DNA of 64,000 nt from an uncultured Gemmatimonadales bacterium (GTDB lineage Bacteria; Gemmatimonadota; Gemmatimonadetes; Gemmatimonadales; GWC2-71-9): NCBI GenBank assembly GCA_963779755.1, contig CAVZZO010000003.1, positions 1,600,001 through 1,664,000 of the forward strand, read 5' to 3'. Of this stretch, positions 1-64,000 are shown in pieces (the first letter of the stretch is position 1; the number at the start of each line of letters is the position of its first letter). The notes beneath the pieces are model-generated. The model was not told where the DNA came from, ran no database searches, and saw nothing but the letters and a program-made list of their open reading frames with translations. The translations under genes were made by a program, and so were the position numbers.

Positions 1-347
1 GCCTCCGCCAACGGCAGCTCGATATTTTCCCGCGCGGTCAGCACCGGCAGCAGGTGAAACCGCTGGAAGACAAACCCGATCTCCCGCAGCCGGAGCCGGG
101 TCAGCTCGCGGTCCGGCAGCCGGTCGAGCCGGGTGCCGCGCAGAGTTACGTGGCCGGCCGTCGGCAGGTCGATGCCCCCCAGCAGGTGCAGCAGTGTGGA
201 CTTGCCACAGCCGCTCGGCCCCGACACCGCCACGAACTCCCCGGGCCGGACGGCGAGCGACACACCGCGGACGGCGTGGACCGTCTCGCCGTTCATGGGA
301 TAGTCGCGGTGCAGGTCGTGCGCCTGCAGGACGGGTGTGGCGCTCAC
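1..347 (-). CDS. ABC transporter ATP-binding protein (LolD/MacB-type), runs off the window edge
   Basis: Own translation from GTG at 347: MSATPVLQAHDLHRDYPM...GPSGCGKST (Walker A)...IGFVFQRFHLL (Q-loop); GTGA overlap with the permease stop. Confidence 0.9.
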   Translation of the reverse strand, partial: MSATPVLQAHDLHRDYPMNGETVHAVRGVSLAVRPGEFVAVSGPSGCGKSTLLHLLGGIDLPTAGHVTLRGTRLDRLPDRELTRLRLREIGFVFQRFHLLPVLTARENIELPLAE

Positions 348-1534
348 GGCGCCTCCGCCCGCAAGGTGGCGGCAATGGGAAGCCGGGCGGCGAGCCAGGC
401 GGGATAGGCCCCGGCCAGCAGTCCCGAGAGAACGAAGACCAGCGCGGCGGCAAGCAGGGAGCCGGGGCGCACCACGAAGAACGAGACCGCGGCGGGGAGC
501 CCGGGGAACGCCTTGAGAATGGCATCGAGGTAATGGGCGGTCACCAGGCCCAGCCCGGTGCCGATCACGCCTCCGATCACCGTCAGAACCGCGCCCTCGG
601 CTACCACCTGCCGGACGATATGCGCCCGGCTGAGCCCGATGGCGCGGAGGGTGGCGATCTCCCCCAGCCGCTCGTTTACCGTGACGGTGAGCAGGGTACT
701 CACCAGTAACAGCGTGATCACCAGGCTGATGGTGCCCAGGATGCGGGAGAGCTGCTGGAAGTAGACCAGCCGCTGGCGGAAGAAAATGGCCATGTCGGCC
801 ACGCTGTTCACTTCCAGGTCGGGGAACCGGGCGCGATAGCGGCGGACCACCGCGTCGACCTCCGCATCGCTGCGCACCTTCACCGCGATGGCCGAGACGC
901 GATCGCCCTCGCCGCGGCCGGTGAGCTGCTGCATCACCGGGAAAAGGCCGCCGATCGAGGGCTGGCCGGCGGGGTCGTAGAGCCAGCGCACCCGGCCCCG
1001 GACCACCATTATCCGGCGCACTGCGCCGGCCGCCTGCTGCGGGTCCAGCCGGCCCAGCAGGGTAACGGTGTCGCCGATCGCCAGGCCCGCTTGCTCCTGG
1101 GCGGGCGTGCTCACCAGCAGTCCGGCGGAATCGCCGGGAGCCAGGTCGTGCCCCGCCTCGACGTCATAGAGGAGCCGGGCCTCCGGCAGCACGCCGTAGC
1201 CGAACAGCGTCACCAGCGAGTCGCCGCGGCGCACGAAGACCGCCCCGCCCAGCAGGGGAGCCACCGACGCGACCCGCGGATCCGCCTGGAGCGAGTCGGC
1301 CAGCAGGTGGAACCCCGGGATGGTGGCTTCGGTATCGAAAGGCAGGGTGCCCCGCGGGGAAATTCTGATCTGGTACCCGCGCGAGAGCAGGAGCCGCATG
1401 AAGCTCCGGTCCAGCCCGCCGCCCAGCATGATCATGTCGAGCAGGAGCGCACAGGTCACCGCCAGCCCGGCGAGCGAGAGCGCGGTGCGCAACCGATGCC
1501 GCCACAACGAGCGCACCACCCAGAGCCAGGCCAT
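344..1534 (-). CDS. ABC transporter permease (MacB/FtsX/LolE family)
   Basis: N-terminal 'RHRLRTALSLAGL', periplasmic loop, C-terminal 'ERLGEIATLRAIG' and 'YPAWLAARL' FtsX motifs. Confidence 0.9.
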   Translation of the reverse strand: MAWLWVVRSLWRHRLRTALSLAGLAVTCALLLDMIMLGGGLDRSFMRLLLSRGYQIRISPRGTLPFDTEATIPGFHLLADSLQADPRVASVAPLLGGAVFVRRGDSLVTLFGYGVLPEARLLYDVEAGHDLAPGDSAGLLVSTPAQEQAGLAIGDTVTLLGRLDPQQAAGAVRRIMVVRGRVRWLYDPAGQPSIGGLFPVMQQLTGRGEGDRVSAIAVKVRSDAEVDAVVRRYRARFPDLEVNSVADMAIFFRQRLVYFQQLSRILGTISLVITLLLVSTLLTVTVNERLGEIATLRAIGLSRAHIVRQVVAEGAVLTVIGGVIGTGLGLVTAHYLDAILKAFPGLPAAVSFFVVRPGSLLAAALVFVLSGLLAGAYPAWLAARLPIAATLRAEAP

Positions 1535-2365
1535 TCAGCGGCTCCAGAGCGCCAGCGGGCGGGTCCGCACCAGGCGCCAGGCGGCGATGCTCCCCGCGCC
1601 CAGGCCCAGCACAATCGACAGGAGCACGCTGAAGAGGATGATGCCCGGCGTGATGACGGAAAAGACCAGTCGGGTCTGGAAGCGATGCTCGTAGTAGAGG
1701 TTGGTGAGCGCGCCCGCCGCCTGGGCGATGCCGATCCCCAGCGCCGAGCCGAGAATGGCGATCAGCGTGGCCTCCAGGGCCAGCGCGCCGAAGACGGTGA
1801 CGGAGCGGACGCCGATGAGCCGCATCACCGCCGCGTCCTTGCGGCGCTCTTCCACCTTCAGCAGCATGATGCAGAGCAGAAAGACGGCGCTCGCCACCAC
1901 CGAGATCACCGCAATCGCCCGGTGAAACCGGCTCACCACCACGAAGGTGCGGGACGACTGGGAGGCGATGGCCCGGCTGGAGCGCGCTTCGTAGCCGAAC
2001 GCTACCCGGTTAAGCGCCGCGGCCGCGCTGTCGGGCGCGACACCTTCCCGGAGGCCGAGGCCGAACCGGTCCACCCGGTCGGGGGCTCCCAGCAGGCGCT
2101 CCAGGTCGGGCAGGTGCATCTGGAGATGCCACTCCTGCCGGGTGATGGTTGCGGGGTCGGGCGCCGGTTCGTAAATGGCGGCGATGACGGCCCGGGTGTT
2201 CAGCGAATCGGTGCTCGTTCCCAGCGCCACCGTATCGCCCACCTGAAGGTGCAACTCGCCGGCCAGGCGCCGCTCGACCGCAACGGGAACGGCCTGGGCC
2301 CGCGCGGGCCGCGGGCACCAGGCCAGCAGGAGCAAGGCAGCGGCAAGGAGACCGCACTTCCCCAT
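1535..2365 (-). CDS. ABC transporter permease (short FtsX-like)
   Basis: 'EERRKDAAVMRLIG' FtsX motif, TM helices, abuts the next permease; start uncertain. Confidence 0.8.
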   Translation of the reverse strand: MGKCGLLAAALLLLAWCPRPARAQAVPVAVERRLAGELHLQVGDTVALGTSTDSLNTRAVIAAIYEPAPDPATITRQEWHLQMHLPDLERLLGAPDRVDRFGLGLREGVAPDSAAAALNRVAFGYEARSSRAIASQSSRTFVVVSRFHRAIAVISVVASAVFLLCIMLLKVEERRKDAAVMRLIGVRSVTVFGALALEATLIAILGSALGIGIAQAAGALTNLYYEHRFQTRLVFSVITPGIILFSVLLSIVLGLGAGSIAAWRLVRTRPLALWSR

Positions 2366-2413
2366 TCCCGTTTCCCCCTTCCCGCGGTTACGCCTTACGC
2401 CCTACCATGGTAC

Positions 2414-4834
2414 CTACTGGCTCTTCTTTGGTTCCAGGGCGCGGCTGATCGCCGCCTTGACCGTGACCCGAGTCTCGGTCTTCAACGCGTCCCGGAGCGC
2501 CGCTTTGCCCGCCGGGCCGCCGACCTGCCCCAGGGTACGGGCCGCCATACTGGCGAAGATCGGATCGGGATCGGCCAGATACCGCCGTGCCACCGTGGTC
2601 GCCCGGGCGCTGTCCACCCGGGCCAGACGCACCAGAGCACCCATGCGCATGTTCCGGGTTTCCATCGGATCGGTGAGCCGGGCGAGCGCGGCGGCCGCCG
2701 CGGGCTCGTGCCGCCGAGCCAGGAGCTGGACGGCTGTGCCGCGCATCTGCGCCGGTTCCGTCGTATCGGTTGCCGCCAGCAAGGCCTGGAGCACTCCCGG
2801 GTCGGCGCTGCCGGCGTAAACCCGCAGCGCATTGGCCCGAACCGTGAGACTGGGGTCGTGCTGGTACATGCTCCGGGCGCTGTCCACCGCGGCCGCCGAG
2901 TCCCGCCGGGCCAGGACATTGAGCGCCGTGGCGCGCACCATGCTGGACTGATCCTGCAGCGCGGCACGAGCGATCTGCAGCGAGAGCGTGTCCCGATCCT
3001 CCCCCAGTTGCCGGACAGCCTCCACCCGTAAATAGGGCGAATGCTCATTCAGCGCCACGAACTGGCGGCCGTTCACCGCCGCCGTATCCGTCAGGCTGTC
3101 GAGCTGCCGGAGCGCCCAGTTGCGCGCGGTGAAGTCCATATCGTGGCGGGCCATATCGGCCAGCTCGTGCGGCGTCTGGTCCGTCTCGACCGTGCCCAGC
3201 AGCCAGCCCCCTTCGTCGAACCGGAAAGACAGCGGCTTGCCGGGGACCGGAACGGAGAAGGTTTCCTTCGCCTTCGACACCATGATATCCTGGCGCACGA
3301 CCGAATCGGCGGTGATGACGCGGACGGTCACCGGAAAGCGGAACAGCGGGTGCAGCGAATCCACCGTCTGCGTCTGGGCCACCGTTACGTGCAGCGTCTT
3401 CCCCGCGCTGTCCCAGTGGCGGGAGACTTTCACCCGGGGATAGCCGATGCCGTAGGCCCACTGATTGAAAAACCAGTCGAGGTCCCTGCCGCTGGCCTTT
3501 TCCATGGCAACGGCATAGTCGGCCGTGGTGGCCGCCTTGTAGGCGTTGTCCACCAGATAGCGGTGCATGCCGGCCCAGAAGACCGAGTCGCCCAGCAGGC
3601 GGCGCAGCTGGTGGGCCAGCTGGGCCCCCTTGGGATACACGTGTCCGCTGAAGAAGAGCACGATGGGGTCGTCCCCCTGATATTCTCCCCAGACCAGCGG
3701 CCGTTCCTGGTTCCGGTCGGCGGCCATGGCGGACCGCTGCTGGTTGTACCAGTCCCACTGCGCCTCTTCCCGGCCGCGGCTCTTCTCCAGCTCCACCGAT
3801 TCCATATAGGTGGTGAGTCCTTCGTTGAGCCAGATGTTGGCCCAGTTGGCCGTGGTCACCAGGTCGCCGAACCACTGGTGGGCCAGCTCGTGCGCGTTGA
3901 GCCCGCGGCCGCTCTGCTCCGGCTCGGCCGAGGCGGGGTGCAGCGCCAGGTCGGTCTGGGTGGTGGCCGAGACGTTTTCCATGCCGCCGAAGGTGAAGTC
4001 GGGGATCACCGCCTCGTCATACTTGGCCCAGGGGAAGGGCACGCCCAGCACCTGGCTGTAGATCTCGATCATCTGGGGCGTCTCGCCGAAGGTGCGCCAG
4101 GCGGCGAGCACCGTGTCGGGCTTCACCCAGTAGTCCACCGGCTTGTCGCGCCAGTGGTCGTGCAGAATGGCGAAGGGTGCCACCACCACCGAGTAGAGAT
4201 AGGTCGACGCCGGCTGCTCCTGCGACCAGTGCCACACCTTCTGGGCGCCGCCGTCGACCGGCGTCACGCTCACCAGCCGGCCGTTGGAGAGCACCTTCAT
4301 GTTCGAATCGGCCGTGACCAGGAATTCCCAGGTGGCCTTGTCGTTCGACGCATCCCAGGTGGGGACCCAGTTGCGGGTCTCGGTCGCCTCGCCCTGCGAC
4401 CAGATCACGTGCTGCCGGGGCACGAAGTAGATCCCCCGTTCGGGCACGGTGTGATACCTGAGGCTGAACACCACGGTGTCGCCGGGCCGGGCGGTGCGAC
4501 GCAGCCGGACGGTCACCGAGCTGGTGTCGAAGCGGAACCGGAGCCTGCGTCCCGCGGCGTCGGTGGCGGCATCGATGGTCAGGTTGCCGGCGTCCAGCCG
4601 CACAGTACTGGTGGGATGGTCCCGGACCACCAGCGTGGTGGTGACGTCGCCCTGTACCAGATGTCGTGCCGGGTCGAACCGGACGGCGATCTTCTGGTGC
4701 TGCAGGTCGAACGCATGGGGCCGGTTGGGCCAGGTGCGCGGCGGCTGATACTGGCCGACGGTACCGGAAGGAACGCCCTGCGCCGCCAGCGCGGCCGGGA
4801 CGAGAAGAGCGAGCAGAATGAAGGGGGGTCGCAT
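2414..4834 (-). CDS. M1 family zinc aminopeptidase with C-terminal HEAT-like repeats, secreted
   Basis: GGMEN motif, HELAH...NEG zinc motif, signal peptide from ATG 4834. Confidence 0.92.
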   Translation of the reverse strand: MRPPFILLALLVPAALAAQGVPSGTVGQYQPPRTWPNRPHAFDLQHQKIAVRFDPARHLVQGDVTTTLVVRDHPTSTVRLDAGNLTIDAATDAAGRRLRFRFDTSSVTVRLRRTARPGDTVVFSLRYHTVPERGIYFVPRQHVIWSQGEATETRNWVPTWDASNDKATWEFLVTADSNMKVLSNGRLVSVTPVDGGAQKVWHWSQEQPASTYLYSVVVAPFAILHDHWRDKPVDYWVKPDTVLAAWRTFGETPQMIEIYSQVLGVPFPWAKYDEAVIPDFTFGGMENVSATTQTDLALHPASAEPEQSGRGLNAHELAHQWFGDLVTTANWANIWLNEGLTTYMESVELEKSRGREEAQWDWYNQQRSAMAADRNQERPLVWGEYQGDDPIVLFFSGHVYPKGAQLAHQLRRLLGDSVFWAGMHRYLVDNAYKAATTADYAVAMEKASGRDLDWFFNQWAYGIGYPRVKVSRHWDSAGKTLHVTVAQTQTVDSLHPLFRFPVTVRVITADSVVRQDIMVSKAKETFSVPVPGKPLSFRFDEGGWLLGTVETDQTPHELADMARHDMDFTARNWALRQLDSLTDTAAVNGRQFVALNEHSPYLRVEAVRQLGEDRDTLSLQIARAALQDQSSMVRATALNVLARRDSAAAVDSARSMYQHDPSLTVRANALRVYAGSADPGVLQALLAATDTTEPAQMRGTAVQLLARRHEPAAAAALARLTDPMETRNMRMGALVRLARVDSARATTVARRYLADPDPIFASMAARTLGQVGGPAGKAALRDALKTETRVTVKAAISRALEPKKSQ

Positions 4835-5081
4835 TACCACAACCGTGGAGAGAGACTGCTGGACCATAACGGGCCCCTGACCTTCAGACCAGTCTCAAGC
4901 GTCTGAACTGCGACACGGCTCCGCCACCACCAGGCGGCTCGCCATCCGCAGCCCCCCACCCCCACAGCAGTTGCTCCGTGACTCCGTGTCTCCGTGTCGT
5001 GGTTTTCAGCGTCTCACGCATACAGGTGCCTGCGGATGCGCGTGGCACGCCGGCCCGATTTTCATTATCCTATGCATCGTC

Positions 5082-6020
5082 ATGAGCGCCACCGCGCGCC
5101 CTATTCCTGTCGTCATCGATACCGACCCCGGCATTGACGACGTGCTGGCCCTGCTCCTGGCGCTTGCCAGCCCGGAGCTGGAGGTCCGCGCCATCGTCAC
5201 CGTGTACGGCAACGTCACGCTTTCGCACACCACCCGAAACGCGCGGGAGATCGTCCGCCGTACCGGTCGCCGGGTGCCGGTCGTGGCGGGCTCGGCGCGA
5301 CCGCTGCAACGGCCGCTGGTGACCGCGCCGGACACCCACGGAACGGAAGGCACGGGATTCGCCGCCGTTCCGCCCGCCGGGGACGAACCGGGCGATCCGC
5401 TGGCTCTGTATCATGTGCTGGCCGCCAGCCGCGAACCGGTGCTGCTGCTGACGCTGGGCCCGCTCACCAATCTGGCGCATGCCCTGGCGCGCGATCCGGC
5501 CATGGTGCGCCGGGCGCTCAGGGGGCACCTGGCCATGGCCGGAAGCCTGACCGCCCGCGGCACCGCCACGCCGCGGAGCGAATTCAACAGTTGGTGCGAT
5601 CCCGAGGCGGCGGCGGCCGTGCTTGCGGCCCGGCTGGACACCGGCTGGATCGGACTCGACGTCACCCGCCAGTCGCGGTTGACGCACCCGGAGGTGGAAG
5701 CGCTGGAGGACGGCGACCGGCAACGCTGGCTGCGCGATCTGCTTCGCTTCTACGTAGAATTCCATCGCGCGCACGAGGGCTTCGACGGGTGTGTCGTGAA
5801 CGACCCGGTCATTGTGGCCGAAGCCTTCCGGCCCGGCCTGGTACGGTTCGAGCCGGCGCGCCTGCGGGTGGACTGCGGGGAGGGCTCCGAGCGCGGGCGG
5901 ACCGCGCCCGACCCGGCGGGCATCCCGGCGCGCTTCGGCCGGGGGCTGGACGTCGCCGCGATGCGAGCGCTGCTGCGGGAGCGGGTGTTGTCGCCTACAT
6001 CCTGGGGGGCAGATGACTGA
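5082..6020 (+). CDS. Inosine/uridine-preferring nucleoside hydrolase
   Basis: DTDPGIDD, LGPLTNLA, EFN..DPEAA, GLDVT motifs. Confidence 0.92.
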   Translation: MSATARPIPVVIDTDPGIDDVLALLLALASPELEVRAIVTVYGNVTLSHTTRNAREIVRRTGRRVPVVAGSARPLQRPLVTAPDTHGTEGTGFAAVPPAGDEPGDPLALYHVLAASREPVLLLTLGPLTNLAHALARDPAMVRRALRGHLAMAGSLTARGTATPRSEFNSWCDPEAAAAVLAARLDTGWIGLDVTRQSRLTHPEVEALEDGDRQRWLRDLLRFYVEFHRAHEGFDGCVVNDPVIVAEAFRPGLVRFEPARLRVDCGEGSERGRTAPDPAGIPARFGRGLDVAAMRALLRERVLSPTSWGADD

Positions 6021-6957
6021 GCTGAGGCCGACCGTCGCGGTAATCGGAGTGGGTGAGATCGGGTGCGGCTGGGCGGCGCTTACCGTATCCCGGGGCTGGC
6101 CGACCGCGCTGTACGACACCGACACCGGCGCGCTCACTCGCGCCCGCCAGAATGTGATCGAGCGGGCCCAGCGCCTCGCCGCCAACCGTTATGCCGACAG
6201 CGAAGCCACCGAAGAAGGCGTGGGCCTGCTGACCCCCTCCCGCAGCCTGTTACAGGCGGTCGAGGAGGCCGACTGGATCATCGAGGCGACGCCGGAAGAC
6301 CTGCCCGGCAAACAGCGGGCCCTGGAGCACATCGAGCAGGTCTGCCGGCTCAAGGCCGTGGTCACCAGCAGCAGCAGCGGACTGGCCGGCAGCGATCTCT
6401 GCGCCCGGCTCCGCCGGCCGGAACGAATGCTGGTGGCCCACCCCCTGAATCCGGTCGAGCTGATCCCGCTGGTGGAGGTCATGCCCTCGCCTCTCACCGA
6501 GAGCTCCTGCACCGAAGACGTCCGCTACTGGCTGGAAACGCTGGGACGGGTCCCCGTGGTCCTGAACAAGGAAATCCCCGGCGGCATCGCCGGCCGGATC
6601 GCGGCCGCCGTCTGGCGCGAGAGCATTCAGCTGGTGCTGGAGGGCGTGGTGGACGTGCGGGACGTCGATATTGCCGTGCAGATGGGCCCCTGCCTGGGCT
6701 GGACCGCCGCGGGCCCCAATCTGACCTACCACCTGGGCGCCGGCGAGCAGGGCGTGGCCGTATTCCTCGCCAACCTGCTGGGCACTTTCGAGGACTGGTG
6801 GGGTGCGCTGGCCACCTGGACCAAGCTCCCGGCCGAGGAACAGCACCGGCTGGTCAAGGCCATCGAAAAGGCCTATGGCGACCAGCTCCCCTCGCTCCGG
6901 GCGGCGCGCGACCTGCGGCTGGTCCGGGTGCTGAATGCGCTGAGCGAGGAGGAATAG
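6013..6957 (+). CDS. 3-hydroxyacyl-CoA dehydrogenase family (carnitine dehydrogenase/lambda-crystallin-like)
   Basis: GVGEIG Rossmann motif, IEATPEDL..K, SSSSG, AHPLNP..IPLVEV; overlaps upstream stop. Confidence 0.85.
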   Translation: MTELRPTVAVIGVGEIGCGWAALTVSRGWPTALYDTDTGALTRARQNVIERAQRLAANRYADSEATEEGVGLLTPSRSLLQAVEEADWIIEATPEDLPGKQRALEHIEQVCRLKAVVTSSSSGLAGSDLCARLRRPERMLVAHPLNPVELIPLVEVMPSPLTESSCTEDVRYWLETLGRVPVVLNKEIPGGIAGRIAAAVWRESIQLVLEGVVDVRDVDIAVQMGPCLGWTAAGPNLTYHLGAGEQGVAVFLANLLGTFEDWWGALATWTKLPAEEQHRLVKAIEKAYGDQLPSLRAARDLRLVRVLNALSEEE

Positions 6958-6984
6958 GGGAGGGCGAGGCATGCCTCGCCGCGC

Positions 6985-8346
6985 CTACAGCACCGTCTGC
7001 ACCAGCAGCCAGGCGTTGAGCAGCGCGATCACCACTGCCATCCCCCACGCCACCGACTTCAGCACCGGTCCGTTGACGAATTCGCCCATCTTGCGGCGGT
7101 CGCTGGTGAAGATGACGAGCGGGATCACGGCGAAGGACAGCTGCAGGCTGAGAATCACCTGGCTCAGGATGAGCAGCGCCCCCACGCCCCGTGAGCCGGC
7201 GACGGCGGTGACGATGACCGCCGGGATGATGGCCAGCAGCCGGGTAATGAGCCGCCGGATCCAGGGCGGCAGCCGCAGGTTGAGGAACCCCTCCATGACC
7301 ACCTGACCGGCCAGCGTGCCGGTAATGGTCGAGTTCTGTCCCGACGCCAGGAGCGCTACGGCGAAGAGGGTGCTCGCCAGCGTGGTGCCCAGCAGCGGCG
7401 CCAGCAGCTTGTAGGCGTCGCCGATTTCAGCCACGCCCTGATAGCCGCTGAAGTGGAAGGTTGCCGCCGACATGATCAGGATGGCACCGTTGATGAAGAA
7501 GGCGAAGAACAGCGCCAGGGTCGAGTCGATGGTTCCGAAACGGATGGCTTCCCGGCGCGACGCCGGATCGTCGCCCACGCTCCGGGTCTGCACGATGGAA
7601 GAGTGCAGATAGAGATTATGCGGCATCACCGTGGCGCCCAGGATGCCGACGGCGATGTACAGCATGCCGGGATTGCGGATGATGTCGGGATGGGGAATGA
7701 GGCCGGCGGCCACCGCGCCCATGTCGGGCCGCGCCAGCAGCAGCTCGAGCGCGAAACAGCCGCCGATGGTCGCCACCAGGGCGATGACCACCGCCTCCAG
7801 CCAGCGGAACCCGCGGTGCTGCAGCATGAGAATGAGCAGCACGTCGAACGCGGTGAGGCACACACCCCAGATCAGCGGCAATCCGAGCAGCAGGTTGAGC
7901 GCGATGGCCGAGCCGATCACCTCGGCCAGGTCGCAGGCGCCGATGGCGATCTCCGCCAGCACCCAGAGCACGAAATTCGTGGGCCGGGAGTAATGATCGC
8001 GGCACGCCTGCGCCAGGTCGCGCCCGGTGACCACGCCCAGGCGCACCGTGAGCGCCTGCAGCAGCATGGCCATCAGGTTGGAGATAAGGATGATCGACAA
8101 CAGGGTGTAGCCGAACTGCGCGCCCCCCGCCAGATCGGTCGCCCAGTTGCCCGGGTCCATATACCCCACGGCCACCAGGTACCCCGGCCCCGCGAACGCC
8201 AGCAGCTTCCGCAGGAAACCGGCGTTCTTCGGAATGGTGATCGAACGATAGACCTCGGGCAGCGAGGGCGCGTGCCGGGCGAAGCGCCAGCCGCCGGGCT
8301 CTCCGCCCCCGCTTCCCTGGTGGTCGTCGCGCAGAGGGGCGGTCAT
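6985..8346 (-). CDS. mntH: Nramp family Mn2+/Fe2+ transporter
   Basis: YMDPGN and MPHNLYLHS signatures, multiple TM helices. Confidence 0.95.
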
Positions 8347-9032
8347 GCGCCGGCCCGGCCCTCCGCCGAGCAGAGCAGCCGCAGGGCCATCTCATGCCCG
8401 ATCACCCGGCGCTTCCCGGCCACCCGCAGCGTGAGCGGCCCGCGGAACGGCTGCCGGTCTTCCACCAGCACCCGAACACCGGGCTTGAGACCGTGGCCCG
8501 CCAGGTAACGCAGGTGCTCGGGATCGGAGGTCAGAACCCGCCGGACGCGGATCCGGCTCCCCGCCCCGAACTCGGCCAGGGGCGGAAAGACCAGCTCGTC
8601 GATTTCGCCGCTGGCGGTGGGAATCGGATCGCCGTGAGGATCCACCCGTGGGTTGCCCAGCGCCTCGGCCATCCGCTCGATCAGCAGGTCGCTTACGGCG
8701 TGCTCCAGCCGCTCGGCCTCCTCATGCACGTCGTCCCACTGGTACCCCAGATATTCCACCAGGTAGGTCTCTACCAGCCGGTGCCGCCGCACCATCCGCA
8801 GGGCGACGCGGCGCCCGGCGCGGGTCAGCTCGACGCCCCGGTAGGGCATGTGCCGCACCAGCCCCTGCTCCGCCAGCCGCTTCACCATGCCGCTCACCGA
8901 GGGCGGCGCCAGCTCGAGCAGCTGGGCCAGCTCATTGGTGCCGGCCGCGCCGCCGTTGCGGGTGAGACGATAGATGGCCTTGAGATAGTCCTCGACCGAA
9001 CGGGTGAGAAGATCAGGGATGGCGGCGGGCAT
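8343..9032 (-). CDS. mntR: DtxR/MntR family metal-dependent repressor with FeoA domain
   Basis: [36 protein letters not shown] coupling to mntH. Confidence 0.92.
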
Positions 9033-9050
9033 GGCGGGGTATCCTGAGGG

Positions 9051-9070
9051 GGTTTAGGTGTGACTAAACC
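9051..9070. promoter_or_regulatory. Candidate MntR/DtxR-type operator
   Basis: Palindrome GGTTTAG-N6-CTAAACC 18 nt upstream of the mntR start; TTGACA on the minus strand at 9095-9090. Confidence 0.75.
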
Positions 9071-9238
9071 TCCTTTACGATAGTGCGAATGTCAAGTTGT
9101 GGAAATGGTAAGACGACGGACGCCGCGCGGGAACTGCCGGGACCAAGCTCCCGGTTCGCGCCAGTGCCGCGCAGGGCCGGTGGGTCGGGAGACCAACTGA
9201 GCCGGCCGCGGGTGGCCCTGTCTCCGCCTCCCCGTTGC

Positions 9239-10129
9239 CTAACGGTCTACCCGCAGCGCCTGGACCAGCGCGGCGAGCGCCGCCGGCATGTGGCGCCGGC
9301 TGGTGTAGTAGAGGTAGAACCCCGGGAAGGGCTGGCACCAATCCTCCAGCACCCGGACCAGGGAACCTTTCGCGAGATACGGCGCGACCCGTTCCTCGTC
9401 CGCGTAGGCGAGGCCCACGCCGTCGACGGCGGCGCGGAGCATCAGGCCTGCGTCATCGACTGTCAGCGGTCCGTTAATGGCGACGGTGAGCGACTGCTTG
9501 CCCTTGTCGAACTCCCAGCGATACACCCCCGCCGATCCGTGGCGGAAGCCGATGCAGTGGTGGTCGAGGAGATCGCGCGGCCTCCTGGGCCGAGGATGGG
9601 TGGCGAAATATCGGGGCGATCCGACGATCGCGGGGCGGTGGTCGGGCGACACCCGGATGGCAATCATGTCCTGCTCGATGAACTCCATCAGGTGAATCCC
9701 CGCGTCGTACCCACCGGACACCAGGTCGACTCGGTTCTCCCTGCTGGTGATATCGAGCGCGACCTCAGGGTACTGGTGCAGGAACGGTCCCACCTTCGGG
9801 GCCAGCACCGTCATCATGGCCAGCGGGGAGACCGCAAGCCGGAGCCGGCCCACCGGCCGCTGGCCCAGGTTCGCGACCAGGGCGAGGGCATCGCGAATGT
9901 CACCCAGCGCGGGGCGGAGCCGAGCCAGCAGTTGTGCTCCGGCCTCAGTCGGCGCGACGCTCCGGGTAGTGCGGGCCAGCAGCCGCACCCCGACCCGTTC
10001 CTCCAGCGCCCGCACCGCGTGGCTGAGCGCCGAGGGAGTCACCCCCAGGCGGCGCGCCGCCCGGGTGAAGCTTCGTTCTTCCGCGACCGCCAGCAGGGCG
10101 GAAAGCACGCTGAGTTCGTCTCGGACCAT
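9239..10129 (-). CDS. LysR family transcriptional regulator
   Basis: HTH 'SFTRAARRLGVTPSALSHAVRALE', 'RTTRSVAPTEAG'. Confidence 0.93.
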   Translation of the reverse strand: MVRDELSVLSALLAVAEERSFTRAARRLGVTPSALSHAVRALEERVGVRLLARTTRSVAPTEAGAQLLARLRPALGDIRDALALVANLGQRPVGRLRLAVSPLAMMTVLAPKVGPFLHQYPEVALDITSRENRVDLVSGGYDAGIHLMEFIEQDMIAIRVSPDHRPAIVGSPRYFATHPRPRRPRDLLDHHCIGFRHGSAGVYRWEFDKGKQSLTVAINGPLTVDDAGLMLRAAVDGVGLAYADEERVAPYLAKGSLVRVLEDWCQPFPGFYLYYTSRRHMPAALAALVQALRVDR

Positions 10130-10132
10130 TGT

Positions 10133-10145
10133 TGAATACTACTCA
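10133..10145. promoter_or_regulatory. Candidate LysR T-N11-A box
   Basis: TGA-N7-TCA just upstream of the LysR start in the divergent intergenic region. Confidence 0.5.
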
Positions 10146-10328
10146 CAAGCGCTTTGCGATTATACCGGCTACTCCGGTCCGGAGCTGCTCCCTATGATTG
10201 GCATGCCGGAGTCGGGCGGTGTCGAAGCCTCCGGAAGAGGGCGGCGAGCCCCCGGGGGATCACCTCCGATGCGACGCAACACGGGAGTCCGGCAGGTGCT
10301 GGTCTCCGATCCACCGAAGAGGCACGCC

Positions 10329-11321
10329 ATGGAGCGCAGAGAGTTTCTATACGCCGCCGCTGCCGGCCTGGCCGGCACGGGCCTGTTCCGGGTTCGTCCG
10401 GCTCCCCGGGTCGGTCCGACCCTGGTCTCGGGACCGATCGACGCCGCGGCCTTCCACGCCATGCGCAAGTTTGCGCCGACCCGGTTCGGACGCATCGCCT
10501 ACGTGGAGCGGGGGCTTGGCGAGGCCGCGCTATTCCTGCACGGCGATCCGCTCAACGGTTTCCAGTGGCGCGGGGCGCTGGAGCGGCTGTCATCGGAGCG
10601 CCGCTGCATTGCCCCCGATCTCATGGGGCTGGGCTACGGCGAGATCCCGGCAGGCCAGAGTCTGGCCCCCGAGGCGCAGGCCGACATGTGCGCGGCGCTG
10701 CTCGATGTGCTCGCGATCAGGTCGGTGGACCTGGTCGGCAGCGACAGCGGCGGCGCGGTCGCCCAGTTGCTGGTGGCGCGCCATCCCGAACGAGTGCGGA
10801 CACTGCTGCTCACCAATTGTGATAGCTACGAGAACAGCCCCCCGGAGGCGCTCGCCCCGGTGATCGCAGGCGCCCGCAGGGGAACCCTGGTGAAGGACAC
10901 CAATGTCCGGTGGCTCGCGGACACGAACCAGGCGCGGGCGGCGCTGGGCACCGCCTACACCGATCCCGCCCACCTGACCGACGAGGCGATCGAGGTCTAC
11001 CTGCGGCCCTCCACTACCTCGCCGCTCCGCACGGCGCAGTTTCATGAATACCAGATCGCGCTGGACCGGAACGCCTTGCTACCGGTGGTGCCTCAGCTCC
11101 GGCAGAACCAGATACCGGTGCAGCTGATCTGGGGCATAGCAGACAGCATCTTTACGCCCGGCAATGCCGACGCCCTCGCCCGGCTGTTCCCGCGCTGCCG
11201 CGGCGTCCGCAAGCTCGAGGGCGCGAAGCTGTTCTTTCCCGAGGAGTTTCCCGACATCGTCGCTCAGGAGGCGCGGAGGTTGTGGGGGAGGAGTGAAGAC
11301 GGTCGGGAGGTCAGGGGATAG
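10329..11321 (+). CDS. Alpha/beta hydrolase (haloalkane dehalogenase/epoxide hydrolase-like) with Tat signal
   Basis: MERREFL twin-arginine leader, LHGDP, PDLMGLG, GSDSGG nucleophile elbow with Asp. Confidence 0.85.
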   Translation: MERREFLYAAAAGLAGTGLFRVRPAPRVGPTLVSGPIDAAAFHAMRKFAPTRFGRIAYVERGLGEAALFLHGDPLNGFQWRGALERLSSERRCIAPDLMGLGYGEIPAGQSLAPEAQADMCAALLDVLAIRSVDLVGSDSGGAVAQLLVARHPERVRTLLLTNCDSYENSPPEALAPVIAGARRGTLVKDTNVRWLADTNQARAALGTAYTDPAHLTDEAIEVYLRPSTTSPLRTAQFHEYQIALDRNALLPVVPQLRQNQIPVQLIWGIADSIFTPGNADALARLFPRCRGVRKLEGAKLFFPEEFPDIVAQEARRLWGRSEDGREVRG

Positions 11322-11367
11322 GCCGCGACGCGATCAGGTGACGGCACAATCTGATTGCCTCGAACTC

Positions 11368-11946
11368 TCACCCGCCTCTCGCTTCACACACCTGCAGCAG
11401 CCCCGTGAGCATCCGCTCTGTCATGCCCCACACGATGTGCCCACCCACCATGTAGGCGGGAAAGGGGCGGGAGACGCCGGGCGCGATCTCCATGCTGACG
11501 TCGCCGTAGCGGGCGGGATCGGCCAGGTCTTCGACCGGGGCCCAGTGCGTCAGGGCGACTTCGTGATTGGGATGGAGCGCCGGCCGGCCTTCCACGGCGA
11601 AGACGAACGGCCGGGCCAGAATGGGCAGGCGCGTGGTGCGGGGAGCCACGTCGTCCAGCGAGCCGAGGAGCGCCCCCCGCTCCAGGTGGATGCCGACCTC
11701 CTCGGCGGTCTCCCGGATGGCGGTGGCGAGCAGATCGGCGTCATCCGGGTGCCGCCGGCCGCCGGGCAGTCCCATGTGACCGGACCAGGGATCGCCGGCC
11801 CGTTCCGCCCGCCGGATGAGAAGAACGGCCTCGGGGTCCGTGCCCACGATGACGGCGACGGCGGCTTCGGTCAGGCCCTCACCCGTCGCCTGCACCGGCT
11901 GCCGGCGCGACAGCGCGTCGCGCAACCGGCGCTGGAAGGGAGTCAC
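11368..11946 (-). CDS. Nudix hydrolase, CoA pyrophosphatase-like
   Basis: WSGHMGLPGG...AIRETAEEVG Nudix box, C-terminal VWGMT; GTG start overlaps upstream stop. Confidence 0.88.
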   Translation of the reverse strand: MTPFQRRLRDALSRRQPVQATGEGLTEAAVAVIVGTDPEAVLLIRRAERAGDPWSGHMGLPGGRRHPDDADLLATAIRETAEEVGIHLERGALLGSLDDVAPRTTRLPILARPFVFAVEGRPALHPNHEVALTHWAPVEDLADPARYGDVSMEIAPGVSRPFPAYMVGGHIVWGMTERMLTGLLQVCEARGG

Positions 11947-12770
11947 GCGGAGAGCCGGCGCACCGATGCCTCGTAGACCTGTTCCAGCGCCGGGGTGATG
12001 CCCTGCCAGGGATGGGCCGCCCCGAAGGTGTGCCCGGTGCCGGGAATCAGCAGCAGCTCCGCCTTTCCGCCGCTCGCGGCGTGCAGCGCCCGCGCATCGG
12101 CCGGATCCACCGACTCGTCGTCCTCGCCGTGAATGATGAGCCAGGGGACCGCCACCCGGGCCGCGGCGGCCAGAATGTCGAGCGATCCGCCGGCGTGGTG
12201 GTCGATGTCGTCGAGCACCTCGGTGGAGAGCGGAAAATCCTGCCCGGTGCGCGAGTTGTGGATGCTGACCGCTCCGCGTTTGCGCCAGGCGGCTTTGGCC
12301 TCGCCGCTCCAGCGGTCTACCGTGCCGATGGCGGCCCAGGTCACCAGGCGGGTGATGCGCCGGTCGCGTTCGGCGGCGAGGATCGCCATGCCGCCGCCGC
12401 GGGAGTGTCCCACCAGCCCGAGCGACACCGCGGCGGGGAAGCCGAGCCTGCCGCCGGTGATCGCGTCCACCACCGCGAGGATGTCGTGCAGCTCGTGGCT
12501 GTAGGTGTTCCGGCCGAAGCGTTCGGGCCAGACGAATTCGCCCGAGTCGTCCACTCCGCTGCCGCTCAGGTTGCAACTGACGGCGGTGAACCCCGCGCGC
12601 GCCAGCCGTTCGCAGAAGGGCGGGAACATGCCCCAATCCTTGAAGCCCTTGAAGCCGTGGACCACCAGGACTGCCGGACGGGAAGCGGCCCGGTCTCCGG
12701 TGCGGACATCGACCAGAATCGCTCCCAGCGCGCCGGCAAGGCGGTGGCGGGTGAGGTGGGGAGTAGCCAT
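11943..12770 (-). CDS. Alpha/beta hydrolase (S9/dienelactone hydrolase-like)
   Basis: HGFKGFKDWG, GHSRGG, IHGEDDESV, GHTFG. Confidence 0.88.
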   Translation of the reverse strand: MATPHLTRHRLAGALGAILVDVRTGDRAASRPAVLVVHGFKGFKDWGMFPPFCERLARAGFTAVSCNLSGSGVDDSGEFVWPERFGRNTYSHELHDILAVVDAITGGRLGFPAAVSLGLVGHSRGGGMAILAAERDRRITRLVTWAAIGTVDRWSGEAKAAWRKRGAVSIHNSRTGQDFPLSTEVLDDIDHHAGGSLDILAAAARVAVPWLIIHGEDDESVDPADARALHAASGGKAELLLIPGTGHTFGAAHPWQGITPALEQVYEASVRRLSA

Positions 12771-12898
12771 GGGTCGCAAGTTAATGCAGGACCTTGCTAC
12801 TCGTTTTCAACCTCGACGACCCGTCCTGCACGGCATCGGGAAGCAGCAGCTGCCCAGTATCGAAATGAACACCTGCCCCCGCCCGGGCCGGCGGGGGC

Positions 12899-13864
12899 TC
12901 AGGCCACCGCCGCCTCCACCAGGTCCATCTCTCCGTTCTCCGCATCCAGCCGCGCCCGCCCGCCGACCGGCAGCGTCCACTGGTCGTCGACATGCCCGAT
13001 GGGAAAGCCGTACGCCACCGGGATATTGAGCGGGCCGAAATAGGTCCCCAGCACCTCCCCCAGCCCCAGGGCGCCGTCGTCGCTGGCCCGGTGCATTTCG
13101 GTGAACCGCCCCAGGGCCGCGCCCGCCAGCCCCTGGAGATGACCCGCCATGCGCAGATGCGAAAGCATCCGGTCCAGCCGGTACAGATCCTCTCCGACAT
13201 CCTCCAGAAAGAGGATGGCGCCCCGGGTGTCGGGAAAATGCCGGGTGCCGACCAGACACTGCATCAGGCTAAGATTGCCACCAACCAGCGGGCCTTCGGC
13301 GACGCCGGAGCGCAGGGTCACGATTCTGTCCCGGTCCGGCACCAGGACTTCCGCGGGCGGCGCGACCCGTCCCAACCGGCCGGGCGGGTTCGCCTGAGTG
13401 AGCACCCGTTCAAGATGCCGGCGGCTGAAGCTGGAGAGACTGTGCCGGGCCACCGGCCCGTGAAAGGTCACCACGCCGGTAGCGCGGGTCACGGCATTCA
13501 GGAGAGCGGTAATGTCAGAATACCCGATGAGCGGCCGCGGCCGGCGGGCGACCGCGTCAAAGTCGACTTGATCCAGAAGTCGGGTCACCCCGTAGCCCCC
13601 GCGGAGGCACCAGACCGCGTCGATGGCCGGGTCGCACAGCGCGGCATTGAGATCTTCCAGCCGCTCGGCGTCGGTGCCAGCGAGATATCCGTAGTGGCGG
13701 CCGGCGTGCGGCGCCGGCCGCGGCTCCCAACCCAGGGCCTGGCACAGTTCCCGGCCCCGAACCAGATCATCGAGCTCGAGCAATGGACCAGCCGGAGCAA
13801 TCAGCGCGATTCGAGCCCCCGGACCGAGTTTCGGGGGACGGACGGACGGCAGCTTTGACCCCAT
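12899..13864 (-). CDS. ldcA: LD-carboxypeptidase (peptidase S66)
   Basis: RGGYG, GYSDIT (Ser), GGNLS, FLEDVGE (Glu), IGH (His). Confidence 0.9.
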   Translation of the reverse strand: MGSKLPSVRPPKLGPGARIALIAPAGPLLELDDLVRGRELCQALGWEPRPAPHAGRHYGYLAGTDAERLEDLNAALCDPAIDAVWCLRGGYGVTRLLDQVDFDAVARRPRPLIGYSDITALLNAVTRATGVVTFHGPVARHSLSSFSRRHLERVLTQANPPGRLGRVAPPAEVLVPDRDRIVTLRSGVAEGPLVGGNLSLMQCLVGTRHFPDTRGAILFLEDVGEDLYRLDRMLSHLRMAGHLQGLAGAALGRFTEMHRASDDGALGLGEVLGTYFGPLNIPVAYGFPIGHVDDQWTLPVGGRARLDAENGEMDLVEAAVA

Positions 13865-13956
13865 CGGAGCAGTCTCCTACATTTCGGGTCCCTTTCCTGC
13901 GACGGAGTGCCGATCTGCGCGCCTATCACCCTGCCCTGCTGGCCGTCGGCCGGGCC

Positions 13957-14490
13957 ATGGCCGAGCAACGGGAGCCCATGGTCACCCAGTGGGCCAACTG
14001 GCTGGGCGACCGGCTCACCGCGGCCCCGGCCTTCCCCCGCGCCCTGACCGAGCGGGAACTCCGGCTCCTGATCGAAGCGCTGACCGAAATGGTCGGCCCC
14101 ATGCGGCGCGAGGTCAAGCCGGTCTGGTATTCGGCCTGCGAGCAGTACGGCCGCATGGCGGCGGCGCGGGGCCTGGCGGCCGGCGAAGTGGTCGAGGAAA
14201 TCCAGTACCTGCGCGAGGTCCTGATCCGGCATCTGTCGCCGGTGCTGGCCGCCATGCGGGCCCGTCAGGGCATGGCAACCATGTTGCGGCTGAACCGGGT
14301 GGTCGACAAAGGCGTCTCCACCGCGGTCGTGGGCTACACCGACGCCCTGATCGCCACGCTGTTCGTGCAGAACGGCGTGCCCCGGCCCGATACCGAGCTG
14401 GATGCCGCCGAGATCAGCCGCCAGCTCGACAACCTTGAAGAGGAGCTCGCCGCCGCTACCCGGCCCAACGGGAAGAGCCCGGCCGCCTAG
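13957..14490 (+). CDS. Hypothetical helical protein (RsbRD N-terminal/globin-like sensor domain possible); start uncertain
   Basis: Coding-like composition, 'YGRMAAARGLAAGEVVEEIQYLRE' pattern. Confidence 0.6.
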   Translation: MAEQREPMVTQWANWLGDRLTAAPAFPRALTERELRLLIEALTEMVGPMRREVKPVWYSACEQYGRMAAARGLAAGEVVEEIQYLREVLIRHLSPVLAAMRARQGMATMLRLNRVVDKGVSTAVVGYTDALIATLFVQNGVPRPDTELDAAEISRQLDNLEEELAAATRPNGKSPAA

Positions 14491-14532
14491 GCCCCGCCTT
14501 CCCGCCCGACCTGTCGTCCGGCGCCAACCACC

Positions 14533-15690
14533 ATGGCGTACCATCACCTCACCCCGCTGCTCTGGGCCCTCCCCTGGACGGCGCCCTTTGTGGTCTTCCT
14601 CCGGCTGGCCCGGCGGGAGCCCGACATCGCCCGGGCGCCCCGGGTGCGGGGCCGGCTGGTGAGCGTGATCATTCCCGCCCGCAATGAGGCCGCCGGCATC
14701 GGCACGGTCATCGCATCGGTCCTGGGCGGCCAGTACGAGCCCCTGGAAATCCTGGTGGTGGACGACCGTTCCAGCGACGAAACCGCCGGCATCGTGCGCC
14801 GGTTCGCCCAGGTGGACTCGCGGGTCCGGCTCATCAGCGGGACGGAGCTGCCGCCCGGCTGGTTCGGCAAGCCGTGGGCCTGCTTCCAGGGCTACCTCGA
14901 GGCCCGCGGCGAGCTGCTGCTCTTTACCGATGCCGACACCCGCCACAGCCCGGAGCTGCTCTGCCGCGCGGTGGGCGCCCTGGAGCGGGAGGACGCCGCC
15001 CTGCTCACCGTGGCCCCGCGGCAGCGCTGCGTGTCGTTCTGGGAGCGTGCCATCATGCCGCAGGTGGTTTCGCTGCTGGCGCTGCGCTACCATCCGGCCC
15101 GGGTGAACCGCGCCACCGAAGCCCGCGACGTCATCGCCAACGGGCAGTTCATCCTGACCCCGCGAAGCGCCTACGAACGGGCCGGCACCCATGCGGCGGT
15201 CAAGGGCGAAGTGGCGGAAGACCTGGCCCTGGCGCAGATCTTCCTGCGCCGCGGGCTCAAGGTGTACTTCGCCTTTGCCGAAACGCTGATGGAAACCCGG
15301 ATGTACCAGGGCCTGCGGCACCTGGTCGAGGGCTGGTCCAAGAACGTCTATCTCGGCGGCCGGGCCTCGTTCCCCGATGAGCCGGCCCGGCGGGCCCTGG
15401 TGCCGGTGGTGCTGGGCGCCATGATGCTCTTCTGGCTGCTCCCCCCGCTCCTGCTGCTGCTGGGAATCCTGGGGATTCTTCCGTCGCTCACCCTGCCCGC
15501 TTTCGCCGCCACCCTGCTCTGCACCCTGTTCTGGATGGCTTTCAGCCGGGGCATGGGTATTCCCACCGTCTACGGCCTGGCCTATCCGCTGGGCGCCCTG
15601 CTGACGCTCTACATCGTGGGCCGCTCCACCTGGCGCGGCGCGCGCAGGGTGGAGTGGAAAGGGCGGGTGTACCGGCTCGGAGAAGCGTGA
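14533..15690 (+). CDS. Glycosyltransferase family 2, membrane-bound (CrtQ/HpnB-like)
   Basis: IIPARNE, VDDRSSD, GKPWAC, FTDAD, AEDLALA, EGWSKN; C-terminal TMs. Confidence 0.88.
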   Translation: MAYHHLTPLLWALPWTAPFVVFLRLARREPDIARAPRVRGRLVSVIIPARNEAAGIGTVIASVLGGQYEPLEILVVDDRSSDETAGIVRRFAQVDSRVRLISGTELPPGWFGKPWACFQGYLEARGELLLFTDADTRHSPELLCRAVGALEREDAALLTVAPRQRCVSFWERAIMPQVVSLLALRYHPARVNRATEARDVIANGQFILTPRSAYERAGTHAAVKGEVAEDLALAQIFLRRGLKVYFAFAETLMETRMYQGLRHLVEGWSKNVYLGGRASFPDEPARRALVPVVLGAMMLFWLLPPLLLLLGILGILPSLTLPAFAATLLCTLFWMAFSRGMGIPTVYGLAYPLGALLTLYIVGRSTWRGARRVEWKGRVYRLGEA

Positions 15691-15695
15691 GGAGA

Positions 15696-15770
15696 GGGAT
15701 CAGGAACCGGGAATCAGGGAGCAGGGGCCCGGCCTCATTCCCGATTCCCGATTCCCGATTCCCGATTCCT
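15696..15770. repeat. Inverted pair of heptamer arrays (GGAATCA-like / ATTCCCG x4+)
   Basis: Read directly; follows the GT2 stop. Confidence 0.85.
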
Positions 15771-15849
15771 CTCCCGGTCCTCCTGATCCCGGACTTGCCA
15801 TCGCACGCCGATGGGGAGACCTTGCGAAAGGCCGTTTCAGGAGACAACA

Positions 15850-16101
15850 ATGCAGTTGACGCTCACCAGAGACATGGTCGACGCGCTCGATCGTGCCGCG
15901 GACAAGCCCGACTGGCTGACCGAGCGTCTGGACACCATCAGGCACGGGCGTGAGCCCTATATCCTGACGCTCCGGGCGGAGGAAAGCACGGCGCTGGAGG
16001 AGTTGTGCGCCATGAATATCCGGTTCGACGAGGCGGGCAATGTGCTGCCGGAGCACCGCCCGCTGGACGAGCTGTCCCTCATGATCATGGCGCACTACTG
16101 A
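15850..16101 (+). CDS. Small hypothetical protein (83 aa)
   Basis: AGGAGA RBS before ATG, coding-like composition. Confidence 0.65.
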   Translation: MQLTLTRDMVDALDRAADKPDWLTERLDTIRHGREPYILTLRAEESTALEELCAMNIRFDEAGNVLPEHRPLDELSLMIMAHY

Positions 16102-18208
16102 GCACTTCACGCACCCGGCCGGCCAGCTCGTCCCAGGTCCAGGGCTTCTGGATGAACGGCAGGGACGCCCACTCGGGGAACTGGCCCAGGTCCCCCTGGC
16201 CGGGTGCGTAGCCGCTGGTAAAGAGAAACGGCAGCCGCAGCCCCGCCTTCTTCACTTCCTCGTACAACTGCCACCCGCTGAGCCTGGGCATCACCACATC
16301 GGAGATGACCAGGTTCAGCCGCGGCTCACCGCTCTGGATGATCCGCAGCGCCTCCTGACCGTCGCCCGCGGTGACCACCTGGTAGCCCAGCCGGCGGAGA
16401 ATGCGCTCGCCCGCGCGGCGCAGGGCCGGCTCATCCTCCACCAGCAGCAGGGTCTCTCCCTTGCCCTGCACTTCCCCGGTGGAGAGCGGCGCCCCGGTGC
16501 TCCCCGGGTGGGCGGCATGCCCGGCCAGCGGGAAGTACACCGCCACCGACGTTCCGCTTCCCGGGACGCTCTCCATCTCCACGTAGCCCCGGTGCTGCTT
16601 GGCCAGCCCGTAGATCATCGACAGGCCCAGGCCGCTTCCTTCCGTCGGCGGCTTGGTGGTGAAAAAGGGCTCGAAGGCGCGCGCCAGCACCGCCGGGTCC
16701 ATGCCCTCCCCGGTATCGCGCACGTGCAGGCAGCCGTACATACCCGGCTCCCGGTAGGGCCGCTCGGGTGAGGGAACCAGCGCCTCCACGGCGGCGCGGA
16801 TCCGCAGGGTCCCGCCCCCGGGCATGGCGTCCCGGGCGTTGGTCGCCAGGTTGAGCAGGATCTGCTCTACGGCACCGGGATCGGCCAGGACGGCCCGCCC
16901 GCGGCACTCGTCCACAATCTCGATCGTGAGGTTCTCGGGCAGCAGGCGCCGGAGCGTGTCCCCCAGGTTCTCCACCACCCGCCCCAGATCCAGCGGCACC
17001 GGGGCGAGCTTGCTGTGGCGGCTGAAGCTGAGGAGCTTGCGGATCATGCTGGAGCCGCGCCGGGCCGAGGTCTTGAGATCGTCCACAATCCGCTGCAGCT
17101 CCGGATCGGACTGGCTCATGCCCTGGGCCAGCAGGTCGGCGTCGGCCAGGACTACCGTGAGCAGGTTGTTGAAGTCATGCGCGATGCCGGCGGTGAGCTG
17201 CCCCACCGCCTCCATCCGCTGCGCCGCCCGCAGCTCGCTTTCCAGCCGGCGCCGCTCGGTGATGTCGCGCAGGATGCTCTGGACTACCCCGTCTTCTGCC
17301 AGGGTGGAGTTGATCTCGGCCGTGACCTGGCTGCCGTCGGGCCGGAGCAGCACCCGCTCCACCAGCCGCCGGTCGTCCCCGCGGATCTGGTCCAGCGTCA
17401 GGGGTAGCCGCTCGAGATCGTCGGGCGCGATCAGCTCCGCCGCGGAGCGGCCCACCAGGTCCTCCCGATCGCGCTCCAGCAGGCGGCACGCCTGGGCGTT
17501 GACCTGCAGGATCACCCCCTGCGTGGTCAGCAGGATGATGGCGTCGCTGGCCTCCTCCATCAGGCGGCGGTAGCGCCGCTCCGAGTCCTCCAGCCGCCGC
17601 TCGGCTTCCCGGCGCTGGGTCACGTCGTGGATGATGACGTAGAGCGCGGGCCGCCCCCCGAAATCAATGGGCGTGGAGTGTACCTCCACATCCCGCACGC
17701 TGCCGTCGGCCACGCAGTGGCGGGACTGGAACACCCTCTGCGACCCCGCCCGCGCCGCCCGCATGTCTTCCCGGACCAGCTCCAGGTTGCGCCGGTTGAT
17801 GCTGGTGATGTTGCTGCCCACCAGGTCCCGGTGCGGGCGGCCGTAGAAGGCCGACGCCGCGGGGTTGGCCTCCAGCAGCGTGCCGGTCTCGCTGTCCAGG
17901 ATGAATACGATGGCGGCGGTGCCTTCGAACATCTGGCGGTAGCGGGCCTCGCTCGTCTCCAGGGCCCGGCGCGATCGCTCCACCCGCCGCAGCGCCCCGG
18001 CCACCAGCAGGTAGAGCAGGAGCGAGGTGGCCAGCACGTAGCCCAGTCCCTTGACGGTCTGGATGCGGCTCAGCTGCTCCAGCGACATGCGCCCGACGTG
18101 CAGCAGCAGCTGGTCGGAAAAGAAAATCCAGGCGCAGCCCGCGACTGCATAGACCGCGGCAATCGTGAAGGGTGTCAGCAGGCGGGGTCTGTCTCTGCCT
18201 GGAGCCAT
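16085..18208 (-). CDS. Hybrid sensor histidine kinase (2 TM, PAS x2, HisKA, HATPase, REC)
   Basis: AHDFNNLL H-box, NARDAM, DTGEGM, FFTTK, GLGL, receiver LLVEDE..SDVVMP..KP. Confidence 0.93.
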   Translation of the reverse strand: MAPGRDRPRLLTPFTIAAVYAVAGCAWIFFSDQLLLHVGRMSLEQLSRIQTVKGLGYVLATSLLLYLLVAGALRRVERSRRALETSEARYRQMFEGTAAIVFILDSETGTLLEANPAASAFYGRPHRDLVGSNITSINRRNLELVREDMRAARAGSQRVFQSRHCVADGSVRDVEVHSTPIDFGGRPALYVIIHDVTQRREAERRLEDSERRYRRLMEEASDAIILLTTQGVILQVNAQACRLLERDREDLVGRSAAELIAPDDLERLPLTLDQIRGDDRRLVERVLLRPDGSQVTAEINSTLAEDGVVQSILRDITERRRLESELRAAQRMEAVGQLTAGIAHDFNNLLTVVLADADLLAQGMSQSDPELQRIVDDLKTSARRGSSMIRKLLSFSRHSKLAPVPLDLGRVVENLGDTLRRLLPENLTIEIVDECRGRAVLADPGAVEQILLNLATNARDAMPGGGTLRIRAAVEALVPSPERPYREPGMYGCLHVRDTGEGMDPAVLARAFEPFFTTKPPTEGSGLGLSMIYGLAKQHRGYVEMESVPGSGTSVAVYFPLAGHAAHPGSTGAPLSTGEVQGKGETLLLVEDEPALRRAGERILRRLGYQVVTAGDGQEALRIIQSGEPRLNLVISDVVMPRLSGWQLYEEVKKAGLRLPFLFTSGYAPGQGDLGQFPEWASLPFIQKPWTWDELAGRVREVLSSAP

Positions 18209-18366
18209 GTTTGAATGTGTGAGGAGCCCGCGGGGGTGGGCCGCCCTAATCTAGCCCGGGGACCGGGATGGGGAAGGGCGGGAAGGCGGGAAGGCGGGAA
18301 GACAAAAAGGGACCGGAGCCGGACGCCCGAAGCCGATGGCTGCCGGAGCGCGCGTAGGGAGCCAGG

Positions 18367-18396
18367 GCGGTGAGCGGTGAGCGGTGAGCGGTGAGC
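18367..18396. repeat. Heptamer array (GCGGTGA)x4
   Basis: Read directly. Confidence 0.9.
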
Positions 18397-18410
18397 CGGA
18401 AGCTAGGCCG

Positions 18411-18531
18411 GCCGCCGGCCGACGCCGATGGGTCCCAGAGCGGGCGTCGGGGCGCCCACAGGTGGATGGGGATCTCTCATCGGGGCGCGCACCGTCAGGC
18501 CGCGGAGGGAGCCACGGCGTCGGCCGGCGGC
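18411..18531. repeat. Long hairpin closed by a perfect 17-bp inverted repeat
   Basis: GCCGCCGGCCGACGCCG (18411-18427) / CGGCGTCGGCCGGCGGC (18515-18531). Confidence 0.85.
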
Positions 18532-18688
18532 AAGCGCTGAGGACCGGGTACTGGGGCTCCAACACATGGAGGCAGTCTCGGCCAAGGGCGCGGGCAAGGG
18601 CGATACGGTGCTCCTCCATGCGCTTGAATGGTACCGGACCAGAGCCACCTGGTCGCTATGCTGACTCCCCACTTTCCGGGGATCCCGC

Positions 18689-21600
18689 ATGCGGCTGGAG
18701 GCACAACTGAGGCAGATTCGGTCGCTGTGCGATCTCCCCGCGCTGGTGGCCGGGCTGGGATTCGAGCCGCTCTGGGAGCCGCTGCCGGTGGAGGCATGGC
18801 TCCCCGGCTCCGCCGGAATGCCCGGCATCCGCGAAGCTGCGCTGGTGGGGCAGCACGCGGGATTCCGCTGGGCCGCGCTCCGGGCCCGCGACCCGCGGCT
18901 GGCCCGGCGCATTACCCTGTGGCTGCAACGGCGGGGAGAATCCGCCGGCCTGCTGCTCTACCACGACGATGGCCGCCTGACGGTATCGGTCTCGTTTGGC
19001 GACCGGCCGCTCGTCGTGCTCGATCTCCAGCAGCCCGAGCCTGCGTCCCTGCTCGCCCTCAGGAGGATGCAGGATACCTGCATCGGGGCAGCAAACCCGC
19101 TGGCGCTGGCCGCCCTGATTGCCGGCTGCCTCGATTGCTCCGACCTCACCCGCGCCTTCTTCCGCGATTTCCGGGCAGCACTGGACACCATGGCGGGCGC
19201 GCTGACGGGACGGGTGGCGGCAGGCACCCGGCTGCCGCTTGCGCTGCTCCAGCTCACCCGGGTCCTGTTTCTCTATTTCGTGCAGGCACGTGGCTGGCTC
19301 GACGGCCGCCGGCAGTTCCTGGCCCAGGAGCTCGACCACTGCCTCAGCCGTGGCGGGCATGTTCATCGCCAGTTCCTTGCGCCGCTCTTCTTTGGCACCC
19401 TGAACTGCCCCAGCCATCAGCGAAGCGCGGGGATCAGGCGGTTCGGGCGCATTCCATTCCTCAATGGCGGCCTCTTCGAGCCACATCCGCTGGAACGCCG
19501 CTGGCGGGGCAGTATCCCCAATACCTGCTGGCGGGAAACATTCGACCGGCTATTCGAGCGCTACCACTTCACCGCCGACGAGTCGCAACGGGAAGGCCGC
19601 ATTGCACCCGACATGCTGGGCCGGGTATTCGAAGGGCTGATGGCCCCGGACGAACGCCATGCCAGCGGGACATTCTATACGCCGCCCGCGCTGGTCGACG
19701 GCATCGTTCACCGCGCCTTGCAGGCGCTGGTGGAGCGCCGACTCGGCGTGAGTTCCGCAGTCGCCGAGCGCATGCTGGCCGACGCCGACCCCGCGCTCCT
19801 GCCGATCTGGCCCGGCCTGGCCGTGCTCGACCCTGCGGTGGGAAGCGGCGCGTTCCTCCTGGGAGCGATGGAACGGCTGGACCATCTCCGCCGCTCGGAA
19901 ATCCCCGGCCGGCCGGCGCGCCGCCGCCGGATTCTGGAACAGAACCTTTTCGGTGTCGACCTGAACCCCACGGCGGTACGACTGGCCGAACTGCGCCTCT
20001 GGCTCGCCGTCATTGCCGAGGAACCGGAAGACGATCCCACCACCATCGCGCCGCTGCCCAACCTCGATTGCCTCATCCGTCAGGGCGACAGCCTGACCGA
20101 TCCCTTCGCCCTGGCCGGGCGGCTGCCCGGATCGGCCCGCGCCGCGGCTCTCGAGGTGGCCCGGCTGCGTCACGCGGTGGTCGTCACGCCGGGAAGCGGC
20201 AAGGCCGCGTCCGCCCGGGCCCTGCGCCAGGCTGAGGCGGCCGCGGCGCGCGCCTGCCTGGGCATGGCGGAGCATGAGCTGGCCCGGGAGATCTCGGAGA
20301 TTCTGGCAGTGGCTCGCGGTCCCGACCTCTTCGGCACGCGGCGCGGCCTCAACCACGATGAACGGCAGCATCTCCATCTGCTGCGCGCTCAGCGGCGGGG
20401 GCTGTCGGCGGCGCGCCGCCGGCTCGATCGCGACGGGGAAGTTCCCTGGTTTCACTATCAGAGCCATTTCCCGGATGTCTTTGCCCGGCGCGGAGGATTC
20501 GATCTCGTCATCGGCAATCCGCCCTGGGTCCGCTCCGAGCACCTGAAACCGGCAACCCGGGATTACCTCATGCGGCGATACCGCTGGTGGCGCGCGGGAC
20601 CCGGGACCGCCGGGTACCGGCACCTGCCCGATCTCGCGGTGGCATTTCTGGAGCGGGCGGTCGAGCTGGCCGGCCCTGAAGGAGTGGTGGGGGTTCTTCT
20701 CCCGGCCAAGCTCGCGACGGCAGGGTACGGGAACCGGGCTCGCGCCGCGCTGGTCAGAGAAACCACCATCCATACCGTCGCCGACCTCTCGGCGGACGCG
20801 ACCGGCTTCGAGGCCTCGGTATATCCCATGGCGGTGATTACAGCCAAGGGTCCGCCGGAGAAACCAGCGCAGGTCTGCACCTCACTGCGGGGGACGTCTC
20901 CGTCCGTGCCGCTGCATCGGCTCTCCGCTGGTCCCTGGATATTGCTTCCCTCGCTCCATGCCATGGTACACCGCCTGCGGGATCGCTACGGCACGCTCGC
21001 CGGCAGCTACTCCGTTCATCTGGGTGTGAAAACAGGAGCCAATAGCGTGTTTCTCGATCCTCCGGCGTCGATCGAGTCAGAGTTGTTCCGCTGGGCCGTT
21101 CGCGGGCGCGACGTGCGGCCCTGCCGGGTGAGCCCGCGCCGCCGCCTTCTCTGGACGCACGGGCCGGACGGCGAGCCCCTGGAGCGGCTTCCCCCGCGAG
21201 CGGCCGCCTGGCTGGAGGAACGCTTTCACCTGCTGGGCCGGCGGGCCGACTACCGCCGGGCGCCGCCCTGGCGCCTCTTCCGCACCGGCCCTGCCACCGC
21301 GTCCTGCCGGGTCGTCTGGGCCGATCTGGCGCGGCAGCTGATGGCGGCGCCGCTGCTTGCCCCGGCAGCCGGCGACCTCATTCCGCTCAACACCTGTTAC
21401 GTGGTTGTCCTTCCGGACGACCGCGCGGCGCTGGGCCTTGCGGCCTGGCTCAACTGCACCTGGATCCGTGCGCTGGCCCGCCTGACGGCAGACCGGGCCC
21501 GGGGCGCCTATGCCCGGTTCAACGCCCGGGCCGTCGGCGGCGTGCCGCTGCCGGCCGCGGTGCTGGCTGAAGGACGCCTGGAGCGGCTGGCCCGCGACGC

Positions 21601-21724
21601 CGCTCCCGAGACTCTCGATCAGAAGACTCTGGATGATGAGGCCGCTGAATATCTCGAGCTGTCTGCCGGCGAGCGCCGGGCGCTGGCACGGGTGGACGAC
21701 GCGCGCACCCGTCGTTCCCGCTGA
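18689..21724 (+). CDS. Large N6-adenine DNA methyltransferase, type IIG/Eco57I-like
   Basis: IPFLNGGLF, GTFYTPP, DPAVGSGAF (motif I), GNPPW (motif IV), TaqI-like C-terminal recognition region. Confidence 0.9.
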   Translation: MRLEAQLRQIRSLCDLPALVAGLGFEPLWEPLPVEAWLPGSAGMPGIREAALVGQHAGFRWAALRARDPRLARRITLWLQRRGESAGLLLYHDDGRLTVSVSFGDRPLVVLDLQQPEPASLLALRRMQDTCIGAANPLALAALIAGCLDCSDLTRAFFRDFRAALDTMAGALTGRVAAGTRLPLALLQLTRVLFLYFVQARGWLDGRRQFLAQELDHCLSRGGHVHRQFLAPLFFGTLNCPSHQRSAGIRRFGRIPFLNGGLFEPHPLERRWRGSIPNTCWRETFDRLFERYHFTADESQREGRIAPDMLGRVFEGLMAPDERHASGTFYTPPALVDGIVHRALQALVERRLGVSSAVAERMLADADPALLPIWPGLAVLDPAVGSGAFLLGAMERLDHLRRSEIPGRPARRRRILEQNLFGVDLNPTAVRLAELRLWLAVIAEEPEDDPTTIAPLPNLDCLIRQGDSLTDPFALAGRLPGSARAAALEVARLRHAVVVTPGSGKAASARALRQAEAAAARACLGMAEHELAREISEILAVARGPDLFGTRRGLNHDERQHLHLLRAQRRGLSAARRRLDRDGEVPWFHYQSHFPDVFARRGGFDLVIGNPPWVRSEHLKPATRDYLMRRYRWWRAGPGTAGYRHLPDLAVAFLERAVELAGPEGVVGVLLPAKLATAGYGNRARAALVRETTIHTVADLSADATGFEASVYPMAVITAKGPPEKPAQVCTSLRGTSPSVPLHRLSAGPWILLPSLHAMVHRLRDRYGTLAGSYSVHLGVKTGANSVFLDPPASIESELFRWAVRGRDVRPCRVSPRRRLLWTHGPDGEPLERLPPRAAAWLEERFHLLGRRADYRRAPPWRLFRTGPATASCRVVWADLARQLMAAPLLAPAAGDLIPLNTCYVVVLPDDRAALGLAAWLNCTWIRALARLTADRARGAYARFNARAVGGVPLPAAVLAEGRLERLARDAAPETLDQKTLDDEAAEYLELSAGERRALARVDDARTRRSR

Positions 21725-23933
21725 AGCGCTGACGACCGTCCGCGAACCGGCGCGCACCATTCTGCCGTCGCTGCAACCGGCGGCCAGCGACGCGGTAGCA
21801 AGAACCCTCGTGGCCACCTGCGCCCGGGAACGGCACCGGGCAGAGGCGCCGGCCTGGCTGCAGCCGGGCCAGCAGGCGACCTGGTCAGCGCTGATACCCA
21901 TGCTGCGCCGCTTCGGTGGCGCCCTGCTCGCCGACCCGGTCGGCTCCGGGAAGTCCTACATTGCGCTCGCGGTGGCGCGGTCGGAGCGGGGCCGCCGGCC
22001 GGTCGCGGTGCTGGTACCCTCGGTGCTCCTGCCCCAGTGGGAGCGATTGTCCCGGAGGCTGGGCATTCCCGTGCAGCTCTGGTCGCACGAGCGTCTCAGT
22101 CGCGGACAGCTCCCGCCCGGCGATCCGTCGCTGGTTGTCGTAGACGAGAGTCATCATTTCCGGAATCCCGCCACGCGGCGTTATCACACCCTCGCTCCGT
22201 GGCTGGTGGGCCGCCGGACGCTGCTCCTCTCGGCCACCCCGGTCGTCAATCGCACCCGCGACCTCTCGTCTCAACTGCTGCTCGGTATCCGCGACGACGC
22301 ACTCGCAGCGCTCGGTGTGCGCTCCCTGCGCGAACTGCTCGAGTGCGAGGCCTCGCACCCGGCGCTCGGTGCCCTCATCCTGGAGCGGCCGCGCGAGACG
22401 GGCGCACCCTCACGCAGCGAGCAGGCGATCGTTGTCCCGGACGACGCCGGCCTTCACCGGACCCTGGCGTTGCTCGATCAGCTCCGCCTCTCGGAGTCAC
22501 CCGCCGTATCGCGGCTGCTGCGCGGGGTCTTCTGGCGCGCCGCGGCATCGAGCCCGGCGGCGCTCTGCGGGGTGCTGTCGCGCTATCGGACACTCCTGAT
22601 GCATTGCCGGGACGCCTCCAACGGTTCCCGGCCCGCAGCCCGCACCTGGATTCGCCGGATCACCGGCCTCGACCCGGCCCAGTTGGTCCTGTGGCCGCTG
22701 ATGGGCGAGCCCCAGGAGGGAAGCGACCTCGTCCTGGACGACCTCCCTCTGCTCGACCGCCTGGTATCGGAGGCGGCCCGGTCCCGTGCGGTGGGTGACA
22801 CCAAGAGCGCGCTGCTCACGCGGTTGCTCCATCCGGCGGAGCCGACGCTGATCTTTACGGTCGCGCGGGAAACGGTTCACTACCTTCGGCAGCATCTCCC
22901 TTCCGCACGGCTGGCATGGTGCACCGGTGTCCGCTCCGGGATTGGACGGCTACCGGTTGCCCGCGAGAGCGTACTCCGGTGGTTCCGCCCCGAGGCCTCC
23001 CGTCTGCGCCTCGACCTGGGCCCCACCACGCTGGTGGCCACCGACGTCGCCGCGGAAGGACTGAATCTGCAGCGGGCCCGCAGGGTGATTCATTATGATC
23101 TGCCATGGACCGCCGTACGGCTCGACCAGCGGGACGGTCGGGCGCTGCGACTGGGATCGGCCCACGCGGAGGTCGAAGTGATCACTTTCCAGCCGCCGCC
23201 TGCGCTGGAGCAGCGGCTGCGACAGAGCCAGCTGATCGCCCGAAAGCGCAGTCTCCCCGCCCGGGCGGGACTCGGCCCGGAGGGCAGCCGGTGCTGGCGC
23301 TGGCGAGACGACCTCGCCGCTCGCTGGCCCGGGGGCACCGTCGGCAATGCACCGCTCGTGTCGGTGGTGGAGGGAGATCATGCGGGCGTGCTTCTGGGAC
23401 TGCGGATAGAGGACGCTCCCGGACCGCCCCTCGCCGTTGTTGCGGCGCGCCCCGACCACGAGAAGGCATGGTCGGAAAATCCGGCGCTGATCGAGCGCTG
23501 GCTGGAGAGTGCCATGCGATTGCCGGGCCGGGCCCCCACCAGTGTGGAGCAGGAGCGCGCCCTGGCGCTGGTTGCGTCTTTTGTGCGCGAACGGCTTCGA
23601 CTGCAGCAGGCTTGCCGCTGGCAACCCCCCAGGCCCGGCACGGAAGCGCGGCGTCTGTTGCGGCGCTTGCACCGGTTGGCCGTCCGGGCGGCACGGCGGC
23701 GGGATGCGCGCCTGCTGGCATTGGCCGAACGTGGCATGGCCTTCGCCCGGCGGGGACATACGGCGGGGGAAGCGATGCTCGTGTCAGAGCTGCTGCGGGC
23801 CGGGCCGCGGGATTTCCCCCGCCGTCTCCGGCGGCTGCCGGACGGGCCGGATTCCAGTGGCGCGCTGCAGGTCGTCCTCACCGGCGTGCTCATCTTTCGA
23901 GCCCGGAAGACCTCGCCGCCTCTCCTCGTTTGA
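21633..23933 (+). CDS. SNF2-like superfamily 2 helicase/translocase; start uncertain
   Basis: LADPVGSGKS (I), VVDESH (II), LSATP (III), TDVAAEGLNLQ (V), YDLPW..LDQRDGR (VI). Confidence 0.88.
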   Translation: MMRPLNISSCLPASAGRWHGWTTRAPVVPAEALTTVREPARTILPSLQPAASDAVARTLVATCARERHRAEAPAWLQPGQQATWSALIPMLRRFGGALLADPVGSGKSYIALAVARSERGRRPVAVLVPSVLLPQWERLSRRLGIPVQLWSHERLSRGQLPPGDPSLVVVDESHHFRNPATRRYHTLAPWLVGRRTLLLSATPVVNRTRDLSSQLLLGIRDDALAALGVRSLRELLECEASHPALGALILERPRETGAPSRSEQAIVVPDDAGLHRTLALLDQLRLSESPAVSRLLRGVFWRAAASSPAALCGVLSRYRTLLMHCRDASNGSRPAARTWIRRITGLDPAQLVLWPLMGEPQEGSDLVLDDLPLLDRLVSEAARSRAVGDTKSALLTRLLHPAEPTLIFTVARETVHYLRQHLPSARLAWCTGVRSGIGRLPVARESVLRWFRPEASRLRLDLGPTTLVATDVAAEGLNLQRARRVIHYDLPWTAVRLDQRDGRALRLGSAHAEVEVITFQPPPALEQRLRQSQLIARKRSLPARAGLGPEGSRCWRWRDDLAARWPGGTVGNAPLVSVVEGDHAGVLLGLRIEDAPGPPLAVVAARPDHEKAWSENPALIERWLESAMRLPGRAPTSVEQERALALVASFVRERLRLQQACRWQPPRPGTEARRLLRRLHRLAVRAARRRDARLLALAERGMAFARRGHTAGEAMLVSELLRAGPRDFPRRLRRLPDGPDSSGALQVVLTGVLIFRARKTSPPLLV

Positions 23934-23997
23934 GTGGGCCCTTCGGCCTTGGCGTGCCCGCCTTGACACCCGCTCCGGCGCCAGGCCAATTCCAGCC

Positions 23998-24340
23998 ATG
24001 ACGCGGCTGGTACACCCGGGCTCGGAGTATCTTGCCGGCTACACCGACGCGCTGCGCCGCGGCTGGTCGCCCGACAATACCAGCCCCGAGGTGGCGCAGG
24101 AGCAGCTGGCGGAGATCGCGACCGATCCGGACCGATTTCTCGCGGGGCAGACGGATCTGGAGGCCCGCGGCCCCGCCATTCGCCTGCCGACGGCAGTGTG
24201 GTGCCCCGGCTCCCCGGCTTCCACCGCTGGATGTGGGATGGCGAGTTCTGCGGCACCATCGCCATGCGCTGGCAGCCGGGGACCGAAGCCCTCCCCCCGT
24301 GGGGCACATCGGCTATGCCGTGGTTCCCTGGAAGCGCCGG
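23998..24340 (+). pseudogene. GNAT acetyltransferase, two frameshifts and 3' truncation
   Basis: ALRRGWSPDN...IRLP / DGSVVPRLPGFHRWMWDGEFCG...RWQPGTEALP / GHIGYAVVPWKRR split over different frames; ends at the AT-richer segment. Confidence 0.8.
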
Positions 24341-24610
24341 GAAAGGAAATAGCTCTGACGTGACGCGATGGTAACGGGCGGGTCTGTTAACACGTCATCA
24401 AGGGTGCGCTAGGTGACGCATACTCTCTCTCCTCATTCTGGGACGCGCCATCAATTGTCGCAAGAGCAGTTTGCTGCAGTGCGTGATACCGACAATCGTC
24501 CCATTGACTGCGGCTAGGCTAAGCCGTAGCGTATGTCGCCTCAAGAGAGGCACCTGATTCGATCGTTTGGACTGTGGTGGCGATTGCGCTAACGCCATAG
24601 CTTCCAGCTG

Positions 24611-25180
24611 ATGAAGAGAGGTCATGTGAGGCGACGATTTGTGGTCGGGTGCGCATTGCTGCTGAGCGCGGCGGCGTGCGGCGATGCTGCCAGTCCCAGC
24701 GGTAGCCCTCCGACAGTACTCGTGACGAATGCCACATGCGCGTCCGGGCGCTGTGCCACTCTTGAAATCCGGGCGTACGTCTGGAAGTTTCCTGTCCCGC
24801 AGACGCCCGACGGGCTCCGTATTCTCGGTGAAGCCCCACCGGGGCAAACGTGCCTTCTCTTTCCAGCGTCCTGGCCCTTAAGCATCATTGGTCCGGACAC
24901 TACAGGCCAGATTGACACCACTATCGTGACCTGGACCCCCGGCGATGCGGACGGGATTTACTTGATTGCGGTTGACAGCCTGGTGTATCACGGCGGTGGG
25001 AGTGCAGGTCAAGTTGACAGTACTAATCAAGGCATTCCGCCCTTTGACGGCGTAGACTTTGCGAGTGTGGGGGAGACCCCCACTTTCGTGCCCGGGATAG
25101 CCGATGGCTGGGCCGTCACCTTCCCGAGTACGCCACCATTCAGCGCATCTCTCACCAAACCGGGCGCGTGCAAGTCGTGA
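24611..25180 (+). CDS. Hypothetical lipoprotein
   Basis: Basic N-terminus, hydrophobic stretch, lipobox AAAC; lower GC than flanks. Confidence 0.7.
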   Translation: MKRGHVRRRFVVGCALLLSAAACGDAASPSGSPPTVLVTNATCASGRCATLEIRAYVWKFPVPQTPDGLRILGEAPPGQTCLLFPASWPLSIIGPDTTGQIDTTIVTWTPGDADGIYLIAVDSLVYHGGGSAGQVDSTNQGIPPFDGVDFASVGETPTFVPGIADGWAVTFPSTPPFSASLTKPGACKS

Positions 25181-25267
25181 GGAACTTCTCTTCCGGCTTA
25201 TGCCGCGTGCTTGCACATGCCGGATATCCAGCGTGGTTGTGCCTTCAATGAAAGGAGTCCAGTCGCC

Positions 25268-25785
25268 ATGCGTGATAAAATGGGAGCAGCATTGCTCGTG
25301 TGCTCGCTTGTCGCTCTCGCGGCGTGTGATCAAGGGACAGTGTCGCCGAACTCATCACGCGATCAGCCCGATTTGGCAGTGGGTCGTCAAAGCGACTCGG
25401 TGGCTACTCCAGCGGGCTGGTATGATCGGTCGTGCGTGCACGAGATTCCAAATGGCGCGCATGTGAGCACTAGCGGCCTCGTCACGCCCCGTAGTGGCAC
25501 CACTTTTCAAGTTCCAGCCTGTTCGCATCCCCCGCGTCCGAACGTACCCAATAACGGTGGATCCAACAGCCCCATGTTTCCAGTCAACAATGGCTGGATG
25601 GAATACGCGTACTACGCGCTGGCGTCCGGCCACACCTTCCATCAGCTGAACGCTGGCTGGCGCGTACCACCAGCGCCAGCGGGCTCGTATTCCGGCACCC
25701 AGACTTATTATAGCTTCCCGGGCTTAGAGAATGGATCCTACATCATCCAACCGGTGGTTCAGTACGGCTACAACGGGGCGTTTGG
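25268..25785 (+). pseudogene. Secreted lipoprotein, 5' part, interrupted by IS256
   Basis: AAAGGAG RBS, lipobox LAAC, 'TPAGW..SCVHEIP' and 'IIQPVVQYG' blocks; frame runs into the IS end. Confidence 0.7.
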
Positions 25786-27159
25786 GGTGCCGTCCCGATT
25801 CGTGTAGAAAATTGAAATGGCGTATGCTTCCGGGATGATCGAACCCCGATCCGCCGAAGTGCGGATCTAACCCGGAGGCATACGCCATGAGAGAAGTTAC
25901 GGCCACGGAGCAGGGGTGGGAAGCACTGGTCGGGGCGGACCCGCTGACGGCGGCCCTGCGCGGCGAAGCGCGGCGCTGGATTGAGCGCATGTTGCACGAG
26001 GAATTGGCGGCCGTCTTGGGCAGCGGCCGGCATGAGCGGACCGCCGCCCGGCAGGGATATCGGCACGGCACCCGGCGGCGGCGGGTGACGACCAGCCTGG
26101 GCCCCGTGGATCTCGCCATCCCGCGAGGGCGGGTGCAGGCGGGCGCCGAGCTGCGGGAATGGCAGAGCGGGCTGCTGCCGCGGTACGCGCGCCGAGCCCG
26201 GGCGGTGGATGCGGCGCTGGTCGGCTTCTACTGCGGGGGCGGCAATCAGCGGCGGCTCGCCCGGGCGCTCCGCTCGCTGCTGGCCGACGGTCCCGCCTCG
26301 CGGAGCACGGTCTCGCGCGTCGTGCGGGGGCTGCGGCAGGGCTACGAGGCGTGGCGCGAGCGCCCCCTGGGGGAGTTGGGGGTGCAGTATCTCTATCTGG
26401 ATGCGATCCACCTGCATGTGCGGGTGCTCAAGCGGGTCGAGCCGCTCCCGGTCCAGGTGGCGGTCGGGGTGCGGCCCGACGGGCAGAAGGTGCTGCTGGA
26501 TCTCCGGCTCTACGTCGCGGAGAGCGCCGCGGCCTGGGGCGACTTCGTGCGCGGGCTGGTGGAGCGCGGCCTGGTCGCGCCGGCGCTGGTGATCACCGAC
26601 GGCAGCAAGGGTCTGCGCCGGGCGCTGAGCGAGATCTGGCCGCAGGCTGCGGTGCAGCGCTGCACGGTGCATAAGCTGCGCAACCTGGCGGCCCACTGCC
26701 CGCAGCGGCTCTATCCGGCCGGCAAGCGCGACTACCACGCCATCGTGTATGCCGCCGATGCGGAGGCGGCGCGGCGGGCCTGGGGGCGGTTTACCCGCCG
26801 CTGGGGCCGGGAGCTGCCGGGGGTGGTGGCGAGCCTGGAGGAGGCGGGCGAGGAGCTGCTCACGTTCTATCGCCTGCCGAAGGCGCAGTGGAAGAGCCTG
26901 CGCACGACGAATATCGTCGAGCGCGTGCTGGAGGAGGTGCGACGGCGAGTCAAAACGCAGGGATCGCTGCCCAGCACCGAGGCCGTCCTGGTGCTCGGCT
27001 ACGGTCTGATCGCGACGGGGCAACTGCCCTTGCGGCGGATTGCCGGCTGGCGAACCTTGCCCCGTGTCAGTAACCGTCAAGCGGCTGCATGAGCGCCTGA
27101 CACGCTTGGAGGCCCGGAGACAGCGCCCATTGATTTTCTACACAACTCGGGACACGACC
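25786..27159 (+). mobile_element. IS256 family insertion sequence (1374 bp)
   Basis: Imperfect terminal IRs GGTGCCGTCCCGATTCGTGTAGAAAAT and (reverse complement of right end) GGTCGTGTCCCGAGTTGTGTAGAAAAT; no target duplication seen. Confidence 0.92.
25887..27092 (+). CDS. IS256 family transposase
   Basis: YLYLDA, ITDG, QRCTVHKLRN (CxxH), RTTNIVER DDE motifs. Confidence 0.95.
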   Translation: MREVTATEQGWEALVGADPLTAALRGEARRWIERMLHEELAAVLGSGRHERTAARQGYRHGTRRRRVTTSLGPVDLAIPRGRVQAGAELREWQSGLLPRYARRARAVDAALVGFYCGGGNQRRLARALRSLLADGPASRSTVSRVVRGLRQGYEAWRERPLGELGVQYLYLDAIHLHVRVLKRVEPLPVQVAVGVRPDGQKVLLDLRLYVAESAAAWGDFVRGLVERGLVAPALVITDGSKGLRRALSEIWPQAAVQRCTVHKLRNLAAHCPQRLYPAGKRDYHAIVYAADAEAARRAWGRFTRRWGRELPGVVASLEEAGEELLTFYRLPKAQWKSLRTTNIVERVLEEVRRRVKTQGSLPSTEAVLVLGYGLIATGQLPLRRIAGWRTLPRVSNRQAAA

Positions 27160-27363
27160 ACAGGAGGGTATCCGTCATATACTTACTATTGGGAGGAGTG
27201 TTCAATCGACTGCGGCCCCATGAGTCCGGACCTGCCTGCACACGGCTGGCAGTTCATCTCGAGTAATCGAACGGTTATTTGGTCGAAGAGGCAAAATTAC
27301 CTCCGCAACACCGCAACGGACAGCCATGGCACACAGGCCGTGGCGGAAATCTACATCCCGTGA
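27160..27363 (+). pseudogene. 3' remnant of a secreted protein (possibly the gene broken at 25785)
   Basis: Open frame TGGYPSYTYYW...TATDSHG..AVAEIYIP*, PKD/Ig-like pattern, no own start. Confidence 0.5.
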
Positions 27364-27858
27364 ATTGCGTGGGAGGCCGAGGTCCTTCGTGAGGGCAGCA
27401 GGACGGCTACAAGGACTGAGTAGGCATGTGCGGCGCAATCCCGTCGTGGTAAGGTTGGCCTGGAAAGGCCGCCCCCCTCGTATCGGGTTGCCGAGCGGTT
27501 CTAGGCCCCATGGCGCCTGCCCTGGTGCTCAGAGCGTTGACCTTTCCCCCGGAATAGTGCCGGTCAGGGTCGCTCGTATCACTTCCATCTCCACGTAGCC
27601 GGCGGGCCTCCCAACCGGCTGGCCGCCCACGCGTCAGCGCTACCGATCGCTGTCGACCGCCAGCTGGGGTGCCTCGCCCATGTCCCCGGCCTCAAGTTCC
27701 TACCCGGCGGCACTTTTCCCATCTGGCCTCGGCCGGTTTCGACTATCGCCGCCCCGTAGCGCTCCGCCCATCCGTGTCCCGCCCCACCCTGCGCGGCGCA
27801 GCTGGACGGGGAGCTTCCACGGTTACCTTCCAGCCAAACTCTATCCCCGGAAAACCGC

Positions 27859-28515
27859 ATGCCCAGCCCCCAGGCCATCCTGTTCGACCTCGACGGCACC
27901 CTGATCGACTCCGTCCGGCTCATCCTCGACAGCTATCACCACGCGCTGGAAGTCCACGGCCTCCCGCCCCGGACCGACGAACACTGGCTGGCCGGCATCG
28001 GCACCCCGCTCTGGGCCCAGTTCGCCGAGTATGCCGCCGACCAGGCCATGATGGACCGGCTCATCGCCACCTACCGGGAATACAACCTGACCCATCACGA
28101 CAGCCGGGTGAGCGCCTATCCCGGCGTGGTCGAGATGGTCCGCGCGGTGCGCACGGCCGGTATCCGCACCGCGCTGGTCACCAGCAAGAACCGGGGCGGC
28201 GCCGAGCGGGGGCTCCAGGCGGCCGGCCTCACCGCGGAGATCGAAATCCTGGTCTGCGCCGACGAGGTCGCCAACCCCAAGCCCCACCCCGAGCCGGTGC
28301 ACCTGGCGCTGGAGCGGCTGGGCGGCATCGCCGCCGAGTCGGCCGTCTTCGTGGGCGACAGCGTGCACGACATGCAGTCGGGCCGGGCCGCCGGCGTCCG
28401 CACCGCCGCCGTCCTCTGGGGGCCCTTCACCCGCCGGCACCTGGAAGGCTGCGGGCCGGATTACTGGCTCGGGAGTCCCGAAGACCTGATTGCGCTGGTG
28501 AACGGTGAGCGGTGA
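27859..28515 (+). CDS. HAD-superfamily phosphatase (PpaX/Gph-like)
   Basis: FDLDGTL, VTSK, KPHPEP, VGDSVHD. Confidence 0.92.
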   Translation: MPSPQAILFDLDGTLIDSVRLILDSYHHALEVHGLPPRTDEHWLAGIGTPLWAQFAEYAADQAMMDRLIATYREYNLTHHDSRVSAYPGVVEMVRAVRTAGIRTALVTSKNRGGAERGLQAAGLTAEIEILVCADEVANPKPHPEPVHLALERLGGIAAESAVFVGDSVHDMQSGRAAGVRTAAVLWGPFTRRHLEGCGPDYWLGSPEDLIALVNGER

Positions 28516-28594
28516 ACGGTGAGCGGTAAGCGGGCTCGCTCCTCAAGCCCCGGGCGCGGGCCCGCTCACCGCTCACCGCTCACCGCTCACCGTT
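28501..28594. repeat. Hairpin built from inverted heptamer arrays (CGGTGAG / CTCACCG)
   Basis: AACGGTGAGCGGTGA...TCACCGCTCACCGTT; contains the HAD stop codon. Confidence 0.88.
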
Positions 28595-28664
28595 CCCCCC
28601 CGCCCGCTCTTGTCACAACGGCGCCACTGTCTATCTTCCGGCGTCCCGATCCTCGGAGTTGGGC

Positions 28665-29285
28665 GTGCGCCTGCTACCTCGTGACGAGCGCTTCTTCGAG
28701 TTGTTCACCAGTGTCGCCGAGTTGAACGTCCGGGCGGCCCAGGTGCTGCTGGAGATGTTTCAGGCCGACGAGACCCGCCGCCCCCAGCTGGTCGATTCCA
28801 TCAAACGCTGCGAGCACGAGGCCGACGAGATCACCCACGCGGTGGTCACCCGGCTGGACCGCACGTTCATCACCCCGCTCGACCGCGAAGACATCCACAT
28901 GCTGGCCTCCCGGCTGGACGATGTGCTCGACATCATCGACGGGACGGCACGCCGGACCTCCATCTTCCAGCCCGGCCCGGCACCCCAGGGGGTCATCCTC
29001 CTGGCGGAGGCAATCGGACGGGTCACGCAACAGCTGCTGGTGGCGGTGAAGGTGCTGCAGAACGGCAAGGCGAAGGTGGTGATCAACGCCTGCATCGAAG
29101 TGAAGCGACTGGAGGAGGAGGGCGACGTGATCTACCACCAGTGGCTCGCCCGGCTGTTCGACGGCGCCACCGACCCTTTCGCCGTGATCAAGTGGAAGGA
29201 GATCTACGACAACCTGGAGCGCACGCTGGACGTGGCGGAGGACGTGTCCAACGTCCTCGAGTCCATTGCCATCAAACACTCCTGA
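28665..29285 (+). CDS. DUF47 phosphate transport regulator (PhoU-like)
   Basis: EHEADEI, TFITPLDREDI..L...LDDVLD, EEEGD, IKWKEIY. Confidence 0.92.
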   Translation: MRLLPRDERFFELFTSVAELNVRAAQVLLEMFQADETRRPQLVDSIKRCEHEADEITHAVVTRLDRTFITPLDREDIHMLASRLDDVLDIIDGTARRTSIFQPGPAPQGVILLAEAIGRVTQQLLVAVKVLQNGKAKVVINACIEVKRLEEEGDVIYHQWLARLFDGATDPFAVIKWKEIYDNLERTLDVAEDVSNVLESIAIKHS

Positions 29286-29288
29286 GCC

Positions 29289-30317
29289 ATGGACCGCACC
29301 GTCGTCTTTGTCCTTGGCATCATCGGCGTCGCGCTCATCTTCGATTTCATCAACGGCTTCCACGACAGCGCCAATTCCATCGCCACCGTCGTCTCCACCC
29401 GGGTCCTGAGCCCCGGGGTGGCGGTGCTCTGGGCCGCCTTCTTCAACTTCGTCGCCGCGTTCACCGTCGGCACCGCGGTGGCCAAGACCCTGGGGAAGGG
29501 GCTCGTCGACCCCTCGGTGGTGGACCCCAACCTGATCCTCGCCGCCCTCCTCGGCGCCATTCTCTGGGACCTGCTCACCTGGTGGCTGGGGTTGCCCACC
29601 TCGTCCTCCCATGCGCTCATGGGCGGGCTGGGCGGCGCCGCCATCGCCAAGGCGGGCCTGGATGCCCTGCAGCTCAACGGGTGGGTGCTGCCCATCATCT
29701 TCATCGTGGTGGCCCCGCTCATGGGACTGGTGCTGGGCTTCAGCCTCAATGTCGGCCTGAGCTGGGTCTTCCACCGAAGCAATGCCGGGAAGGTGGAAGG
29801 GCTCTTTCGCCGGCTGCAGCTGGTATCGGCCGCGCTCTACTCCCTGAGCCACGGCGCCAACGACGCGCAGAAGACCATGGGAATCGTGGTCGGCCTGCTG
29901 GTGGCCACCCAGGCGCACTTCGCCGGCGCCACCGGCCTGCTGAGCATCTTCCACCTGCGCACCGCCGACCACATCCCGCTCTGGGTCATCCTGGCGGCGC
30001 ACACGGCCATCGCGCTGGGCACGGCGGCCGGCGGCTGGCGCATCGTGAAGACCATGGGCACCCGGATCACCAAACTGCGGCCCTTCGGCGGGTTCTGTGC
30101 GGAAACATCGGGCGGGATTTCGGTACTGATCGCGACGCATTTCGGCGTGCCGGTCAGTACTACCCATACCATCACCGGCGCCATCGTCGGCGTCGGATCG
30201 GCTACCCGGCTCTCGGCCGTCCGCTGGGGCGTGGCGGGCCGGATCGTGTGGGCCTGGATCCTGACCATGCCGATGGCGGCGGTCATCGCCGCGCTGGCGT
30301 ATCTGGTACTACGGTGA
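29289..30317 (+). CDS. pit: Inorganic phosphate transporter, PiT family
   Basis: GFHDSAN, GLPTSSSH, HGANDAQK, PVSTTH. Confidence 0.94.
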   Translation: MDRTVVFVLGIIGVALIFDFINGFHDSANSIATVVSTRVLSPGVAVLWAAFFNFVAAFTVGTAVAKTLGKGLVDPSVVDPNLILAALLGAILWDLLTWWLGLPTSSSHALMGGLGGAAIAKAGLDALQLNGWVLPIIFIVVAPLMGLVLGFSLNVGLSWVFHRSNAGKVEGLFRRLQLVSAALYSLSHGANDAQKTMGIVVGLLVATQAHFAGATGLLSIFHLRTADHIPLWVILAAHTAIALGTAAGGWRIVKTMGTRITKLRPFGGFCAETSGGISVLIATHFGVPVSTTHTITGAIVGVGSATRLSAVRWGVAGRIVWAWILTMPMAAVIAALAYLVLR

Positions 30318-30358
30318 CCCGCGGTGCAGGGGCAGGCAGGCCTGACCCCTGCACCGGT

Positions 30359-31501
30359 TCACGCCGCTTGCCGCCGGCTCCCCGCCACCGCCCGCCCGTA
30401 CTGCTCCAGCAGGTCGTCGAAGATCCGGTCCCAGCGGCGTTCCTGCGCGGTGCGGAGGGCGCCCGCCGAGAGGCGCTGGCGCAGGGCGCGGTCGTGCAGC
30501 AGGCGTTCCAGGCCGCCGGCCAGCGCCTTGACGTCGCCCGGGGCCACCAGCCAGGCGTTCTCGCCGTGCCGGGCAAACTCGACCACTCCGCCCGCCGCTG
30601 CCGCCACGCAGGGAAGCCCCGAGGCCATCGCTTCCAGCAGCGAATTGCCGAACGTTTCGGTAGAGGATGGGAAGACGAACAGGTCGGACGACGCGTAGGC
30701 AGCCGACAGTTCCGGGCCCGATAACAGGCCCGTCAGGTGCACGCCGGGCAGCTCCAGCCGCTGGAACTCCGGCTCCATGGGGCCGCGACCTACCAGCGCC
30801 AGCCGGGCATCGGGCCGGTGGCCCAGTGCCTGCCATGCCTCGGCCAGGATGTGCAGGTCTTTCTCCCGCGCGATCCGGCCCACGTAGCTCACCAGCATGT
30901 CGCCCCTGCCCAGCCCCAGCCGGCGCCGGTATTCCTCCCGCCGGAAGGCGGGGCTGAAACAGGCCGGATCGACCCCGCGGGTCCAGATGCCGGTGTGGCG
31001 CACGCCGCGCGCCAGCAGGTGCCGCTCGTAGACCGACGAGGGGCACAGCACCACGCTCGCCTGGGAGTAGAACCAGCGCAGATAGCGCCAGCCGGCGCGC
31101 ATGACCCAGTCCAGGCCGTAGCGGCCGGCGTATTTCTCGTAGTCGGTGTGGGCGGAGGCGACCAGCGGCAGCCCCAGCTGCCGCGCCACCCGCAGGCCGG
31201 TGAGGCCCAGCGCGAATTCCGTCGCCACGTGCACTACATCGGGCTCGAAGTCCTCCACGTCGAGGAGCACGTCGCGGTAGCGGGGGAAGGCCCACTGCAC
31301 GTCGGGATAGAGAAAGAGCGGCACGCTGGGGCTGCGGTGGACCTCGGGCCGGTCGGCCGAGCCGTCGGGCAGCGGGTAACTGGCGGAATAGACCCGGACG
31401 GTGTGCCCCCGCGCGGCCAGCGCGTCGCGCAGCCGCGTGAGGGTCACCCCCACACCGCTCACCATGGGCCAGTACACTTCGCTGAAGAGAGCGATCTTCA
31501 T
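30359..31501 (-). CDS. Glycosyltransferase family 4
   Basis: P.VSGV, TRGVD, VGRIAREK, FPSSTETFGNSLLEAMASG. Confidence 0.92.
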   Translation of the reverse strand: MKIALFSEVYWPMVSGVGVTLTRLRDALAARGHTVRVYSASYPLPDGSADRPEVHRSPSVPLFLYPDVQWAFPRYRDVLLDVEDFEPDVVHVATEFALGLTGLRVARQLGLPLVASAHTDYEKYAGRYGLDWVMRAGWRYLRWFYSQASVVLCPSSVYERHLLARGVRHTGIWTRGVDPACFSPAFRREEYRRRLGLGRGDMLVSYVGRIAREKDLHILAEAWQALGHRPDARLALVGRGPMEPEFQRLELPGVHLTGLLSGPELSAAYASSDLFVFPSSTETFGNSLLEAMASGLPCVAAAAGGVVEFARHGENAWLVAPGDVKALAGGLERLLHDRALRQRLSAGALRTAQERRWDRIFDDLLEQYGRAVAGSRRQAA

Positions 31502-31746
31502 GGGTCCACAGATGACACAGGTGGCACGGGCGCTGAGATCACGTCCGCGGACCAGGCGGTTTGATCCACAGATCACGCTGATTGCGCAGATTGGTACCAG
31601 ACAATCTACGGCTCAGCCCGCTACCGCGCGAGTTTCCCGCGGCTCCCGGGGAAACGGGTCGGACTTGTGCACATGGAGGGATCCTTGGCGGCCACGGAAA
31701 GCATGCAATAGCTCGGTGTCATCCTGTCATCTGTGTCATCTGTGGA

Positions 31747-32664
31747 CTACAGGCCGATCGCCTGCGGACTCTGGTGCCGCACCGGCGGCAGCCCCGCCGC
31801 CTCACGGATCACGGTGGAGAACCCGCTCCAGTCGTATTCCTCCCGGCCCCGCGCCAGGGCTTCCACCATGTGGGTGCGGATCAGGCCGGCCAGCGGCAGC
31901 GGCGCGCGGAATTCGTCCGCCGCCTGAATGGCCAGCGTCACGTCCTTGAGCCCCAGCGGCATGGCAAAGCCGGCCGGGAGAAATTCGGTGGCGGCGATCT
32001 TCGGCCCGTAGCCCTTCACGATGGGCGAGCCGAACAGCGTGCCCGAGAGCATTTCCAGCATGCGGGAGCCGGGGATGCCGCTCTTCTCGCCCAGGGCGAA
32101 CGCTTCACCCAGCATTTCAATGGTGGCGGCAATCAGAAAGTTCCCCACCAGCTTGGCCAGCGACGCCTGCTCGGCGCTGTCCATCGGGAAGCTGCCCTGG
32201 CCCAGCGCGGAAAACACCGGCTCGCACTGCGCCCGCAGCGATTGCTCGCCGCCGGGAACAATCCAGAGCTTCCGGGCGGCGGCGGCGTCGGGCCGGCCGA
32301 ATACCGGCGCCGCCACGAAGCCCTGCTTCGCCGAGCGGTGCGCCTCCTCGAGAGTACGGGACTGGCGCACGGAAATCGTGCTCATGCCCAGGTGGATGCC
32401 GCCCTCCCGCAGCCCTTCGATCAGGCCGTTGGCGCCGAAGGTGACTCCCCCCACGGCGGCGTCGTCGGCCAGCATGGTGATCGCGATATCCGCCCCGCGC
32501 GCGGCCTCCGCCGGCGTCGCGGCCGGCTCCGCGCCTTCCATCTCCTGCGCCCGTCGCGCGGTACGGTTCCACACCCGGACGGGAAACCCGTCCTGGATCA
32601 GATTCGAAGCCATGGCCCGGCCCATTCGCCCGAGACCGAGAAACGCAATGATGGGTTGGGACAT
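31747..32664 (-). CDS. Beta-hydroxyacid dehydrogenase (3-hydroxyisobutyrate/tartronate semialdehyde reductase family)
   Basis: GLGRMG, WNRT, MSTIS, APVFG, KLVGN, KD. Confidence 0.9.
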   Translation of the reverse strand: MSQPIIAFLGLGRMGRAMASNLIQDGFPVRVWNRTARRAQEMEGAEPAATPAEAARGADIAITMLADDAAVGGVTFGANGLIEGLREGGIHLGMSTISVRQSRTLEEAHRSAKQGFVAAPVFGRPDAAAARKLWIVPGGEQSLRAQCEPVFSALGQGSFPMDSAEQASLAKLVGNFLIAATIEMLGEAFALGEKSGIPGSRMLEMLSGTLFGSPIVKGYGPKIAATEFLPAGFAMPLGLKDVTLAIQAADEFRAPLPLAGLIRTHMVEALARGREEYDWSGFSTVIREAAGLPPVRHQSPQAIGL

Positions 32665-32737
32665 GATGCGTGCCCTCGAAGCTGCAAGTCTTATCAGGGA
32701 TGCGCAGGTCGCCGGTCGTAATCCGGCCCTGGCCATT

Positions 32738-32890
32738 CCGTCCTGCCGCCTTGCCGTCCTGCCGTCTTGCGACCGAGCGGCCTCCAATAAGAGCCGCGAG
32801 GAAGTCCTTTAGGGCCGTCCTGCCGTCCTGCGACCGAGCGGCCTCCAATAAGAGCCGCGAGGAAGTCCTTTAGGGCCGTCTTGCCGTCCT
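32738..32890 (+). repeat. Two tandem copies (61-bp period) of a ~47-bp element embedded in GCCGTCCT octamers
   Basis: TGCGACCGAGCGGCCTCCAATAAGAGCCGCGAGGAAGTCCTTTAGGG at 32768-32814 and 32829-32875. Confidence 0.92.
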
Positions 32891-32892
32891 CA

Positions 32893-32965
32893 CTGGGGCG
32901 GCTGGAGTCGAACCAGCAACCTCCCGGTTAACAGCCGGGCGCTCTGCCAATTGAGCTACACCCCA
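32893..32965 (-). tRNA. tRNA-Asn (GTT), CCA not encoded
   Basis: Minus strand TGGGGTGTAGCTCAATTGGCAGAGC-GCCCGG-CTGTTAA-CCGGG...GGTTCGACTCC...CGCCCCAG folds as a cloverleaf; U1-A72 pair. Confidence 0.95.
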
Positions 32966-33172
32966 CGGAATAGCCGTCAGGAGGAATGTAACAGCGGGAT
33001 CGTATGCACCGGGCTCAGGCGGGGGAGGTGGAGCCACGTGCCTGGGCGCGGAACCACGCCATGACGGCGGCGCGGCTGCGGCGGCTCACGGGGATCGCAA
33101 CGCCGGATTGAAGGACCAGCCTGCCTCCCCCGCCCGCGCGGACAGCGGGGAGATGCGATTAGTGTTTCAGGC

Positions 33173-33817
33173 ATGGCAGGCATCTCCTCCAGCAGCTCGC
33201 CGCCGGCGGTCTGGGCGCTGGTACTCGCCGCGGGAACCGGCAGCCGCTTCGGCGGCGGCAAGCTGCTCGCCCCCTACCGGGGAACGCCGCTGCTCCAGCC
33301 GGTCCTGGAGGTCGTCCGGTCCGCCGTCCGGAGTGGCGCGCTGGCAGGGGGCGCCGCGGTGCTCCCGGCGGGCAATGAAGCGCTCGCGCGGCTGGTCCGG
33401 GGCGTTGCCCTCGATCCGGTCACGAGCGACGATCCCGGCGCCGGTCTGGCCGGTTCCCTGCGGTCGGGCCTGGCCCATCTGGCCCGGCGCGCCGGCCCGC
33501 GCGACGCGGCGCTCATTTTCCTGGGAGACCAGCCCGGGGTACGCGAGACCGTGGTTGCCACCCTGGTAGCGGCGTTCCGGCACGACCCCGATCCGGTACG
33601 GCGTCCCCGCTACCGCCAGGAACCGGATATCCCGGGACACCCGGTCCTCATTCCGCGCCGGTACTGGCACCTGGCCGGTGCTCTGGAAGGCGACCGGGGC
33701 TTCGGCGCGCTCCTGCAGGATCGCGCCGTGCCCGTCCACCCGATCGACGTGCCCGGCCGAAACCCCGGCGTCAACCTGCCCGGCGATCTCGCCCGCCTGG
33801 AATCCGAGCCGCGGTGA
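33173..33817 (+). CDS. mocA: MobA-like NTP transferase (molybdenum cofactor cytidylyltransferase-like)
   Basis: LAAG.GSRFG..KLL, LGDQP, GHPV, GDRG. Confidence 0.8.
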   Translation: MAGISSSSSPPAVWALVLAAGTGSRFGGGKLLAPYRGTPLLQPVLEVVRSAVRSGALAGGAAVLPAGNEALARLVRGVALDPVTSDDPGAGLAGSLRSGLAHLARRAGPRDAALIFLGDQPGVRETVVATLVAAFRHDPDPVRRPRYRQEPDIPGHPVLIPRRYWHLAGALEGDRGFGALLQDRAVPVHPIDVPGRNPGVNLPGDLARLESEPR

Positions 33818-34806
33818 GGCTCACATTCTCCGGCGCGCCCGAAGTCGCCGCGCCCCTGGATCATGTCTGGCGCAAGGTGCTCGACCCCCGCGCGGTCGCG
33901 GCCGCGGGGCCCGGGGTCGAATCGGTGCGCGTCCTCACCCCGGAGCGGTTCCGGGTCATCACCGGCTTCGGCCTGGGCGGTCTGCGTTTCCGCTTCGGAC
34001 TGGACGTCCGGCTGTTCGATATCATCCATCCGACGGAAGTGAAGCTGCGCGCCAGCGGCCACGCACCCGGTTCAGGCCTGGACGTGCTCGCCGCCATCCG
34101 GCTGGAGTCGCTGGGCGCCGCCCGTACCCGGCTGCACTGGGCCGCGGAGTGCGGCGTGAGCGGCATGCTGGGCCGGATCGGCGCCCGGATGATGGAGCCC
34201 ACCGCCCGCCGGCTGACCGGCGAGTTCTGGGACCGGTTCGTGGAGTCCATCGGCATCGTGATGCCGCCCCTGGCCGACCGCCGCACGGCCCAGTGGACAC
34301 CGGCCCGGCTCGCCTCGCCCGCCGCCGCCTCGCTGGCGGGCGCCCTCCTGCTGGACGACGCCCTGCTGCCGCAGGGCGTGATCCCGCTGGGCACGATGCT
34401 CGATGCGTCGCAGGTGGCCGCCATCAGCCGGGCGGCGCGGCAGGGCACGCTCGCCGCCCGGCTGCGGTTCGTCTGGCCTGCTCCGGGCGATATCCCCGGT
34501 AACGACGCCGCCGCGCGGCTGGCCGGCCGCTTCGGGCCGGGGCTCACGGTTTCGCCTCCGGCGTACAGCCGTGTCCGCATCCATGCCCCTCAGGCGGGAC
34601 GGTTCGCGGTTGCCCGCGAGATCGTCACCCGGCTCAATCAGCATGACCTGCTCGATATTCAGCTCGTGCGCAGCGAAGGGCCGGTGGGTGCGGGGGCGCT
34701 GCTGGCCGAACTGGGCTGTCCCTATCACCTGATGCCGGCGGCGGAGCTGGAGCGGATGGAGCAGTGGGCCCCCGCGACGCCACCGGTGCTCCGGCTGGAA
34801 TCCTGA
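33814..34806 (+). CDS. CoxG (SRPBCC) domain fused to a MoeA-like N-terminal region
   Basis: 'APLDHVW..VLDP......PGVESV' and 'G.LGRIGARMM' CoxG pattern, then about 180 extra aa; GTGA coupling. Confidence 0.7.
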   Translation: MRLTFSGAPEVAAPLDHVWRKVLDPRAVAAAGPGVESVRVLTPERFRVITGFGLGGLRFRFGLDVRLFDIIHPTEVKLRASGHAPGSGLDVLAAIRLESLGAARTRLHWAAECGVSGMLGRIGARMMEPTARRLTGEFWDRFVESIGIVMPPLADRRTAQWTPARLASPAAASLAGALLLDDALLPQGVIPLGTMLDASQVAAISRAARQGTLAARLRFVWPAPGDIPGNDAAARLAGRFGPGLTVSPPAYSRVRIHAPQAGRFAVAREIVTRLNQHDLLDIQLVRSEGPVGAGALLAELGCPYHLMPAAELERMEQWAPATPPVLRLES

Positions 34807-34813
34807 CCCGCCG

Positions 34814-35611
34814 GTGAGCGATCATCGCATCCGCAGCAACGGCGTCTCCCTGGCCGTGCGAGATGAGGGCACCGGCGTGCCGCTCCTCCTGCTGCACGGC
34901 ATGTGGTGCCGCGGGAGCATGTTCGATCGGCTGCTGCCGCACCTCCGCGGCTACCGCATCATCATTCCCGATCTCCGCGCCCACGGCGACAGCGACGTGC
35001 CCCGCGCCGGCTGGAGCCTTCGCGACCTCGCCCGCGACTGCCGCACCATCCTGGAGACGCTGGAAACCGGACCGGCCCTGGTGGCGGGCTTCAGCATGGG
35101 GGGCATGGCCGCGCTCCACCTGGCCCTCAAGTCTCCCGGGCTGGTGCGCGGCCTGGTGCTGCTCGGCACCTCCGCCGAAGGCGAGAACGCGCTCCGCAAG
35201 GCGGAGATGATTTCCCTCATCGGCCTGATCCGGCTGGGACTGCCCCGCAGCCGGGTGGGAACCGAGGCCGCGCGCTGGATGTTCAGCCGGGCGTTCCGGG
35301 AGGACCATCCCGACGTGGCGCACGCCTGGTCGAAGGACGTCGCCGCCATGCCGCGGAAGGCACTGACGCAGGCGCTGGAAGCGGTGGGGCGGCGTCCCTC
35401 GCTCACCCGCCGGCTCGCCCGGCTGACCCTGCCGGCGAGCGTCGGCGCGGGCGACAAGGACGTCGTGCTGACTCCCCGCCACTCGAAACGCCTCGTCCGG
35501 GTGCTCCCCGGCGCCACCCTGCGCATCCTGCCGGGAGTGGGGCACGCCCTCCCGATCGAGGCGCCGGAGGCGGTCGCCGGGATGATAGGCGAGCTGCCAG
35601 CCCTGCCCTAG
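34814..35611 (+). CDS. Alpha/beta hydrolase (lipase/enol-lactonase-like)
   Basis: LLHG, PDLRAHG, GFSMGG, GDKD, GH. Confidence 0.88.
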   Translation: MSDHRIRSNGVSLAVRDEGTGVPLLLLHGMWCRGSMFDRLLPHLRGYRIIIPDLRAHGDSDVPRAGWSLRDLARDCRTILETLETGPALVAGFSMGGMAALHLALKSPGLVRGLVLLGTSAEGENALRKAEMISLIGLIRLGLPRSRVGTEAARWMFSRAFREDHPDVAHAWSKDVAAMPRKALTQALEAVGRRPSLTRRLARLTLPASVGAGDKDVVLTPRHSKRLVRVLPGATLRILPGVGHALPIEAPEAVAGMIGELPALP

Positions 35612-35715
35612 GCCCGCGGGCCTGCCCTTCATGAAGAATCCTTCCCTCCATCTTCGTGAAGATTCTAGGGGCACCCGCCTAGCATGCAGGCACGTTCCCG
35701 GCCCAGCGACGTGTC

Positions 35716-37257
35716 ATGCGGATTCCCAGCCTGCTCCTGCGACAACTGTACACCTTCGGCTCCCTGGCGAATGAGGGGGAGGGGTTTCATTTCAGCCTGA
35801 AGAACCGGCTGCGCGACGTGACGCTGACGCGGGTTCGGAGTCTGCGCGTGGACGGGCTGGACATCCCCCTGGACGATCTGGTTATCGATCTGGGCGACGG
35901 GCACACACTGCGCGCGACGGAGATCTCCCCGCAGCGGCCCCAGGCCTTTCCGCTGCGCCAGGGGGCGCGGCTCCGCAGCGCCAGGGGCCTCCTGCCGCAG
36001 GGGCCGCACGAGATCCGCATCACCTTCGAGACGCTGCCGTTCGGGTCCATGGAGATCGCGGTCAAGGACGTGATCGCCGAGTGCGCCACGCACCACTCCG
36101 CGCTGCCCTGCGACAAACAGCACAACGCCACGCCGGCCATCATCCGCCAGCGGCAGCGCTTTGTGGAAGAGTACAGCGGAGTCGCGCTGCAGCACCTGAC
36201 CCGGTACTCCTTCGATCCCGGCATCACCCACGGCAACATCGAGAACTTCACCGGCGTGGCCCAGGTGCCGCTCGGCTTCGCCGGCCCCATTCGCATCAAC
36301 GGCGAGCACGCACAGGGCGACTTCCTCATACCTCTGGCCACCAGCGAAGGGACGCTGGTCGCCTCCTACAACCGGGGGATCAAGGTCATCAATCTCTGCG
36401 GCGGCGTCACCTGCACGGTCACCGACGACTGCATGCAGCGGGCACCGGTCTTCATCTTCGATTCGGCCCGCGAGGCGCGCGATTTCCGCGACTGGATCAA
36501 CGAGCACATGGAGGACATCCGCCGGGAATCGGAAGCGACCTCCCATGTGGCGAAGCTGCTCTACATCGACGTCTACCTGTCCAACAAGTTCGCCTACCTC
36601 CGGTTCAATTTCTCCACCGGCGACGCGGCGGGCCAGAACATGGTGGGCCGCGCGACCTTCGCCGCCTGCAGCTGGATCCTGGAAAACGCGGCCGGCGTCC
36701 GGCGGTTCTATCTGGAGTCCAACCTCGCCACCGACAAGAAGGCCTCGCACGTCAACCTGCTGCGCACCCGGGGGAAGCGCGTCACCGCCGAGGTGGTGGT
36801 GCCCCGCCGGTTGCTGCTGGAGCATCTGCGGGTGGAACCGGAGAGCCTGACCTATCATGGCGGGGTCGCCAATGTCGGCGCCTTTCTGTCCGGCGCCCAC
36901 AACAACGGGCTGCACTCGGCCAACGCCATTACCGCGATGTTCATCGCCACCGGCCAGGACGTGGCCAACGTGGCCGAAGCCTCCAGCGGGATCATCTACA
37001 GCGAACTCACTCCCGCCGGCGACCTGTATCTCTCCATGACGCTGCCCTCGCTCATCGTCGCCACCCATGGCGGCGGCACCGGCCTCGCCACGCAGCAGGA
37101 ATGCCTGGCGATTCTCGGCTGCACCGGCAAGGGCACGGCGAAAAAGCTGGCCGAGATCATCGCCGGTGTGGTGCTGGCGGGCGAGCTGTCGCTGGCCGGG
37201 GCCATCTCCTCCCTGGAATGGGTGTCCGCCCACGAGGAATACGGGCGGAACCGCTGA
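35716..37257 (+). CDS. Class I HMG-CoA reductase homologue with extra ~130-aa N-terminal domain
   Basis: GNIENFTG, ATSEGTLVAS, TGDAAGQNM, DKK, GQDVANV, GELSL..H. Confidence 0.88.
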   Translation: MRIPSLLLRQLYTFGSLANEGEGFHFSLKNRLRDVTLTRVRSLRVDGLDIPLDDLVIDLGDGHTLRATEISPQRPQAFPLRQGARLRSARGLLPQGPHEIRITFETLPFGSMEIAVKDVIAECATHHSALPCDKQHNATPAIIRQRQRFVEEYSGVALQHLTRYSFDPGITHGNIENFTGVAQVPLGFAGPIRINGEHAQGDFLIPLATSEGTLVASYNRGIKVINLCGGVTCTVTDDCMQRAPVFIFDSAREARDFRDWINEHMEDIRRESEATSHVAKLLYIDVYLSNKFAYLRFNFSTGDAAGQNMVGRATFAACSWILENAAGVRRFYLESNLATDKKASHVNLLRTRGKRVTAEVVVPRRLLLEHLRVEPESLTYHGGVANVGAFLSGAHNNGLHSANAITAMFIATGQDVANVAEASSGIIYSELTPAGDLYLSMTLPSLIVATHGGGTGLATQQECLAILGCTGKGTAKKLAEIIAGVVLAGELSLAGAISSLEWVSAHEEYGRNR

Positions 37258-37259
37258 CC

Positions 37260-38948
37260 ATGGCTTCGCCCCTGCCCACCGTTTCCGCCGGATCTCCCGC
37301 GCCCGACGCGCCACCGGCCTTCGAGCTGGCTGCCGTGGGGCCGCCGCCCGGGATCATCCGCCGGATCTTCGTCACCAACCGGCATCTGGCGGGGCTGGTA
37401 GCCGGCGCGCTGGTGGCGCATGTGGATTCCGGCCGGCAGAACGGGGCGCGGGGGCCGCGCTTTCGCATCCAGCAGGCGCTGGCCCTGGTGGTACGGCCGC
37501 TCCTCGACCCGCAGCTGCGCGACGCGCCCTTCCCGGTACAGCTGCGGCGGCGGCTGGAGCGGCTGGGACCGACCTACATCAAGCTGGGGCAGATCCTGAG
37601 CCTGCGCGAAGACATCCTGCCACGGCCGGTCACCGACGAGCTCAAGAACCTGCTGAACCGCCTGCCGGTGGTGCCGCTGCCCGTCTTCCTCGCCCAGGTG
37701 GAGAAGGATCTGAAGCGCCCCACCGAGCAGATGTTCTCCTGGATCGATCCCGAGCCGCTGGGTTCCGCGTCGATTGCGCAGGCCCACCGCGCGCGCACGC
37801 TGGCGGGCGACGACGTCATCCTCAAGGTCGTGAAGCCGGGCATCAAGGAAACGCTCAAGCGCGACGCCCGGCTGCTGGGCATCGCCGGGGCGGTGCTGCA
37901 GATCTTCTTTCCCCGCTACCAGCCGCGGCGGATCATCCGCGAGTTCACCACCTACACCCTGCGTGAGGTGAACCTCCGCCGGGAAGCGGACAATGCCGAG
38001 ACCTTCGCCGGCAACTTCCGCGATATGCCGGATGTGGTCTTCCCCACGATCTACCGGGAGTACAGCGGGCCCAGCGTTCTCTGCATGGAGTTCCTGGACG
38101 GCTTGCGCCCGGACACTCCGGCCGCGCAGGCGCTCCCGGAGGAGCAGCGGGAGCGCCTGGTGGATCTGGGCGCCGCGTCCATCATCCGCATGATCTACCA
38201 GGACGGATTCTTCCATGCCGACCTGCACCCGGGCAACCTGGTGGTCCTGCCGGACGCCCAGGTGGGCTTCATCGACCTGGGCATGGTGGGCCGCCTCGAC
38301 GACGAGCTCCGCCGCACCCTGCTCTACTACTACTACTCGCTGGTGATGGGGGACGCGGAGAACGCGGCCCGCTACCTCGCGGCCATCGCCGAGCCGGGCC
38401 GCGGCGGCGACCCGGGCGGCTTCCGCCGCGAGGTCACGGAAATCTCCCGCCGCTGGAAACGGGCCGCGAGCTTCGATTCCTTCTCGCTGGGCCAACTGGT
38501 GCTCGAGTCGGTGACCCGCGGCGCCGAGTTCGGGATGTACTTCCCGGTGGAGATGGTGCTGATGGTGAAGGCGCTCATCACCTTCGAAGGGGTGGGCAAC
38601 GTGCTGCTGCCGGGCTTCGACGTGGCCGAAGTCTCCCGCCGCCACGTGCGCCGGGTCTTCCTCCACCAGTTCAGCCCGGTGCGCTTCCTCCAGGAAGGGC
38701 TCCGCGGCGCTCCCGACCTGGTGGACGCCATGGTCAAGATGCCGCTGCTGGTGACGGAGGGGCTGCGGGTGCTGGAGAAGACCACCCGCCGCCGGCCCGA
38801 GAGCCCGCTGGCCGGCATCCGGGGCACGCTGCTGGCCGGTTTCTGCCTGGTGGCGGGTTCCATCGTGATGGTCTACCACGGCCCCTGGCCGCTCTGGGCC
38901 GCGCTGTTCGCGGCTTCCCTTCCCCTCGCCTTCCATCGCAATGGCTGA
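37260..38948 (+). CDS. ABC1/AarF/UbiB atypical protein kinase
   Basis: LGPTYIKLGQ, GSASIAQAH, ILKV, FHADLHPGN, IDLGM; C-terminal TMs. Confidence 0.92.
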   Translation: MASPLPTVSAGSPAPDAPPAFELAAVGPPPGIIRRIFVTNRHLAGLVAGALVAHVDSGRQNGARGPRFRIQQALALVVRPLLDPQLRDAPFPVQLRRRLERLGPTYIKLGQILSLREDILPRPVTDELKNLLNRLPVVPLPVFLAQVEKDLKRPTEQMFSWIDPEPLGSASIAQAHRARTLAGDDVILKVVKPGIKETLKRDARLLGIAGAVLQIFFPRYQPRRIIREFTTYTLREVNLRREADNAETFAGNFRDMPDVVFPTIYREYSGPSVLCMEFLDGLRPDTPAAQALPEEQRERLVDLGAASIIRMIYQDGFFHADLHPGNLVVLPDAQVGFIDLGMVGRLDDELRRTLLYYYYSLVMGDAENAARYLAAIAEPGRGGDPGGFRREVTEISRRWKRAASFDSFSLGQLVLESVTRGAEFGMYFPVEMVLMVKALITFEGVGNVLLPGFDVAEVSRRHVRRVFLHQFSPVRFLQEGLRGAPDLVDAMVKMPLLVTEGLRVLEKTTRRRPESPLAGIRGTLLAGFCLVAGSIVMVYHGPWPLWAALFAASLPLAFHRNG

Positions 38949-40152
38949 GCCGGCCACTCTCCCCGCGCCGCCGCCGGCGACCCCGACGCCGCGGGAATGG
39001 GAGCCGTTCGACCCCGGCTTCTGCCGGGACTTCGTGAAACGCGCGGTGGCCCCGGCGTCCGATCACTGGTTCCGGCCGCAGCTCCTGGGAGCGCAGCGCA
39101 TTCCCCGCCATGGGCCGGTGATCCTGGCCGCCAACCACAGCGGCACCGCGTTTCCCTATGACGGGATGATCCTGGATGCGTATCTCTGGCGGCTGGACGG
39201 ACTCAGGGCGGGCGCCAAGTTCCGGACCGTCTACGAGAAGGAGCTCTCGTTCCGCTGGTGGATGCGGCCCTTCGGCCTGGACAACTTCTGGCGCCGGGGC
39301 GGCGGGGTCGACATGACGTTCGACAATTTCGACCGTCTCCTCGCCCGCGGCGACCGGGTCATCTACTTCCCCGAAGGGGTTCCCGGTATCGGGAAGGGAT
39401 TCCAGAACCGTTACCGGCTGCAGCGGTTCAGCACCAGCTTCGTGCTGCTGGCCGCGCGGCACGGCGTGCCGGTGATTCCGCTCTATATCCTGAACGCCGA
39501 ATGGGTGATGCCGTATCACTTCACCCTGAAGCCGCTCGACCGGCTGATGCAGCGGGTTTTCCACGTCCCCTTCCTGCCGCTGCCGGCCGGCATCCTGGCG
39601 ATCATCTTTCCCTGGATGTGGTATCTGGCGCTGCCGGCCCACATGATCTTCGTGGCGGGGAAAACGCTCGACATGGCCCCGCTGCTCGCCTCCGAGGGGG
39701 TGACCGACCTCGACCGGCCCGATCGCGCCGCGCTGCAGCATGTGGCCATGAAAGTGCGCCACGCCATGCAGGCGGAGCTGGACCAGCTGGTCCAGCTGCA
39801 CGGCCGGCGGCCCTACCGGCTGCGGATGCTGCTGCGCGAGCTCTGGCGGGCCCGCCGCCGGCTGGGGGCCATCCTCCCCATTGCGTGGCCGGCGACCTTC
39901 CTGCGCTCCGAGCGCGACCGGCTCCGGCCCCCGGCCCGGAACCGGCTGCATGCCCTGCTGCGCGACTGGGATCTGATCGGGTTCTACCTGCCGCTCGGCT
40001 GGCCCCTGCTCTCCATCTTCCGGGCCCTGCGCCGGCCGCCGTACGGCTATCGCGGCATGAGCCGGGAAGAGGCCCGGCGCAAGCGGGGAGAATTCATCTG
40101 GCGGCTCGCCGAGAGGCCGCTGCCGGACAGAGAGAAATGGACTGAGGACTGA
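38941..40152 (+). CDS. Lysophospholipid acyltransferase family protein (PlsC/DGAT2-like) with C-terminal extension
   Basis: ANHSG...YDG, YFPEG, ARHGVPVIP; overlaps kinase stop. Confidence 0.85.
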   Translation: MAEPATLPAPPPATPTPREWEPFDPGFCRDFVKRAVAPASDHWFRPQLLGAQRIPRHGPVILAANHSGTAFPYDGMILDAYLWRLDGLRAGAKFRTVYEKELSFRWWMRPFGLDNFWRRGGGVDMTFDNFDRLLARGDRVIYFPEGVPGIGKGFQNRYRLQRFSTSFVLLAARHGVPVIPLYILNAEWVMPYHFTLKPLDRLMQRVFHVPFLPLPAGILAIIFPWMWYLALPAHMIFVAGKTLDMAPLLASEGVTDLDRPDRAALQHVAMKVRHAMQAELDQLVQLHGRRPYRLRMLLRELWRARRRLGAILPIAWPATFLRSERDRLRPPARNRLHALLRDWDLIGFYLPLGWPLLSIFRALRRPPYGYRGMSREEARRKRGEFIWRLAERPLPDREKWTED

Positions 40153-40252
40153 GGACTGAGGACTGAGGACGCCAAGCTCAGTGTCACCCTGAGGGAGCGC
40201 AGCGACCGAAGGGGCCGAAACCCGGGGCCCTCAGTCCTTTTCTCTCAGTCCT
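40140..40252. repeat. (GACTGAG)x4 with inverted CTCAGTCCT copies and a REP-like element GTCACCCTGAG..GAGCGCAGCGA..GAAGGGGCC (40183-40216)
   Basis: Read directly between converging genes. Confidence 0.8.
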
Positions 40253-41424
40253 TTTTCCACCGAAGCCAGCGCCCGCTCCAGTCTCCGCGTCACCGGCAGC
40301 GGCCGGCCCGACCGCGTGAGCCCCACCTCCGCCCACAAGTCGCGTTTCCGGTCGCGCAGGACGTCCAGCCGGAGGCTGACGCCGTGGCGGGCCAGCTGCG
40401 GGGCCAGCTCGCTGCGCCGGCGCCAGAGGTCGCGCCGGGTAGCCTCATAGGCCAGCTCGCAGACCCGGCGGCGGGATGAGAAGCTGAACACGTTGGTGAA
40501 GAACATCTGATACTCGTCCGGCTCCGGCTCGAAGAGCAGCACATCGGCATGCGGGTAGCGTGTTTCGTAGGCCGCCATGCCCACCTCTAGCCGCGAGTGG
40601 ATCAGGGTCCGGAAGGTCTGGGAGAAGACGGTGGGGAATCCCCGCTCCACCAGGGCGCCGTGCGGCAGCCCGGGCCCTTCGACATCATCCCGGGTATCGG
40701 CCGGCACCAGCGGATTGACGCAGAACAGCAGGTCGGCCCCTTCATCCAGGGCCACCGACGCGTGCAGCGTCTTCAGGAGCACCCCGTCGACGCAGTAACG
40801 TCCATTCACCTCCACCGGCGGATAGACGCCGGGGACCGCGGTGCTGGCCTGCACCGCCACCGAGATGGGCACCCCGTCCCAGCCCCGGTGGCCGAACCGC
40901 ACCGGCCGCCCCGATTCCAGATCGGAGGCGATGACGATGAGCCGGGAATCCAGCCGGCGAAAATCGTCCGTGCGCCCCTTGAGGCTGAAGGTGCGGGCCA
41001 GATACTCCCGAATGGGGTCGTTATTGAAGATGCCCACCGGCAGCGCCCGGGCCAGGCGGGTGAGCGATTCGACTATGCGCTGGTCGCGCGGGTTGCGGAC
41101 ATAGCTCCATAGCGCCTCGGCCAGGAGCCGGGGCAGCATGCCGCCCCGCCGGAGCAGTTCACCGTAGGCCGGCGTGAAGAACCGGACCGGATCGAACGGG
41201 TGCTCACCGGGATCGTGCTTGACCATGGCACGGACCAGCTGCGCCGGGGTCAGGCCGTTGGCCAGGAGCGCCGCAATGAACGACCCGGCGCTGACGCCCA
41301 CGTACACCGGCAGGCGATGAAAATCGACCCCATCCAGCGCCTCCTGGAGCGCCCACAGGGCGCCGATCTCGTACACGGCGCCCTCTGGACCCCCGCCCGC
41401 CAGCGCCAGGCCTATCCGGGACAT
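40231..41424 (-). CDS. Patatin-like phospholipase/esterase
   Basis: ALAGGGPEG, GVSAG nucleophile, ASTAVPG, VDG. Confidence 0.92.
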   Translation of the reverse strand: MSRIGLALAGGGPEGAVYEIGALWALQEALDGVDFHRLPVYVGVSAGSFIAALLANGLTPAQLVRAMVKHDPGEHPFDPVRFFTPAYGELLRRGGMLPRLLAEALWSYVRNPRDQRIVESLTRLARALPVGIFNNDPIREYLARTFSLKGRTDDFRRLDSRLIVIASDLESGRPVRFGHRGWDGVPISVAVQASTAVPGVYPPVEVNGRYCVDGVLLKTLHASVALDEGADLLFCVNPLVPADTRDDVEGPGLPHGALVERGFPTVFSQTFRTLIHSRLEVGMAAYETRYPHADVLLFEPEPDEYQMFFTNVFSFSSRRRVCELAYEATRRDLWRRRSELAPQLARHGVSLRLDVLRDRKRDLWAEVGLTRSGRPLPVTRRLERALASVEKGLREKD

Positions 41425-41439
41425 GGCGCCTCCACCGCG

Positions 41440-41868
41440 TCAGGCAGTCGCCGCGGCGGCTTTCTTCCGGCGCGTGGTCTTGGCCCGGCGTCCCTTCGCC
41501 TTCGACCGCTCGACCGTGCGGGTCAGCTCCTCCACCCGGCGGGTCAGCTGCATGATCTCTTTCCGGGTCGGCACGCCGATCCGGTGCAGCGCCGTGGTCA
41601 TCCCGCTGTCCAGCGGGGCCGTCAGACGGTCCATCGCGCCGCCGGCGTCGGTCCGCAGATCGTCCATCCGGTCTTCCACCCGGGTGATCATCTTCTGCAG
41701 ACGACTCTTGTTCACCTTCTCCAGCGTCTGGCCCTTCTTGACCAGCGTCCGGAACAGCTTGCTCCCTTCCTCGCCGGCCAGGGCAAAGGCGCCGAGCCCG
41801 GCCAGCCAGATGTTCTGGGCCGAGCCGCGGAGCGTCGGCACTGCCGTGGTCTTCTTGGTCCTGGGCAT
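41440..41868 (-). CDS. Phasin (PhaF/PhaI-type granule-associated protein) with basic tail
   Basis: IWLAGLGAF...EEGSKLF..LVKKG, ALHRIGVPT.KEI..L; AAGGAGG RBS. Confidence 0.88.
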   Translation of the reverse strand: MPRTKKTTAVPTLRGSAQNIWLAGLGAFALAGEEGSKLFRTLVKKGQTLEKVNKSRLQKMITRVEDRMDDLRTDAGGAMDRLTAPLDSGMTTALHRIGVPTRKEIMQLTRRVEELTRTVERSKAKGRRAKTTRRKKAAAATA

Positions 41869-41915
41869 ACATCCTCCTTACAGGTAATTCGTCCTGCCGT
41901 GAACGGCCTCCGCTC

Positions 41916-42401
41916 TTACGCAGAGGCCGTGTGCCGGCGGCGCCGGCCGCCCGGCTTGCCACTCTCCCCCACCCGCGTGTGTTCCAGCGTCTCCAGCGAC
42001 TGCTCCAGCCGCGCGATCCCCTCCCGCAGCGCTTCCATTTCACCCCGCGCCGCCCGCACGCTCGGCAGCCGGTCCACCGAGGAGCGCATCAGGCTGCCCA
42101 CCCGCGTCTGCAACTGCTCCACCCCGGTGTTCAGCGCCTTCTCTCCCCGGCGAATGACGTCGTGAAACAGTTCGACCGGGAGAAACGAGATGCCGCGCTT
42201 CTCGCCCTCGAAGATGATCTGGGCCAGGGTCTGGGATGTGACGTCGTCGCCGCTCTGGCTGTCCACCACCCGGAGCTCCTGCCCGGCGCGAATCCACTCC
42301 CGGACCTCGTCCAGCGAGATATACCGGCTCTCTTCGGTGTCGTAGAGCTTGCGGCTTCCCCCACCGTACCGCTTGATCAGCCGGATCATCTCCGCCGCCA
42401 T
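41916..42401 (-). CDS. phaR: PhaR-like PHA/PHB accumulation regulator DNA-binding protein
   Basis: IKRY...RKLYDTEESRYISL, VVDSQSGDDVT..TLAQII. Confidence 0.85.
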   Translation of the reverse strand: MAAEMIRLIKRYGGGSRKLYDTEESRYISLDEVREWIRAGQELRVVDSQSGDDVTSQTLAQIIFEGEKRGISFLPVELFHDVIRRGEKALNTGVEQLQTRVGSLMRSSVDRLPSVRAARGEMEALREGIARLEQSLETLEHTRVGESGKPGGRRRRHTASA

Positions 42402-42491
42402 CCTTTCCGCAGCGGGGCATGGTTGCCGCACTGCGGTATAACACTAGACAATCCGCCATGAAGGCAGCGTGAATCGCGCGTGAGAAGGCGG

Positions 42492-43568
42492 CTAGCGGGA
42501 AGGGCGAAGCGTGCGGTCGGTCGCCGACAGGCGGCGCAGCAGGTCCCGGCCGAGCGCGCCCAGCTCCGTCAGCCCGGTAGGAGGATCGGCCAGGAGCGGC
42601 AGCCCGGCCACCGGATGGTCGGGTAACAAATCCTGCAGCAGTTGCAGGCCGCGCTGGTCGCGCTCGCCCTGCCACGCCAGGAGGCGCAGTCCCTCCGGCA
42701 CCGCCGCTGGAAGCGCCGAGGCGGGCAGGGGCGGGTGCAGCTGGTTGGCGACTACCGCGCGCAGGTGATATCCCTCCTCCACCAGCCGGCGGGCGAAGAA
42801 CATGGTGTCCGCGTTGCGCTCATCGCCCGGTCCCGCTACCAGCAGAAAGGCGGTGCTCCGGTCGCGCAGCAGGTCGCGTACCGACCCGGCGCGCTCACGG
42901 AATCCCTGATACAGGGGAGCGAAGGCCTGGAAGAACTCGGCCATATCCCGCAGCAGCCCGAGCCCCACCAGCCGGTTCAGCATGGCCTCCACCCCCCGAC
43001 CCACCACGCCCCCGCGGATCCGGCCCCGGGCATCGAACCAGGGCCGCAGCGCGATGCGCCATGCGCCGCTGTCGAGGAACTGCACGATCCGGTCGGGCGC
43101 GTGGAGAAAATCGAGGGCCTGGCGTGTGGGCGGCGTGTCCAGGATGATGCGGCCGTAACGCTCGGCCTCGGCCACCTCGAAGAGGCGCTCCACCGCCATG
43201 TACTCCAGAATGCCGGCGAGGCTGCCGGAAAGGTGATGATAGAACCGGTTGGTGAAGATGCGCTCGGCGGCCGCGTCGTCCGGCGAGTAGCGGGCCACCA
43301 GCCGGTCGAACGTGGCTCCGGCATCCAGCAGGCTCGCATGCAGGCTGCCCCGTGCGCGCAGACGCACCGGGATTTCACGGTCGGCGCCGGCGAGCCCCAC
43401 CCCCAGGGTGTCCTTGAGCCGGCGCGAAGGATCGAACGTCATCACCAGCGTGTCGGCTCCCGAACGGGCGGACGCTACGCCCAGGGCGGCGGCAAGCGTG
43501 GTCTTCCCCACGCCGCCCGATCCCACCACAACCAGCAGCGGATAGCGCAGGAGCGAGCCGTAACTCAT
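42492..43568 (-). CDS. ArsA/Get3-family ATPase (subunit B-like)
   Basis: GSGGVGKTT, TFDPSRRL, LDTPPT..ALDFL.AP. Confidence 0.88.
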   Translation of the reverse strand: MSYGSLLRYPLLVVVGSGGVGKTTLAAALGVASARSGADTLVMTFDPSRRLKDTLGVGLAGADREIPVRLRARGSLHASLLDAGATFDRLVARYSPDDAAAERIFTNRFYHHLSGSLAGILEYMAVERLFEVAEAERYGRIILDTPPTRQALDFLHAPDRIVQFLDSGAWRIALRPWFDARGRIRGGVVGRGVEAMLNRLVGLGLLRDMAEFFQAFAPLYQGFRERAGSVRDLLRDRSTAFLLVAGPGDERNADTMFFARRLVEEGYHLRAVVANQLHPPLPASALPAAVPEGLRLLAWQGERDQRGLQLLQDLLPDHPVAGLPLLADPPTGLTELGALGRDLLRRLSATDRTLRPSR

Positions 43569-44464
43569 GCGTCCACTCCGGCCAGCTGGGTACCGAGTCG
43601 CTCGGCCAGTGCATCCACCAGATCCCGTCCGGGGGGCAGGGGAAGCAGCGGCAACGCGGGCAGCGCACCCGGCCAGGCCCGAGCGAGCCTGGCCCGTTCC
43701 GAACGGTTCAGCTTCCAGCGCGCAGTCCAGAGCTGCAGCGCGCTTTGTGCTGCCGCGCCGAGCGGGGGAAGTCCGGCGGGAACCGCGGGATACATCCGGT
43801 TGAGGACGATCATCTCCGGCCTCCGCCCCAGCCGTTCGCGGGCGGCGGCGAGCAGCTCGATAGCCTCCTGAACCGGGAGCTCCTCTGCCAGAGCGCCCAG
43901 CACCAGCCCGCAGTCCTCTCCCGCCAGGAAGCGGGCGAGATCCCGGGCCATGCCGCCCAGCTGGCCGTCCCCCAGCACATCGCCCAGGAGGGCCGGAGCG
44001 CTGAGGAGAGAGATTCCATGACCGGTGGCGGGCGCATCCAGGATCACCTGGTCCACGTCAGGCCCCGTTTCCCCGCGGATCACCAGCAGGGCGTGGCCCA
44101 GCACCGCCATCTCTTTCAGGCCCGGCGCCCCCGCGGTAAAGTGCTGAAAGACCGGGTGCGCTACGATCCTGGAGGCAACGGCCCGGATCTTTACTTTCTG
44201 CCGCACCAGTTCCTCCAGCACCGCCCTGGGCTGGATGTTCTGCACCCAGAGTCCGGGACCGCTCTGCACCGGCGTCCCGCCTGACGGCGGGCATTCCACC
44301 AGCTGGTGCAGGCTCTCCCGCGGGTCGGTCTCCATCAGCAGGACCCGCCGCCCCTCCCGGACAAACAGGCGGCCCAGCGCGGCGGTCAGCGTGGTCTTGC
44401 CCACGCCGCCTTTCCCGGTCACCACCAGCAACCGGCGCCGAAGCAGGCTTTCCAGAAGCGCCAT
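43565..44464 (-). CDS. ArsA/Get3-family ATPase (subunit A-like)
   Basis: TGKGGVGKTT, APGLKE, LDAPATGH, LAEELPVQE; ATGA coupling. Confidence 0.88.
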   Translation of the reverse strand: MALLESLLRRRLLVVTGKGGVGKTTLTAALGRLFVREGRRVLLMETDPRESLHQLVECPPSGGTPVQSGPGLWVQNIQPRAVLEELVRQKVKIRAVASRIVAHPVFQHFTAGAPGLKEMAVLGHALLVIRGETGPDVDQVILDAPATGHGISLLSAPALLGDVLGDGQLGGMARDLARFLAGEDCGLVLGALAEELPVQEAIELLAAARERLGRRPEMIVLNRMYPAVPAGLPPLGAAAQSALQLWTARWKLNRSERARLARAWPGALPALPLLPLPPGRDLVDALAERLGTQLAGVDA

Positions 44465-44506
44465 GCCGCCAAGGTAGTAAGCGGCGCATGAAGCGGATAT
44501 GAAGAA

Positions 44507-44603
44507 GGAGTCAGGAGTCGGGAGTCGGGATCAGGGCCCCCATTCCTGACTCCTGATTCCCCATTCCTGATTCCTGATTCCCCATTCCTGATTCCTGATT
44601 CCC
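44507..44603. repeat. Inverted heptamer arrays (GGAGTCA-like / ATTCCTG, ATTCCCC)
   Basis: Read directly in the divergent intergenic region. Confidence 0.85.
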
Positions 44604-44626
44604 GGCTCCTCCCTTAGTCTTCGCTC

Positions 44627-45694
44627 ATGCGCGATGTTCTTCGGGAATACCAACGCCTGCGACAGGATGGAACGGAGGTCGGACGCGCTGTCGTCACGGC
44701 CGTCTGGGGATCCGCTCCAAGGCCGGCGGGAGCTTCTCTCCTGGTTGCCGCCGACGGACGCATGGCGGGGTCGGTCTCGGGTGGCTGCGTGGAAACGGCC
44801 GCCGCCGCCGCCGTCCTCGAGGTCCTGGCGAGCGGCCAGCCACGGGTGGAGCGGATCGGCGTCAGCAATGAAAGCGCCTGGGAGGTAGGACTGGCCTGCG
44901 GCGGCACCATTTCGCTCCTGCTGGAGCCGTCGGTGCGGGAAGAGCTGCTGCTAGCGGCGGGTGGCGAGGGCGGTACCGTGATCGGGACGGTGGTGGGGGG
45001 CGGCACCGCCGTCGGCGCGTCCATTATGCTCCTGCCGGAGGAAGGCCGGGCCACCACCGCCGATCCGCTGCTGCGGCGCCTCGCGCCCGACCTGCTGGCG
45101 GCCGCCGCCGGGGCCCTGGGCACGGAGCAGAGTAGCGTGGCAACGGTGGGCACCGGCACCGATCAGGCGGAGGTCTTTCTCGAGGTCTTCCCCCGCCGGC
45201 CACGGCTGGTGGTCTTCGGCGGCGTGCACATCGCCGCGGAGCTGGTGACCCTCGCCCGGCGCATGGGCTTTCATACCGTGGTGGCCGATGGACGCGCGGT
45301 CTTTCTCACCCGCGAGCGTTTTCCCGATGCCGATGAGCTGATCCTGGCGTGGCCGGAGGAGGCCTTCGCCCGCACCGGCCTGGACGCCGCGACCTACGTC
45401 TGCGTCCTCTCGCACGATCCCAAGTTCGACGAGCCGGCTCTGCGCCTGGCCCTCCGCTCGCCGGCCCGCTACATCGGCGCCATCGGATCGAAGAAGACCC
45501 AGGCCGACCGGCGCCGGCGCCTGGCCGAGGCGGGGTTTGCCCCGGAAGAAATCGGGCGCATTCACGGCCCCATCGGCCTGGACCTGGGCGGCCGCGGCGC
45601 GGCCGAAACCGCGCTGGCGATCCTGGCGGAGATGATGGCGGTCCGGTTTGGCGCCTCCGGCAGGCCCCACTCGGGAGAAGGCGCAACGTCCTGA
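44627..45694 (+). CDS. xdhC: XdhC/CoxI molybdoenzyme maturation chaperone
   Basis: WGSAPRP.G, GSVSGGCVE, GLACGG, HDPKFD, YIGAIGS, PIGLDLG. Confidence 0.92.
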   Translation: MRDVLREYQRLRQDGTEVGRAVVTAVWGSAPRPAGASLLVAADGRMAGSVSGGCVETAAAAAVLEVLASGQPRVERIGVSNESAWEVGLACGGTISLLLEPSVREELLLAAGGEGGTVIGTVVGGGTAVGASIMLLPEEGRATTADPLLRRLAPDLLAAAAGALGTEQSSVATVGTGTDQAEVFLEVFPRRPRLVVFGGVHIAAELVTLARRMGFHTVVADGRAVFLTRERFPDADELILAWPEEAFARTGLDAATYVCVLSHDPKFDEPALRLALRSPARYIGAIGSKKTQADRRRRLAEAGFAPEEIGRIHGPIGLDLGGRGAAETALAILAEMMAVRFGASGRPHSGEGATS

Positions 45695-45718
45695 GACTGC
45701 CGTTGCGCCGAGCGGTCT

Positions 45719-46240
45719 TCAGACCGCGGTTTCAGCCTCCCGCTGCTCATCCGCGCTCGGCCCGTACATTCCCGGCACCGGCACATCGTTCAGCCGCAGA
45801 TACACCGTCAACTGCCCGCGGTGGTGCACGATATGATTCAGCAGGAAGGCCCGGATCGCCGCGACCCGGGGCAGGGTCATCATTTTCTGCCCGCCCTTGA
45901 TGAATGTCCACGGCTCGGCATAGCCGGCATCGTCGCGATCGAGCGCCGCCCGGGCCCGGGTGGTGCAGCGGTCAAACAGCTCCAGCAGCTCGGTCCGGCT
46001 GGCGGCACGGGTGGACTCGAATCCTTCGGCCATAGCCTCCAGGAGATCGAATTCGGTATTGTCCATGATGGCACCGGCCCAGTCGTAGGCCTCGGCGATG
46101 TGGGAGGCGAGATGGCCCAGGGTCATGGACCTGTCATGGGGCTGCCAATCCAGCCGGTCCTCCGGCACCCGCTCCAGCACCCGCCGCGTCTGTGCGGTTT
46201 CCTGATCGAATTCCGGTAGCAGCAGTTCCTTGATTGTCAT
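45719..46240 (-). CDS. DinB/YfiT family protein
   Basis: WQPH..SMTLGHLASH, NHIVHHRGQL.VYLR...VPGMYGP. Confidence 0.9.
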   Translation of the reverse strand: MTIKELLLPEFDQETAQTRRVLERVPEDRLDWQPHDRSMTLGHLASHIAEAYDWAGAIMDNTEFDLLEAMAEGFESTRAASRTELLELFDRCTTRARAALDRDDAGYAEPWTFIKGGQKMMTLPRVAAIRAFLLNHIVHHRGQLTVYLRLNDVPVPGMYGPSADEQREAETAV

Positions 46241-46270
46241 CGGTCACCTCGTATGAAGGATTCCAGCGCT

Positions 46271-47173
46271 TCACTCCGCCACGGCCTCTCCCTCGCTGGC
46301 TGTCAGCCGGGCATACAGCTCCCCCAGCCGGCGGGTCACCGGCCCCGGCTGGCCCGTCCCGATCCTGCGGCCGTCCACCTGGACCACCGCTGCGATCTCG
46401 CCCATGGTGCCGGTGCAGAACGCCTCTTCGGCCCGATAGACCTCCGCCTGGCTGATGTCGCGCTCGGCGTGGGGGATCGCATTCGCCGCGCAGAGCTCCA
46501 ACACCGCCGCCCGGGTGATCCCCTCGGGGCAGGCGACGGCCCGGCTGGTCAGGACCCGGCCGGATGAAACGATGAACAGGTGCGTGGCGTTGGTTTCCGC
46601 CACGAAGCCGCGCTGATCCAGCAGCAGGGCATCGTCGGCCCCGGCCGCGTTGGCTTCGATCTTGGCCAGGATACTCTGGATCAGGTTGCAGTGATGGATT
46701 TTCGGATCGAGGCAGTCGGGCGGGAAGCGGCGGATCGAGCTGGATGCCAGCGTGATGCCGCTCCGGTCATACACCGGCGGCTTGAACTCGGCCAGCACGA
46801 TGAGCGTGGGCCCCGACTGATTGAGCCGGGGGTCCATCCCCGAGGTGATCTTGACGCCGCGCGTCAGCGTGAGCCGGATATGGACCCCGTCCCGCATGCC
46901 GTTAGCGGCCAGAGTCTTCCGGATTTCGGCCGTGATCGCTTCGTGCGACGGGATCTGCTCGAAGGCCAGGGCCAGGGCCGAATGGCGCAGCCGGTCGAGA
47001 TGCTGGCGCAGCCGGAAGATGCGGCCGTCATAGAGCCGCAGCCCCTCCCACACCGCGTCGCCGCCCTGGACCGCCGAGTCGAACGGGCTGATCCCCGCCT
47101 CATTCCGGTGAATCAGCCTCCCATTGATGTTGATCTGGAGATCCTGGTTGCGTGCGTCGAAGGTCTGGAGCAT
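46271..47173 (-). CDS. Aminotransferase class IV (BCAT-like)
   Basis: GDAVWEGLR, HLDRL, PKIHH, AETNATHLF, EGITR, TGTMGE. Confidence 0.92.
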   Translation of the reverse strand: MLQTFDARNQDLQININGRLIHRNEAGISPFDSAVQGGDAVWEGLRLYDGRIFRLRQHLDRLRHSALALAFEQIPSHEAITAEIRKTLAANGMRDGVHIRLTLTRGVKITSGMDPRLNQSGPTLIVLAEFKPPVYDRSGITLASSSIRRFPPDCLDPKIHHCNLIQSILAKIEANAAGADDALLLDQRGFVAETNATHLFIVSSGRVLTSRAVACPEGITRAAVLELCAANAIPHAERDISQAEVYRAEEAFCTGTMGEIAAVVQVDGRRIGTGQPGPVTRRLGELYARLTASEGEAVAE

Positions 47174-47183
47174 CCGTGGGACC

Positions 47184-47227
47184 GGAGTCAGGAGTCAGGA
47201 ATCAGGGATCAGGAATCAGGAATCAGG
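47184..47227. repeat. Heptamer array (GGARTCA-like)x6
   Basis: Read directly. Confidence 0.85.
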
Positions 47228-47306
47228 GGAGCGGCGTGGCAGTCCTCGGCTTGCTCGACCACCTCGGCCCTCTCGACCGCTTCCAGGAGGCCAACCCACC
47301 ACGCAG

Positions 47307-48056
47307 CTATCTGAGCGCGTATTGCGCCATCTCCTCATAATATGGCCGGCACTCGGCGAGGAGGCCGCGCAGGGAGGGCGACAGCTCCAGCGTGCGCTCG
47401 CGGTAGGGTTCGAACCCGGTGGACTGCTCCACCCGGTGGTACCAGTATTTCGCCCAGATGCCGTCGGTCTCGCGGCGGCCCGGCGGCCAGCTGAGCATGG
47501 ACTCGGAAAAGGCGATGCCCAGCCGCTCGCAGAGTGCGCCCAGGATGCGGCGTGGATTCTTCAGGATGTCGGACGAGTCGATGACCGGCGGTATCGCGCC
47601 GGTGTGCTCCCGCACCTCCCGGAAGATCTCCACCTGCTGGGGCAGACCGGTGTCCCGCAGGGTGGGCGGGCCCATCCGGGCGGTGAGCGAGGGCAGCATC
47701 CCGGCCGGGTCGCGAATGAGAAAGCAGTTGGTCAACCGGGTAATCCAGCCGCGGTCGACTCCGGGCAGGAGATGATGCGCCATGTGCTTCTGATAGAAGA
47801 TGGCGGCACCGGGCGGAACAAACTCGGTGAGCCACCGGGTCACCCGGGGCCAGTCGATATCGTGCGCGGCGATGACTTCGTCACGCCCCGGATGGCTCAC
47901 CTCCACCTGCGTCAGGTAATGGGCGTAGAGCGGCTCATCGCAGACGAACGTATCCGGCCGGTTCTCCCACGATCGCATGAGGGCGGTAGAGATGTTCCGT
48001 GGGCCGGACCACATGGCGAGGCGGATCAGGGAATTCTCAGACGACACGGTGCGCAC
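47307..48056 (-). CDS. Sulfotransferase-like P-loop protein (N-terminal domain type of BCAT-like proteins)
   Basis: MWSGPRNISTALMRSW, DEPLY, YQKHM.HH, FLIRDP, W..YWY..V..STGF. Confidence 0.8.
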   Translation of the reverse strand: MRTVSSENSLIRLAMWSGPRNISTALMRSWENRPDTFVCDEPLYAHYLTQVEVSHPGRDEVIAAHDIDWPRVTRWLTEFVPPGAAIFYQKHMAHHLLPGVDRGWITRLTNCFLIRDPAGMLPSLTARMGPPTLRDTGLPQQVEIFREVREHTGAIPPVIDSSDILKNPRRILGALCERLGIAFSESMLSWPPGRRETDGIWAKYWYHRVEQSTGFEPYRERTLELSPSLRGLLAECRPYYEEMAQYALR

Positions 48057-48090
48057 CGGGTCTCGGAGAGCCGCATGACATAGGGAGCCG

Positions 48091-48480
48091 TCAGGAACTC
48101 TGAGAAGTCTTCCTGGCCATCTCGCTCACCAGCCAGTCCTTCGCTTTTTCCGCGTCTTCAAACGCCTTGATATTCCGGCCGGTGATCCGCATCATCGCCG
48201 TATACGCCACCCGCTGCAGTCCCTTCATCCCCACTACCGCGCCCGCCACCACGAAGCGCCGGTTCTGCGAGACCATCTCCCGCAGCTCGCCCAGGATCTC
48301 AGCGTCGAAATGCGCGTCCTGGACGTTGGTTAGTGTCAGCACGGAGTGTTCCGGCTGGGCCTGGATCAGGCGCCGGGCCTGTTCGATCGCATTCAGGCCT
48401 TGCTCGGTGGTGCGGACCTCGGAAAAATCCAGCGAGGTGATCTGCTGGCCCCGGTGGGTGATCATCTGAATGCGTTCCAT
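48091..48480 (-). CDS. Hypothetical protein (STAS/SpoIIAA-like fold possible)
   Basis: AGGGAG RBS; 'AVVG..GLQ', 'AFEDAEKAKDWL' pattern. Confidence 0.7.
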   Translation of the reverse strand: MERIQMITHRGQQITSLDFSEVRTTEQGLNAIEQARRLIQAQPEHSVLTLTNVQDAHFDAEILGELREMVSQNRRFVVAGAVVGMKGLQRVAYTAMMRITGRNIKAFEDAEKAKDWLVSEMARKTSQSS

Positions 48481-48572
48481 GTACTCCCTTCCAGCCCCGT
48501 GTGCTGACGTCATGGCGTCCGGTCGGGCCCGGGTATAAGATACACACCCACCCTCTGGAATCATTACTGGAG

Positions 48573-49385
48573 ATGCCCGTGCCTTCCTGCCGGCCGGGCC
48601 CCCGCTGCCCCACCGGGGGCTCCCCAGGGTCATCCCGAACTCAAGGCGCGCTCCGGCCCGGGCTCCTCCCGCCGCTGGTGCTGCTGGGCATGCTGCTGCT
48701 CTTCGCCCTCTGGTACACCGGCCGGCAGGAACCGCCCAAGGCCACCGAAATCCAGGTGGTCCACCCCGATTCTACCGGCCGCGTATCGCGGGCGCGGACA
48801 CCCGCGCCGGCCCGGGAGCCCGATTCCACCGCCGATACCCTGAGGATACCGCCGGAGAGCCTCGCCGCCGACACCCTGCCCCTTCCCGCTCCCCCGCCGG
48901 GCACGGAGCCGCCTGCCGCGCCCTCGTTCAGCGGCCCCCCCGGCCGGGTGCCGCTCGGGATGATGACGGACTACGCCCGCTCCCTGCGCTTCGACCTGAG
49001 TCGCGGGCTCGAGCTGCGGCAGATCCCCTCCGGCAGCCTGGACCTCTCGCTGGCGCCGGTCAGCGGCATCCGCCTCCTGGGCTGGCCCGAGCTGGAACAG
49101 GGCCGGCTTTTGGCAAAGATCGAGTCCGGCCGGCGGGATGATCAGCTCGGACTGGTTCGCGGCACCGTGTATCTCTGGATCCAGGGGTCGCCCGCGAGCG
49201 GGCTGACCGCCAGCCTCGTTCCCACGACCGCCTTCAACCCCGTCCACCGCACCGATGCCGTCACCTACCGGCAGGGTGGCGTCCGTGAGGTGCCGGTGGG
49301 ACACGATATCTGGCTGGTCCAGCCCGCCGACTCCTCGCGGGCGCTGTACGTGGCCTGCCCCGGCGGATGGTGCGTCATCCGATAG
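48573..49385 (+). CDS. Hypothetical membrane-anchored protein with Pro-rich linker; start uncertain
   Basis: One TM segment, Pro-rich stretch, globular C-terminus. Confidence 0.55.
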   Translation: MPVPSCRPGPRCPTGGSPGSSRTQGALRPGLLPPLVLLGMLLLFALWYTGRQEPPKATEIQVVHPDSTGRVSRARTPAPAREPDSTADTLRIPPESLAADTLPLPAPPPGTEPPAAPSFSGPPGRVPLGMMTDYARSLRFDLSRGLELRQIPSGSLDLSLAPVSGIRLLGWPELEQGRLLAKIESGRRDDQLGLVRGTVYLWIQGSPASGLTASLVPTTAFNPVHRTDAVTYRQGGVREVPVGHDIWLVQPADSSRALYVACPGGWCVIR

Positions 49386-49480
49386 GAACCAGGGGCCAGG
49401 AATCAGGAACCCGGGTGCTCCGGTTGAGCCTAACCCCGCGGCCCGATTCCCGGTGCCCATTCCCCATTCCCCATTCCCCA
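49385..49480. repeat. Degenerate inverted heptamer arrays (GGAAYCA / ATTCCCC)
   Basis: Read directly. Confidence 0.7.
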
Positions 49481-49492
49481 TCCCTATCTCCC

Positions 49493-51169
49493 ATGCGCGG
49501 ACTCCTCTGCTGCCTTCCCCTCCTCCTCGCCGGGCCCGCCCTGCCCGCCCCCCCGGCGTACGACGTGGTCATCCGCCACGGCACCATCTACGACGGCTCG
49601 GGTGGGGCGCCGTTCGTGGGCGACCTCGCCATCACGGGCGACAGCATCGCCGCGATCGGCAATGTGCCGGGCCGGGGTCGCGCCGAGCTGGATGCCCGCG
49701 GCATGGCCGTCGCCCCCGGCTTCATCAACATGCTGAGCTGGGCCGGGGTGCCGCTGCTGGTGGACGGCCGTTCCCAGAGCGACCTCCGGCAGGGCGTCAC
49801 CCTGGAAGTATTCGGCGAAGGCAGCTCCATGGGCCCGCTCACCGACACGATGAAGGCGGACATGGTCCGGCTCCAGGGCGACCTCAAGTACGATGTCACC
49901 TGGACGACCCTGTCCGGTTTCCTCGACACCCTGGTGGCGCGCGGCGTCGCGACCAACGTCGCCTCCTTCATCGGCGCCACCACTCTCCGGGTCCACGAGG
50001 TCGGCTACGCAAATCGCCCCGCCACGCCGGAGGAGCTGGACCGCATGAAAGCCCTGGTGCGCCAGGGCATGCGGCAGGGCGCGCTGGGGATCGGCTCGTC
50101 GCTCATCTATGCCCCGGCCAACTACGCGCCCACTGATGAGCTGATCGCCCTGGCGCGCGAAGCAGGCCGCTACGGCGGGATGTACATCTCGCACATGCGG
50201 AACGAGGGCTCCGGCCTGCTGCCGGCGCTGGACGAGCTGATCCGCATCGCGCGGGAGGGAGACATCCGCGCCGAAGTCTACCATTTCAAGGCCAGCGGGA
50301 AGGCCAACTGGCCCAAGCTGGACAGCGCGATCGCAAAGATCGACTCGGCCCGGGCGGCGGGCCTCCGGATCACCGCCGATATGTATACCTATCCGGCCAG
50401 CTCGACCGGGCTGGATGCCACCATGCCCACCTGGGTGCAGGAGGGCGGCCATGACGCCTGGATCGCCCGGCTGAAAGACCCGGCCATCCGCGCGAAACTG
50501 GCCGCCGAAATGCGCGGCAGCGGCGCCTACGACAATTCGTTCTCCAATGCCGGCGGCCCCTCCGGCATCCTGCTGGTGGGGTTCAAGCAGGATTCACTCA
50601 AGTACCTCACAGGAAAGACGCTGGCCCAGGTCGCCGCCATGCGCGGCACCTCGCCGGAGGAGACGGCGATGGACCTGGTCATCCAGGACGACAGCCGGGT
50701 CAGCTGCGTCTTCTTTACCATGTCCGAAGACAACGTCAGGAAGAAGGTGGCGCTGCCCTGGATGAGCTTCGGCTCCGATGCCGGTTCGATCGCCCCCGAG
50801 GGCGCCTTCCTCAAGTCCAGCCCGCATCCCCGCACCTACGGTACCTTCGCCCGGCTGCTGGGACGCTACGTCCGGGATGAGCACGTGATCCCGCTGCGGG
50901 AAGCCGTCCGCCGGCTGGCGGCGCTTCCGGCCCGCAACCTGGGTATCCAGCGCCGCGGCACCCTGCGAGTGGGCAACTACGCCGATGTTGTGGTGTTCGA
51001 TCCGGCGGCCATTCAGGATCACGCCACCTTTGAACGGCCCCATCAGTATGCCACCGGAGTGCGCGATGTGTTCGTCAACGGCGTGCCGGTGATCCGCCGG
51101 GGCGAACACACCGGGGCGCTCCCCGGCCGGGTGGTGCATGGGCCGGGATACGAGAGGACTGAGGACTGA
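49493..51169 (+). CDS. N-acyl-D-amino-acid deacylase (amidohydrolase), secreted
   Basis: APGFINMLSW, YISHMRNE, YHFK, FGSD, HPRTYGTF, ADVVVFD; signal peptide. Confidence 0.9.
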   Translation: MRGLLCCLPLLLAGPALPAPPAYDVVIRHGTIYDGSGGAPFVGDLAITGDSIAAIGNVPGRGRAELDARGMAVAPGFINMLSWAGVPLLVDGRSQSDLRQGVTLEVFGEGSSMGPLTDTMKADMVRLQGDLKYDVTWTTLSGFLDTLVARGVATNVASFIGATTLRVHEVGYANRPATPEELDRMKALVRQGMRQGALGIGSSLIYAPANYAPTDELIALAREAGRYGGMYISHMRNEGSGLLPALDELIRIAREGDIRAEVYHFKASGKANWPKLDSAIAKIDSARAAGLRITADMYTYPASSTGLDATMPTWVQEGGHDAWIARLKDPAIRAKLAAEMRGSGAYDNSFSNAGGPSGILLVGFKQDSLKYLTGKTLAQVAAMRGTSPEETAMDLVIQDDSRVSCVFFTMSEDNVRKKVALPWMSFGSDAGSIAPEGAFLKSSPHPRTYGTFARLLGRYVRDEHVIPLREAVRRLAALPARNLGIQRRGTLRVGNYADVVVFDPAAIQDHATFERPHQYATGVRDVFVNGVPVIRRGEHTGALPGRVVHGPGYERTED

Positions 51170-51327
51170 GCAGGACGGCCCTAAAGGACTTCCTCGCGGC
51201 TTTCTATTGGAGGCCGCTCGGTCGCAGGACGGCAGGACGGCAGGACGGCCCTAAAGGACTTCCTCGCGGCTTTCTATTGGAGGCCGCTCGGTCGCAGGAC
51301 GGCAGGACGGCAGGACGGCAGGACGGC
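51170..51327 (-). repeat. Two tandem copies (70-bp period) of the same ~48-bp element as 32738-32890, inverted
   Basis: CCCTAAAGGACTTCCTCGCGGCTTTCTATTGGAGGCCGCTCGGTCGCA at 51179-51226 and 51249-51296, in CAGGACGG octamers. Confidence 0.92.
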
Positions 51328-51423
51328 TCGGGCTCTGCGAAGGGAATACCCGGCCCTCCCGGCGAGCGCAAGCAGCGAATGAACGCGTATGTGCCCTGGG
51401 GACATGCGACGCTCTTTCCCCGG

Positions 51424-51586
51424 TGACGCACTTCGGCGCGCGGAGGGAGGCTCGGCGAGGACGAGCAGCAGGACTGTGGACTGCGGATTGAGGATTGAGG
51501 ACTGAGCCCAGGCTCACGCGAGCCCGAAGCCGATGCAGCTGACGCACTTCGGCGCGCGGAGGGAGGCTCGGCGAGGACGAGCAGCA
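51424..51586 (+). repeat. Two identical 47-bp direct repeats separated by 69 bp
   Basis: TGACGCACTTCGGCGCGCGGAGGGAGGCTCGGCGAGGACGAGCAGCA at 51424-51470 and 51540-51586. Confidence 0.9.
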
Positions 51587-51668
51587 ACAGGACTGGGGAC
51601 TAAGCCCCGAGAACTGAAGACTCTGGATCTGAGAACCCGACTGAACCTCTACGTGTGAGATTTTCGAC

Positions 51669-53084
51669 ATGCCGGACGCGATCAGCTTCCTCGAGCAGGT
51701 CAACCGCAACTTTGACAATGCCGCCGGCCTGACCGGCCACGATCCGACGCTGCTGGCCCAGATCAAGGCCTGCAACTGTCTCTACTATACCTCCTTCCCG
51801 CTCAAGCGCGACGACGGCTCGATCGACGTGATCCACGCCTGGCGGGCCGAGCATAGCCATCACCGGCTGCCGACCAAAGGCGGCATCCGTTTCAGCGCCG
51901 CCGTGGACGCCGACGAGGTCATGGCCCTGGCGGCGCTCATGACCTACAAATGCGCCATCGTGGATGTGCCGTTCGGCGGTGCCAAGGGCGCCGTCCGGAT
52001 CGACCGGAGCAGGTACTCCGCCGCCGAGCTGGAACGCATTACCCGCCGCTACACCTTCGAGCTGGTGCGCAAGAGCTTCATCGGCCCCGGCACCGATGTA
52101 CCGGCGCCCGATTTCGGCACCAGTCCGCAGGAGATGGCCTGGATCGCCGATACCTACACCACCCTGGTGCCGGCCGACATCAACGCGCTGGCCTGCGTGA
52201 CCGCCAAACCGGTCGCCTTGAGCGGCATCAACGGCCGCGTCGAGGCCACCGGCCGGGGCATCATGTACGGCCTGCGCGAAGTCTGCGCCAGCGCCGAAGA
52301 CATGAAACCGCTGGGCCTCGGCACTGGGTTGGCGGGCAAGCGGGTGGTGGTACAGGGCCTGGGAAATGTCGGCTTCCATGCCGCGAAGTTCCTGCTGGAG
52401 GAGGGCGCCATCCTGGTGGGTGTGGCGGAGCGGGAAGGCGCCATTCACGCGCCCCGGGGGCTGGACCTGGACGCGGTCATGGCACACCGGCAGGAGACCC
52501 GGTCGATCCTGGAGTTCCCCGGCGCGCGCGATCTGCCCGGGTCCGCCGACGCCCTGGAGCTGGAGTGCGACATTCTCGTGCCGGCCGCCCTGGAAAATCA
52601 GATCACCGCCGAAAACGCTCCCGCGGTCAAGGCGAGGATCATCGGCGAAGGAGCCAACGGCCCGACCACCGCCGAGGCCGACGCCATCCTCCAGCAGCGG
52701 GGCGCACTGGTGGTACCCGACATGTTCCTCAACGCCGGCGGCGTGACCGTCTCCTACTTCGAGTGGCTCAAGAACCTCTCCCACGTGCGTTTCGGCCGGA
52801 TGGAAAAACGCTACGAGGAGGCCTCCAACCGGCGCTTTCTCGCCGCCATCGAGAGCGCGACCGGCCGGCAGTTTACCGAAGACGAACTGGCGCGCCTGGG
52901 CCCGGGCGCGGATGAGATCGACCTGGTCAACAGCGGCCTCGAGGAGACCATGAGCACCGCCTACCGGCAGATCCGGGAGATCCAGCACCGGCGCGGCGCG
53001 GGGCTGTCGCTCCGCACGGCGGCATTCATCAACGCCATAGACAAGATCGCCGTGGCCTATCAGGAGATGGGCATTTTCCCCTGA
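51669..53084 (+). CDS. gdhA: Glutamate dehydrogenase (Glu/Leu/Phe/Val family)
   Basis: PTKGGIRF, MTYKCA, GGAKG, DVPAPD, EATGRG, QGLGNVG, EGANGP, NAGGVTVSYFEW. Confidence 0.94.
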   Translation: MPDAISFLEQVNRNFDNAAGLTGHDPTLLAQIKACNCLYYTSFPLKRDDGSIDVIHAWRAEHSHHRLPTKGGIRFSAAVDADEVMALAALMTYKCAIVDVPFGGAKGAVRIDRSRYSAAELERITRRYTFELVRKSFIGPGTDVPAPDFGTSPQEMAWIADTYTTLVPADINALACVTAKPVALSGINGRVEATGRGIMYGLREVCASAEDMKPLGLGTGLAGKRVVVQGLGNVGFHAAKFLLEEGAILVGVAEREGAIHAPRGLDLDAVMAHRQETRSILEFPGARDLPGSADALELECDILVPAALENQITAENAPAVKARIIGEGANGPTTAEADAILQQRGALVVPDMFLNAGGVTVSYFEWLKNLSHVRFGRMEKRYEEASNRRFLAAIESATGRQFTEDELARLGPGADEIDLVNSGLEETMSTAYRQIREIQHRRGAGLSLRTAAFINAIDKIAVAYQEMGIFP

Positions 53085-53161
53085 GGCACCGGCCCCGCTT
53101 GACGCCGGCTTGACCCGGGTGGCGCAGCGTCTCCGCAGAACTCTTCCTGCGGAGACGTCCC

Positions 53162-54717
53162 ATGTTGCGGAAACTGCGCGGCACGACCTGGCATCGCTGG
53201 CTGGCCCTGCTGGTCTTTGCCCTTTACCTGCCGGCCTGTTCCAGCTGGCATACGGCGCTGGAAGGGGCGCGGGTGGTGGCCGGGCCCAAGGCGCCGTCGT
53301 CGGTAAGGTCTTCCTTCCCCAGAGTGCCTGGGTCGTCCTCAGGCATCCCACGATCTCCAACGATAGCATCATCGGCGTTGTGGGGGACGCGTCCGGCATT
53401 CCAGCCCGGCATGGCGCCAGCCTCGCCGTACCCCTCTCGAGCGTCAAGGAAGTGCAGGTGCGGCGGGGGGATGCGGCAAAGACCGTCTTTGCCGTGCTGG
53501 GTGCCACCGTAGCCATAGCACTGGTTGCCGTCGCGACCAGCGACAACGGCTCCTCCACACCGGTCCAGCAACAGTCCGACAGCATCGTCTTCAGCTGCCC
53601 CCTGGTCTACTCCTGGGACGGCACCCACTGGCGGCTGGATTCCGGGACGTTCGGCGGCGCCATTACCCGTGGTGCCCAGCGGACCGACCTGGACAACCTG
53701 CTCTACGCCCGGCCGCAACAGGGCGGGCTCTGCTTCCTGGTCACCAACCAGTCGCCGGAGACGGACCACATCGACGCGCTGAGCGTGCTGGCGGTGGATC
53801 ACGCGCCCGGAATCACGGTGGCCCCGGATGGAGCCGGCCGCCTGCACTCGGTCGGAAGCCTGATCGCGCCGGTGAGGGCCGTGGATGCGACCGGAGCGGA
53901 TATTCTCCCGCGAATCGCCCAGGAGGACGGCTGGCACTGGGCTTCGCGAGCAGTCCGGCGCGATACTGCCAGCATGACCGATGCGCGGGAAGCGCTGACC
54001 CTGAGCTTCTCCCGCGGAAGCGGCCGCACCCCGGCCCGGCTGGTGGTAGACGGCCGCAACACGACCTGGGCCGCGATGATGATGGGAGAAATGGTGAGCC
54101 TGCACGGCCGCGCCACTCCGGCGTGGTACGATTCGCTTGATCATGATCCCGCGCTGGTCAGGCAGACCATCTCGGCCATGGCGCAGACCGGCTTCCTGCA
54201 GGTCAGCGTATGGGACGGGAACCGCTGGCTGTCGCAAGGCTTCCTGCCGGAGGCCGGGCCCGAGCTGGCCAAGCGCCAGGTGATACCTCTCGATCTCGCA
54301 TCCGCCGGCGGCGATACCGTCCGGATCCGGTTGGAGACATCGCCCGGGTTCTGGCTGCTGGACCGCGTGGCCCTCGATACCTCGGCGGAGCAGGCGCTTC
54401 AGGTTCGGGAGCTGCACCCGGATACCGCCACCTTCGGCGACGGCAGCGATGCTCTTCCCTTGATCGCCGACAGGGACGACCGCTACCTCGATCTCGAAAC
54501 CAGCGACTCGGCGCGAGTCACGTTCACCGATCCGGAGGTGCCGGCAGGGATGGTTCGCAGCTATCTGCTCCGTTCCACCGGCTGGTACCGCATTCACACC
54601 CCGCAAACCGACGCGCCGTCGCCGCTGCTGGCCGCCATGGGGCAGCCGGGAATGCTGGCCCGGCTGGCCCTCGCCAGGCTGAACCAGGAGCTGGCCGGCG
54701 CGGAGCTGGGCCAATGA
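53162..54717 (+). CDS. Lipoprotein of unknown function, frameshifted at ~53307 (pseudogene or sequencing error)
   Basis: Leader ending LPAC in one frame, body (ISNDSIIG...SCPLVYSWDG...LAVDH) in another; adding one G restores V-R-V-F-L. Confidence 0.7.
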
Positions 54718-55883
54718 CCGGCGGGCGTGAAGTGTGGATCACCGGCATCGGGGCCGTCAGCGCGGCCGGGGTGGGAACCGGTCCGCTGCGACACCTGATC
54801 CGCACGGGGCGGGTGGCGGGTGGCGACGGGTTTGCCGCCCCTGCCCTCCCCCGAACGCCGGCCAATCGTCGGCTCGACCGGGCCGCCAGCATGTTCCTCA
54901 CGGCGGCGGAGGAAGCCTGGGCCGGCGCGGGACTCGCCGCGGGTTCCTTTGATGGTGCCGGGGCAATCCTGCTGGAGGGGTCGTCTCTGGGACCGATGGC
55001 GGATCTGTTGCGCGCACACGAGCGCCAGCTGGTGCAGGGTGCCGGCGCGCCCCGACTATCCGGCCGCCTGGTGCGCTTCATGACCGGAGCGGGCGGGGCG
55101 GTGTTTGCGCAGCTGCACGGAATCCGGGGCCTGGTTCTGCATCTGTCGGCCGGGAGCGTTTCCGCCGCCTGCGCCATCGGCGACGCATTCGAGCGCATCG
55201 CCCGGGGTGAGGCGGACGTGGCGCTGGCGGGGGGCGGAGAATGCCCGCTGCATCCCGCGATCCTCGAAACCTTCGAAAGCTCTGGAGTCCTGGTTCCGGC
55301 GGGGAAGCGCTGCCGACCCTTCGACCGGGAACGCTGTGGCACCGTCCTGGGAGAAGGAGCCGGCGCCCTGGTGCTGGAGTCGGCGGAGCACGCGCGCGGG
55401 CGCGCCGCAAGTCCTCTGGTACGCATGGCCGGCTTCGGCAGCAGCACCGAAGCTTACAGCGCCACCGCGCCGGACCCTGAGGGCACCGGTGTCTTTCGAG
55501 CCGCATCGGCGGCTCTGCAGGGTGGCGCGCTCCCGGCCTGGATCAAGACGCATGGGACCGGCACCATCCTGAACGATGCCGCCGAGTGCCGCGGGTTGGC
55601 GACCCTGCTGGGCACACAGCTGCCGCAGTGCCCTATCACGTCGCTCAAGCCTGCGCTGGGCCATGCGCTGGGGGCCAGCGGCGCAGTCGAGGCGGTCGCC
55701 GCCGTGCTCGCGTTGCTGGAGGGAATCGTGCCGGCCACGGCCACAACTGATTCACCCGATCTGGCCCTGCCGCCCTGCCGTGTCGTATTGCGACCCGAGC
55801 GCGCCGGCGATGGACCGGTGCTGCTGCTCTCCGAGAGCTTCGGCGGCCGCTGCACGGCGCTGGCGGTGAATCCCCTGACCTGA
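54714..55883 (+). CDS. FabF-like beta-ketoacyl synthase homologue with active-site Cys replaced by Ser
   Basis: VWITGIG, RPFDRER.G.VLGEGAG, HGTGT..ND, K..LGH.LGASG, SFGG; SAGS at the TAC position; ATGA coupling. Confidence 0.82.
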
Positions 55884-55902
55884 GCTGGGAATGGCCTCGC
55901 CT

Positions 55903-56075
55903 GGCGCCATCCACCTTCACCAGGCGCAGCGCGGCGATGTCGCGGCTCACCGAGGACTGGGTGACGTCCCAGCCCTCCGCCGAGAGTGCCGCCGCGAGCT
56001 CCTCCTGAGTGTGGAGCGGGCGGCGGCTGATCAGCTTCAGAATCTTGAGCTGGCGCTTGTGCGATCGGCCGTCAT
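55903..56075 (-). pseudogene. Duplicated 5' fragment of argR (frameshifted)
   Basis: Matches 57513-57686 with 5 substitutions and a 1-bp deletion in codon 5. Confidence 0.9.
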
Positions 56076-56076
56076 C

Positions 56077-64000: not shown

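Follow-up and report, generated by a model that had tools for sequence, protein, structure and literature searches.

The nine-gene cluster described here, found in a window of 64,000 nucleotides of DNA from an uncultured Gemmatimonadales bacterium, probably encodes, with a likelihood we put at about 60%, a system for wax-ester-type neutral-lipid bodies equipped with a PHA-style coat and sensor. This reading is based on synteny, on phyletic co-occurrence, on the absence of PhaC and on the presence of WS/DGAT in the acyltransferase slot of relatives. A preliminary description of the same DNA had proposed a neutral-lipid or atypical polyester inclusion, with the reductase and the acyltransferase as the makers of its cargo. 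The same four lines of evidence favour the unity of the two gene runs, the neutral-lipid half of the proposal and this cargo-making role, whereas an atypical polyester became unlikely because the reductase belongs to FcrA and its chemistry is thus largely known.

Profile searches of the window with Pfam and NCBIfam recovered all nine genes with the content and positions first described, in two convergent runs, likewise as described. On the + strand, an alpha/beta hydrolase (34814..35611, 265 aa; PF12697 2.4e-25, and PF00561) is followed by an FcrA-type fatty acyl-CoA reductase (35716..37257, 513 aa; PF00368 1.6e-123, PF25653 8.6e-32), an ABC1/UbiB-family atypical kinase-like protein (37260..38948, 562 aa; PF03109 6.1e-60) starting 2 bases past the reductase stop, and an LPLAT/PlsC-fold acyltransferase (38941..40152, 403 aa; PF01553 1.2e-10) which shares its first 8 bases with the end of the ABC1 gene. 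The - strand run is transcribed in the order BagA-like ArsA/Get3-fold ATPase (43565..44464, 299 aa; PF02374 6.3e-21), BagB-like ArsA/Get3-fold ATPase (42492..43568, 358 aa; PF02374 6.3e-22), PhaR-like regulator (41916..42431, 161 aa from its likely start; PF07879 4.3e-23), phasin of the PhaF/PhaI type (41440..41868, 142 aa; PF05597 9.3e-33) and patatin-like lipase (40231..41424, 397 aa; PF01734 6e-25), and 78 bases separate the ends of the acyltransferase (40152) and patatin (40231) genes. Judged from their sequences, the enzymes of the cluster look active. PhaR, phasin, UbiB, BagA and BagB all score under their NCBIfam cut-offs, so each of them is a relative of the named family rather than an equivalog.

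FcrA was characterised in 2025 as a fatty acyl-CoA reductase derived from HMGR (Grossi et al., ISME J, PMC11948995). The window enzyme is accordingly predicted to make a long-chain fatty alcohol, and not mevalonate, from acyl-CoA through an NADPH-dependent four-electron reduction, a chemistry demonstrated for Pb-FcrA. The next step would fall to the acyltransferase, which matched PF01553 only, even at E<=10, and gave no match in NCBIfam and none to DAGAT (PF03982), again even at E<=10. The protein presents the traits of LPLAT/AGPAT (PlsC-like) enzymes: the PF01553 match, a His-Asp block (N65-H66-S67-G68...D74), a PEG block (P144-E-G-V-P-G-I-G-K-G-F154), both invariant in 21 sequences, and a modelled PlsC-like fold (pLDDT 84.2), closest to that of PlsC 5kym (E 2.1e-05, TM 0.57 on target). 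It also carries a hydrophobic stretch (206-236) and a helical C-terminal extension of ~150 aa, and its His-Asp spacing is HX7D, where HX4D is usual for LPLAT/AGPAT.

Among the 80 loci of our synteny set, the slot beside FcrA/ABC1 is occupied by the PlsC-like acyltransferase in 16 and by WS/DGAT in 14, never by both; likewise, the 17 phasin-bearing genomes of our phylum sample (201 genomes of the window's phylum) have either WS/DGAT only (7) or the acyltransferase only (10), never both and never neither. WS/DGAT directly adjoins FcrA in one Rhodothermaceae and one Calditrichaceae locus, and FadD11-like ligases and GMC alcohol-oxidase-like genes lie near FcrA in 10 and 13 of the 80 loci, respectively. 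The preliminary description had called for a genome-wide search for phaC and WS/DGAT; run on the window's assembly (4.23 Mb, 4 contigs, 96.97% complete), it found neither. WS/DGAT was missing from this genome both by profile search (PF03007/PF06974, TIGR02946), for which the control matched nowhere, and by tblastn with the WS/DGAT of three relatives, so that the ester-forming step would rest on the uncharacterised acyltransferase. We propose the LPLAT-fold enzyme as a candidate fatty-alcohol O-acyltransferase replacing WS/DGAT: as its replacement of WS/DGAT in the gene slot suggests, it would join the fatty alcohol to an acyl thioester, as WS/DGAT does in sister clusters.

Ether-lipid synthesis or membrane remodelling is another, rather unlikely, destination for the FcrA alcohol: the PlsC-like enzyme would then be a DHAP or glycerol-phosphate acyltransferase, and phasin, PhaR and patatin would serve membrane stress or some unrelated function. 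The PlsC/GPAT fold of the acyltransferase suits this explanation, as do the many Acidobacteriota loci where FcrA-ABC1 stands without nearby storage genes. PlsC-like neighbours of fcrA were read as ether-lipid enzymes in PMC11948995, for Coxiella and for AGPS-bearing genomes, and co-occurrence with WS/DGAT was found to be looser for fcrA than for acrB (PMC11948995). However, WS/DGAT, a neutral-lipid ester synthase, fills the acyltransferase slot in those 14 loci, the two enzymes exclude each other in 17 of 17 genomes, and the tight co-occurrence with phasin, PhaR and a lipase is unexpected for a membrane-lipid pathway.

On the side of the coat and the sensor, the phasin is the sole copy in the genome, has a basic C-terminal tail and scores 92.5 bits against TIGR01837 (cut-off 94.7), and the PhaR-like protein scores 82.4 bits against TIGR01848 (cut-off 109.45). 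The open reading frame of the latter begins with a GTG at 42431, and its likely start, read from the sequence, is the ATG at 42401, which follows GGAAAGG and gives the 161 aa. A palindrome, TGCCGCAnTGCGG, is conserved at the promoter of PhaR in Gemmatimonadota, Acidobacteriota, KSB1 and Rhodothermales; no fewer than 19 of 21 loci have it within 400 bases ahead of PhaR, it usually overlaps the -10 element of a TTGACA...TATAAT promoter, and it is also found upstream of detached phasin genes. The window has one exact copy in its 64 kb (CCGCAGTGCGG on the coding strand, 42426-42436), and a degenerate second copy completes the region (42405..42436, no strand assigned), which lies in the 60-90 bases separating the BagB-like gene from PhaR; no copy precedes the FcrA operon in the window. 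We take this palindrome for a putative PhaR operator, which fits PhaR autoregulation. PhaR comes off DNA in favour of hydrophobic surfaces. If the cluster works as PHA granules do, its hydrophobic product would gather in cytoplasmic bodies coated by phasin, and PhaR, sitting on the palindrome of its own promoter, would be drawn off by their surface, releasing the expression of PhaR, phasin and patatin.

The classical nature of these families (the PF05597 phasin and the PhaR DNA-binding domain) would also suit a PHA-like polyester granule in which phasin and PhaR keep their usual roles and an unrecognised synthase, either the alpha/beta hydrolase or another polymerase, makes the polymer, and the hydrolase weakly resembles PHA depolymerase models. 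We nevertheless hold this to be very unlikely. The preliminary description had noted that no phaC was in the window, and had named a canonical phaC locus accounting for phasin and PhaR as an objection to its own proposal; whole-genome profile searches gave no match to PhaC_N or to the class III PhaC model, PhaC_N was missing from all 17 phasin-bearing genomes and 5 further ones, and the class III model (TIGR01836), whose control matched weakly, was missing from all 22 carriers. Most clusters also lack the alpha/beta hydrolase, the reductase is of a fatty-alcohol-forming family and the enzyme that trades places with the acyltransferase is WS/DGAT.

The identity of the reductase was examined through its domains and its active site. 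A Lad beta domain (35734-36075) is followed by a linker and by an HMGR-like catalytic domain (36142-37248) for which the closest solved structure is the archaeal HMGR 6hr7 (292.5 bits). The AF2 model of the Lad domain (pLDDT 87.3) has nine beta strands and one short helix, with residues 123-140 disordered. Pocket positions were mapped through alignments with 6hr7 and plant HMGR and are given in what we take to be the human HMGR numbering. An N-terminal all-beta Lad domain with a linker occurs in part of the FcrA family, and the catalytic Glu559, Lys691, Asp767 and His866 are retained (PMC11948995); they correspond here to E176, K341, D415 and H506, and none of the four varies in any of the 77 aligned relatives. 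FcrA further differs from HMGR by Ser684 to Glu, by a small residue in place of the Lys that binds the HMG carboxylate and by Leu862 to a bulky Trp (PMC11948995). All three changes are found: E334 is Glu in 77/77 relatives, A385 (human K735) is a small residue in 77/77 (A in 61, S in 14, G in 2) and never Lys, and W502 is Trp in 76/77. The HMG-carboxylate Lys is K735 in our mapping and is printed as "Lys795" in PMC11948995. In three relatives (G016, G056 and G076) the catalytic domain is present but PF25653 found no match; in G016, the tblastn match spans about 438 aa. The preliminary description had called the protein a class I HMG-CoA reductase homologue: the family match stands, and the pocket residues and Lad domain replace an unexplained homologue by a member of FcrA, an assignment that is, on sequence grounds, shown or close to shown.

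That the enzyme would be a true HMG-CoA reductase, supplying mevalonate for an isoprenoid or another mevalonate-derived product, is hardly credible despite the strong PF00368 match and the intact catalytic residues. Ala stands in place of the Lys that forms a salt bridge with the HMG carboxylate, the changes at Ser684 and Leu862 are those of FcrA, and the tested Pb-FcrA reduces acyl-CoA and not HMG-CoA (PMC11948995). The preliminary description had seen no other mevalonate gene in the window, and in the whole genome the HMG-CoA synthase N domain has no match and no mevalonate kinase rises above cut-off (best 82.7 bits versus 163); a mevalonate-forming class I HMGR was rejected on these absences and on the Ala. 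Two scans of neighbouring proteins (71 and 49) likewise gave no mevalonate-pathway context.

Conservation of the neighbourhood, a check also called for at the outset, was found in several phyla, and recurrence of the gene set in 80 loci means that the arrangement is not due to chance. All 17 genomes with an above-cut-off phasin among the 201 also have the FcrA-type gene, on the contig of the phasin except in two fragmented genomes (G104 and G146) where it is on another, which runs against the independent assortment of the + strand genes raised as a second objection. PF00368 was found in 25 genomes of the phylum sample, and the 8 that have no above-cut-off phasin are lower-scoring and possibly belong to other subclades. 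Among the 48 of 80 loci that extend 8 kb or more downstream (long loci), phasin is within reach in 22, and in the other 26 neither phasin nor PhaR nor patatin lies within 10 kb. Five FcrA genomes without an adjacent phasin were checked: one, an Acidimicrobiia MAG, has none, and the other four have one elsewhere, accompanied by PhaR and patatin (L092), by PhaR, patatin and BagAB (L093), by PhaR, an AcylT-like gene and ABC1 (L095), or found alone by our queries (L094). That the two runs are unrelated neighbours can practically be dismissed, for even if each is transcribed separately, from its own strand, and they lie apart in many genomes, they are juxtaposed in several phyla in varying gene orders and co-occur genome by genome (17/17 in the phylum sample), and ABC1 and the acyltransferase sit with phasin/PhaR and not with FcrA in KSB1 and Calditrichia.

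The ABC1 protein scores under the UbiB cut-offs (TIGR01982, 300.8 bits versus 487.55; PRK04750, 223.4 versus 667) and is thus a paralogue and not the ubiquinone UbiB; the second ABC1 gene of the genome lies elsewhere and is distant (29% identity). The ABC1 gene of the cluster has its counterpart adjoining FcrA in 58 of 80 loci (38 of the 48 long ones), and the tail of the protein, a C-terminal hydrophobic hairpin (G..GFCLVAGAI..GPWP..LF..LA.RR), is conserved in 56 sequences. ABC1 kinases are present on bacterial lipid droplets, in the Synechocystis cyanoglobule proteome (PMC12223511). Its constant neighbourhood and family suggest that the protein, anchored by the hairpin, may handle or regulate hydrophobic lipid at the membrane or the droplet. 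The adjacent BagA-like and BagB-like genes overlap by 4 bases, keep intact P-loops (GKGGVGKTT and GSGGVGKTT), match NF053622 "ATPase BagA" (79.4 bits, cut-off 400) and NF053621 "ATPase BagB" (228.2 bits, 1.6e-67, cut-off 521), respectively, and stand beside PhaR in 12-13 of 80 loci, plus L093. From the same kind of evidence, these Get3-fold ATPases might assist the placement of hydrophobic protein segments; that they might target coat proteins, as the preliminary description had it, is suggested by gene neighbourhood. The patatin has the motifs GGGPEG, GVSAG and DGV, presumably the Gly-rich oxyanion motif, the GXSXG serine and the DG(A/G) aspartate, and its orthologue (52-64% identity) follows phasin in most loci with the second module. 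The alpha/beta hydrolase, a candidate esterase with the nucleophile elbow GFSMG, scores far under the cut-off of its best NCBIfam model (PcaD-like, 112.8 bits versus 255.85) and under that of the intracellular scl-PHA depolymerase model (64 versus 300); its orthologue precedes FcrA in 9 of the 80 loci, every one of them Gemmatimonadales-type, and is absent from a rearranged cluster (L097), so it is an accessory member specific to this lineage. As in PHA granules, the patatin lipase, and perhaps also the hydrolase, would reopen the ester bond for mobilisation.

The cluster shares parts with several known systems. With the PHA granule it has in common the PF05597 phasin, the PF07879 DNA-binding domain and the palindrome in PhaR's own promoter, but the carriers examined have no PHA synthase, phasin and PhaR are under NCBIfam cut-offs, and their partners in the window are a fatty-alcohol reductase, a predicted ester synthase and a lipase. 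Actinobacterial TAG/wax-ester droplets are likewise lipase-mobilised neutral-lipid bodies made by an acyl-CoA reductase and an O-acyltransferase; they use WS/DGAT, SDR-type reductases of another fold, and other coat and regulator families. The likeness to the FcrA + WS/DGAT wax-ester pathway (PMC11948995) lies in the same reductase family, Lad domain and pocket substitutions, no mevalonate pathway in the genome and WS/DGAT beside FcrA in sister clusters, whereas the window has the LPLAT-fold acyltransferase instead. Plastoglobules and cyanoglobules (PMC12223511) resemble it at the level of the ABC1 domain and by an acyltransferase (the DGAT2-like slr2103) on bacterial droplets, but contain fibrillins and prenyl-lipid enzymes instead of phasin/PhaR or FcrA. 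Mycobacterial BagA/BagB (Rv3679/Rv3680; PMC10597346) form an adjacent ArsA/Get3-fold pair in the same order and give the best NCBIfam models, but the scores are far under the equivalog cut-offs and the link of the mycobacterial pair is with tolerance of glycerol and nitric oxide rather than with phasin or wax genes.

FcrA itself is already known, and the roles of UbiB and BagAB are those we infer. In the literature searched, no description of the nine-gene cluster, the acyltransferase swap or the operator was found, which agrees with the preliminary statement that the combination was undescribed, except that FcrA beside WS/DGAT and FcrA beside a PlsC-like gene are mentioned once each in PMC11948995. 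UbiB/ABC1, phasin, patatin and Gemmatimonadota are all absent from the main text of that paper, and its supplement may show gene contexts. A wider, tentative proposition, to which we give clearly less than even odds, is that phasin and PhaR, until now tied to PHA granules, would natively coat and sense wax-ester bodies in bacteria devoid of PHA, across five phyla or more, that the LPLAT-fold enzyme, and not WS/DGAT, would be the wax synthase in about half of the clusters, and that the UbiB paralogue and BagAB would be droplet-biogenesis factors. The BagAB class known from mycobacteria and the non-ubiquinone bacterial UbiB proteins would thereby gain a first cellular role.

If the wax-ester reading is true, wax-ester storage would reach phyla that are abundant in soil and sediment (Gemmatimonadota, Acidobacteriota, Calditrichota, KSB1 and Rhodothermales), which are poorly cultured and which, having no PhaC and often no WS/DGAT, are usually scored as devoid of storage lipids. 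A survey based on WS/DGAT counts would then overlook every genome using the LPLAT-type enzyme. The cluster would also offer a compact and testable parts list (reductase, ester synthase, coat, sensor with operator, and lipase) useful for studying lipid-droplet biogenesis in bacteria and for engineering wax-ester production. Finally, it would provide a concrete hypothesis for bacterial UbiB paralogues and BagAB-type ATPases.

The G+C content of the window is about 69%, and open reading frames were therefore judged by family matches, not by length, with gene identities taken from Pfam and NCBIfam. Each of the nine genes listed in the preliminary description was borne out by these matches. The + strand run opens with an alpha/beta hydrolase (34814-35611), which is followed by an HMGR-family gene with an additional N-terminal domain (35716-37257), an ABC1/UbiB gene starting 2 bases after it (37260-38948) and a PF01553 acyltransferase (38941-40152), which overlaps the ABC1/UbiB gene by 8 bases. 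The convergent - strand run starts with two ArsA-fold ATPases (44464-43565 and 43568-42492, with a 4-base mutual overlap), continues with a PhaR-like gene and a PF05597 phasin, and ends with a patatin lipase (41424-40231). The cluster is flanked by MobA-like and CoxG genes (33173-34806) on one side and by XdhC (44627-45694) on the other. The same bracketing by accessory genes of Mo enzymes is found at L097 (G053:C4), a locus from another genus in which the internal order is rearranged, and at locus L020 true Mo-hydroxylase subunits lie immediately upstream; the cluster looks like an insertion into a group of Mo-cofactor accessory genes. The remaining window carries unrelated housekeeping genes, one restriction-modification gene of Eco57I/N6_Mtase type (18689-21724, 1011 aa) and one Mutator-family transposase (25887-27092, PF00872, 2.4e-79), beside which the G+C falls to 0.615 (24001-27092). 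No RNA sequencing runs containing the sequence were listed; one soil-metagenome DNA run contained a small share of its words.

The product of the second + strand gene had been described as a class I HMG-CoA reductase homologue. Its family membership stands, since the catalytic domain is nearest to the archaeal class I HMGR 6hr7 (292.5 bits) and retains the catalytic Glu, Lys, Asp and His, but its identity is that of FcrA, the HMGR-derived fatty acyl-CoA reductase. The alignment position that we take to be the HMG-carboxylate-binding lysine is occupied by Ala, Ser or Gly, and by Lys in none of 77 aligned relatives. One bacterial FcrA turns C4-C18 acyl-CoA into the alcohol but leaves HMG-CoA unreduced, and its co-expression with WS/DGAT in E. 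coli gives wax esters (PMC11948995, Grossi et al. 2025). The changes treated as diagnostic there are Glu for Ser684, a small residue in place of the salt-bridge Lys, and Trp for Leu862 (PMC11948995); in the window they correspond to E334, A385 and W502, kept in 77/77, 77/77 and 76/77 relatives, respectively. The N-terminal domain is modeled as all-beta (pLDDT 87.3) and matches the Lad domain (PF25653), termed undescribed in the FcrA paper (PMC11948995). Because the catalytic residues, the three pocket substitutions and Lad are all present, the reductase is a known kind of enzyme. A mevalonate-forming reductase is excluded as far as sequence allows; HMG-CoA synthase was not found in the organism's own genome, mevalonate kinase gave no match above cut-off there, and no mevalonate-pathway family occurred among 120 neighbouring proteins scanned. 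Among solved structures, the Lad model (35716-36135) comes closest to the small beta subunits of DgpB/DfgB/CarC-type C-glycoside deglycosidases (16-20% identity, TM 0.58-0.67, lowest E 7e-07). In the KSB1 locus L067, a second, truncated FcrA (13407-14432), in which Lad is followed by no more than the first 153 catalytic-domain positions, lies 1.9 kb downstream of the full-length copy.

Phasin and PhaR belong to PHA granules in other bacteria, and a PHA synthase elsewhere in the genome could have accounted for them. The own genome (4.23 Mb in 4 contigs, 96.97% complete) gave no PhaC_N in a profile search and no match to the class III PhaC model. A 524-aa alpha/beta hydrolase (9747-11321) was rejected as a hidden PhaC, its best models being haloalkane-dehalogenase-like, with no PhaC_N; its hydrolase domain occupies only the C-terminal half (residues 262-490), leaving about 240 N-terminal residues without explanation. 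The phyletic distribution was followed in one sample of 201 genomes of the phylum. Lad occurs in 14 of them and a phasin above cut-off in 17, including all 14 Lad genomes; in the remaining three phasin genomes, a catalytic domain of FcrA type, apparently without Lad, is encoded a few kb away from the phasin. The catalytic domain PF00368 is present in 25/201 genomes. The best match reaches at least 401 bits in all 17 phasin genomes and in no others; the other 8 genomes score 349-391 bits and have no above-cut-off phasin. PhaC_N was detected in 4/201 genomes and in none of the 17, nor in five carriers from other phyla, and the class III model matched in 0/22 carrier genomes. With these two models, no phaC locus that could account for phasin and PhaR was found in the own genome or in the carriers searched. 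The 17 genomes come from six genera (g1, g7, g16, g17, g39 and g53) and are related to one another, so that their counts cannot be treated as independent. Nevertheless, phasin/PhaR in this sample accompanies FcrA, not a PHA synthase. The sole strong PhaC_N match of the sample (G175:C291:3137-3640, 178.6 bits), on a contig from a bin of about 290 contigs, may be binning contamination.

No WS/DGAT was found in the own genome by profile search; as the control for that search matched nowhere, it was repeated by tblastn with the WS/DGAT proteins of three relatives, again without a match. Of the 17 phasin genomes, 7 (a single genus) carry WS/DGAT, in every case within the cluster, and the other 10 (five genera) carry an orthologue of the window's acyltransferase (62-67% identity), so that each genome has exactly one of the two. 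That the two enzymes replace each other in a single slot is our chief reason for proposing that the LPLAT-fold enzyme does the job of WS/DGAT, in which case it would esterify the alcohol made by FcrA. The acyltransferase is modeled with a PlsC-like fold over roughly the first 250 residues (top match 5kym). It carries the invariant blocks NHSG...D and PEGVPGIGKGF as well as a hydrophobic stretch, and its C-terminal extension is helical. It received no NCBIfam name and no DAGAT match. An ESM Atlas lead (score 0.93 to clusters carrying PF03982) had pointed to a DGAT2-like identity, which was dropped, since five family members gave no PF03982 match at Pfam E<=10. The FcrA paper, which notes a PlsC-like gene adjoining fcrA in Coxiella, proposes that such neighbours may serve ether-lipid synthesis (PMC11948995); here this reading is the less probable one, as the slot is shared with WS/DGAT and filled complementarily in 17/17 genomes. 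WS/DGAT directly adjoins the reductase in one Rhodothermaceae and one Calditrichaceae locus, as fcrA and WS/DGAT do on one Holophagaceae contig of the FcrA paper (PMC11948995). At the Holophagaceae locus L036 (3947-5242), WS/DGAT is split into two ORFs with the catalytic and C-terminal domains, and one Gemmatimonadota orthologue of the acyltransferase has an in-frame TGA (G056:C66:2349-3479); both may be frameshifts, assembly errors or decay. Matches to PF07993 (FAR-type NAD_binding_4; best 64.3 bits in the own genome) were uninformative on a conventional FAR, since the family also matched in 14/14 control genomes.

Conservation of the neighbourhood was followed in a one-genome-per-species scan, which returned at least 589 relatives of the reductase. 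The best 80 loci (61-71% identity) were kept and mapped by tblastn with the window's proteins and the WS/DGAT, FadD and GMC proteins of relatives. They represent Gemmatimonadota, several classes of Acidobacteriota, Calditrichota, KSB1, Rhodothermales, Chloroflexota, Actinomycetota, Planctomycetota and Myxococcota MAGs, and in these best 80 the gene set recurs in several phyla. ABC1 adjoins FcrA in 58/80 loci; among the 48 loci for which 8 kb or more of downstream sequence is available, it does so in 38. In these 48 long loci we found phasin in 22, PhaR in 20, patatin in 21, the two ArsA-like genes in 13 and 12, and an acyltransferase in 21; over all 80, the acyltransferase is PlsC-like in 16 and WS/DGAT in 14, never both. 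The alpha/beta hydrolase is limited to one lineage. FadD11-like acyl-CoA ligases recur nearby in 10 loci, and GMC oxidoreductases with a relationship to cholesterol oxidase in 13; orthologues lie distant from the cluster in the own genome (ligase, G000:C3:846607-848400, 49% identity; GMC, G000:C1:977335-978921, 68% identity to that of L020). In 26/48 long loci, neither phasin nor PhaR nor patatin was within reach. Of five genomes with such loci that were examined, four encode a PF05597 phasin at another place. It is accompanied by PhaR and patatin in L092 and L093 (the latter also with a BagA/BagB-like pair) and by PhaR, an acyltransferase-like gene and ABC1 in L095; in L094 the cluster queries recovered the phasin alone. 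The fifth, an Acidimicrobiia genome, gave no phasin.

The remaining proteins may be read as coat, helpers and lipases. The phasin ends in a Lys/Arg/Ala-rich tail (41440-41500, KAKGRRAKTTRRKKAAAATA), which we take to resemble the nucleoid-binding tails of PhaF-type phasins, and this analogy hints at droplet segregation. Catalytic motifs are present in patatin and in the alpha/beta hydrolase. The ABC1 protein is a UbiB-family paralogue scoring below the NCBIfam equivalog cut-offs, with a C-terminal hydrophobic hairpin centred on GPWP and conserved in 56 sequences. In cyanobacteria, ABC1 kinases are established among the proteins of lipid droplets (PMC12223511). Both ArsA-like ATPases have intact P-loops, and the models nearest to them are mycobacterial BagB and BagA, at scores far below cut-off. 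In Rhodothermales, a different Get3/ArsA protein with an HSP20-like domain lies directly upstream of FcrA, so that Get3-fold ATPases were recruited to the system twice. That they have a helper role in the lipid system is something we only infer; a complex prediction for the pair with the 70-residue UbiB hairpin scored 0.00 and weighs neither way.

PhaR probably starts at the ATG at 42401. Its upstream region holds a perfect palindrome, CCGCAGTGCGG (42426-42436), with a degenerate copy after it. In at least 19/21 loci, the motif TGCCGCAnTGCGG[T/C]A is found in the 400 bases before PhaR, usually in two copies, one overlapping the -10 element of a TTGACA...TATAAT promoter. The pattern spans Gemmatimonadota, Acidobacteriota, KSB1 and Rhodothermales, and the motif also precedes phasin where phasin is detached from PhaR; loose matches on the + strand numbered 91 in 1.26 Mb of loci, 30 of them in these short upstream stretches. 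This distribution fits an autoregulated PhaR-phasin-patatin unit with a putative operator. In PHA biology PhaR is titrated by hydrophobic surfaces, and by analogy such surfaces would titrate it off the operator here. In the window, the motif is absent upstream of the FcrA operon, and the 11-mer with one mismatch is at chance level (8 found, 9.9 expected). Exact copies of the core number 20 in all in the genome, and the others look like chance; the three best flanked of these adjoin genes for a peptidase M28, a molybdopterin enzyme and a zf-HC2 protein, and a wider PhaR regulon is not evident from these neighbours. A consensus promoter scan of 33000-45000 returned 0 sites and is uninformative at 70% G+C. 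Four Acidobacteriota loci with FcrA-ABC1 and no nearby phasin carry a well-flanked operator-like motif, TTGACGCAnTGCGGCAT, about 6 kb downstream (L057 15672, L061 17354, L063 17500, L074 17243; the last three are Sulfomarinibacteraceae MAGs), which may be another PhaR target; in L061 it lies inside a called ORF (16657-18171), about 60 bases before its ParA/MinD-like (AAA_31/CbiA) domain.

FcrA and its route to wax esters with WS/DGAT are already published (PMC11948995), and the main text of that paper, to which our comparison extends, makes no mention of UbiB, ABC1, phasin, patatin or Gemmatimonadota. A literature search, in part of which 'PhaR' mostly matched 'pharma...', gave no paper in which phasin/PhaR, UbiB or BagAB is linked to FcrA or to wax esters; no description of this combination was found in the literature searched, as had been supposed. 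Not found in print were the 17/17 coupling of phasin with FcrA without PhaC, the single slot in which WS/DGAT and the LPLAT-fold enzyme exclude each other, and the putative cross-phylum PhaR operator. The neutral-lipid inclusion proposed in the preliminary description was largely right, once its reductase is corrected to FcrA. We consider it somewhat probable, at roughly six chances in ten, that the cluster is a wax-ester storage system with a PHA-type coat and sensor plus two putative helper families.
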